A stretch of 64,000 bases of DNA, taken from contig OZ024765.1 in the NCBI GenBank assembly GCA_964016885.1, positions 22,010,001 to 22,074,000 on the forward strand, in the 5' to 3' direction. The stretch comes from Eledone cirrhosa (lineage: Eukaryota). Shown one piece after another: positions 1-64,000 of the stretch. Position 1 is the first letter of the stretch, and the number at the start of each line of letters is the position of its first letter. The position numbers were made by a program, and so were the translations under genes. The notes below the pieces were generated by a model. That model ran no database searches, was not told the origin of the DNA, and was given only the letters and a program-made list of their open reading frames with translations.

Positions 1-1385
1 TCTAACACACTATGTCATATATATACACACACTTTAGTACATACACTCTAACCCACACACTAAAACACACTATAAGATATCCATACATCCTAACACACAC
101 ACTCTAACACACACTCTAACACACTCGAAGCCTCCCACACACTCTAACACACACACTAACACACCAAAAGACCCCCCACACACTCTAACACACACAATAA
201 CACACTCGAAGCCCCCCACACACACTAACACACACACTAACACACCAAAAGACCCCCCCACACACTCTAACACACACAATAACACACTCGAAGCCCCCCA
301 CACACGCTAACACACACAATAACACACCAAAAGACCCCCCACACACTCTAACACACACAATAACACACTCGAAGCCCCCCACACACACTAACACACACAC
401 TAACACACCAAAAGACCCCCCACACAGTCTAACACACACAATAACACACTCGAAGCCCCCCACACACACTAACACACCAAAAGACCCCCCCACACACTCT
501 AACACACACAATAACACACTCGAAGCCCCCCACACACTCTAACACACACACTAACACACCAAAAGACCCCCCACACACTCTAACACACACAATAACACAC
601 CCGAAGCCCCCCACACACTCTAACACACACACTAACACACCAAAAGACCCCCCACACACTCTAACACACACAATAACACACTCGAAGCCCCCCCCCCCTC
701 CCCCCACACACACTCTAACACACACAATAACACACCAAAAGACCCCGCACACACTCTAACACACACAATAACACACTCGAAGCCCCCCACACACACTAAC
801 ACACACACTAACACACCAAAAGACCCCCCACACACTCTAACACACACAATAACACACTCGAAGCCCCCCACACACACTAACACACAATAACACACTCAAA
901 GCCCCCCCCCCCACACACACTCTAACACACACAATAACACACTCGAAGCCCCCCCCCCACACTCTAACACACACACTAACACACCAAAAGACCCCCCACA
1001 CACGCTAACACACACACTAACACACTCGAAGCCCCCCCCACACACTCTAACACACACAATAACACACCAAAAGACCCCGCACACACTCTAACACACACAA
1101 TAACACACTCGAAGCCCCCCACACACACTAACACACACAATAACACACCAAAAGACCCCGCACACACTCTAACACAGACAATAACACACTCGAAGCCCCC
1201 CCCCCACACACACACACACTCTAACACACACAATAACACACCAAAAGACCCCGCACACACTCTAACACACACAATAACACACTCGAAGCCCCCCCCCACA
1301 CACTCTAACACACACAATAACACACTCGAAGCCCACACACTCTAACATACACAATAACACACCAAAAAAAACCCACACTCTAATG
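1..1385. repeat. C/A-rich minisatellite with alternating ~40-bp subunits, inside a hemocyanin FU-e internal intron
   Basis: Repeats of CACACACTCTAACACACACAATAACACACTCGAAGCCCCC alternating with ...AACACACCAAAAGACCCCCC. Confidence 0.95.
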
Positions 1386-1480
1386 ACAAAGTACAGGTTT
1401 AAAAATATATTTCTGCTGCCATTTCTTCAATTCTTCACCATTTTGTTTCAATTTAAGTGAACCAAGTGAATCTGTTTCAG

Positions 1481-1721
1481 GTTTGTGATGATAAGAATAC
1501 ATGTCATGACGGCAGCCATTTTGCTGTTTTGGGAGGAAGTGCTGAAATGCCGTGGGCTTTTGACCGTCTTTATCTCATGGATATCACTGATGTTCTTCAC
1601 GATATGAAGCTGAAATTTGATTCTCATTTCCACATCCTTCACCATATTGAGACAACCAATGGAACTGAGTTACCATCACACCTAATTCCTGATTCAACTA
1701 TTATTCATATTCCGGCAATAA
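1481..1721 (+). CDS. Hemocyanin exon, C-terminal part of functional unit e
   Basis: TTTCAG acceptor ends at 1480. Translation VCDDKNTCHDGSHFAVLGGSAEMPWAFDRLYLMDIT...IIHIPAI contains the hemocyanin LGGxxEMPWAFDRLY motif. GTAAGT donor at 1722 gives a phase-1 linker intron. FU identity is inferred from its position before FU-f. Confidence 0.9.
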
Positions 1722-1740
1722 GTAAGTTGTCTGTCTTTAA

Positions 1741-2374
1741 CCCATTTAAAGCGGTTGTATCCAGCCAGAAATCTCTCACCTCTTTCTGTTCAAACTGGTC
1801 ATAACCAGCTGCTTATACCAAAATTAAGGTATTATTCTCAAAATAAATAATATCAAAATCTCATAGATTCGATATTATGTGAGATATTATGTAAAGTAAA
1901 GACTTTACTGTGAAAATACAATAGTATATATAGAGTAATGTAAATGTTATGTGAGATATTATGTAAAGTAAAGACTTTACTGTGAAAATACAATAGTATA
2001 TATAGAGTAATGTAAATGTTATGTGAGATATTATGTGAGGTAAAGCCTTTACTGTGAAAATACAATAGTATATATAGAGTAATGTAAATGTTATGTGAGA
2101 TATTATGTAAAGTAAAGACTTTACTGTGAAAATACAACAATATATATAGAGTAATGTAAATGCTATGTGAGATATTATGTGATGTAAAGCCTTTACTGTG
2201 AAAATACAATAGTATATATAGAGTAATGTAAATGTTATGTGAGATATTATGTGAGGTAAAGCCTTTACTGTGAAAATACAATAGTATATATAGAGTAATG
2301 TAAATGTTATGTGAGATAAAGCCTTTACTGTGAAAATACAATAGTAAATATAGAGTAATGTAAATGGTAAAGGG
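1741..2374. mobile_element. TTAA-flanked piggyBac-type MITE with ~7 internal 72-bp repeat units
   Basis: TTAA|CCCATTTAAA...TAAATGGTAAAGGG|TTAA. The left body and the 72-bp unit match the copies at 35185 and 39829. Confidence 0.8.
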
Positions 2375-2510
2375 TTAAATATTATCTTATTTTTCTTCTC
2401 TTCATTCTTCTGTCTAAATAATATACTTTATTTTTAGTACATTTGAAAAGAGTGTTTTAACCCTGAAATATTACATTGAAATATACTGGGTAAAACATTA
2501 CTTTGTTTTA

Positions 2511-2745
2511 AATACATATAAAAATGAGAAAACTCACCAGTAGAACAGCTGTTAAAGCATCTAAATACTGTCAAAGTCAGCGATGGGTAAAAATGCCTCA
2601 GAGGACAGAGACCAGTGGTCAATGGTCAAGAGAGAGACAATCCACAAGGTGGGTGACAGTCATTTTTGTCCATCACTGTCTTTGATAGCATTTATCTGTT
2701 TTAACAGCTGTTCTAGCGATAAGTTTTCTCATTTTTATATGTATT
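2511..2745. repeat. Imperfect inverted repeat with ~85-bp arms (foldback or MITE)
   Basis: AATACATATAAAAATGAGAAAACT..TAGAACAGCTGTTAAA.. at 2511-2597 is the reverse complement of about 2661-2745. Confidence 0.75.
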
Positions 2746-2963
2746 GAAATACATTCTCGCTTCAACTCAATCAGAGACAACATTGTTTTACTTTGTTTTG
2801 TTTCATTTGTCATCTTTTGTCCTCAATATATTTCTACTGTATTGTACCGGCTTATTGAAACTTATCAGCCACTTAACCTTAGTATTTCTTACCAATCACA
2901 ATCTATCTATTGATCTATTGATTCTCTGTTTTAATTGAATGTCCATCTTTTGTTGTGAAACAG

Positions 2964-3625
2964 GACAAGACAAACAAAGATTTATTCCACACAACAGAAT
3001 CCGTCGAAACATCAACTCTTTGGAAGAAAGAGATGTCCAAAATATCATGGCCGCCTTAACACGTATGAAAGAAGATGAGAGCAGTTTTGGATTCCAGACT
3101 GTTGCTAGTTATCACGGCTCTATAATGTGTCCTGATCCAGAGAATGCTAAATACTCTTGTTGCCAACATGGTATGGCTACTTTCCCTCACTGGCATCGTG
3201 TTTATATCTTACAATTTGAAGAAGCTCTCCGAAGACATGGTTCTAATGTGGCAGTTCCTTACTGGGACTGGACAACGGCTAGTGACAAATTACCAAATCT
3301 TTTGTCTACTTCTGATTATTATGATGCATGGAGTGATATTGTCGTTGAAAACCCTTTCCTCAGAGGTTACATCAAGTCAGAAGATACATACACTGTACGA
3401 GATATTCAAGCAGAGTTATTCACCTTTGCCAAGGGAGGTAAAGAGTCATTGTTGTACGAACAAGTTCTTTTGATGCTCGAACAAGACGATTTTTGTGATT
3501 TTGAAGTCCAATTCGAAGTTATACACAATTCCGTCCATTATCTTTTGGGAGGACATCAGAAATATGCCATGTCTAGCTTGGTGTACAGTTCTTTTGATCC
3601 AATATTTTACATTCATCATTCCATG
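2964..3625 (+). CDS. Hemocyanin functional unit f, exon 1
   Basis: ACAG acceptor ends at 2963 (phase 1). Contains IRRNINSL, CuA motifs SYHG / CCQHG / FPHWHR, PYWDW, and CuB motifs HNSVH and FDPIFYIHHSM. GTAAGT donor at 3626 (phase 0). Close to the recalled octopus FU-f sequence. Confidence 0.95.
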
Positions 3626-3702
3626 GTAAGTAAAACTTTTCTGATATTACATCTTTCTTATTTCATTCACACTACTTTTACAGAAACATCTGTCACGTTG
3701 AC

Positions 3703-3860
3703 TTCTTCAGAGCTGAGTTAGGAGATCATTAGACTGAAGAGCTAAAGGTCCTTGGTTCAATCCCGGGGCTTGACATCCTGTGGTTGGTCATATATTAATG
3801 GTGGTGCCCCAGCATGGCCTTAGTCAGTTGGTTGGGACATGTCAATAGAATAGAATCTAA
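3703..3860 (+). mobile_element. Degenerate tRNA-Phe(GAA)-like head followed by a SINE-type tail
   Basis: AGCTGAGTTAGGAGATCATTAGACTGAAGAGCTAAAGGTCCTTGGTTCAATCCCGG follows the eukaryotic tRNA-Phe D, anticodon and T arms, but the acceptor stem is broken. It is followed by GGTGCCCCAGCATGGCC and a short (AATAG)n tail. Confidence 0.65.
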
Positions 3861-3926
3861 GTTATGTTACTGAATCATACAACTGACATTTATTTTCAAA
3901 CAGAACACAGACAAAGGGGGAAGCCA

Positions 3927-4190
3927 TTAACAGCCGGAGCTCAGCCGCCGGGGTCCTGACTCTCTTCCTATACATATATATATATGTATACTACCATTAC
4001 TACCACCACCACCACCTCTACTACCACCACCACCTCTACTACTACTACTTTCTGGAGACATGATAAAACCCTTCCATCTCCCACAATCCAACATTAACCA
4101 CCTCAATTCTTCACCAAATAATTCTGTATCTTCCTCAATGATTCTCTTTAATGTCTTGGGAGATCTTCCTCGTTTGTGTTTCACATTTAA
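3927..4190 (-). mobile_element. Degraded 3' remnant of a LINE (RTE-like)
   Basis: Minus-strand KHKRGRSPKTLKRIIEED...GRW resembles the RGRP..W C-terminus of RTE ORFs and is interrupted by microsatellites. Confidence 0.4.
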
Positions 4191-4228
4191 CAGGAATTGA
4201 TTGAATTTATTTGATTAAATTATTTCAG

Positions 4229-4811
4229 GTTGACCGTCTCTGGGCAATTTGGCAAGATTTACAAGAACACAGAAAGATGCCGTACGACAAAGCTTACTGC
4301 GCCCTTGACCAAATGTCTGTAGCTATGAAACCTTTCATCTGGGAATCAAACCCAAGTCTCAATACCCGAGCTCTGTCTACTCCAAGTATGTTATTTGATT
4401 ACAAAGGTTTTGGATATAAATACGACAACCTAGATTTATATGGTATGGATACGGAACATTTGGAGAAAGAAATTCAGAAACTGAAAAACAAGGACCGTGT
4501 GTTTGCTACTTTCTTACTTCACGGCATCAAAACATCGGCTGATGTCCACCTGAAGTTATGTGATGACAAGGAATGTTCCGAAGTTGGTGTTGTGTTTATT
4601 TTAGGAGGAGAAACTGAGATGCCTTGGCATTTTGATAGAACCTTTAAAATGGACATCACAAGTGTTCTAAAAGACAAGGGTATCGCCATGGAGTCTCTCT
4701 TTGATCACAACAGTAAAGTACATTTAGAGATTGAAATAACAACAATAGATGGCGTTGTTTTAGATCAGAGTTCTCTCCCTAAACCTTCATTGGTATACTC
4801 TCCCGCTAAAG
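4229..4811 (+). CDS. Hemocyanin functional unit f, exon 2
   Basis: TTTCAG acceptor ends at 4228. VDRLWAIWQ...LGGETEMPWHFDR...YSPAK continues exon 1 in frame (HHSM|VDRLW). GTAAGA donor at 4812 (phase 1). Confidence 0.95.
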
Positions 4812-5159
4812 GTAAGATAGTATAGCATTTTTTTATTATTCACACTTGTATACATAACATTACACATTGTTCATAATTCTTACAGAATGAAAATATAAAC
4901 ACATATCTTCTTCTTCTTCTTCTTCACCCACTTATTCCCAAGAGGGTTGTGGGGGTTCAGAGTCCTCAAATACTCCCTCCATCAGGCCCTGTCAGAAGCA
5001 ACCATCTCCAACTCACCCAGCTGGGTCCCTAAGCGTGACCAGCCAATATTGCTCAATAACTTTTATACAATGTCAACAGAATTTCATGACATTCAGAGAT
5101 TTTGTATATAAAAAATGTTTATTTTTCATAATTGAAATATATTTCAATCAATAATTTAT

Positions 5160-5515
5160 CTCTTCTTCTTCTTGTGCCATCACTGTATGAGTGTTTGATG
5201 AACCATGACGTTCCACACTGTTTGATCTCAAGTGAGATGCCATATTTCAGTGGCTTTAATGTTGATATTGTCAAAAAATGACCTCCTTTGCTAACCTCTG
5301 ACACATTCCCCATGAATTTCTCCGCTAATAGAAAGGTCTTCCAGCATGTCCTAGGAACATTAGTTGTCTCTATTTAATAGTAAGCAGTATCTTACATTCC
5401 ATCCTCACTCTCTTCAAAACTTCTTCATTATTTATTCAGTCAACGTACAAGATCTTGAGTATTCTGTGATAGAAATACATCTCGGTAGACATGAGGTATC
5501 TCCACGTCTGATTCA
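5160..5515 (-). mobile_element. Degraded RTE-type LINE 3' fragment
   Basis: Minus strand gives an interrupted EMYFYHRILKI..INNEEVLKRV-like segment and a (AAG)n tail. Confidence 0.5.
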
Positions 5516-5626
5516 TGAAGTCCATGATTCATAGCTCTAAAGAAGTTTATTGGGTTATATTAAAATTCTTTCTATCCTGTTTTTGTTATTTCATAGCTGA
5601 TAACTTGCTGTGTTTTGTTTTGACAG

Positions 5627-6826
5627 GATTTGTCCATCGACACCACCATGTTGACCATGCTGAGGGAGCAATTATTAGGAAGAATGTTAACAGTTTGACC
5701 CCATCTGAGATTGACAACTTAAGACACGCTTTAACTGATGTTATGGCTGACCACTCTGAGAATGGATTCCAGAAAATTGCTGGTTACCACGGCATGCCAC
5801 TTGGCTGTAAATATGAGAATGGTACAGAATATGCCTGCTGTCAACATGGAATGGTAACATTCCCCCATTGGCATAGACTGTTTGTAAAGCAGATGGAAGA
5901 TGCCATGAAGTTAAAAGGTGCCAAGACAGGTATTCCATATTGGGACTGGACTATGCCTTTTACTGAGCTTCCAGTGTTGGTTACTGAAGAGAAGGACAAT
6001 CCATTCCACCACGGACATATTGATTCAGTTGATAAAATAACCACAAGACAACCGCGATATCAACTCTTTGAAGGTCGATCTTTCTTCTATGATCAAATTA
6101 TGTTTGCATTGGAACAAACTAACTTCTGTGACTTTGAAATCCAGTTTGAAATATCCCACAATGCCATTCACTCTTGGATAGGAGGAAGTTCTCCTTATGG
6201 AATGTCCACTCTCCATTACACATCCTATGATCCACTCTTTTACTTACATCATTCAAATACAGATCGAATCTGGGCTGTCTGGCAAGCATTGCAGAAGTAT
6301 CGAGGACTTCCCTATAATAGCGCCAACTGTGAAATCAATAAACTTAAGAAAGATCTCAACCCATTCAGTTCTGATGCCAACCATAACGAAGACACGAAAT
6401 CTCACTCTACAGGAGAGTTAGCTTTTGATTATCACAATTTACACTACGACTATGATAACATCATCTTCCATGGAATGACCATTCCACAGTTGGAAGTTGA
6501 ATTACACAATTCAAAGAAAAAAGACAGAGTATATGCTGGCTTCCTGTTACGTACCATTGGACAATCTGCTGATGTTGAATTTGATGTATGTCGCACGGAC
6601 GGAGAATGTAAACCAGCAGGAACATTCTGTATTTTAGGTGGCAAGTACGAGATGTTCTGGGCATTTGATCGTCTCTTTAAATACGACATAAGTAGCACAT
6701 TAGAACAACTCGGCCTCCATGCTCACGATCAGTTCAGTATGAAGATAACTATAAAGTCTACAGATGGAACCATATTACCTTCCAGTCTTATACCACCACC
6801 AAGTATCACTTATCTTCCAGCTTCAG
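5627..6826 (+). CDS. Hemocyanin functional unit g (single exon)
   Basis: GACAG acceptor ends at 5626. AIIRKNVNSLTPS, YHGMPLGCKYENGTEYACCQHGMVTFPHWHR and HNAIHSWIGGSSPYGMSTLHYTSYDPLFYLHHSNTDR closely match the recalled Octopus FU-g; all six Cu-binding His are present. It ends at CAG|GTTAGT (donor) or, if unspliced, at TAG 6829-6831. Confidence 0.95.
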
Positions 6827-7149
6827 GTTAGTTCAGCCATTTGCAATTTTCATTATTTCCATCATGGCAGCTAACAAATCTCACAATATATTTTCTATTA
6901 TTTATTCTTCCAAACTTTAAATACTTTTAAAATAAGATCAATGAAATATTTGATGTTATATTTAACTATATAATTTCTTAAATTAATTGATATTATGTAG
7001 GTTGTTAGATAAATTCTATCAGTTGTGTAAACTCCAGATCAGTGGAGGTAGTTTGTCTCGTATACACCAGAACTGATCTCACATCCAGCTTTATTATATA
7101 GCTTCTCTCTCGAATATATAAGGTATATTTCATTGTGAAACATGGATGA

Positions 7150-10100
7150 CACACAGACACTGACATACATACACAGAGAGACACGCATACACTGACATAC
7201 ATACAGAGAGGACACATACACTGACATACATACAGAGAGAGACATACATACACAGACATACATACAGAGAGAGACATACATACACTGACATACATACAGA
7301 GAGACACATACATACACTGACATATATACAGAGAGACACATACACTGACATACATACAGAGAGAGACACATACACTGATATACATACAGAGAGAGACATA
7401 CACTGACATACATACAGAGAGAGACACACAGACACTGACATACATACAGAGAGAGACATACACTGACATACATACAGAGAGACACACATACACTGACATA
7501 CATACAGAGAGACACATACACTGACATACATACAGAGAGACACACATACACTGACATACATACAGAGAGAGACACACATACACAGACATACATACAGAGA
7601 GACACATATACTGACATACATACAGAGAGACACACATACACTGACATACATACAGAGAGACACATATACACTGACATACATACAGAGAGACACACATACA
7701 CTGACATACATACAGAGAGAGACACACATACACAGACATACATACAGAGAGACACATATACTGACATACATACAGAGAGACACACATACACTGACATACA
7801 TACAGAGAGAGACACACATACACAGACATACATACAGAGAGACACATATACACTGACATACATACAGAGAGAGACACATACACTGACATACATACAGAGA
7901 GACACACATACACTGACATACATACAGACACACATACACTGACATACATACAGAGAGACACATACACTGACATACATACAGACACACATACACTGACATA
8001 CATACAGAGAGACACATATACTGACATACATACAGAGAGACACACATACACTGACATACATACAGAGAGAGACACACATACACAGACATACATACAGAGA
8101 GACACATATACTGACATACATACAGAGAGACACACATACACTGACATACATACAGAGAGACACACATACACTGACATACATACAGACACACATACACTGA
8201 CATACATACAGAGAGACACATACACTGACATACATACAGAGAGACACATATACTGACATACATACAGAGAGACACACATACACTGACATACATACAGAGA
8301 GACACACATACACTGACATACATACAGACACACATACACTGACATACATACAGAGAGACACATATACTGACATACATACAGAGAGACACACATACACTGA
8401 CATACATACAGAGAGACACACATACACTGACATACATACAGACACACATACACTGACATACATACAGAGAGACACATACACTGACATACATACAGAGAGA
8501 CACACATACATACAGAGAGACACATACACTGACATACATACAGACACACATACACTGACATACATACAGACACACATATATACAGAGAGACACATACACT
8601 GACATACATACAGAGAGACACATACACTGACATACATACAGACACACATACATACAGAGAGACACACATACACTGACATACATACAGAGAGACACATACA
8701 CTGACATATATACAGAGAGACACATACACTGACATACATACAGACACACATATATACAGAGAGACACATACACTGACATACATACAGAGAGACACACATA
8801 CACTGACATACATACAGAGAGACACACATACACTGACATACATACAGAGAGACACACATACACTGACATACATACAGAGAGACACACATACACTGACATA
8901 CATACAGAGAGACACATACACTGACATACATACAGACACACATACATACAGAGAGACACACATACACTGACATACATACAGAGAGACACATACACTGACA
9001 TATATACAGAGAGACACATACACTGACATACATACAGACACACATATATACAGAGAGACACATACACTGACATACATACAGAGAGACACACATACACTGA
9101 CATACATACAGAGAGACACACATACACTGACATACATACAGAGAGACACATACACTGACATACATACAGAGAGAGACACATACACTGACATACATACAGA
9201 GAGACACATACACTGACATACATACAGAGAGAGACACATACACTGACATACATACAGAGAGAGACATACACTGACATACATACAGAGAGAGACACATACA
9301 CTGACATACATACAGAGAGACACACATACACTGACATACATACAGAGAGAGACATACACTGACATACATACAGAGAGACACTACACTGACATACATACAG
9401 AGAGACACATACACTGACATACATACAGAGAGACACACATACACTGACATACATACAGAGAGAGACATACACTGACATACATACAGAGAGAGACACATAC
9501 ACTGACATACATACAGAGAGACACACATACACTGACATACATACAGAGAGAGACATACACTGACATACATACAGAGAGACACTACACTGACATACATACA
9601 GAGAGACACATACACTGACATACATACAGAGAGACACACATACACTGACATACATACAGAGAGACACACATACACTGACATACATACAGAGAGAGACATA
9701 CACTGACATACATACAGAGAGAGACACATACACTGACATACATACAGAGAGAGACACATACACTGACATACATACAGAGAGAGACACATACACTGACATA
9801 CATACAGAGAGACACATACACTGACATACATACAGAGAGAGACACATACACTGACATACATACAGAGAGACACACATACACTGACATACATACAGAGAGA
9901 GACATACACTGACATACATACAGAGAGAGACACATACACTGACATACATACAGAGAGACACACATACACTGACATACATACAGAGAGAGACATACACTGA
10001 CATACATACAGAGAGACACACATACACTGACATACATACAGAGAGACACATACACTGACATACATACAGAGAGACACACATACACTGACATACATACAGA

Positions 10101-13100
10101 GAGAGACATACACTGACATACATACAGAGAGAGACATACACTGACATACATACAGAGAGACACACATACACTGACATACATACAGAGAGACACATACACT
10201 GACATACATACAGAGAGACACACATACACTGACATACATACAGAGAGAGACATACACTGACATACATACAGAGACACACATACACTGACATACATACAGA
10301 GAGACACACATACACTGACATACATACAGAGAGACACATACACTGACATACATACAGAGAGACACACATACACTGACATACATACAGAGAGAGACATACA
10401 CTGACATACATACAGAGAGACACATACACTGACATACATACAGAGAGACATACATACACTGACATACATACAGAGAGAGACATACACTGACATACATACA
10501 GAGAGAGACATACACTGACATACATACAGAGAGAGACATACACTGACATACATACAGAGAGACACATACACTGACATACATACAGAGAGACGACAACATA
10601 CACTGACATACATACAGAGAGACACATACACTGACATACATACAGAGAGACACACATACACTGACATACATACAGAGAGAGACACATACACTGACATACA
10701 TACAGAGAGACACATACACTGACATACATACAGAGAGACACACATACACTGACATACATACAGAGAGACACATACACTGACATACATACAGAGAGACACA
10801 CATACACTGACATACATACAGAGAGACACACATACACTGACATACATACAGAGAGACACACATACACTGACATACATACAGAGAGAGACACATACACTGA
10901 CATACATACAGAGAGACAACATACACTGACATACATACAGAGAGACACATACACTGACATACATACAGAGAGACACACATACACTGACATACATACAGAG
11001 AGAGACACATACACTGACATACATACAGAGAGACACATACACTGACATACATACAGAGAGAGACATACACTGACATACATACAGAGAGACACATACACTG
11101 ACATACATACAGAGAGAGACACATACACTGACATACATACAGAGAGACACATACACTGACATACATACAGAGAGACACATACACTGACATACATACAGAG
11201 AGACACACATACACTGACATACATACAGAGAGACACATACACTGACATACATACAGAGAGACACATACACTGACATACATACAGAGAGAGACATACACTG
11301 ACATACATACAGAGACACATACACTGACATACATACAGAGAGAGACACATACACTGACATACATACAGAGAGAGACACATACACTGACATACATACAGAG
11401 AGGCACACATACACTGACATACATACAGAGAGACACATACACTGACATACATACAGAGAGGCACACATACACTGACATACATACAGAGAGACACATACAC
11501 TGACATACATACAGAGAGGCACACATACACTGACATACATACAGAAGAGACACACATACACTGACATACATACAGAGACACATACACTGACATACATACA
11601 CAGAGACACACATACACTGACATACATACAGAGACACATACACTGACATACATACAGAGAGACACATACACTGACATACATACAGAGAGACACATACACT
11701 GACATACATACAGAGAGACACATACACTGACATACATACAGAGAGACACATACACTGACATACATACAGAGAGACACATACACTGACATACATACAGAGA
11801 GACACACATACACTGACATACATACAGAGAGAGACACATACACTGACATACATACAGAGAGACACATACACTGACATACATACAGAGAGACATACATACA
11901 CTGACATACATACAGAGAGACACATACTACTGACATACATACAGAGAGACACACATACACTGACATACATACAGAGAGAGACACATACACTGACATACAT
12001 ACAGAGAGACACATACACTGACATACATACAGAGAGACACAATACACTGACATACATACAGAGAGACACATACACTGACATACATACAGAGAGACACATA
12101 CACTGACATACATACAGAGAGACACATACACTGACATACATACAGAGAGACACATACACTGACATACATACAGAGAGACACACATACACTGACATACATA
12201 CAGAGAGCACACATACACTGACATACATACAGAGAGACACATACACTGACATACATACAGAGAGACACACATACACTGACATACATACAGAGAGACACAC
12301 ATACACTGACATACATACAGAGAGACACATACACTGACATACATACAGAGAGACACACATACACTGACATACATACAGAGAGACACATACACTGACATAC
12401 ATACAGAGAGACACACATACACTGACATACATACAGAGAGACACACATACACTGACATACATACAGAGAGAGACACATACACTGACATACATACAGAGAG
12501 ACACACATACACTGACATACATACAGAGAGACACACATACACTGACATACATACAGAGAGACACATATACACTGACATACATACAGAGAGACACATACAC
12601 TGACATACATACAGAGAGACACATACACTGACATACATACAGAGAGACACACATACACTGACATACATACAGAGAGACACACATACACTGACATATATAC
12701 AGAGAGACACATACACTGACATACATACAGAGAGACACATACACTGACATACATACAGAGAGACACATACACTGACATACATACAGAGAGAGAGAGACAT
12801 ACACTGACATACATACAGAGAGACACATACACTGACATACATACAGAGAGGCACACATACACTGACATACATACAGAGAGACACATACACTGACATACAT
12901 ACAGAGAGACACATACACTGACATACATACAGAGAGACACACATACACTGACATACATACAGAGACACATACACTGACATACATACAGAGAGACACACAT
13001 ACACTGACATACATACAGAGAGACACATACACTGACATACATACAGAGAGACACACATACACTGACATACATACAGAGACACATACACTGACATACATAC

Positions 13101-16100
13101 AGAGAGGCACATACACTGACATACATACAGAGAGACACATACACTGACATACATACAGAGAGACACACATACACTGACATATATACAGAGAGACACACAT
13201 ACACTGACATACATACAGAGAGGCACACATACACAGACATACATACAGAGAGACACATACACTGACATACATAGAGACACACTGACATACATACAGACAC
13301 ATACACTGACATACATACAGAGAGACACATACACTGACATACATACAGAGAGACACATACACTGACATACATACAGAGAGACACATACACTGACATACAT
13401 ACAGAGAGACACATACACTGACATACATACAGAGAGACACACATACACTGACATACATACAGAGAGGCACATACACTGACATACATACAGAGACACATAC
13501 ACTGACATACATACAGAGAGACACACATACACTGACATACATACAGAGAGACACATATACACTGACATACATACAGAGAGACACATACACTGACATACAT
13601 ACAGAGAGACACACATACACTGACATACATACAGAGAGGCACACATACACTGACATACATACAGAGAGACACATACACTGACATACATACAGAGAGACAC
13701 ACATACACTGACATACATACAGAGAGGCACACATACACTGACATACATACAGAGAGACACATACACTGACATACATACAGAGAGACACACATACACTGAC
13801 ATACATACAGAGAGGCACACATACACTGACATACATACAGAGAGCACACATACACTGACATACATACAGAGAGACACACATACACTGACATACATACAGA
13901 GAGACACATACACTGACATACATACAGAGAGACACACATACACTGACATACATACAGAGAGACACATACACTGACATACATACAGAGAGACACACATACA
14001 CTGACATACATACAGAGAGACACATACACTGACATACATACAGAGAGACACACATACACTGACATACATACAGAGAGACACACATACACTGACATACATA
14101 CAGAGACACATACACTGACATACATACAGAGAGGCACATACACTGACATACATACAGAGACACATACACTGACATACATACAGAGAGACACATACACTGA
14201 CATACATACAGACACACATACACTGACATACATACAGAGAGACACATACACTGACATACATACAGAGAGACACACATACACTGACATACATACAGAGAGG
14301 CACATACACTGACATACATACAGAGACACATACACTGACATACATACAGAGAGACACATACACTGACATACATACAGAGCACACATACACTGACATACAT
14401 ACAGAGAGACACATACACTGACATACATACAGAGAGGACACACATACACTGACATACATACAGAGAGACACACATACACTGACATACATACAGAGAGACA
14501 CACATACACTGACATACATACAGAGAGGACACATACACTGACATACATACAGAGAGACACATACACTGACATACATACAGAGAGACACATACACTGACAT
14601 ACATACAGAGAGACACACATACACTGACATACATACAGAGAGACACATACACTGACATACATACAGAGAGACACACATACACTGACATACATACAGAGAG
14701 ACACACATACACTGACATACATACAGAGAGACACACATACACTGACATACATACAGAGAGGACACACATACACTGACATACATACAGAGAGACACACATA
14801 CACTGACATACATACAGAGAGACACACATACACTGACATACATACAGAGAGACACACATACACTGACATACATACAGAGAGACACATACACTGACATACA
14901 TACAGAGAGACACATACACTGACATACATACAGAGAGACACACATACACTGACATACATACAGAGAGACACATACACTGACATACATACAGAGAGACACA
15001 CATACACTGACATACATACAGAGAGACACACATACACTGACATACATACAGAGAGACACATACACTGACATACATACAGAGAGACACATACACTGACATA
15101 CATACAGAGAGACACATACACTGACATACATACAGAGAGACACATACACTGACATACATACAGAGAGACACATACACTGACATACATACAGAGAGGCACA
15201 CATACACTGACATACATACAGAGAGACACATACACTGACATACATACAGAGAGACACACATACACTGACATACATACAGAGAGAGACATACACTGACATA
15301 CATACAGAGAGACACATACACTGACATACATACAGAGAGGCACATACACTGACATACATACAGAGAGACACATACACTGACATACATACAGAGAGGCACA
15401 TACACTGACATACATACAGAGAGACACATACACTGACATACATACAGAGAGACACATACACTGACATACATACAGAGAGGCACATACACTGACATACATA
15501 CAGAGAGACACATACACTGACATACATACAGAGAGGACACATACACTGACATACATACAGAGAGAGACATACACTGACATATATACAGAGAGACACATAC
15601 ACTGACATACATACAGAGAGGCACATACACTGACATACATACAGAGAGGACACACATACACTGACATACATACAGAGAGACACACATACACTGACATACA
15701 TACAGAGAGAACACATACACTGACATACATACAGAGAGACACATACACTGACATACATACAGAGAGACACACATACACTGACATACATACAGAGAGACAC
15801 ATACACTGACATACATACAGAGAGACACATACACTGACATACATACAGAGAGACACATACACTGACATACATACAGAGAGACACATACACTGACATACAT
15901 ACAGAGAGGACACATACACTGACATACATACAGAGAGGACACATACACTGACATACATACAGAGAGACACATACACTGACATACATACAGAGAGGACACA
16001 CATACACTGACATACATACAGAGAGACACATACACTGACATACATACAGAGAGACACACATACACTGACATACATACAGAGAGACACATACACTGACATA

Positions 16101-19100
16101 CATACAGAGAGACACACATACACTGACATACATACAGAGAGACACATACACTGACATACATACAGAGAGGCACATACACTGACATACATACAGAGACACA
16201 TACACTGACATACATACAGAGAGGCACACATACATACAGAGAGACACACATACACTGACATACATACAGAGAGACACACATACACTGACATACATACAGA
16301 GAGACACACATACACTGACATACATACAGAGAGGCACATACACTGACATACATACAGAGAGGCACACATACATACAGAGAGACACACATACACTGACATA
16401 CATACAGAGAGGCACATACACTGACATACATACAGAGACACATACACTGACATACATACAGAGAGACACACATACACTGACATACATACAGAGAGACACA
16501 TACACTGACATACATACAGAGAGGCACACATACACTGACATACATACAGAGAGACACATACACTGACATACATACAGAGAGAGACATACACTGACATACA
16601 TACAGAGAGACACACATACACTGACATACATACAGAGAGGCACACATACACTGACATACATACAGAGAGAGACATACACTGACATACATACAGAGAGACA
16701 CACATACACTGACATACATACAGAGAGGCACACATACACTGACATACATACAGAGAGAGACATACACTGACATACATACAGAGAGGCACACATACACTGA
16801 CATACATACAGAGCACACATACACTGACATACATACAGAGAGACACATACACTGACATACATACAGAGAGGACACACATACACTGACATACATACAGAGA
16901 GACACACATACACTGACATACATACAGAGAGGCACACATACACTGACATACATACAGAGAGACACATACACTGACATACATACAGAGAGAGACACACAAC
17001 ACTGACATACATACAGAGAGACACATACACTGACATACATACAGAGAGACACATACACTGACATACATACAGAGAGACACACATACACTGACATACATAC
17101 AGAGAGGCACACATACACTGACATACATACAGAGAGACACATACACTGACATACATACAGAGAGGCACACATACACTGACATACATACAGACACACATAC
17201 ACTGACATACATACAGAGAGGACACACATACACTGACATACATACAGAGAGACACACACACTGACATACATACAGAGAGACACATACACTGACATACATA
17301 CAGAGAGACACATACACTGACATACATACAGAGAGCACACATACACTGACATACATACAGAGAGGCACACATACACTGACATACATACAGAGACACACAT
17401 ACACTGACATACATACAGAGAGACACATACACTGACATACATACAGAGAGACACATACACTGACATACATACAGAGAGACACATACACTGACATACATAC
17501 AGAGAGACACATACACTGACATACATACAGAGAGGCACATACACTGACATACATACAGAGAGAGACACATACACTGACATACATACAGAGAGAGACATAC
17601 ACTGACATACATACAGAGAGGCACACATACACTGACATACATACAGAGAGAGACATACACTGACATACATACAGAGAGAGACATACACTGACATACATAC
17701 AGAGAGGCACACATACACTGACATACATACAGAGAGAGACCATACACTGACATACATACAGAGAGAGACATACACTGACATACATACAGAGAGGCACACA
17801 TACACTGACATACATACAGAGAGAGACATACACTGACATACATACAGAGAGGCACACATACACTGACATACATACAGAGAGGACACATACACTGACATAC
17901 ATACAGAGAGAGACATACACTGACATACATACAGAGAGGCACACATACACTGACATACATACAGAGAGAGACATACACTGACATACATACAGAGAGAGAC
18001 ATACACTGACATACATACAGAGAGGCACACATACACTGACATACATACAGAGAGACACATACACTGACATACATACAGAGAGACACACATACACTGACAT
18101 ACATACAGAGAGACACACATACACTGACATACATACAGAGAGGCACACATACACTGACATACATACAGAGAGACACATACACTGACATACATACAGAGAG
18201 AGACATACACTGACATACATACAGAGAGACACATACACTGACATACATACAGAGAGAGACATACACTGACATACATACAGAGAGGCACACATACACTGAC
18301 ATACATACAGAGAGACACATACACTGACATACATACAGAGAGAGACATACACTGACATACATACAGAGAGACACATACACTGACATACATACAGAGAGAC
18401 ATACACTGACATACATACAGAGAGGCACACATACACTGACATACATACAGAGAGAGACATACACTGACATACATACAGAGAGAGACATACACTGACATAC
18501 ATACAGAGAGAGACATACACTGACATACATACAGAGAGACACATACACTGACATACATACAGAGAGAGACACATACACTGACATACATACAGAGAGGCAC
18601 ACATACACTGACATACATACAGAGAGAGACATACACTGACATACATACAGAGAGAGAGACATACACTGACATACATACAGAGAGAGACATACACTGACAT
18701 ACATACAGAGAGAGACATACACTGACATACATACAGAGAGGCACACATACACTGACATACATACAGAGAGGACACATACACTGACATACATACAGAGAGA
18801 CACACATACACTGACATACATACAGAGAGAGACATACACTGACATACATACAGAGAGCACACATACACTGACATACATACAGAGAGACACATACACTGAC
18901 ATACATACAGAGAGACACACATACACTGACATACATACAGAGAGAGACACATACACTGACATACNNNNNNNNNNNNNNNNNNNNNNNNNNNNNNNNNNNN
19001 NNNNNNNNNNNNNNNNNNNNNNNNNNNNNNNNNNNNNNNNNNNNNNNNNNNNNNNNNNNNNNNNNNNNNNNNNNNNNNNNNNNNNNNNNNNNNNNNNNNN

Positions 19101-22100
19101 NNNNNNNNNNNNNNNNNNNNNNNNNNNNNNNNNNNNNNNNNNNNNNNNNNNNNNNNNNNNNNNNACTCTACCACATACACTGACATACATACAGAGAGCA
19201 CACATACACTGACATACATACAGAGAGACACATACACTGACATACATACAGAGAGACACACATACACTGACATACATACAGAGAGACACACATACACTGA
19301 CATACATACAGAGAGAGACACATACACTGACATACATACAGAGAGACACACATACACTGACATACATACAGAGAGACACATACACTGACATACATACAGA
19401 GAGAGACACATACACTGACATACATACAGAGAGACACATACACTGACATACATACAGAGAGACACATACACTGACATACATACAGAGAGACACACATACA
19501 CTGACATACATACAGAGAGACACACATACACTGACATACATACAGAGAGAGACATACACACTGACATACATACAGAGAGACACATACACTGACATACATC
19601 AGACATACCTGACATACATACAGAGAGACACACATACACTGACATACATACAGAGAGACACATACACTGACATACATACAGAGAGACACATACACTGACA
19701 TACATACAGAGAGACACACATACACTGACATACATACAGAGAGACACACATACACTGACATACATACAGAGAGACACATACACTGACATACATACAGAGA
19801 GACACACATACACTGACATACATACAGAGAGACACACATACACTGACATACATACAGAGAGACACACATACACTGACATACATACAGAGAGACACATACA
19901 CTGACATACATACAGAGAGACACACATACACTGACATACATACAGAGAGACACATACACTGACATACATACAGAGAGACACATACACTGACATACATACA
20001 GAGAGAGACACATACACTGACATACATACAGAGAGAGCACCATACACTGACATACATACAGAGAGACACATACACTGACATACATACAGAGAGACACATA
20101 CACTGACATACATACAGAGAGACACATACACTGACATACATACAGAGAGACACACATACACTGACATACATACAGAGAGGACACATACACTGACATACAT
20201 ACAGAGAGACACATACACTGACATACATACAGAGAGACACACATACACTGACATACATACAGAGAGAGCACACATACACTGACATACATACAGAGAGACA
20301 CACATACACTGACATACATACAGAGAGACACATACACTGACATACATACAGAGAGACACATACACTGACATACATACAGAGAGACACACATACACTGACA
20401 TACATACAGAGAGACACATACACTGACATACATACAGAGAGACACACATACACTGACATACATACAGAGAGACACATACACTGACATACATACAGAGAGA
20501 CACATACACTGACATACATACAGAGAGAGACACATACACTGACATACATACAGAGAGAGCACATACACTGACATACATACAGAGAGAGCACACATACACT
20601 GACATACATACAGAGAGACACACATACACTGACATACATACAGAGAGACACATACACTGACATACATACAGAGAGACACCATACACTGACATACATACAG
20701 AGAGAGACACATACACTGACATACATACAGAGAGACACATACACTGACATACATACAGAGAGACACATACACTGACATACATACAGAGAGACACATACAC
20801 TGACATACATACAGAGAGACACATACACTGACATACATACAGAGAGAGACACATACACTGACATACATACAGAGAGACACATACACTGACATACATACAG
20901 AGAGACACATACACTGACATACATACAGAGAGACACATACACTGACATACATACAGAGAGACACATACACTGACATACATACAGAGAGACATACACTGAC
21001 ATACATACAGAGAGACACACATACACTGACATACATACAGAGAGACACATACACTGACATACATACAGAGAGACACATACACTGACATACATACAGAGAG
21101 ACACACATACACTGACATACATACAGAGAGACACATACACTGACATACATACAGAGAGACATACACTGACATACATACAGAGAGAGACACATACACTGAC
21201 ATACATACAGAGAGACATACACTGACATACATACAGAGACACATACACTGACATACATACAGAGAGACACATACACTGACATACATACAGAGAGACACAT
21301 ACACTGACATACATACAGAGAGACACATACACTGACATACATACAGAGAGACACACATACACTGACATACATACAGAGAGACACACATACACTGACATAC
21401 ATACAGAGAGACACACATACACTGACATACATACAGAGAGACACCATACACTGACATACATACAGAGAGACCACTACACTGACATACATACAGAGAGACA
21501 CATACACTGACATACATACAGAGAGACACACATACACTGACATACATACAGAGAGACACATACACTGACATACATACAGAGAGACACATACACTGACATA
21601 CATACAGAGAGACACATACACTGACATACATACAGAGAGACACACATACACTGACATACATACAGAGAGAGACACATACACTGACATACATACAGAGAGA
21701 CACATACACTGACATACATACAGAGAGACACATACACTGACATACATAGAGAACACATACACTGACATACATACAGAGAGACACATACACTGACATACAT
21801 ACAGAGAGACACACATACACTGACATACATACAGAGAGACACACATACACTGACATACATACAGAGAGACACATACACTGACATACATACAGAGAGACAC
21901 ACATACACTGACATACATACAGAGAGACACATACACTGACATACATACAGAGAGACACATACACTGACATACATACAGAGAGACACATACACTGACATAC
22001 ATACAGAGAGACACATACACTGACATACATACAGAGAGACACACTACACTGACATACATACAGAGGAGACACATACACTGACATACATACAGAGAGACAC

Positions 22101-25100
22101 ACATAACACTGACATACATACAGAGAGACACATACACTGACATACATACAGAGAGGACACATACACTGACATACATACAGAGAGACACATACACTGACAT
22201 ACATACAGAGAGACACACATACACTGACATACATACAGAGAGACACATACACTGACATACATACAGAGAGACACATACACTGACATACATACAGAGAGAC
22301 ACATACACTGACATACATACAGAGAGACACATACACTGACATACATACAGAGAGACACATACACTGACATACATACAGAGAGACACATACACTGACATAC
22401 ATACAGAGAGACACACATACACTGACATACATACAGAGAGACACATACACTGACATACATACAGAGAGACACATACACTGACATACATACAGAGAGACAC
22501 ATACACTGACATACATACAGAGAGACACATACACTGACATACATACAGAGAGGCACACATACACTGACATACATACAGAGAGACACATACACTGACATAC
22601 ATACAGAGAGACACACATACACTGACATACATACAGAGAGACACATACACTGACATACATACAGAGAGACACATACACTGACATACATACAGAGAGACAC
22701 ACATACACTGACATACATACAGAGACAATACACTGACATACATACAGAGACACATACACTGACATACATACAGAGAGACACATACACTGACATACATACA
22801 GAGAGACACATACACTGACATACATACAGAGAGACACATACACTGACATACATACAGAGAGACACACATACACTGACATACATACAGAGAGGACACATAC
22901 ACTGACATACATACAGAGAGACACACATACACTGACATACATACAGAGAGACACATACACTGACATACATACAGAGAGACACATACACTGACATACATAC
23001 AGAGAGACACACATACACTGACATACATACAGAGAGACACATACACTGACATACATACAGAGAGACACACATACACTGACATACATACAGAGAGACACAT
23101 ACACTGACATACATACAGAGAGACACACATACACTGACATACATACAGAGAGACACATACACTGACATACATACAGAGAGACACACATACACTGACATAC
23201 ATACAGAGAGACACACATACACTGACATACATACAGAGAGACACACATACACTGACATACATACAGAGAGACACATACACTGACATACATACAGAGAGAC
23301 ACACATACACTGACATACATACAGAGAGACACATACACTGACATACATACAGAGAGACACATACACTGACATACATACAGAGAGACACACATACACTGAC
23401 ATACATACAGAGAGACACACATACACTGACATACATACAGAGAGACACACATACACTGACATACATACAGAGAGACACATACACTGACATACATACAGAG
23501 AGACACATACACTGACATACATACAGAGAGACACATACACTGACATACATACAGAGAGACACATACACTGACATACATACAGAGAGACCACATACACTGA
23601 CATACATACAGAGAGACACATACACTGACATACATACAGAGAGACACACATACACTGACATACATACAGAGAGACACACATACACTGACATACATACAGA
23701 GAGACACATACACTGACATACATACAGAGAGACACATACACTGACATACATACAGAGAGGACACATACACTGACATACATACAGAGAGAGACACATACAC
23801 TGACATACATACAGAGAGACACATACACTGACATACATACAGAGAGAACACATACACTGACATACATACAGAGAGACACATACACTGACATACATACAGA
23901 GAGACCACATACACTGACATACATACAGAGAGACACATACACTGACATACATACAGAGAGACACATACACTGACATACATACAGAGAGACACATACACTG
24001 ACATACATACAGAGAGACACATACACTGACATACATACAGAGAGACACATACACTGACATACATACAGAGAGACACATACACTGACATACATACAGAGAG
24101 ACACACATACACTGACATACATACAGAGAGACACATACACTGACATACATACAGAGAGACACATACACTGACATACATACAGAGAGACACACATACACTG
24201 ACATACATACAGAGAGCACCATACATACAGAGAGACACATACACTGACATACATACAGAGAGACACACATACACTGACATACATACAGAGAGACACACAT
24301 ACACTGACATACATACAGAGAGACACACATACACTGACATACATACAGAGAGACACACATACACTGACATACATACAGAGAGACACATACACTGACATAC
24401 ATACAGAGAGACACACATACACTGACATACATACAGAGAGACACACATACACTGACATACATACAGAGAGACACACATACACTGACATACATACAGAGAG
24501 ACACATACACTGACATACATACAGAGAGACACATACACTGACATACATACAGAGAGAGACACATACACTGACATACATACAGAGAGACACACATACACTG
24601 ACATACATACAGAGAGACACACATACACTGACATACATACAGAGAGACACACATACACTGACATACATACAGAGAGACCACATACACTGACATACATACA
24701 GAGAGACACACATACACTGACATACATACAGAGAGACACACATACACTGACATACATACAGAGAGAGACACATACACTGACATACATACAGAGAGACACA
24801 TACACTGACATACATACAGAGAGACACACATACACTGACATACATACAGAGAGACACATACACTGACATACATACAGAGAGACACCATACACTGACATAC
24901 ATACAGAGAGCACACATACACTGACATACATACAGAGAGACACACATACACTGACATACATACAGAGAGCACACATACACTGACATACATACAGAGAGAC
25001 ACATACACTGACATACATACAGAGAGACACATACACTGACATACATACAGAGAGACACATACACTGACATACATACAGAGAGACACATACACTGACATAC

Positions 25101-28100
25101 ATACAGAGAGACACATACACTGACATACATACAGAGAGACACATACACTGACATACATACAGAGAGACACACATACACTGACATACATACAGAGAGGACA
25201 CATACACTGACATACATACAGAGAGGCACACATACACTGACATACATACAGAGAGACACACATACACTGACATACATACAGAGAGACACACATACACTGA
25301 CATACATACAGAGAGACACACATACACTGACATACATACAGAGAGACACATACACTGACATACATACAGAGAGACACATACACTGACATACATACAGAGA
25401 GACACATACACTGACATACATACAGAGAGACACATACACTGACATACATACAGAGAGGCACATACACTGACATACATACAGAGAGAGACACATACACTGA
25501 CATACATACAGAGAGAGACACATACACTGACATACATACAGAGAGACACATACACTGACATACATACAGAGAGACACATACACTGACATACATACAGAGA
25601 GACACACATACACTGACATACATACAGAGAGACACATACACTGACATACATACAGAGAGACACACATACACTGACATACATACAGAGAGACACATACACT
25701 GACATACATACAGAGAGAGACACATACACTGACATACATACAGAGAGACACATACACTGACATACATACAGAGAGACACATACACTGACATACATACAGA
25801 GAGACACACATACACTGACATACATACAGAGAGACACACATACACTGACATACATACAGAGAGACACACATACACTGACATACATACAGAGAGACCACAT
25901 ACACTGACATACATACAGAGAGACACATACACTGACATACATACAGAGAGGACACATACACTGACATACATACAGAGAGACACATACACTGACATACATA
26001 CAGAGAGACACACATACACTGACATACATACAGAGAGAGACACATACACTGACATACATACAGAGAGACCACATACACTGACATACATACAGAGAGACAC
26101 ACATACACTGACATACATACAGAGAGACACACATACACTGACATACATACAGAGAGGCACACATACACTGACATACATACAGAGAGACACATACACTGAC
26201 ATACATACAGAGAGACACACATACACTGACATACATACAGAGAGGCACACATACACTGACATACATACAGAGAGACACATACACTGACATACATACAGAG
26301 AGACACATACACTGACATACATACAGAGAGACACACATACACTGACATACATACAGAGAGAGACACATACACTGACATACATACAGAGAGACACACATAC
26401 ACTGACATACATACAGAGAGACACACATACACTGACATACATACAGAGAGAGACATACACTGACATACATACAGAGAGACACACATACACTGACATACAT
26501 ACAGAGAGACACATACACTGACATACATACAGAGAGACACACATACACTGACATACATACAGACACACATACACTGACATACATACAGAGAGACACATAC
26601 ACTGACATACATACAGAGAGACACACATACACTGACATACATACAGAGAGACACATACACTGACATACATACAGAGAGACACATACACTGACATACATAC
26701 AGAGAGACACATACACTGACATACATACAGAGAGACACACATACACTGACATACATACAGAGAGACACATACACTGACATACATACAGAGAGACACATAC
26801 ACTGACATACATACAGAGAGACACACATACACTGACATACATACAGAGAGGCACACATACACTGACATACATACAGAGAGACACATACACTGACATACAT
26901 ACAGAGAGACACACATACACTGACATACATACAGAGAGACACATACACTGACATACATACAGAGAGACACATACACTGACATACATACAGAGAGACACAT
27001 ACACTGACATACATACAGAGAGACACACATACACTGACATACATACAGAGAGACACACATACACTGACATACATACAGAGAGACACATACACTGACATAC
27101 ATACAGAGAGGACACATACACTGACATACATACAGAGAGACACATACACTGACATACATACAGAGAGACACACATACACTGACATACATACAGAGAGACA
27201 CATACACTGACATACATACAGAGAGACACATACACTGACATACATACAGAGAGACACATACACTGACATACATACAGAGAGACACACATACACTGACATA
27301 CATACAGAGAGACACACATACACTGACATACATACAGAGAGACACATACACTGACATACATACAGAGAGACACATACACTGACATACATACAGAGAGACA
27401 CACATACACTGACATACATACAGAGAGACACACATACACTGACATACATACAGAGAGACACACATACACTGACATACATACAGAGAGACACACATACACT
27501 GACATACATACAGAGAGGCACACATACACTGACATACATACAGAGAGACACACATACACTGACATACATACAGAGAGGCACACATACACTGACATACATA
27601 CAGAGAGACACACATACACTGACATACATACAGAGAGAGACATACACTGACATACATACAGAGAGACACATACACTGACATACATACAGAGAGAGACACA
27701 TACACTGACATACATACAGAGAGAGACACATACACTGACATACATACAGAGAGACACATACACTGACATACATACAGAGAGAGACACATACACTGACATA
27801 CATACAGAGAGAGACACATACACTGACATACATACAGAGAGACACACATACACTGACATACATACAGAGAGGCACACATACACTGACATACATACAGAGA
27901 GACACATACACTGACATACATACAGAGAGACACATACACTGACATACATACAGAGAGACACACATACACTGACATACATACAGAGAGAGACACATACACT
28001 GACATACATACAGAGAGACACACATACACTGACATACATACAGAGAGAGACACATACACTGACATACATACAGAGAGACACATACACTGACATACATACA

Positions 28101-31100
28101 GAGAGAGACACATACACTGACATACATACAGAGAGAGACACATACACTGACATACATACAGAGAGACACACATACACTGACATACATACAGAGAGGCACA
28201 CATACACTGACATACATACAGAGAGACACATACACTGACATACATACAGAGAGACACATACACTGACATACATACAGAGAGACACACATACACTGACATA
28301 CATACAGAGAGAGACACATACACTGACATACATACAGAGAGACACACATACACTGACATACATACAGAGAGACACACATATACTGACATACATACAGAGA
28401 GACACACATACACTGACATACATACAGAGAGACACATACACTGACATACATACAGAGAGACACACATACACTGACATACATACAGACACACATACACTGA
28501 CATACATACAGAGAGACACATACACTGACATACATACAGAGAGACACACATACACTGACATACATACAGAGAGACACATACACTGACATACATACAGAGA
28601 GACACATACACTGACATACATACAGAGAGACACATACACTGACATACATACAGAGAGAGACATACACTGACATACATACAGAGAGACACATACACTGACA
28701 TACATACAGAGAGACACATACACTGACATACATACAGAGAGACACACATACACTGACATACATACAGAGAGAGACATACACTGACATACATACAGAGAGA
28801 CACATACACTGACATACATACAGAGAGACACACATACACTGACATATATACAGAGAGACACACATACACTGACATACATACAGACACACATACACTGACA
28901 TACATACAGAGAGACACACATACACTGACATACATACAGAGAGACACATACACTGACATACATACAGAGAGAGACATACACTGACATACATACAGAGAGA
29001 CACACATACACTGACATACATACAGAGAGACACACATACATACAGAGAGGCACACATACACTGACATACATACAGAGAGACACACATACACTGACATACA
29101 TACAGAGAGACACATACACTGACATACATACAGAGAGACACACATACACTGACATACATACAGAGAGACACACATACACTGACATACATACAGAGAGACA
29201 CATACACTGACATACATACAGAGAGACACACATACACTGACATACATACAGAGAGACACACATACACTGACATACATACAGAGAGACACATACACTGACA
29301 TACATACAGAGAGACACACATACATACAGAGAGACACACATACACTGACATACATACAGAGAGACACATACACTGACATACATACAGAGAGACACATACA
29401 CTGACATACATACAGAGAGACACATACACTGACATACATACAGAGACACACATACACTGACATACATACAGAGAGGCACACATACACTGACATACATACA
29501 GAGAGACACACATACACTGACATACATACAGAGAGAGACACATACACTGACATACATATAGAGAGAGACATACACTGACATACATACAGAGAGACACACA
29601 TACACTGACATACATACAGAGAGGCACACATACACTGACATACATACAGAGAGAGACACATACACTGACATACATACAGAGAGGCACATACACTGACATA
29701 CATACAGAGAGACACATACACTGACATACATACAGAGAGACACATACACTGACATACATACAGAGAGACACATACACTGACATACATACAGAGAGGCACA
29801 TACACTGACATACATACAGAGAGACACATACACTGACATACATACAGAGAGACACACATACACTGACATACATACAGAGAGACACACATACACTGACATA
29901 CATACAGAGAGACACATACACTGACATACATACAGAGAGACACATACACTGACATACATACAGAGAGACACATACACTGACATACATACAGAGAGACACA
30001 TACACTGACATACATACAGAGAGACACATACACTGACATACATACAGAGAGAGACACATACACTGACATACATAGAGACACATACACTGACATACATACA
30101 GACACATACACTGACATACATACAGAGAGACACACATACACTGACATACATACAGAGAGACACACATACACTGACATACATACAGAGAGACACACATACA
30201 CTGACATACATACAGAGAGACACATACACTGACATACATACAGAGAGACACACATACACTGACATACATACAGAGAGACACATACACTGACATACATACA
30301 GAGAGACACATACACTGACATACATACAGAGAGAGACACATACACTGACATACATACAGAGAGGCACATACACTGACATACATACAGAGACACACATACA
30401 CTGACATACATACAGAGAGACACACATACACTGACATACATACAGAGAGACACATACACTGACATACATACAGAGAGACACATACACTGACATACATACA
30501 GAGAGGCACATACACTGACATACATACAGAGAGGCACACATACACTGACATACATACAGAGAGGCACACATACACTGACATACATACAGAGAGACACACA
30601 TACACTGACATACATACAGAGAGACACATACACTGACATACATACAGAGACACACATACACTGACATACATACAGAGACACATACACTGACATACATACA
30701 GAGAGACACATACACTGACATACATACAGAGAGGCACACATACACTGACATACATACAGAGAGACACATACACTGACATACATACAGAGAGACACATACA
30801 CTGACATACATACAGAGAGAGACACATACACTGACATACATACAGAGAGGCACATACACTGACATACATACAGAGACACACATACACTGACATACATACA
30901 GAGAGACACACATACACTGACATACATACAGAGAGACACATACACTGACATACATACAGAGAGACACATACACTGACATACATACAGAGAGGCACATACA
31001 CTCTGACATACATACAGAGAGGCACATACACTGACATACATACAGAGAGACACATACACTGACATACATACAGAGAGAGACACATACACTGACATACATA

Positions 31101-32650
31101 CAGAGAGGCACACATACACTGACATACATACAGAGAGACATACACTGACATACATACAGAGAGAGACACATACACTGACATACATACAGAGAGAGACACA
31201 TACACTGACATACATACAGAGAGACACATACACTGACATACATACAGAGAGAGACATACACTGACATACATACAGAGAGACACATACACTGACATACATA
31301 CAGAGAGAGACACATACACTGACATACATACAGAGAGACACATACACTGACATACATACAGAGAGAGACATACACTGACATACATACAGAGAGAGACATA
31401 CACTGACATACATACAGAGAGACACACATACACTGACATACATACAGAGAGAGACATACACTGACATACATACAGAGACACATACACTGACATACATACA
31501 GAGAGACACACATACACTGACATACATACAGAGAGACACACATACACTGACATACATACAGAGAGACACACATACACTGACATACATACAGAGACACATA
31601 CACTGACATACATACAGAGAGACACACATACACTGACATATATACAGAGAGACACATACACTGACATACATACAGAGGCACACATACACTGACATACATA
31701 CAGAGAGACACACATATACACTGACATACATACAGAGACACATACACTGACATACATACAGAGAGACACACATACACTGACATACATACAGAGGCACACA
31801 TACACTGACATACATACAGAGAGACACACATATACACTGACATACATACAGAGACACATACACTGACATACATACAGAGAGACACACATACACTGACATA
31901 CATACAGAGAGACACACATACACTGACATATATACAGAGAGACACATACACTGACATACATACAGAGAGACACATACACTGACATACATACAGAGAGACA
32001 CATACACTGACAGACATACAGAGAGACACATACACTGACATACATACAGAGAGACACACACTGACATACATACAGAGAGACACACACTGACATACATACA
32101 GAGAGAGATATACACTGACATACATACAGAGAGACACATACACTGACATACATAGAGAGAGACACACATACACTGACATACATACAGAGAGACACATACA
32201 CTGACATACATACAGAGAGAGACATACACTGACATACATACAAAGAGACACATACACTGACATACATACAGAGAGAGATGTACACTGACATACATAGAGA
32301 GAGACACACATACACTGACATACATACAGAGAGACATACACTGACATACATACAGAGAGAGACACATACACTGACATACATAGAGACACATACACTGACA
32401 TACATAGAGACACACTGACATACATACAGACACATACACTGACATACATAGACACACATACACTGACATACATACAGAGAGACACACACACATATTTACA
32501 AACACACATACACATACATACATACAAACACACAGATATACACAGAGAAAAGTACAAACACACACATAGACATACATGGAAGCACATACACATACATACA
32601 AACACACACACACAGAGAGACATACATGGAAACACACACATACACAAACA
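7150..32650. repeat. Giant satellite array, 28-30 bp unit ACACATACACTGACATACATACAGAGAG, about 25.5 kb
   Basis: Uninterrupted head-to-tail units that vary mainly in AC/AG dinucleotide number. Orientation is the same on both sides of the gap. The array degenerates into (CA)n at the right edge. Confidence 0.99.
18965..19164. other. Assembly gap (200 N)
   Basis: Run of N inside the satellite; the true length is unknown. Confidence 0.99.
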
Positions 32651-32704
32651 CTCCCCCACTAAATATTTCAACCAATTAAAAATGTCTTCTTTTGTCTTTT
32701 CCAG

Positions 32705-32770
32705 CTTGAAAACCTCCCTACAATTACTCCTGTCTTTTTGTTTAATAAAACATTCAAAAGATGTCTCTAC
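32705..32770 (+). CDS. Candidate terminal exon of hemocyanin (5 coding nt CT-TGA plus short 3' UTR)
   Basis: Polypyrimidine acceptor TCTTCTTTTGTCTTTTCCAG ends at 32704. Joining to the phase-1 G at 6826 gives GCT TGA (…LPASA*). AATAAA at 32744-32749. Confidence 0.6.
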
Positions 32771-32940
32771 TGTAGTGTTTTAGTGAATGGTGATGGTTTA
32801 TAAGGAATCTTACAGATGCTATTTGGAAACAAACATTTCGCTGATATTCCAACTGCTTTATTATTTCTCGAAATAGCAATATATATTTTACGTTAATAAA
32901 TCTATCAACACTCCATCTGGCTTTCTTATTTTTTCTTAGT

Positions 32941-33665
32941 TTTGGTTCACCTTTTCTTTAACTCACCACTCCGCTCCATGTTTATATGTTTTTACGATCT
33001 ACTTGTAACAGACCTGCCAACCTCTAAAACCCCAAACAGGGAGTACCGTGAAAAAAGTGCCCCAAAATGGGGAGATTTTTACATAATGAAAGCTATACCT
33101 ATTTTCACAAGAGAAGACATCTCCCCCTTACCCCTTTCGGACGGGGAGAGTTGACAGGTCTATTGTAAATATAAACTTACAGATATGTTTTAGCCAATGA
33201 GGGTTACCTGAGGCATGGTTACTGATAGTTGAAAACTATACAGTTACAGATATGTTTATAAAATGGTTCACCTTTTCTTTATCTCACCGCCTCGCTCCAT
33301 GTTTGCATGTTTTTACAATCTACTTGTAAATATAAACTTACAGATATGTTTAGAAAATGGTTCATCTTTTCTTTATCTCACCGCCTCGCTCCATGTTTGC
33401 ATGTTTTTACAATCTACTTGTAAATATAAACTTACAGATATGTTTAGAAAATGGTTCACCTTTTCTTTATCTCACCGCCTCGCTCCATGTTTGCATGTTT
33501 TTACAATCTACTTGTAAATATAAACTTACAGATATGTTTATAAAATGGTTCACCTTTTCTTTATCTCACCACCTCGCTCCATGTTTGCATGTTTTTACAA
33601 TCTACTCGTAAATATAAACTTCCAGATATGTTTAGAAAATGGTTCACCTTTTCTTTATCTCACCA
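32941..33665. repeat. 94-bp tandem repeat (about 4.5 clean copies plus one interrupted copy)
   Basis: AAATGGTTCACCTTTTCTTTATCTCACCGCCTCGCTCCATG... recurs at 94-bp spacing (33263, 33357, ...). Confidence 0.9.
33009..33162. mobile_element. 154-bp MITE with 13-bp TIRs and a 6-bp TSD (hAT-like)
   Basis: TTGTAA|CAGACCTGCCAAC...GTTGACAGGTCTA|TTGTAA. The neighbouring uninterrupted repeat units contain a single TTGTAA. Confidence 0.75.
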
Positions 33666-33669
33666 CTTT

Positions 33670-33855
33670 GCTCTTAGCGTCCTGCTCCATGTGTTTCTGT
33701 CCCCCAGTCTCAGTTGGTTAGGTCAAACCCAGCTTGATCCCGATGGGTATCATCCAAGTCCTTTTTGGTCTTCCTGGACCTCTACTGCCTCCTGGATCAA
33801 CATTCACCACTTAGCTGATCCAGTCCTTACTGAGCTCGACATGGCCATACCAGTT
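33670..33855 (-). mobile_element. Degraded RTE LINE 3' remnant
   Basis: Minus strand reads WYGHVE...GSRGPGRPKRTW...DRNTW. Confidence 0.6.
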
Positions 33856-34193
33856 CATGTGTCTCGTTTGATAGTAGAAACTAATTTGAAGCTGTATATA
33901 TATGTTGCCACCCTCAAGAAACACATAGACAAGTGCAAGAACAGAAATAAAGATATAACAGCTATGAAGCCAGGGATAGGAATACTGGCAATGGCGGCAT
34001 AAAAGAATTTATAATAATAGCAAAACTGAAACCCCAAATCAACAACAGACTAGAACTCAACACCCAGTGGCTAACATAGACTTACACAGTACAGCACTTC
34101 AAAAATAGATACAACCATAGCTTAGATAACATGCCGCATTAATTATTTCATTATCATTAACATCCAAACTTAATTATGTCATTTCTACATAAT

Positions 34194-34385
34194 TGTTTCT
34201 ACTTTTAGGCACAGGGCCAGCAATTACCCCAATGCATTACTGGTACTTTATTTTATCGACCCCATAAGGATGAAAGGCAAAGTTAACCTCGGTGGGATTT
34301 GAACTCAGAATGGCAAGGGCCGTAACTCTATGCGTCAAAGCATGGCATCCGACCCTCTACCGATACTGCCAATCCATCGCCTTCC
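34194..34385 (-). mobile_element. tRNA-derived SINE with 18-bp TSD
   Basis: A-box TGGCAGTATCGG and B-box GAGTTCAAATCC on the minus strand, with core CCTTTCATCCTTA.GGGGTCGATAAAATAAAGTACCAG. ATGTCATTTCTACATAAT is duplicated at 34176 and 34386. Confidence 0.85.
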
Positions 34386-34756
34386 ATGTCATTTCTACAT
34401 AATATAAGAGATGTTTGTTGGTTCCTTCGCGCTCACTCACACAAGTGATACAAACACACAGCCACTGTGTGTAACCAGTCCGCTACACACACTCAAGTAT
34501 GACGAATCTTGGAATTCTATAGTCCCCCCCTCCTCCCCTCCCCCCATCTCTAGTGTGTAACAGTCAATTCCACAAGGCAGATCATTAACATCCAGTGTTA
34601 ATTATTTCATTAACAATATAATCAACAATTCATACATATTTTAAAAAAAGAATTAAAAGAAATTAAAAACTTTCAAATTCACTTTATTTAATTTTTAAAT
34701 TCAATTTTTTTTTCAAAACTAAAAGAAATGAATAAAAAAAAATAAAAAAAATAATA

Positions 34757-34975
34757 ATAGTTTCTGATTTAGGCACAAGGCCAGCAATTTTTTTTTGAGG
34801 GGGTGGAGGGGAAAGTCGATCAAATCGACCCCAGTGTATTACTGGTACTTTATTTTATCGACCCCCGTAAGGATGAAAGGTAAAGCTAACCTTGGCAGGA
34901 TTTGAACTCATAACGTAAAGGGACGCAACTGTATTCTGAAGAGCTTGATATCTGACGCTCTACCGATTGTGCTCA
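34757..34975 (-). mobile_element. tRNA-derived SINE (same family)
   Basis: Same B-box and core as the copy at 34194. Confidence 0.8.
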
Positions 34976-35184
34976 TCAGGCCAGCGTGTGTATCTCTGGT
35001 GGTTTCACTGGAATTTCATTGAATGAAAATGCAAGTGGAAGACTCCCCCCCTCACCTGGAGAAGACGCTAGTCCTTCTTCACAGAATTTTCCTCCCACTG
35101 CTGCCACTGATTTTACCAGCCGAATCGAATGGAATGAAGTGTCAAATTCAGAGAGAAACAATACAAGAATCGAACCGACATTAA

Positions 35185-35380
35185 CCCTTTAGCATTTAAA
35201 CCGGCTGTAACTGGCCAGAATTCTCTCACATCTTTCTGTTCAAACCGGCCATAATTGGCTGCTCATACTTATGTCAAGGTATTGTTCTCAAAATAAATAA
35301 CATCGAAATTTCATAGATTCGATATTATGTGAGAAAAAGACTTTACCATGAAAATATAATAGTAAATATAGAGTAAAGGG
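35185..35380. mobile_element. Monomeric TTAA-flanked piggyBac-type MITE (single internal unit)
   Basis: TTAA|CCCTTTAGCATTTAAACCGG...GAGTAAAGGG|TTAA. Confidence 0.8.
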
Positions 35381-35762
35381 TTAAAACTCTGAGTCCAACA
35401 CCATAACCACTTGGAACTGTTTTTTTTTTTTGTCTTTTAACCCTTTAAAATTTACATTACTCTATATTTACTATTGTATCTCCACATACATTCACACACA
35501 TATATACACACACATGCATTCACACACACACGCACACGCATTCACCCACCCACATACACGCATTCACATACACACACACACACACACACATATTCACACA
35601 CACACACTGCTAAAAAAAAATGTCTTTTTTTTTTTCTTCTGGAAAAATCCATTTGTTTAAAAAAAAAAAAAAAATTGTTTGAGAAAAATCAATCAAATCA
35701 AAAAAAAAAAACCCCCAATAAATCAATAAATTTGATCAATTGATTAATTGAGTTCAATAAGT

Positions 35763-37109
35763 TCAGGAACTTTCGTCGGAGCTGCTGTCAGATCCGAAGA
35801 TCTCTTCTTCGTCTTTCTTGTTATCAGTTTCTCCATCGTTATCCCCGTCGCTGTCAGATCCGAAGATCTCTTCTTCATCCTCTTCCTTCTTCTTTTTCTT
35901 TGTCACTTCCTCCTCTTCCTCTTCTTCTTCTTCCTCTTCTTCTTCTTCTTCATCCTCTTCTTCTTCTTCTTCTGCTTCCTCCTCCTCCCCCTCCTCCTCC
36001 TTATTTCTGTCCTTTTTCTTCTTTTCGTCGCTGCTGTCGTCGCCGCCGCTGTCGTCTTCTTCTTCTTCTTCTTCCATTTCTTCTCCCTCCTCTTCTCCTC
36101 CTCCTCCTCCTCCTTCTTCCTCTTCTTCAGCTTCACTTTCGCTGCTCGAACCAAAGATGGCTTCCTTGTCCTTCTTGTCCACTGCTGCCCCGCTGTCGCT
36201 CTCAGCCTCACTCCCGCTGCCACTGGCCCCGCCTTTCCTCTTCTTCTCCTCCTCCTCCTCCTCCTCTTCTTCATCTTCCTCCTGGCCTCCTTTCTCTCCT
36301 ACTTCTGCCCTCTTTCTCTTTCTCCTCTTCTTCTTCTTCTTCTTTCCCTCTTCCCCCTCCCCATCTTCGCTCCCGCTACTCGCGACGCCGCTGCCGCTGC
36401 CACTGCTGGCGCTGCGCTTGCTCTTCTTGCTGCTTCCCCCGCTACTGCTGCCACTGCCACCACCAGACTTGACGCTCTCGTTGTCGCTGCTCTCCCCCCC
36501 TTGCTCGCTGCCCTCTGCAGACTTCTTGTCCTCGTCTCCCTTCGTCGAGCCCCCTTCCTCCTCTACCTCCTCCTTTGCAGAGCCCTCCTCCTTTGCAGAG
36601 CCCTCCTCTTCGTCCTCGTTCTCCTCCTCCTCCTCCTCCTCCTCCTGCTGAGGCTCCAACATGGTCAGGCGGACGTTCTGCGCGGCCACCTCCTTGTCGT
36701 AGAGGTCGCGATGCTTCACGATCAGCCGCGACTTGGCCACCAGGGCGGTTCCAGCCCCTTGCTTTCGTCGTTTGCTCAGGCGTACGCGCGTCTCCAGCTC
36801 GTTGTAGTAGACGACGTCGTCTCGGAAGATGAAGAAGTACGTCTCTTCGTAGCCTTTCGACAGTTTGTTCTTGACGTTCCAGTTGTACTCTCGGGCGAGA
36901 GTGTAGTCGTAGAAGTCGTCCGGCTGGTAGAGCACGTCTTCCGTCTGGTCGCGCTTCCTCTTGTTACACGTCTCCTCCGTCGGTAGGAAGTACGCCACAA
37001 ACTGCTCCCCGCTCTCGTCGACAGCACCTCGGATCATAGCTTGTGACATCTCCTCGGCTTGGATGGTGGGATTTTGTGCCTTCGGAGCAGGATCGGAATC
37101 AAATATCAC
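35763..37109 (-). CDS. PAF1: RNA polymerase II-associated factor 1, last coding exon
   Basis: CAG acceptor at 37110-37112. VIFDSDPAP...[21 protein letters not shown]...[20 protein letters not shown]...[15 protein letters not shown], then a long acidic/Ser tail and TGA at 35763. Confidence 0.95.
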
Positions 37110-37209
37110 CTGGATAAACAAACAAGAAGACAGAGTTACCACTTTACATCGTCTAATAATCTATCAGAGAATATATTTAAAAAAACAGGTCCCTTCATTC
37201 AAATGTTTA

Positions 37210-37710
37210 TATTAAAGTCTTTACTGTAATACTGTAAATATTCACAACAATCTGTCCACCAGTAAAGATACTATAAACATTTAGTACAAAACAACACTAT
37301 GACTACATCACATTAAGTATTAAAGTCTTTACTGTAATACTGTAAATTTTCACTACAATCTGTCGACCAGTAAAGATACTATAAACATTTAGTACAAAAC
37401 AACACTATGACTACATCACATTAAATATTAAAGTCTTTACTGTAATACTGTAAATATTCACAACAATCTGTCCACCAGTAAAGATACTATAAACATTTAG
37501 TACAAAACAACACTATGACTACATCACATTAAATATTAAAGTCTTTACTGTAATACTGTAAATTTTCACTACAATCTGTCGACCAGTAAAGATACTATAA
37601 ACATTTAGTACAAAACAACACTATGACTACATCACATGAAATATTAAAGTCTTTACTGTAATACTGTAAATATTCACAACAATCTGTTCACCAGTAAAGA
37701 TACTGTGTAG
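37210..37710. repeat. 108-bp tandem repeat, about 4.6 copies, ABABA variant order, in the PAF1 intron
   Basis: TATTAAAGTCTTTACTG recurs at 37210, 37318, 37426 and onward. Confidence 0.9.
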
Positions 37711-37739
37711 CCTTAGTGTTGCTTTGTACTAAATCTTTA

Positions 37740-38805
37740 TAGAAATATGGTAATGAAAGGGTTAAAGACATAGACAGTGTCTTTCATTAGAAATATGGCA
37801 ATGAAAGGGTTAAAGACATGGACAGTGTCTTTCATTAGAAATATGGTAATGAAAGGGTTAATGACATAGACAGTGTCTTTCATTAGAAATATGGTAATGA
37901 AAGGGTTAAAGACATAGACAGTGTCTTTCATTAGAAATATGGTAATGAAAGGTTTAAAGACATAGACAGTGTCTTTCATTAGAAATATGGTAATGAAAGG
38001 GTTAATGACATAGGTAGTGTCTTTCATTAGAAATATGATAATGAAAGGGTTAAAGACATAGACTGTGTCTTTCATTAGAAATATGGTAATGAAAGGATTA
38101 ATGACATAGACAGTGTCATACATTAGAAATATAGTAATGAAAGGGTTAATGACATAGTGTCTTTCATTAGAAATATGGTAATGAAAGGGTTAATGACATA
38201 GACAGTGTCTTTCATTAGAAATATGGTAATGAAAGGGTTAATGACATAGACAGTGTCTTTCATTAAAAATATGGTAATGAAAGGGTTAATGACATAGGCA
38301 GTGTCTTACATTAGAAATATAGTAATGAAAGGGTTAATGACATAGACAGTGTCTTTTATTAGAAATATGGTAATGAAAGGGTTAATGACATAGACAGTGT
38401 CTTTCATTAGAAATATGGTAATGAAAGGGTTAATGACATATACAGTGTCTTTCATTAGAAATATGGTAATGAAAGGGTTAATGACATAGGCAGTGTCTTA
38501 CATTAGAAATATAGTAATGAAAGGGTTAATGACATAGACAGTGTCTTTCATTAGAAATATGGTAATGAAAGGGTTAATGACATAGACAGTGTCTTTCATT
38601 AGAAATATGGTAATGAAAGGGTTAATGACATAGACAGTGTCTTTCATTAGAAATATGGTAATGAAAGGGTTAATGACATAGACAGTGTCTTTTATTAGAA
38701 ATATGGTAATGAAAGGGTTAATGACATAGACAGTGTCTTTCATTAGAAATATGGTAATGAAAGGGTTAATGACATAGACACTGTCTTTCATTAGAAATAT
38801 GGTAA
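37740..38805. repeat. 48-bp tandem repeat, about 22 copies, in the PAF1 intron
   Basis: Unit AGAAATATGGTAATGAAAGGGTTAATGACATAGACAGTGTCTTTCATT. Confidence 0.95.
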
Positions 38806-38838
38806 CAAGGTAACCACATATTTGACCAGAAGGACATG

Positions 38839-38872
<34 letters not shown>

Positions 38873-38960
38873 CTGTATCAATAATAGTAGTAGTGGTAGT
38901 ACTTGTAGCAGTAGTAGTGGTGGTAGTGTATGAAGTGGTAAATATTAAATAACCCCTTAC

Positions 38961-39614
38961 CTGAGCAAAAGGATGTTTCCAGAGATCAAAATCAGGAAAT
39001 ACTGGTAGGATCTCTACAGGGGTCACTCCGGGTTTACTGTAATGCTTAGTGACGGCGGCTTTAGCATTTTCAAAAGTCTTTTCAATGGCTTTAATTTGAC
39101 TATCACGATCCTTATATAGATCTTCTTCCCTCATAATTTGTTTCAGCTTGAAGCCGACCTTTGTTTCATGTTTGTCAGACTTCTGTGTGAATCTGTTGTA
39201 TTCTGTTGATATATACTCAGTCTTACGTAACCAAGACACTGAAGTATTGTGGTGACGGGACCGCCGGGAGTCATGTAACGTGCTGATCTCCTCTTCGAGG
39301 AGTCTTTCGTCTTCTGAGTCAGCGTAGACGTTCGGGCTCAACTTGTACGTCTCTGGGTTGATCAGGTCAATTGTGACCCCGAGGTCGTGTTCTGTGAGCA
39401 TGTCATATTTATAGGTCCGTTCCAGAGATGTAGGCTTATACTGGATGAAGCGGTTCGACTCAAACGGGTATGTGATGAACTTGGGGTCAAAAGGAATGTC
39501 AGGGAGAGTGTTGTTGTACTTGACACGACACACCAGCTCAGATCTTTTCTCGACCACATTACGGTTCTTCCTGTCTCGCTCCTCCCTGGGGCCAGTCTGC
39601 ACTGTGGGAGCCAT
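38961..39614 (-). CDS. PAF1: RNA polymerase II-associated factor 1, first coding exon
   Basis: MAPTVQT...[38 protein letters not shown]...[16 protein letters not shown]...[21 protein letters not shown] donor at 38960 is in phase 0 with the next exon, giving a 666-aa protein. A poly-T...TAG acceptor at 39651 implies an upstream non-coding exon. Confidence 0.95.
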
Positions 39615-39910
39615 CTTCAACAGTTAATAGTCCTCTTTAAAATGTTTCGGCTACAAGAAAAAAAAAAAAAAAAAAAATTTTTTTAAATACATCATCATCA
39701 TCGTTTAACATCCACTTTACCTGTTTGCAAGGGTTGGACAGGTCTACATAGTCAGCACTAAAGCGGAGCTACAGACCTCCATACAGGCCGAGGGATCTGT
39801 ATCTTACAGGGTGTGAGTCATTATTTAACCCTTTAGCATTTAAACCGGCCATATCTGGCCAGAATCTCTCACCTCTTTCTGTTTAAACCAGCCATAACTA
39901 GCTGCTCATC

Positions 39911-40078
39911 AGTAGAGGGTCGGTCACCATGCTTTCTAGCATAGTTACGTCCCTTCACGTTCTGAGTTCAAATCCCGCTGAGGTTAACTTTGCCTTTCAT
40001 CCTTACGGGGTCGATAAAATAAAGTACCAGTAATATACTGGGTTATTGCTGGTCTTGTGCCAAAAGTAAAAATAATTA
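39911..40078 (+). mobile_element. tRNA-derived SINE inserted in the MITE left arm
   Basis: GAGTTCAAATCCC B-box and family core. It interrupts sequence that is contiguous in the 35185 copy. Confidence 0.8.
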
Positions 40079-40562
40079 TGTTAAGGTATTGTTCTCAAAA
40101 TAAATAATATCAAAATCTCATAGATTCGATATTATGTGAGGTAAAGACTTTACTGTGAAAATACAATAGTATATATAGAGTAATGTAAATGTTATGTGAG
40201 ATATTATGTGAGGTAAAGACTTTACTGTGAAAATACAATAGTATATATAGAGTAATGTAAATGTTATGTGAGATATTATGTGAGGTAAAGCCTTTACTGT
40301 GAAAATACAATAGTATATATAGAGTGGTTTCTTTATTTGCCACTAGGGCACAAAAGGTAGGGACAGATACAAGGGGGGAAGTTTACATATAATTAACGAG
40401 TACAAAAATATAACAATGAAATAACAACAACAAACGAAGTCCTCAATAGGGAGGGGGCATTAACATGGGTCGCACACACCCCAGAAAAAATGTGCAACCC
40501 TTCTCCTCAGGAGCACAAAGAGTAGGTGCTTCCTTCGTCTCCTCTTTTTCCTCTTCTTTCAT

Positions 40563-43500
40563 CTACAGGCTGATATAGAGAGAAGACCCATTCACTCTGG
40601 CCATTCTCCCTACTTTCACCCACCTTTCATAAAACTTGCTGGGGTAGAGCACCTCTCTCTCCATTCTGATCCTTCTTTTAAAATGGTATTTGAAAAAGGG
40701 GACCAGTTGTTGGCCGGAGAGAAAGGTGTCTAACCTCAGCCCTTTCAGCCTCGTCCACCATACAACTTCTTTAGCCATGGCTATCACACAGAGAAAAACT
40801 GCCTCTCCTTCGTTTTTGAAAGGGGGAGGCGGTTTGATCGTGACAATGGACTCGGTGGTCAACCGGATTGGTCCCACCCTCGACAGTAGTCGTTCCACAT
40901 AGCCCCACAGGTCAGCAATGCCTGGGCAGTCTACGAATGCGTGCGCAACGGTTTCGTCATCATGCACGCATCTCGGACAGATCTTATTCAAAGGATCTCT
41001 ACCCAGGCTCCCATGCCTGTGGAGCTTGTCTCGAACGGGTAGAGCCCCTCGGTAGCACTGCCAAGCCAGGGACTTTTGGAAGTTGTCCATCGGTCCAGGG
41101 CCAAACGTCCTACCGAACAGACTGGCCAGTTCATCTTCCTCCATGCCTAGAGCTTCTCCGAGAGCATCGTCGCACCTGCTGTGTACCAACCCTCTATAGA
41201 ATGTCGAGGTGGAGTCTCCACTGATTGCCGGGTCCGCTTTCCAGAGGGCCGTGAGCGCCTGGGCACATTCAATGTGCCAGTCGCCCACTTTTCTCGGTCT
41301 TTGCTTGACCCAGGATTGCAGCTCGGTGAGCGAGACGAGTCTGGGAAAGGCTCGCCTCACAAACGGGGCCCACACCGGTTGACCGGTGAGGAATACCTGG
41401 AGGTGCCGTAGCCTTAATGCATGTTTACGCATCTGTAGCCACGGCATCCCCAGCCCTCCTTTCGAAGGGTGTTGACAGCAGATGGATCTCCTCACCAAAG
41501 AAATTGGAACAGCGCGCACTCCATTTTGGCGAGTCTTTTCACTGGGCAAGGCACGACGGTCAAGCGGTAGTAGATGACGGATGCTATATAAGTATTCGCC
41601 ACCTCCGCTCGACCTTTCAGGGATAGTTTGCACTGGGCCCACTTCTGGGTGAGTGCAAACACCCTGGCCGTTACCTCGTTCCAGTTTTTCTCCACCTGGA
41701 GGTCTGGTCCGAACCAGACCCCAAGCAGCTTCACCGGGCCCTCCGTCCAGCGTCCGACGACGTCGTTGGAGGGCATCGGTTTGCCTCTCCATGTTCCGAG
41801 TTGCAAACTGACGGACTTGTCCCGGTTCAGCTTGGCTCCTGTAAACCTTTCATATTCCTCCAGTAAGGTGCTGATCTCACCGATTTACGAGGTTTTCGAC
41901 ACCATTACTGTCACGTCATCGGCGTAGGCCGACGCCGCTTTCTGCAATCCCGGTTCCAAAGGGATGCCCTGCAACCGCTCCAACTTCCGCAGTAGTGGCT
42001 CAAGAGCACATACAGTAGGGAGGAGAGAGGGCATCCCTGTCGGATGGATCGCATGATTTGGAACGGCTCCGAGAGGTGGCCGTTCACCTTGACCCTTGAG
42101 CAGACGTTGCTGCTGTGCATCGCAGCAATCCAACCCCTGAAAACAGGTCCGAAGCCTGCCGCCGCGAGCACCGCATCCAGGTAACGATAGTCAACCCTAT
42201 CGAAAGCTTTAGATTGATCCAAGTTGATCAGGGCCCCACCAAAGCCGGGTTCATTCCCTACCCTCTCTATGATGTATCGCATAAGGTGGAGATTGTCGTG
42301 AATGGACCTGGACGGGATTGCGCATGTCTGCGCTTCTCCCACCAGGTTTCCAACGACAAGCACCAACCTCTTCGCTAACACCTTGGCCAAAATCTTTAAC
42401 TCTGTATTTAGCAGAGTTATGGGCCTGAAGTTACTTATGTCATCCCCCTTGTTCTCATCCTTCCTCACCAGCGTAACTACGCCCTTGGTCACAGAACTGG
42501 GAATTCACCCGTTCAGATGCCAGTTGCAGTAGACCGCTTCGAGGATATCGGAGAACAAGTCCGGCATCGCTACATATAGCTCGTATGGTAGACCATCGAG
42601 ACCTGGGGATTTACGTTTGCCGCATTGGCTCAGCGCCGCCCCTATCTCAGCAGCTGAAATCGTCCTTTCGCAGGACTTCGCCTCCGCGTCCGAGAGGCGC
42701 GGCAGACCGTCGAGGTATGGATTGAAATCCATAGTCTCACCCGGCGCGCCGCCCCTCTCGAACAGTCGTGCAAAGTGCCGCTGAAAGGCCGCACACATCT
42801 GCCCAGGTTCAAGGATCACACGCCCATCCTGGTCCTTCAAAGACCGAATCGTGGACTTGTTCCCACTTTTTGCCTCTGTCACTCGGGCCCAGCTCACAGC
42901 TTTGGCTCCCTCATTACCCAGAGCACGTATTTTACTCCTGACAACGCAGCCTTCATGCTTCACCTCAAAGAACTGGTCTAAGGCCATTCTTGATGCCAGC
43001 ACGCCGGCTACATTGCCACTCCTAATCGCCTCTTCTACTCTATCTACTAATTCCCTTTCCGTCTTGTTCCTATCCCTTGCTAATTCCTGACTAAAACCTA
43101 TCGATTCTATTCTAATTGCTCTCTTAAGAGAGCTCCACCACCTGTTGTTGACAATTGCCCCTGTCAAACTCTGCTTAACTAACGTGCTAATCCGTTTACT
43201 GTAAGCTTTGCTTCTCGGTAAGGACAAGTTCAGCTTCCAGTAACCGGGTCCCTGTCTATGGGTTCTATCAAGGTTGGCTATGCAGGTCACTAACTTGTGA
43301 TCCGAATAGTCAACCATGAACATTTTTGGACAGCTAAATGTGTCGCTATCCTTCTCTCTAACTAGGACCCTATCTAGGTACGACCTAGATGTTCCGCTGC
43401 GATTGGTCCACGTCCATAGTGGTACAGTCGGAAAATCTAGTCGATATCTATCGGCCAGGTCAAATCGGCCGATTAACCTTTTGAGGCTTTTACACCCCCC

Positions 43501-43981
43501 TCTATTGGCACATGCCCCTACATAGTCCCAACGTGCATCCAGGATACCATTCCAGTCCCCCACTAAAAGCAAGGAGCGGGACGTTCCCAGAAAAGTTTCC
43601 AGACGTTGGAAGTATTCCGGTCGCGCTGCCCAAAAAGGGGCGTACACAGCTATTAGTCTAAGGGCTCCACTTTCACTACTGCCGACGTCTAAAACCACCA
43701 GTCGACCCTCCGGGTCCAGGTGCATCTTCTGTATGGCGAGGCCCAGGTGTTTTCGCAGCAGAACGACAACTCCACCCCCACCCCCCGGTTGACAGAGAGA
43801 TGCGAAGATCTCAAAGTCGTCGAAGAGGGGCGCCAGTTGGTGCTCGCTGCTGATCCTGGACTCGCAAATAGCCATTACCTACATCCATTCTATGCGACCT
43901 GAGATCGTTTAAAAGTTTGCCTTGTTTCCAAGACAGTCCCAGGCCGCGTACATTCAGACACCCAACTTTTATATCAGCCAT
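40563..43981 (-). pseudogene. Disrupted ORF2 (APE endonuclease plus RT) of copy 1
   Basis: Relative to copy 2: 4-bp insertion near 43877, TGA at 42505, 4-bp deletion near 42006, TAA at 41885 and a 19-bp deletion near 41500. Confidence 0.9.
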
Positions 43982-44002
43982 GTTGGTTAAAAGAGGAAGG
44001 AC

Positions 44003-45719
44003 CTACCTGTTCGGCTCCTGAGGAGCAGGTTGCACAATATCCATGGGCGTATTGGAGGGGTTGTTTGGTGGGATGTTGTTCTGTGGTGGAGTGGGGGTGT
44101 TTGGTGAGGTGTGGGTGGGGAAACGTTTCAAGAGGACGCGGTTATAGGGTCGAGTACATGTTTTCCCCACGTCCTCAGGAAAGTTCTCTCTTAGTTTTGC
44201 ATAGGTGTCCATTGGGAGTCTTATCATTTTTAAATGCGGTTTGCTGGCCGCGCTTGCAAAGAATTGCCCTTCAGTTTCCACCGAAGGGTCTTTGTGTATT
44301 GTTTTTACTAGTTCTTTGTTATTTGTGTTAATGTATATATACTGTTTTATTTGTGTTGTGTTTGTTTGTTGTTCTTGTGTGTGCTTACGTTTTGTTGTAT
44401 GTGTTATGTTTTGGGGTGGGGCAGATTTTGTTTGTTCTGTTTGTTTTGTTTTTGTTGGTGGTTGTGTTTGTTTCGTTTATGTTCGAGTGGTGCTTTCTTT
44501 TTTTCCTTTTTACAGGTTGGAAGGGTTCCCCGTCTTCGTCACTAGGTGCCGTTTCAGCTGGGTCCTCGTCCGTGCTGTCGGGTAGTGGTGCATTTTGGGG
44601 TTTTGTTGTATTTGTGTGTGTTTTGGGAGTTGTTTTGGGTGGGGCCGTGTCTTGTGTTATTTTTTCGTGTTGTTTTTGTTGTTGTTGTGGTGGTGGTGGT
44701 GGTGGTGGTGGTGTGTGGGGTGTAGGCAAAAGAGCCTTTTTTTTTGTCAATTGAGGACAAGCAGCCCTTAGATGACCCCTGCTTGAACAGTAGAAACATA
44801 TGGGCCTCCTACCCTCGGCTGAAATGTATATAAATGTTTCTCCATCGAGGGACACCCTCTGTGGTATTCTAGCTATTCGTTCTGGTCTCATTTGGACCAG
44901 AACCTCCACGCTCAAACCGCCGAAAACGTCTGTGGTGACTTCTCCTACTGAGAGGATTCCGTCCTCGTCTTTTAAAAATCCTGTTAGTACCCAGGAAATG
45001 CATGCATTTGGCCGGATTCCGGAGACCCTTATTTTCTGCGTTCTTTTCCCTAAATATGTGGGGAAAAATGTATGTAGCTTGGAAACAATTGGCGCCACAG
45101 AGTATTTCCTGGCCGTCAATTGATCCTTCATTAGGACCGTTATATTCCCATAGAGTGGCCCTTTTTGTATGAACGATATATCACTCCACACATTTTTTAG
45201 GACCAGCTCAATCTCTTTTTGGGATAATTGAGCTGGTTTCCTTGTTATGTTGGAAATTGTTCTGAAAGATATCGTTCTTAGCGTCGTGTCTCTTTTGATT
45301 TTTTGTGGGGAGGTGATTGTGAAGTCTCCTCCTTCTTTGAAAGTTACATACTGTTTCGCTTCCTTCATCTTTTCTCTCAGAGTTGTAATGTCCAGTTGCT
45401 TGCAGGTTTGTGTTTTCCGGACCGCCTGTGCAAAGGAGGTACCAGTAGTGGGTTCGCTTTGTTTGGTGTTATCGTTATTTTTTCCTTGGTTGGTGTTGTG
45501 ACTATTGCTGTTATTGTCGTTGTTGTTTTTGTCTGCGTTTATGTGACTTTCTGGGTTTTCACCCATTTTTACAAATTTTTCTTTTAATTCCGTGTTCCAT
45601 GTTTCTTTTGCAGGAGTGAGGAGGGAAGACTTAGAGCCTTGTGCTTCTAGCTTCTCTGTATCACCTTTCTTAGGGGGCGTGGCTTTCACGTTAGGATGAG
45701 ATGTGAAAATTCCGTCCAT
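44003..45719 (-). pseudogene. Frameshifted ORF1 (gag-like, zinc knuckle) of copy 1
   Basis: CFYCSSRGHLRAAC knuckle. A 2-bp deletion near 44465 relative to copy 2 splits the ORF. Confidence 0.85.
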
Positions 45720-46641
45720 TTCTATTAGTTTGCCGTAATAAGTTTTTAACTGGAAAATTCGCCCCAAAAAGGGGCGAAAATAAATAAACTCAAAGTTTGA
45801 CGACCAAGGCAAGGGGTTAACGTATATTACAATATAAAAAAATTAATCAAAACTCACTTTTGAGTAAGTAAATCCGACTCGGTAGCCGAGCTTGTTCACA
45901 CACGTCTCTCGTATACGAGATGTTATGTGAGATAAAGCCTTTACTGTGAAAATACAACAGTATATATAGAGTAATGTAAATGTTATGTGAGATATTATGT
46001 GAGGTAAAGCCTTTACTGTGAAAATACAACAGTATATATAGAGTAATGTAAATGTTATGTGAGATATTATATGAGGTAAAGCCTTTACTGTGAAAATACA
46101 ATAGTATATATAGAGTAATGTAAATGTTATGTGAGATATTATGTGAGGTAAAGCCTTTACTGTGAAAATACAATAGTATATATAGAGTAATGTAAATGTT
46201 ATGTGAGATATTATGTGAGGTAAAGTCTTTACTGTGAAAATACAATAGTATATATAGAGTAATGTAAATGTTATGTGAGATATTATGTGAGGTAAAGCCT
46301 TTACTGTGAAAATACAATAGTATGTATAGAGTAATGTAAATGTTATGTGAGATATTATGTGAGGTAAAGCCTTTACTGTGAAAATACAATAGTATATATA
46401 GAGTGGTTTCTTTATTTGCCACTAGGGCACAAAAGGTAGGGACAGATACAAGGGGGGAAGTTTACATATAATTAACGAGTACAAAAATATAACAATGAAA
46501 TAACAACAACAAACGAAGTCCTCAATAGGGAGGGGGCATTAACATGGGTCGCACACACCCCGGAAAAAATGTGTAACCCTTCTCCTCAGGAGCACAAAGA
46601 GTAGGTGCTTCCCTCGTCTCCGCTTTTTCCTCTTCTTTCAC

Positions 46642-49600
46642 CTACAGGCTGATATAGAGAGAAGACCCATTCACTCTGGCCATTCTCCCTACTTTCACCC
46701 ACCTTTCATAAAACTTGCTGGGGTAGAGCACCTCTCTCTCCATTCTGATCCTTCTTTTAAAATGGTATTTGAAAAAGGGGACCAGTTGTTGGCCGGAGAG
46801 AAAGGTGTCTGACCTCAGCCCTTTCAGCCTCGTCCACCATACAACTTCTTTAGCCATGGCTACCACACAGAGAAAAACCGCCTCTCCTTCGTTTTTGAAA
46901 GGGGGAGGCGGTTTGATCGTGACAATGGACTCGGTGGTCAACCGGATTGGTCCCACCCTCGACAGTAGTCGTTCCACATAGCCCCACAGGTCAGCAATGC
47001 CTGGGCAGTGTACGAATGCGTGCGCAACGGTTTCGTCATCATGCACGCATCTCGGACAGATCTTATTCAAAGGATCTCTACCCAGGCTCCCATGTCTGTG
47101 GAGCTTGTCTCGAACGGGTAGAGCCCCTCGGTAGCACTGCCAAGCCAGGGACTTTTGGAAGTTGTCCATCGGTCCAGGGCCAAACGTCCTACCGAACAGA
47201 CTGGCCAGTTCATCTTCCTCCATGCCTAGAGCTTCTCCGAGAGCATCGTCGCACCTGCTGCGTACCAACCCTCTATAGAATGTCGAGGTGGAGTCTCCAC
47301 TGATTGCCGGGTCCGCTTTCCAGAGGGCCGTGAGCGCCTGGGCACATTCAATGTGCCAGTCGCCCACTTTTCTCGGTCTTTGCTTGACCCAGGATTGCAG
47401 CTCGGTGAGCGAGACGAGTCTGGGAAAGGCTCGCCTCACAAACGGGGCCCACACCGGTTGACCGGTGAGGAATACCTGGAGGTGCCGTAGCCTTAATGCG
47501 TGTTTACGCATCTGTAGCCACGGCATCCCCAGCCCTCCTTTCGAAGGGTGTTGACAGCAGATGGATCTCCTCACCAAAGGGGTCCGCTTGTTCCAAAGAA
47601 ATTGGAACAGCGCGCACTCCATTTTGGCGAGTCTTTTCACTGGGCAAGGCACGACGGTCAAGCGGTAGTAGATGACGGATGCTATATAAGTATTCGCCAC
47701 CTCCGCTCGACCTTTCAGGGATAGTTTGCACTGGGCCCACTTCTGGGTGAGTGCAAACACCCTGGCCGTTACCTCGTTCCAGTTTTTCTCCACCTGGAGG
47801 TCTGGTCCGAACCAGACCCCAAGCAGCTTCACCGGGCCCTCCGTCCAGCGTCCGACGACGTCGTTGGAGGGCATCGGTTTGCCTCTCCATGTTCCGAGTT
47901 GCAAACCGACGGACTTGTCCCGGTTCAGCTTGGCTCCTGTAAACCTTTCATATTCCTCCAGTAAGGTGCCGATCTCACCGATTTGCGAGGTTTTCGACAC
48001 CATTACTGTCACGTCATCGGCGTAGGCCGACGCCGCTTTCTGCAATCCCGGTTCCAAAGGGATGCCCTGCAACCGCTCCAACTTCCGCAGTAGTGGCTCA
48101 AGAGCCAGCACATACAGTAGGGAGGAGAGAGGGCATCCCTGTCGGATGGATCGCATGATTTGGAACGGCTCCGAGAGGTGGCCGTTCACCTTGACCCTTG
48201 AGCAGACGTTGCTGCTGTGCATCGCAGCAATCCAACCCCTGAAAACGGGTCCGAAGCCTGCCGCCGCGAGCACCGCATCCAGGTAACGATGGTCAACCCT
48301 ATCGAAAGCTTTAGATTGATCCAAGTTGATCAGGGCCCCACCAAAGCCGGGTTCATTCCCTACCCTCTCTATGATGTATCGCATAAGGTGGAGATTGTCG
48401 TGAATGGACCTGGACGGGATTGCGCATGTCTGCGCTTCTCCCACCAGGTTTCCAACGACAAGCGCCAACCTCTTCGCTAACACCTTGGCCAAAATCTTTA
48501 ACTCTGTATTTAGCAGAGTTATGGGCCTGAAGTTACTTATGTCATCCCCCTTGTTCTCATCCTTCCTCACCAGCGTAACTACGCCCTTGGTCACAGAACT
48601 GGGAATTCTCCCGTTCTGCTGCCAGTTGCAGTAGACCGCTTCGAGGATATCGGAGAACAAGTCCGGCATCGCTACATATAGCTCGTATGGTAGACCATCG
48701 AGACCCGGGGATTTGCGTTTGCCGCATTGGCTCAGCGCCGCCCCTATCTCAGCAGCTGAAATCGTCCTTTCGCAGGACTTCGCCTCCGCGTCCGAGAGGC
48801 GCGGCAGACCGTCGAGGTATGGATTGAAATCCATAGTCTTACCCGGCGCGCCGCCCCTCTCGAACAGTCGTGCAAAGTGCCGCTGAAAGGCCGCACACAT
48901 CTGCCCAGGTTCAAGGATCACACGCCCATCCTGGTCCTTCAAAGACCGAATCGTGGACTTGTTCCCACTTTTTGCCTCTGTCACTCGGGCCCAGCTTACA
49001 GCTTTGGCTCCCTCATTACCCAGAGCACGTATTTTACTCCTGACAACGCAGCCTTCATGCTTCACCTCAAAGAACTGGTCTAAGGCCATTCTTGATGCCA
49101 GCACGCCGGCTACATTGCCACTCCTAATCGCCTCTTCTACTCTATCTACTAATTCCCTTTCCGTCTTGTTCCTATCCCTTGCTAATTCCTGACTAAAACC
49201 TATCGATTCTATTCTAATTGCTCTCTTAAGAGAGCTCCACCACCTGTTGTTGACAATTGCCCCTGTCAAATTCTGCTTAACTAACGTGCTAATCCGTTTA
49301 CTGTAAGCTTTGCTTCTCGGTAAGGACAAGTTCAGCTTCCAGTAACCGGGTCCCTGTCTATGGGTTCTATCAAGGTTGGCTATGCAGGTCACTAACTTGT
49401 GATCCGAATAGTCAACCATGAACATTTTTGGACAGCTAAATGTGTCCCTATCGTTCTCTCTAACTAGGACCCTATCTAGGTACGACCTAGATGTTCCACT
49501 GCGATTGGTCCACGTCCATAGTGGTACAGTCGGAAAATCTAGTCGATATCTATCGGCCAGGTCAAATCGGCCGATTAACCTTTTGAGGCTTTTACACCCC

Positions 49601-50079
49601 CCTCTATTGGCACATGCCCCTACATAGTCCCAACGTGCATCCAGGATACCATTCCAGTCCCCCACTAAAAGCAAGGAGCGGGACGTTCCCAGAAAAGTTT
49701 CCAGACGTTGGAAGTATTCCGGCCGCGCTGCCCAAAAAGGGGCGTACACAGCTATTAGTCTAAGGGCTCCACTTTCACTACTGCCGACGTCTAAAACCAC
49801 CAGTCGACCCTCCGGGTCCAGGTGCACCTTCTGTATGGCGAGGCCCAGGTGTTTTCGCAGCAGAACGACAACTCCACCCCCACCCCCCGGTTGACAGAGA
49901 GATGCGAAGATCTCAAAGTCGTCGAAGAGGGGCGCCAGTTGGTGCTCGCTGCTGATCCTGGACTCGCAAATAGCCATTACATCCATTCTATGTGACCTGA
50001 GATCGTTTAAAAGTTTGCCTTGTTTCCAAGACAGTCCCAGGCCACGTACATTCAGAAACCCAACTCTTATATCAGCCAT
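46642..50079 (-). CDS. ORF2: APE endonuclease, reverse transcriptase and C-terminal Zn motif (1145 aa)
   Basis: APE motifs FLNVRGL, GDWN, SYLDR and SDHK. RT motifs KSPGLDGLP, FRPITLLN, LDQSKAFDRV, RQGCPLS and YADD. C-terminal CPRC-x8-H-x4-C. KGGLG and the overall layout are typical of Tx1/L1. Confidence 0.95.
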   Translation of the reverse strand: MADIRVGFLNVRGLGLSWKQGKLLNDLRSHRMDVMAICESRISSEHQLAPLFDDFEIFASLCQPGGGGGVVVLLRKHLGLAIQKVHLDPEGRLVVLDVGSSESGALRLIAVYAPFWAARPEYFQRLETFLGTSRSLLLVGDWNGILDARWDYVGACANRGGCKSLKRLIGRFDLADRYRLDFPTVPLWTWTNRSGTSRSYLDRVLVRENDRDTFSCPKMFMVDYSDHKLVTCIANLDRTHRQGPGYWKLNLSLPRSKAYSKRISTLVKQNLTGAIVNNRWWSSLKRAIRIESIGFSQELARDRNKTERELVDRVEEAIRSGNVAGVLASRMALDQFFEVKHEGCVVRSKIRALGNEGAKAVSWARVTEAKSGNKSTIRSLKDQDGRVILEPGQMCAAFQRHFARLFERGGAPGKTMDFNPYLDGLPRLSDAEAKSCERTISAAEIGAALSQCGKRKSPGLDGLPYELYVAMPDLFSDILEAVYCNWQQNGRIPSSVTKGVVTLVRKDENKGDDISNFRPITLLNTELKILAKVLAKRLALVVGNLVGEAQTCAIPSRSIHDNLHLMRYIIERVGNEPGFGGALINLDQSKAFDRVDHRYLDAVLAAAGFGPVFRGWIAAMHSSNVCSRVKVNGHLSEPFQIMRSIRQGCPLSSLLYVLALEPLLRKLERLQGIPLEPGLQKAASAYADDVTVMVSKTSQIGEIGTLLEEYERFTGAKLNRDKSVGLQLGTWRGKPMPSNDVVGRWTEGPVKLLGVWFGPDLQVEKNWNEVTARVFALTQKWAQCKLSLKGRAEVANTYIASVIYYRLTVVPCPVKRLAKMECALFQFLWNKRTPLVRRSICCQHPSKGGLGMPWLQMRKHALRLRHLQVFLTGQPVWAPFVRRAFPRLVSLTELQSWVKQRPRKVGDWHIECAQALTALWKADPAISGDSTSTFYRGLVRSRCDDALGEALGMEEDELASLFGRTFGPGPMDNFQKSLAWQCYRGALPVRDKLHRHGSLGRDPLNKICPRCVHDDETVAHAFVHCPGIADLWGYVERLLSRVGPIRLTTESIVTIKPPPPFKNEGEAVFLCVVAMAKEVVWWTRLKGLRSDTFLSGQQLVPFFKYHFKRRIRMEREVLYPSKFYERWVKVGRMARVNGSSLYISL

Positions 50080-50100
50080 GTTGGTTAAAAGAGGAAGGAC

Positions 50101-51843
50101 CTACCTGTTCGGCTCCTGAGGAGCAGGTTGCACAATATCCATGGGCGTATTGGAGGGGTTGTTTGGTGGGGTGTTGTTCTGTGGTGGAGTGGGGGTGTTT
50201 GGTGAGGTGTGGGTGGGGAAACGTTTCAAGAGGACGCGGTTATAGGGTCGAGTACATGTTTTCCCCACGTCCTCAGGAAAGTTCTCTCTTAGTTTTGCAT
50301 AGGTGTCCATTGGGAGTCTTATCATTTTTAAATGCGGTTTGTTGGCCGCGCTTGCAAAGAATTGCCCTTCAGTTTCCACCAAAGGGTCTTTGTGTATTGT
50401 TTTTACTAGTTCTTTGTTATTTGTGTTAATGTATGTATACTGTTTTATTTGTGTTGTGTTTGTTTGTTGTTCTTGTGTGTGCTTACGTTTTGTTGTATGT
50501 GTTATGTTTTGGGGTGGGGCGGATTTTGTTTGTTCTGTTTGTTTTGTTTTTGTTGGTGGTTGTGTGTTTGTTTCGTTTATGTTCGAGTGGTGCTTTCTTT
50601 TTTTCCTTTTTACAGGTTGGAAGGGTTCCCCCTCTTCGTCACTAGGTGCCGTTTCCGCTGGGTCCTCGTCCGTGCTGTCGGGTAGTGGTGTATTTTGGGG
50701 TTTTGTTGTATTTGTGTGTGTTTTGGGAGTTGTTTTGGGTGGGGCCGTGTCTTGTGTTATTTTTCCCTGTTGTTTTTGTTGTTGTTGTGGTGGTGGTGGT
50801 GGAGGTGGTGGTGGTGGTGGTGGTGGCGGTGGTGGTGTGTGGGGTGTAGGCAAAAGAGCCTTTTTTTTTGTCAATTGAGGACAAGCAGCCCTTAGATGAC
50901 CCCTGCTTGAACAGTAGTAACATATGGGCCTCCTACCCTCGGCTGAAATATATATAAATGTTTCTCCATCGAGGGACACCCTCTGTGGTATTCTAGCGAT
51001 TCGTTCTGGTCTCATTTGGACCAGAACCTCCACGCTCAAACCGCCGAAAACGTCTGTGGTGACTTCTCCTACTGAGAGGATTCCGTCCTCGTCTTCTAAA
51101 AATCCTGTTAGTACCCAGGAAATGCATGCATTTGGCCGGATTCCGGAGACCCTTATCTTCTGCGTTCTTTTCCCTAAATATGTGGGGAAAAATGTATATA
51201 TCTTGGAAACAATTGGTGCCACAGAGTATTTCCTGGCCGTCAATTGATCCTTCATTAGGACCGTTATATTCCCATAGAGTGGCCCTTTTTGTATGAACGA
51301 TATATCACTCCACACATTTTTTAGGACCAGCTCAATCTCTTTTTGGGATAATTGAGTTGGTTTCCTTGTTATGTTGGAAATTGTTCTGAAAGATATCGTT
51401 CTTAGCGTCGTGTCTCTTTTGATTTCTTGTGGGGAGGTGATTGTGAAGTCTCCTCCTTCTTTGAAAGTTACATACTGTTTCGCTTCCTTCATCTTTTCTC
51501 TCAGAGTTGTAATGTCCAGTTGCTTGCAGGTTTGTGTTTTCCGGACCGCCTGTGCAAAGGAGGTACCAGTAGTGGGTTCACTTTGTTTGGTGTTATCGTT
51601 ATTTTTTCCTTGGTTGGTGTTGTGACTATTGCTGTTATTGTCGTTGATGTTTTTGTCTGCGTTTATGTGACTTTCTGGGTTTTCACCCATTTCTACAAAT
51701 TTTTCTTTTAATTCCGTGTTCCATGTTTCTTTTGCAGAAGTGAGGAGGGAAGACTTAGAGCCTTGTGCTTCTAGCTTCTCTGTATCACCTTTCTTAGGGG
51801 GCGTGGCTTTCACGTTAGGATGAGATGTGAAAATTCCGTCCAT
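50101..51843 (-). CDS. ORF1: gag-like nucleic-acid-binding protein (580 aa)
   Basis: Single CX2CX4HX4C knuckle (CYYCSSRGHLRAAC), a poly-Pro tract and a basic KRKKRK stretch, directly upstream of ORF2. Confidence 0.9.
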   Translation of the reverse strand: MDGIFTSHPNVKATPPKKGDTEKLEAQGSKSSLLTSAKETWNTELKEKFVEMGENPESHINADKNINDNNSNSHNTNQGKNNDNTKQSEPTTGTSFAQAVRKTQTCKQLDITTLREKMKEAKQYVTFKEGGDFTITSPQEIKRDTTLRTISFRTISNITRKPTQLSQKEIELVLKNVWSDISFIQKGPLYGNITVLMKDQLTARKYSVAPIVSKIYTFFPTYLGKRTQKIRVSGIRPNACISWVLTGFLEDEDGILSVGEVTTDVFGGLSVEVLVQMRPERIARIPQRVSLDGETFIYISAEGRRPICYYCSSRGHLRAACPQLTKKKALLPTPHTPPPPPPPPPPPPPPPPQQQQKQQGKITQDTAPPKTTPKTHTNTTKPQNTPLPDSTDEDPAETAPSDEEGEPFQPVKRKKRKHHSNINETNTQPPTKTKQTEQTKSAPPQNITHTTKRKHTQEQQTNTTQIKQYTYINTNNKELVKTIHKDPLVETEGQFFASAANKPHLKMIRLPMDTYAKLRENFPEDVGKTCTRPYNRVLLKRFPTHTSPNTPTPPQNNTPPNNPSNTPMDIVQPAPQEPNR

Positions 51844-52110
51844 TTCTATTAGTTTGCCGTATTAAATTTTTAACTGGAAAATTCGCCCCAAAAAGGGGCG
51901 AAAATAAATAAACTCAAAGTTTGACGACCAAGGCAAGGGGTTAACGTATATTACAGTATAAAAAAAATTAATCAAAACTCACTTTTTGAGTAAGTAAATC
52001 CGACTCGGTAGCCGAGCTTGTTCACACACGTCAACACACGTCTCTCGTATACGAGATGTTATGTGAGATATTATGTGAGGTAAAGCCTTTACTGTGAAAA
52101 TACAATAGTA

Positions 52111-53052
52111 TCATCATCATCATCATCATCATCAGGTTTAGCGTCCGTGTTCCACGCTTGCATGGGTTTGGACGGGGGTTTTCCCACTTGAGGCAAGAGT
52201 GGTTGTCTTGCTCGCACAGGACTGTCTGGCGGGTTTTCTACAGTTGGATGCCCTTCCTAACACCAACCACATTTACAGTGTGGGGCTGGGAGGTTTTTAC
52301 CGTGTTGCCTACACGGCCACATTACAGCGTGGACTGTCTGGCGGGTTTTCTACAGCTGGATGCCCTTCCTAACACCAACCACATTTACAGTGTGGGGCTG
52401 GGAGGTTTTTACCGTGTTGCCTACACGGCCACATTTACAGCGTGGACTGTGTGTTTTTTGTCGTGACACCTACACGATCTCATTTGTTTCGGCCTGGATG
52501 TTGTGGGACCAACATAACTGTACATTGAAAGGGGCGGTGTGGATGGGGTGGAGGTGGTGGGACGGGGCGGTGTTTTGATAGAGATGCCTACTGACTGTAG
52601 TAGGTTTTTACTTTGTATTTAGGTAAGGCGGGTCTTCTCTATTACTGAGTACCGCCAAAGGTCTCGGTCCAGTGACATTGTCTTGGAGAGGTGTAAGCGT
52701 GTGAGGTCGGAATTTATCAGCTCGTCCCATGTTTTTCTGGGTCTGCCTACTCCGTGGCTACCGTCTATCTTTATTGCCCTGCACTTTGTTATACAGCTGT
52801 CGTCTTTCATGCGCATCACGTGACCGTACCAACGTAGCCTTCTCTCGAGTAAACAACATCTGATCCCTCTTATTTCTAATTTTTTCCTTAGTTCGTTTAT
52901 GCTTTGCCGTTCACGTATATTACTATTGCACATCCAGCGGAGCATGCAAGCTTCGTTCCTCTCTAGTCTGCGTATATCCTCTGCACACAATGCCCAGGTC
53001 TCACTGCCATGCAGCATTGCTGTTCGTATGCAGGCATCGTATAACCTGCCTT
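52111..53052 (-). mobile_element. 5'-truncated RTE-clade LINE inserted in the 72-bp array
   Basis: ORF remnant 52619-53017 (MLHGSETW...MLRWM...RRLRWYGHV.R...GRPRKTW), a (TGA)n 3' tail, and a ~110-bp duplication in the 3' UTR. Confidence 0.88.
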
Positions 53053-54680
53053 TATATAGAGTATATATAGAGTAATGTAAATGTTATGTGAGATATTATG
53101 TGAGGTAAAGCCTTTACTGTGAAAATACAATAGTATATATAGAGTAATGTAAATGTTATGTGAGATATTATGTGAGGTAAAGCCTTTACTGTGAAAATAC
53201 AATGGTATATATAGAGTAATGTAAATGTTATGTGAGATATTATGTGAGGTAAAGCCTTTACTGTGAAAATACAATAGTATATATAGAGTAATGTAAATGT
53301 TATGTGAGGTATTATGTGAGGTAAAGCCTTTACTGTGAAAATACAATAGCATATATAGAGTAATGTAAATGTTATGTGAGGTATTATGTGAGGTAAAGAC
53401 TTCACTGTGAAAATACAATAGTATATATAGAGTAATGTAAATGTTATGTGAGGTATTATGTGAGGTAAAGCCTTTACTGTGAAAATACAATAGTATATAT
53501 AGAGTAATGTAAATGTTATGTGAGATATTATGTGAGGTAAAGCCTTTACTGTGAAAATACAATAGTATATATAGAGTAATGTAAATGTTATGTGAGGTAT
53601 TATGTGAGGTAAAGACTTTACTGTGAAAATACAATAGTATATATAGAGTAATGTAAATGTTATGTGAGGTATTATGTGAGGTAAAGCCTTTACTGTGAAA
53701 ATACAATAGTATATATAGAGTAATGTAAATGTTATGTGAGGTATTATGTGAGGTAAAGCCTTTACTGTGAAAATACAATAGTATATATAGAGTAATGTAA
53801 ATGTTATGTGAGATATTATGTGAGGTAAAGCCTTTACTGTGAAAATACAATAGTATATATAGAGTAATGTAAATGTTATGTGAGGTATTATGTGAGGTAA
53901 AGACTTTACTGTGAAAATACAATAGTATATATAGAGTAATGTAAATGTTATGTGAGGTAAAGCCTTTACTGTGAAAATACAATAGTATATATAGAGTAAT
54001 GTAAATGTTATGTGAGGTATTATGTGAGGTAAAGACTTTACTGTGAAAATACAATAGTATATATAGAGTAATGTAAATGTTATGTGAGGTATTATGTGAG
54101 GTAAAGCCTTTACTGTGAAAATACAATAGTATATATAGAGTAATGTAAATGTTATGTGAGATATTATGTGAGGTAAAGCCTTTACTGTGAAAATACAATA
54201 GTATATATAGAGTAATGTAAATCTTATGTGAGGTAAAGGCTTTACTGTGAAAATACAATAGTATATATAGAGTAATGTAAATGCTAAAGGGTTAATGAGG
54301 TGTAAGATACATGTCTTTTAATAAAAACAGGATGACAACAAAGAGAAAAATATGGTTTGTTTTGGGATATCTAAATACAGAGACATTGGCCTGATATAGC
54401 TGGCTACCTGCTTCCATCATATGGTGTTGGACAGATATAGATATATAACAAGTACATGATAAAATGACAAGTCAGTCAACCATATTGATGGCCTCCCCAC
54501 AGCCCCAGGAGACAGAATGGGGAAGGCGTTTCCCCGGAGGACGACAAGGGAGACATGGTTCCACATTCTACCAAGTGTATTTTATCATGACACCAACACT
54601 AGAGAGGTTGTCATGTCTTTGACATAACTGAAGGGTCCTCCCAACCCTTTTGGATGTGCAACAAAATCATCATTGTTTAA

Positions 54681-55205
54681 CCCTTTAGCATTTACATTAC
54701 TCTCTATATATATATTGTTATACTTTGGGAGGGTCATGTTGCCAATAAGAAACACACGCACCAGTTGCTTTCACTTCAATTTATTATAATAAATTTAGGA
54801 ATTTATAAATTTCCGGTTGGTTGGTTGGTTCCACAACCAGATGGTTGTTTACATATTGTCGAAGTTCTTTCGTCACACATTCTGTGACCTTTTCAGTGAC
54901 TGAGGATTCTTTTCTTTGTTTTTGTGCATATAAACAACCATCTGGTTGTGGAACCAACCAACCAACCGGAAATTTATAAATTCCTAAATTTATAAATTTA
55001 TTATAATAAATTGATGTGAATCACTGGTGCGTGTGTTTCTTATTGGCAACATGACCCTCCCAAAGTACAACAATATCGGTTTCAACACATGTTTTCAGAT
55101 AAAGAATCTTGCTAAACAAATTCAGAAACGAAATATATATACTATTGTTTTACCACAAAAAAACCCACACAATAGTATATATAGAGTAATGTAAATGCTA
55201 AAGGG
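54681..55205. mobile_element. TTAA-flanked MITE built from two right ends of the same family, enclosing a foldback element (54712-55076)
   Basis: TTAA|CCCTTTAGCATTTACATTACTCT...AGAGTAATGTAAATGCTAAAGGG|TTAA. Inner inverted arms of about 145 bp. Confidence 0.8.
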
Positions 55206-55439
55206 TTAACGTCCACCTTAACTGCTAGCAAGGGTTGGCTGGGTCTATATTGACCAAGTCAGTACTGAAGCAGGGCTACTGACCTCCCAGACAGGCTGGG
55301 CTTCTGTTATCTTTCTTACGTATAGTCACATATTCTACCGAATGTACAGGAGAGGTTGTCATGTCTTTGACACAACTGAGGGGACCAGGTAACCCTATAT
55401 ATATATATAGTGTCATCATCGTCATCATCATTACTAGCT

Positions 55440-55900
55440 CAACAATTTTTCCTGGGAAGGGAAAGTCGATTAAATTGACTCCAGTACATTACTGGTACTT
55501 TATTTTATCAACCCCGTAAGGATGAAAAGCAAAGTTAACCTCGGCTGGATTTGACAAAAACAACGTAAAAGGGCCGTAACTCTATGCCGCTAAGCATGTT
55601 GTCCGACGCTCTACTGATTCTGCCAATCCACTGCCCTAAATAATTAATAATAATAATAACGTATTCTAATATAGGCACAAGGACAACAATTTTTGGTGTG
55701 AGGGGAAAGTTGATTAAATCGACCCCATTTCATTACTGGTACTTTATTTACAAAGTTAACTTCGGCGGGATTTGAATTTATAACGTAAACGGCCATAACT
55801 CTATGCTGCAAAGCGTGGTGTCTGACGCTCTACCGATATTACTGCCGATCCAATGAAAGAATATGGGGCCCTTGGTGGGATTTGAACTCAGAACATGGAC
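55440..55900 (-). mobile_element. Cluster of tRNA-derived SINE copies
   Basis: Two near-complete copies and fragments with the family core and B-box. Confidence 0.75.
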
Positions 55901-56309
55901 AACCTGATAAAATAAATACAATCGTTTTACACTCCAATGGATGCTTCTTCTTCTTCTCCTCCCAGTCCAGGAATAAATGGGAGAACAACAACACGAAGAA
56001 AATGGAGAAGAAGATATGAACGGGATTTGAACTCAGAAAGTAAAACATAAGAGAGACAGACATTGCTAAACATTTGTCTGGAGCTCCACCGACTCTGTAG
56101 ACCCGCCACCATCTTTAAAGAGGTAATACATAATATTAATGGAGGGAGAAATACTTACATGTTTTAATATAAGAAAGATTCGTCTCTGTCATCGATAAAT
56201 AATTATATTTGTTGTGATCAGATTTCATTAAAATTTCGTTTCAGTTTATCAGACTTTCAACACAGGAGAGTGAAGTGAACAGGAAGTAGAGCAGTTACTT
56301 CCCTTAAAT

Positions 56310-56760
56310 TTTCTCTCTCTCTCTCTCTCACTGACTCTTCTCTGTCTCTCTCACGCTTTCTGACTGTTTGTTTGTCTCTGTCTCTTTCTCTCTCCCACTT
56401 TTATGTGACTGTCTGTCTCTGTCTCTCTCTTTCTCTAACTGTTTCTTTCTTTGTCTCTCTCACACACACACACACACACTCTCTCTTTCTCTCTCTCTAT
56501 CTATCTATAAATATTTATTCCCTCCAACATACCGAGTATATATACGTGCGTGTGTATATGTATATATATACACGCACACAAACACATACTCTGTATACAC
56601 ACATATACATCCACTCTTAAACACGTTCGCAGCATATAAACATACACACGTGCGTAGAAATAAAAGGATTTTGATTTTTTCTAATATTGAATATCACACA
56701 CACACACATATATATGTATATATGTGTGTGTGTGCTTTTATGTTTTTTTGTGTATGAGTG
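56310..56760. repeat. Mixed (CT)n/(CA)n/(TA)n microsatellite region
   Basis: Directly visible dinucleotide runs. Confidence 0.85.
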
Positions 56761-57034
56761 GTTGTATGTGTTGTCTTATTTTATTTTTCCTTTCCTTCTC
56801 CCGCCTCACTTTCATATAGCTTCCCTTTTTTTGTTTTTTTAAGATCCAAATTCAATAAACAAACCAGGATTTTTTCATTCTGAGGATTGAAAACAAAACC
56901 TTTTGCTTTTAAGAAACCACTGGTAAATGGAATAATTGCCTTATGTTGTTTATTACATAATAATATATATGTATATACAAAGTTTTTGAATTTGTTTTGC
57001 GAGATTTCTTATGTGAACACGTGTGTTGAAACAG

Positions 57035-57170
57035 ATATTGTTATACTTTGGTGGGGTCATGCTACCAATAAAAACACACGCACCTTTAATTTATTATAAA
57101 TTGAAGCGAAAACAAACAGGCGAGTGTGTTTTTTTATTGGCAGCATGACCCTCTCAAAGTATAACAATAT
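57035..57170. repeat. Short foldback copy of the family at 54712
   Basis: ATATTGTTATACTTTGG..GGTCATGCT.CCAATAA ... TTATTGGCAGCATGACCCTCTCAAAGTATAACAATAT. Confidence 0.75.
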
Positions 57171-57594
57171 ACGTATATATACTTACACAAATATAAATAT
57201 ATGTGTGAGTGTGTATACAGGTAAAAACCTCCCAGTCCACACTGTAAACGTGGTTGGTGTTAGGAAGGGTATCCAGCTGTAGAAAACCTGCCAGACAGTC
57301 CTACACGAGCAAGACAACCAATCTTGTCTCAACATCATCGGTAAATACTGAACCGCAGGTTTTATATCGGAGTTATCCCAGTTTCCTGAGATACCTTCTC
57401 CTAGAAGAATACCCTGACAAAGGCTAGGGGTCCTTCACTCCCAGTGATTTAGCTGCGCGATCGGGTATCCAGCCCGACTATTTCTATGTCCCCGCGCATA
57501 TACATACACATGCACTTTTCGGGTTATAGCTAGTCGCTCAGAGAATGGGATTGGCTCAGTGCACAGTCTTTCCTCACTTTAAAAAATATCTATA

Positions 57595-57790
57595 AGGGCG
57601 GTGGATTGGCAGTATCGGTAGAGGGTCGGACGCCATGCTTTGACGTATAGAGTTACGGCCCTTGCCATTCTGAGTTCAAATCCCGCCGACGTTAACTTTG
57701 CCTTTCATCCTTACGGGGTCGATAAAATAAAGTACCAGTAATGCACTGGATGTTTGCTGGCCTTGTGCCAAAAGTAGAAACAATTAATAA
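57595..57790 (+). mobile_element. tRNA-derived SINE, full length
   Basis: TGGCAGTATCGG A-box, GAGTTCAAATCC B-box, family core and (AAT)n tail. Confidence 0.85.
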
Positions 57791-59067
57791 TGGTATATCG
57801 TGCAATGGCCATACTCGATAACGAGGGGGCAGCTATCATATATATATATATATACATACGCACATACATATAGAAATACACACACACACACACACATTTA
57901 TATATATATAAGCAGAAAAAATGAAACGAAATTTCATTTCTCACTCTTAGTACGGCTGTTACTTAAATATACGTATGGTGGCTGCCAACTCGTTTTCGAG
58001 TACGGCCACTACTTTATTTCCATGTAGGAGAACCCCTACCGATGCGCTGAACGACTTATAAATATATATATATATATATATACACGCACACAATAACAAA
58101 ACCTCGTGTAAAGGCGGAAAACAAATTATGAGGGAACTTGTTTTCCTCTGACACCGTAAGTGACAGCACATCTCTCACATTACACCGTCTGCAAGTATTT
58201 ATATCTCGCTGTTATCCTTAGGTAAATATTTCTGTTTATTGCTTGTAATTAATATATTTCTGTGATTAATTATTAGCAGAGAGGAGGCCTTCTAGTCGGT
58301 TGTAGGTCCTTCTGGGTCGGTTCTTGGTCTTCCACAGAATAGTAGGATGTTGGGGCTGCCATCTTGGCGCCGGCAGACACTCTGCGAAGCGCGAGGGTCA
58401 CTGTTGGTCTGGAACCTCTAGGGAGAGACCGACCCGTCTAGGGTGGCCCTACCAGGGGAAAAGCTCCAGACGGTAACACTCTGGGATTTACGGAATACTC
58501 AAGGCCAACCTAGTGGTGAGGGTGTTGGTCTTACAATCATTCTGCCGTGGGTTTCGTTCTTTGACTGGGTTGTGTGTTGAGTTCTTGAGCAAGACACTTC
58601 ATTTTCACGTTGCTCCAGTAAACTTAGCTGAAAAAAAAAATGAGTACCAGTAATAGCTCTGGGGAAGGTTTAATGGTTAGGATACTTGACGTAGGATTGT
58701 AATGTTGTCTGTTCAATTCCTGGACAGGCAACTATGTTGTGTTGTAGTCTTGAGCAAAACTCTCTATACTCACGTTGCTCCAGTATCACTCAACAGAGAG
58801 TTAATCCTACGATAGACTGGCATCCTATCCAGGGAGAGTCTTGTACTTTCAGTCATTTTAAGCCAAGGAAACTGGGTATAAGCACCGGTCTGCTTGAGTA
58901 ACACTCGGCAGAGAGATAGTACCAGTAATAACTGCGGAGTTAATCCTACGATAGACTGTCTGTGTGTATAACATGACTTTCCTGACATTTGTACATTATT
59001 CTATGTACTATACATGTACCTTTGATGAGTTGTAGTGCACCTGAGCACTGTACACAATAATATTCAT

Positions 59068-60065
59068 TATATAAATGGTGTGTGTATAATAGTGTTTATA
59101 TAATGGTGTGGTGTGTATATAATAGTGTTTATATAATGGTGTGGTGTGTATGTAATAGTGTTTATATAATGGTGTGTGGTGTGTATATAATAGTGTTTAT
59201 ATAATGGTGTGGTGTGTATGTAATAGTGTTTATATAATGGTGTGTGGTGTGTATATAATAGTGTTTATATAATGGTGTGGTGTGTATGTAATAGTGTTTA
59301 TATAATGGTGTGTGGTGTGTATGTAATAGTGTTTATATAATGGTGTGTGGTGTGTGTATAATAGTGTTTATATAATGGTGTGGTGTGTATGTAATAGTGT
59401 TTATATAATGGTGTGTGGTGTGTGTATAATAGTGTTTATATAATGGTGTGGTGTGTATATAAAAGTGTATATATAATAGTGTTTATATAATGGTGTGTGG
59501 TGTGTGTATAATAGTGTTTATATAATGGTGTGGTGTGTATATAAAAGTGTGTATGTAATAGTGTTTATATAATGGTGTGTGGTGTGTGTATAATAGTGTT
59601 TATATAATGGTGTGGTGTGTATATAAAAGTGTATATATAATAGTGTTTATATAATGGTGTGTGTATAATAGTGTTTATATAATGGTGTGGTGTGTATATA
59701 AAAGTGTGTATATAATAGTGTTTATATAATGGTGTGTGGTGTGTGTATAATAGTGTTTATATAAAGGTGTGGTGTGTATATAAAAGTGTGTATATAATAG
59801 TGTTTATATAATGGTGTGTGGTGTGTGTATAATAGTGTTTATATAAAGGTGTGGGTGTATATAAAAGTGCGTATGTAATAGTGTTTATATAATGGTGTGT
59901 GGTGTATATAATGGTGTGTGGTGTGTATATAATGGTGTGTGGTGTGTATATAATGGTGTGGTGTGTATATAATGGTGTGTGGTGTGTATATAAAAGTGTG
60001 TATATAATGGTGTGTGGTGTATATAGTGGTGTGTATATAATAGTGTGTATATAATGGTGTGGTGT
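59068..60065. repeat. Minisatellite with a 33-35 bp TATAATAGTGTTTATATAATGGTGTGTGGTGTG unit
   Basis: Directly visible tandem units. Confidence 0.92.
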
Positions 60066-60248
60066 ATGTGTCTGCGTGTATATTATGTCTCATACACAGT
60101 TCACTTTTCTGACATTAACTTTACCTTTCATTCTTACGGGGGTCGATAAAATAAAGTACCAGTAATACACTGGGATAATTGCTGGCCTTGTGCCAAAAGT
60201 AGAAACATGTACTATACAGGCACATTTGATGAGTTATAGTGCACCTGA

Positions 60249-61372
60249 TGCTCCCATACAGCTCTGAGTTTTTCATCCTCAGTGTATACTGATTAATGTT
60301 CAGAGCCATCCTCAGCATTCTTGTGTAGCACCCATCCACCATCTGAGTGGCTCTGAACATTAATATACACAACATTAATAAACATTAGTATACACTGAGG
60401 ATGAAGGACTCAGAGCTGTATGGGAGCCTCCCAAAAGTCAGCTCAAAAGTGACACAGAGGAGACTGAGGTTAGCTGGACATGCTCACCGACATCCAGAGT
60501 TGACATTGCACTCAGTGCTCCTGTGGGAGCCCCTACATGGACACACTAGAAGAAGGAGACTAAGGTTAGCTGGACATGCTCACCGACATCCAGAATTGAC
60601 ACTGCACTCAGTGCTCCTGTGGGAGCCTCTACATGGACACACTGGAAGAGGGAGACTGAGGTTAGCTGGACATGCTCACCGACATCCAGAATTGACACTG
60701 CACTCAGTGCTCCTGTGGGAGCCCCTACATGGACACACTAGAAGAGGGAGACTGAGGTTAGCTGGACATGCTCACCAACATCCAGAATTGACACTGCACT
60801 CAGTGCTCCTGTGGGAGCCCCTACATGGACACACTAGAAGAGGGAGACCGAGGTTAGCTGGACATGCTCACCAACATCCAGAATTGACACTGCACTCAGT
60901 GCTCCTGTGGGAGCCCCTACATGGACACACTAAAAGAGGGAGACTGAGGTTAGCTGGACATGCTCACCGACATCCAGAGTTGACATTGCACTCAGTGCTC
61001 CTGCGGGAGCCCCTACATGGACACACTGGAAGAGGGAGACTGAGGTTAGCTGGACATGCTCACCGACATCCAGAGTTGACATTGCACTCAGTGCTCCTGT
61101 GGGAGCCCCTACATGGACACACTGGAAGAGGGAGACTGAGGTTAGCTGGACATGCTCACCGGCATCCAGAGTTGACATTACACTCAGTGCTCCTGTGGGA
61201 GCCTCTACATGGACACACTAGAAGAGGGAGACCAAGGTTAACGTATGTTGATGCCCTAAGGACAGACACTGGTCTGTTTGGAGATGTAGGACATGGCAGC
61301 GATAATGAGGGACAGAGACCGCTGGAGAGAACTCATCCATGGATCTCAGGAATTTTACCCCGCCTTAGATAG
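60249..61372 (+). mobile_element. 5'-truncated, 5'-inverted RTE-like LINE with an internal 8 x 96-bp amplification and 13-bp TSD
   Basis: ATAGTGCACCTGA at 60236 and 61373. RRLRLAGH..RHPE...LLWEP.HG..RRGRP..TYVD is a LINE C-terminal motif. (TAGA)n tail. Confidence 0.85.
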
Positions 61373-61455
61373 ATAGTGCACCTGAACGCTGTACACAATT
61401 ATTTTCCTTATTATTTTATGATGATGTGTGAATTTTTGTTTTGCAGTGAAAATAT

Positions 61456-61909
61456 ATGGAGCAGAATTTGAATGTTGAAAGTGATCACTTATCTGAAGAA
61501 GAAGACATAGAAATACAACAGGTATTTTCTAAGAAATTTACCTACACTGTAAGCCAAAGTGAAGAATGGCCATGGCCTTCTTTTAAAAGTGATGGAGGTC
61601 TATGGAAACATGAAAAAACGTTTGTTGACTTCCGCGAAAGTTTGAACTCGGCGAAAGACCAGCTCAGTACACAGGACATAAAACAATGGCATGCTCACAC
61701 GACTGCCACCCACCTCGGTGGGGCTGTCAGAGACAGTCTCCGACATCAAATGAAGCCTGAACTCTGTACGCAAGCCTGGTGTAAATTTATGGAGATTCTC
61801 TCAACGTATCCTGTTGTATCTTTGGAATCAAAGAAACTCAACAGCGTCCATCTTTGTGAAGCACCAGGCTCTTTTATCACGTGCTTGAACCACTTCCTCA
61901 ACACCAGGG
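61456..61909 (+). CDS. CMTR2: Cap-specific mRNA (nucleoside-2'-O)-methyltransferase 2, first coding exon
   Basis: TTTTGCAG acceptor ends at 61446. LNSAKDQLS...WHAHT...ELCTQAWCKFMEIL...LNSVHLCEAPGSFITCLNHFL is the CMTR2/FTSJD1 signature. GTGAGT donor at 61910. Confidence 0.9.
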
Positions 61910-61912
61910 GTG

Positions 61913-63040
61913 AGTTGTTGTTACTGTTGTTGTTACTACAGTTACTGTTGTTAGTGTTGTTGTTACTAGTGTTACTGTTGTTGTTGTTGTTACTGGTACT
62001 AGTGTTAGTGTTGTTGTTGTTACTGTTGTTGTTGTTACTGTTGTTAGTGTTGTTGTTGTTGTTGTTACTAGTGTTAGTGTTGTTGTTGTTACTGGTACTA
62101 GTGTTAGTGTTGTTGTTGTTGTTACTGTTGTTAGTGTTGTTGTTGTTGTTGTTACTAGTGTTAGTGTTGTTGTTGTTACTGGCACTAGAGTTAGTGTTGT
62201 TGTTGTTACTGGTACTAGTGTTAGTGTTGTTGTTGTTAGTGTTGTTGTTGTTGTTACTAGTGTTACTGTTGTTGTTGTTAGTGTTGTTGTTGTTGTTGTT
62301 ACTAGTGTTAGTGTTGTTGTTGTTGTTGTTACTGTTGTTGTTGTTGTTACTGTTAGTGTTGTTGTTGTTGTTGTTACTAGTGTTGTTGTTGTTGTTGTTA
62401 CTGGCACTAGAGTTAGTGTTGTTGTTGTTACTGGTACTAGTGTTAGTGTTGTTGTTGTTACTGGTACTAGTGTTAGTGTTGTTGTTGTTACTGGTACTAG
62501 TGTTAGTGTTGTTGTTGTTGTTGTTACTGTTGTTAGTGTTGTTGTTACTGGCACTAGAGTTACTGTTGTTGTTGTTACTAGTGTTAGTGTTGTTGTTGTT
62601 GTTATTACTAGTGTTGTTGTTGTTACTAGTGTTGTTGTTGTTGTTACTAGTGTTAGTGTTGTTGTTGTTACTAGTGTTGTTGTTGTTGTTACTAGTGTTA
62701 GTGTTGTTGTTGTTACTAGTGTTAGTGTTGTTGTTGTTACTAGTGTTAGTGTTGTTGTTGTTACTAGTGTTAGTGTTGTTGTTGTTACTAGTGTTAGTGT
62801 TGTTGTTGTTACTAGTGTTAGTGTTGTTGTTGTTACTAGTGTTAGTGTTGTTGTTGTTACTAGTGTTGTTGTTGTTGTTACTAGTGTTAGTGTTGTTGTT
62901 GTTACTAGTGTTAGTGTTGTTGTTGTTACTAGTGTTAGTGTTGTTGTTGTTACTAGTGTTAGTGTTGTTGTTGTTACTAGTGTTAGTGTTGTTGTTGTTA
63001 CTAGTGTTAGTGTTGTTGTTGTTACTTGTACTGTTGTTGC
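61913..63040. repeat. (GTT)n-derived minisatellite (24-bp TTACTAGTGTTAGTGTTGTTGTTG in the distal half) in the CMTR2 intron
   Basis: Directly visible; it starts immediately after the donor site. Confidence 0.92.
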
Positions 63041-63042
63041 TG

Positions 63043-63490
63043 TTGAACTCAGAACATAAAGGGCCGTAACTCTATGCTGCCAAGCCTGTTGTTCAACGCT
63101 CTACCAGTTACTGCCAATCCATCGCCTGCATGAGCTAATAATGATAATAATAATAATAATACGCATGTAAACATAATAATAATAATTGTTTCTACTTGTG
63201 GCACAAGGCCAGCAATTACCCCAGTGCATTACTGGTACTTTGTTTTAAGAAGGATGAAAGTCAAAGTCAACCTCGGCGGGATTTGAACTCAGACCGTAAA
63301 GGGACGTAACTCTGTGCCGCAAAGCAATGGCGACCGATAATAATGGTTTCTGATGTAGGCACAAGGCCAACAATTTTGGAAGGGGAAAGTCGATTAAATC
63401 GACCCCCAGTGTATTACTGGTACTTTATTTTATCGACCCTGTAAGGATGAAAGGCAAAGTTAACCTCAGCGGGATTTTGAACTTGGAATG
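63043..63490 (-). mobile_element. tRNA-derived SINE fragments
   Basis: Family core and B-box in several partial copies. Confidence 0.7.
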
Positions 63491-63602
63491 TAATCCTGAA
63501 CTACCCAAATTCCAGGGTATGAGGGAAGGTCACCCCTTTACTCCTCAAATCAACCAGCCTACAGACACAGGCTCGGACTAGACCCATTTAGATGGTCCTA
63601 AT

Positions 63603-64000
63603 AATAATTGTTTCTTCTTTAGGCAGAAGGCCAGTAATTACCCTAGTGCATTACTGGTACTTTATTTTATCAACCCTGTAATAATTGTTTCTACTTTAGG
63701 TACAAGGACAGCAATTACCCCAGTGTATTACTGGTACTTTATTTTATCAACCCTGTAATAATTGTTTCTACTTTAGGCAGAAGGCCAGCAATTACCCCAG
63801 TGTATTACTGGTACTTTATTTTATCAACCCTGTAATAATTGTTTCTACTTTAGGCACAAGGCCAGCAATTACCCCAGTGTATTACTGGTACTTTATTTTA
63901 TCAACCCTGTAATACTTGTTTCTACTTTAGGCACAAGGACAGCAATTACACCAGTGTATTACTGGTACTTTATTTTATCAACCCTGTAATAATTGTTTCT
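63603..64000. repeat. 77-bp tandem repeat derived from the SINE 3' half
   Basis: AATAATTGTTTCTACTTTAGGCACAAGGCCAGCAATTACCCCAGTG... recurs at 63680, 63757 and onward, and matches SINE 34194-34260. Confidence 0.9.

Follow-up and report, generated by a model that had tools for sequence, protein, structure and literature searches.

We consider it probable, from sequence comparison, that an octopod gene for Type-R hemocyanin in Eledone cirrhosa has a real, spliced phase-1 intron as its last one. A probable descendant of the linker between FU-g and FU-h, this intron would have lengthened from about 0.9 kb to about 26 kb in one gene of a twin pair, likely by neutral local repeat growth.

The terminal intron and its inverted twin

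The gene seen in the window (the whole stretch of 64,000 nucleotides that was analysed), called here the long copy, has an intact hemocyanin frame of 2921 aa in 13 exons, with introns internal to the signal peptide (phase 0), FU-b (phase 2), FU-e (phase 0), and FU-f (phase 0). Its seven FUs and octopodoid internal introns agree with membership in Type-R. The protein has 86% identity, across 2921 aa, with the models from O. vulgaris and O. sinensis and 70% with OdH-G, and it shares the absence of DPEKG and the terminal Ala with the Octopus Type-R proteins, as far as the available text describes them (OvH/ObH, PMC7931591; FU-g isoform 1, PMC4491423), and one E. cirrhosa copy has two 26-kb satellite introns, which may set it apart. 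The features are as follows.

1481..1721, + strand: final exon of FU-e, which follows its phase-0 internal intron
2964..3625, + strand: exon 1 of FU-f
4229..4811, + strand: exon 2 of FU-f, ending in PAK-G/GTAAGA, the phase-1 f-g linker donor
5627..6826, + strand: FU-g exon (1200 nt), without DPEKG, ending in PAS-G/, the register of the f-g linker donor
6827..32704, + strand: putatively spliced terminal intron, phase 1, GT-AG; 25,878 nt assembled versus 920 nt in the inverted twin
6827..7147, + strand: unique 5' part of the intron, 314/320 nt the same as in the twin
7148..32492, + strand: minisatellite private to the locus, units of 26-30 nt
18965..19164, no strand: scaffold gap of 200 N within the array, presumably a fixed-size placeholder
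32684..32704, + strand: polypyrimidine tract and AG acceptor; 57/59 aligned upstream nt the same as in the twin
32705..32765, + strand: terminal exon; CT completes Ala, TGA at 32707-32709, AATAAA at 32744-32749, 3' end estimated

The FU-g exon ends in CCA GCT TCA G/GTTAGT, which places the phase-1 donor CAG/GTTAGT at 6826/6827, as the initial annotation had it. The acceptor GTCTTCTTTTGTCTTTTCCAG ends at 32704, with the best pyrimidine tract among all intronic YAG sites, and is followed directly by CTTGA (32705-32709) and by AATAAA at 32744. These signals stand as first described, but the acceptor lies about 60-210 nt past the array, depending on where the degenerate tail is cut, and not the 50 nt given earlier. 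The C-terminus is predicted to be LPASA-stop if the intron is spliced and LPASG-stop if it is retained, reproducing both ends proposed earlier. The assembled length of 25,878 nt counts the placeholder Ns, with a lower bound of about 25.7 kb. Across the whole assembled intron (6827-32704) there is no AATAAA, in line with the earlier claim that none separates the exon from the satellite; weak poly(A) variants occur as AATATA at 6885 and 7113, AATGAA at 6940, GATAAA at 7008, and ATTAAA at 32675. The spliceosome would join 6826 to 32705, giving a protein that ends in LPASA-stop. The array, which runs in a single orientation, is nearly free of rival sense-strand signals, with one GT dinucleotide, no pyrimidine tract, and no AATAAA.

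An inverted twin gene lies 12 kb upstream, with no N across 130 kb. Its donor and acceptor are the same, at a distance of 920 nt, and so are CTTGA and AATAAA. The twins differ at 23 of 8766 coding bases (for example at 6712; 99.7% identical), the terminal exon shares 119/120 nt, and most of the gene body is 99.4-100% alike. In length they differ 3.6-fold (77 kb for the long copy, about 60% of it array, versus 21.5 kb), owing to intron 2 (25,844 versus 3,393 nt), intron 4 (7,887 versus 1,897 nt), and intron 12, the terminal intron. The paralogue comparison proposed earlier thus yields a short version in the twin and no such intron in the three Type-A genes of E. cirrhosa, where the sequence from stop to AATAAA is uninterrupted.

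Annotated models from two Octopus species agree with the predicted splicing: in O. vulgaris (CAI9741815/16) and in O. sinensis (XP_036370476) they end in MYHPAAA-stop. O. bimaculoides XP_014789967, from a contig of 2291 bp, instead continues as PAAGQSSYI, and a Logan ORF as PAAGQLSYIW, which indicates conservation of the donor but not of the in-frame TAG. The gapless twin, in which these ends are separated by 920 nt, and the PAAA ends of the orthologues support, at the sequence level, an intron followed by a terminal exon of two bases and the stop. Gene models need this intron, or they will read into it, as the one O. bimaculoides model does. The Argonauta models end in LPAN-stop, one residue short of the pattern.

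Probable growth of the minisatellite array

The array at 7148-32492 (TRF period 28, 877 copies, 91% matches) has a degenerate tail running to about 32640 and consists of about 860 units of 26-30 nt of the type CTGACATACATACAGAGAG(AC)nATACA, with 397 to the left and 459 to the right of the gap. Two array probes gave 71/71 and 291/291 of their exact genome-wide matches at this locus, in the sequence flanking the gap on both sides. Since the repeat is confined to the two flanks, the scaffold join, named beforehand as a weak point, is very likely right. Six seed units are present in the 920-nt intron of the twin, and the repeat likely grew in place within this intron; the proposed satellite expansion inside an intron is thus borne out by a short twin intron with a seed and a locus-private array. 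The array would have expanded from the seed via slippage and unequal exchange, and a second, different array would have grown likewise in intron 2, a satellite intron of 25.8 kb after the signal peptide that contains 302 donor-like GTGAGT words.

Against a background sample of 59 stretches of 10 kb, 20 of them on this chromosome, tandem repeats make up 35% of bases; arrays of at least 5 kb occur in 5 of the 59 stretches and a single end-to-end array in 2. On this chromosome, none of the 20 stretches holds an array of at least 5 kb (longest 4,649 nt), so that the local norm does not simply account for two arrays of more than 21 kb in one copy. The array itself is an ordinary type of event for this repeat-rich genome, and the growth of the intron is probably harmless. 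A special role for the terminal intron is not supported, since the twin manages without the array and another array intron, of 25.8 kb, lies at the 5' end of the long copy.

The closest known kind, by analogy, is avian "sequence stuttering" (Hron et al. 2026, PMC12954441), which in the available text likewise involves massive recent growth of short repeats that are private to an intron and differ between introns of one gene. Here too a locally expanded private short sequence fills the intron, with a six-unit seed in the twin; unlike the cases on the bird dot chromosome, the unit is not derived from an exon and a paralogue of this octopod gene keeps the unexpanded state. The initial annotation had instead likened the intron to the Drosophila Y-loops (Fingerhut et al. 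2019, PMC6508621), where a satellite-filled intron also lies within a protein-coding gene. That comparison fails on scale: kl-3, as the accessible text has it, spans at least 4.3 Mb, is more than 99% satellite, takes about 90 h to transcribe, and depends on dedicated RNA-binding proteins, versus 25.9 kb assembled with an unsized gap in a gene of 77 kb, whose twin lacks the arrays.

Probable origin as a relic of FU-h loss

The donor behind FU-g falls in the register P-x-x-split codon, which recurs at 4/6 linker donors of the gene (PGK, PGL, PAI, and PAK; the donors PKH and VGHHD differ in shape) and at four Type-A donors. It shares GT-AG, phase 1, and the position directly behind the C-terminal Pro motif of the FU with molluscan hemocyanin linker introns, as described in the text of PMC7931591, PMC8599328, and PMC5201427; those join FU to FU, whereas here FU-g is joined to two bases and the stop (CT-TGA). 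According to the portions of PMC7931591 and PMC8599328 at hand, the linker introns at every boundary between FUs have phase 1, and FU-h is absent in cephalopods. In the text of the same three papers, figures aside, linker introns are counted between units only and an intron after FU-g in cephalopods goes unmentioned; literature searches that also took in Type-R expression and conversion gave no description of such an intron, though the figures or supplement of PMC7931591 may show it.

The linker register of the donor makes it likely that the intron is the g-h linker left after loss of FU-h. Decapod proteins end in PGKGSQQHH-stop and PGTGTQLHH-stop where raw ORFs read PGKGKISIS-stop and PGTGKISFQ, splitting after the same Gly, and these ends imply an intron at the same place in squid and cuttlefish, as judged from protein ends; against this, the Todarodes PDB chain ends read-through-like in PGTGKI. 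One other FU-g-like ORF continues PGT-GMM in the same register. FU-h would have been lost by truncation behind the intron, leaving a linker stub that has shrunk to one residue in the Eledone copy, compared with 5-6 in both Nautilus and the decapods, and the Type-A genes would later have lost the terminal intron. Phase, register, and decapod ends thus favor the earlier proposal of a g-h relic, short of proof, as the acceptor could come from elsewhere. Read in this way, the intron may document the loss of the eighth hemocyanin domain in cephalopods. The divergent hemocyanin-like proteins of Octopus with three units match FU a-b-c and not FU-h. By their listed ranges, none of 53 metagenome-scan loci reaches the end of a hemocyanin FU-g.

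An ancestral terminal intron behind the last FU, or a chimera of the g-h donor and a post-FU-h acceptor created by deletion of FU-h, appears rather improbable. Lieb et al. 2001 reportedly describe a 3' untranslated region interrupted by an intron in the Haliotis as well as the Octopus gene, and a tblastn search with nine gastropod and bivalve FU-h ends found no remnant behind either copy, in downstream stretches of 31 kb and 47 kb (best E 0.089). However, the tails in Nautilus (GAQH-stop) and decapods (GSQQHH-stop, GTQLHH-stop) loosely resemble g-h linker starts (KLH1 GKHHEKHH, Nucula ATHEHH), as expected if a stop cut the FU-h exon, and the Type-A genes, the closest here to the one studied by Lieb et al., lack an intron between stop and AATAAA.

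Expression of the long copy and integrity of the assembly

The three large insertions (introns 2, 4, and 12) all sit in the long copy, where two arrays of more than 21 kb and a LINE bring the gene to 77 kb. This copy might be silenced, delayed, or strongly under-expressed, with the twin making most of the Type-R protein and the arrays setting dosage, a reading to which the GTGAGT words of intron 2 and the lack of arrays of at least 5 kb in the 20 other sampled stretches of the chromosome also lend weight. We regard it as unlikely: the frame is intact, the 200 nt upstream of the ATG are identical (200/200), and at 7 differing sites the long copy has the residue of the Octopus outgroup at 4 and the twin at 2. 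An additional 55 kb also takes merely tens of minutes to transcribe. The 15 synonymous and 8 non-synonymous differences (pN/pS 0.14, p 4.5e-6) make both copies look constrained, with pN/pS of gene-converted twins being uninformative on expression of the long copy. The high expression that the initial annotation assigned to the gene is not visible in the sequence. A broader version, in which the intron is a fossil of FU-h loss retained across coleoids and the private 21-25-kb satellite introns set the timing or amount of long-copy product and tune the dosage of a respiratory protein between twins with 99.7% identity and identical proximal promoters, seems quite doubtful. The pair is a built-in test of the cost of a 55-kb intronic satellite load with promoter and coding sequence nearly constant, for which one RNA-seq run would suffice, as 23 SNVs distinguish the copies.

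It is very unlikely that the long copy goes unspliced at this intron, retaining the intron start, stopping at LPASG, and using a weak polyadenylation signal ahead of the array. The in-frame GGT TAG at the donor and AATATA, AATGAA, and GATAAA within 6827-7147 would permit this, but the TAG is equally present in the short-intron twin, relatives have no stop there, and the acceptor and terminal exon are still 97-99% like the twin, versus 91% at 280-520 nt further downstream. The arrays were also considered as bounds of a gene-conversion tract, an idea dropped because identity is uneven (200/200 in the promoter, 119/120 in the terminal exon, 96% in the signal region, and 91% in the 3' flank).

An assembly artefact, either a wrong join at the gap or haplotypes mistaken for two copies, is the least probable reading, to be given hardly any weight. 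The gap leaves the array length unmeasured and the gene bodies are nearly alike; yet the repeat is restricted to the two sides of the gap, the flanking sequence runs colinear with the gapless twin, and homology ends about 0.35 kb upstream of the ATG and about 1.2 kb downstream of the stop, between copies that are inverted and joined without Ns. In annotations of Octopus and Argonauta, too, a single contig carries two to four Type-R models side by side.

Contigs from three runs (one sample, one study) cross introns without joints at splice sites and thus behave as DNA; the sample may be the assembled individual, and the contigs are not independent support. Contig depth is 8-13 in the gene body and 6-12 in the 3' flank and was not used for copy number. 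Where contigs differ from the long copy, 12 of 13 checked places match the letters of the twin (13 of 32 differing places, after exclusion of 18 that fall in repeats and of another at 7026), and difference-free contigs for the 3' flank of the long copy are also present.

The terminal intron and its predicted splicing

The window contains the final exons of one hemocyanin gene, a Type-R gene referred to here as the long copy, whose last intron (window 6827-32704, + strand) is largely occupied by a tandem array.

FU-g exon: window 5627-6826, + strand; ends ...PAS-G|GTTAGT, phase 1
Tandem array in the last intron: window 7148-32492, + strand; from tandem-repeat detection
Gap inside this array: window 18965-19164; 200 N

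Among all YAG of the interval, the acceptor ending at 32704 has the best pyrimidine tract ahead of it, and is followed by CT, TGA and then AATAAA at 32744, the first AATAAA 3' of the FU-g exon. Translation of both forms predicts the C-terminus LPASA* for exon joining and LPASG* for intron retention. On re-reading the sequence, the donor, array, acceptor, CTTGA/AATAAA and both C-termini are all as described in the initial annotation. The motif count for the sense strand of the array gives a single GT and neither AGGT nor AATAAA, so that the array offers splicing little to be misled by.

The gene-model annotations of the O. vulgaris (two models) and O. sinensis orthologues end in MYHPAAA*, the spliced form, and an O. 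bimaculoides model (2291-bp contig) and one raw ORF continue as PAAGQ..., the unspliced form, with no early stop. Both the donor and the terminal Ala thus appear conserved, and the TAG just inside the intron looks incidental. The public sequences XP_014789967.1 (ending GQSSYI) and 4YD9 chain C (ending GKI) look as though they had been read through into the terminal intron, so that their C-termini may be wrong. The intron behind FU-g is already implicit in public gene models; we found no description of a linker-type intron behind cephalopod FU-g in the available literature passages, though other papers or figures may show one.

Comparison with the twin gene

Searching the 3.0-Gb E. cirrhosa genome with the FU-g end yields, on the same contig (C26) but the other strand, one copy at 99% identity, as well as three copies at 64% on contig C1 and weak matches on contig C27.

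Inverted, intact twin Type-R gene, arranged head to head with the long copy: C26:21932113-21953659, - strand
Three tandem Type-A/G genes without terminal intron, ending PAKKH* and PAKTH*: C1:173745626-173909554
Divergent hemocyanin-like gene, two pieces 58-63% identical to Octopus three-unit proteins: C27:61638-67464

The Type-A/G copies show 89-90% identity to 1JS8, and the units of the Octopus three-unit proteins match FU a-b-c. The Type-R pair shares 86% identity with Octopus Type-R models, as against 70% with OdH-G (naming as in the accessible parts of PMC7931591, including supplement 4), and both copies lack the DPEKG segment, an absence described in a passage of PMC4491423 as marking FU-g isoform 1.

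The chief value of the locus lies in comparing the long copy with its twin. The 13 mapped exons give two intact 2921-aa frames, head to head with their ATGs 11.9 kb apart, which differ at 23 of 8766 nt and seven residues, yet the long copy spans ~77 kb and the twin 21.5 kb. In the twin, identical donor, acceptor, CTTGA and AATAAA are found without any Ns, and the paralogue comparison of intron length proposed in the initial annotation gives 920 nt against 25,878 nt as assembled in the long copy. The substitutions (15 synonymous, 8 non-synonymous; pN/pS 0.14, p 4.5e-6), together with the long copy not being the more derived of the two, give it no look of decay, an argument weakened by the patchy identity of the copies (90-100%), which suggests gene conversion between them. 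In both copies, the first intron (C26:21953430-21953660 and 21965510-21965740) includes a degenerate signal exon 1 duplicate that has an ATG and a GTAAG donor to itself (ATGGGACCAGCCCATAGC...) and might serve as another first coding exon.

The last intron of the twin holds six units of the long array's repeat at the corresponding place, both edges of the long array match twin sequence, and units of 28 and 30 nt predominate on either side of the gap, with local variant runs; growth of the array in place would fit all of these. From the homogeneity of the array and the shortness of the other twin introns (0.3-3.4 kb), we infer growth rather than loss as the direction. The initial annotation named a wrong scaffold join at the gap as a refuting condition. 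The join is upheld by exact array probes, whose genome-wide matches all lie in the window on a single strand: 71 for the 76-nt probe (22 to the left of the gap, 49 to its right) and 291 for the 46-nt probe (111 and 180). Since all matches flank this gap and the twin is colinear, a wrong join seems very unlikely.

A possible relic of FU-h

Hemocyanin linker introns are described as phase 1 between all units, and FU-h as absent in cephalopods (passages of PMC7931591, PMC8599328 and PMC5201427). The terminal intron had been read as the g-h linker, the junction of FU-g and FU-h, surviving the loss of FU-h. This reading keeps the support of the terminal donor, which is in register with the other linker donors, and of protein ends in decapods (Euprymna PGKGSQQHH*, Sepia pharaonis PGTGTQLHH*) and Nautilus (PGRGAQH*). 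Raw ORFs of the decapod cluster end PGKGKISIS* and PGTGKISFQ..., the expected product of reading through a G|GTAAG donor. These ends suggest that the terminal intron may be older than the octopod-decapod split and that the short His-bearing tails may be stubs left from the g-h linker. In the three Type-A genes, stop and AATAAA (+88, +109, +109) directly continue FU-g, which would then reflect later intron loss. Contrary to the relic reading, the end of the Todarodes chain looks read through, Argonauta terminates in LPAN*, and the similarity search downstream of FU-g found no trace of FU-h. Lieb et al. 2001 reportedly mention an intron in the 3' untranslated region for Haliotis as well as Octopus, which would leave room for a chimeric origin in place of an intact g-h linker.

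Repeat load of the gene and the genome

Expansion in this gene is not confined to the last intron, because the same copy also carries a second array-bearing intron and an insert.

Other giant intron in the long copy, signal peptide to FU-a: C26:21965912-21991755; 25,844 nt, gapless 21.3-kb array
Insert of 6.1 kb in the FU-b internal intron, long copy only: C26:21994925-22001061; 1166-aa open frame

The unit of the second array (60-62 nt) differs from the last-intron unit, and the twin's counterpart of this intron measures 3,393 nt with about two array units. The near-equal lengths of the two giant introns, the last one as assembled, are probably due to chance. Since the second array is GT-rich, with 302 GTGAGT words, the scarcity of splice-like words in the last-intron array, following from unit composition, need not require selection. 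Judged by its N-terminal motif, the 1166-aa frame looks like a LINE endonuclease/reverse-transcriptase ORF.

Long arrays are a regular feature of the E. cirrhosa genome. In a sample taken at even spacing (59 stretches of 10 kb, with 20 from C1, 20 from C26 and 19 from other contigs), tandem repeats make up 35% of the bases; arrays of at least 5 kb occur in 5 stretches and of at least 3 kb in 10, and two stretches are wholly single-array. Two long arrays in one gene are notable, although selected after the fact, because none of the 20 stretches on C26 has an array of at least 5 kb. In O. minor, introns average 5.4 kb and simple repeats are put at 14.7% (passage of PMC6279123).

Most likely, this is a normally spliced gene with a neutral repeat load. 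The likeness to Y-loop gigantism, raised initially, is not supported, as the Y-loop gene kl-3 spans at least 4.3 Mb (passage of PMC6508621) against ~77 kb here; in its working, the intron resembles avian sequence stuttering, as described in part of PMC12954441.

A 72-nt minisatellite family (window 1875-2318, 40128-40325, 45917-46404 and 53060-54283) lies in several introns and flanks and recurs on other contigs, whereas the last-intron array is private to its locus. A GC-rich, pyrimidine-rich stretch at window 35760-37050 (- strand) would encode an acidic/lysine-rich frame; together with further GC-rich blocks nearby at ~41000-43000 and 47000-49000, it probably represents mobile elements.
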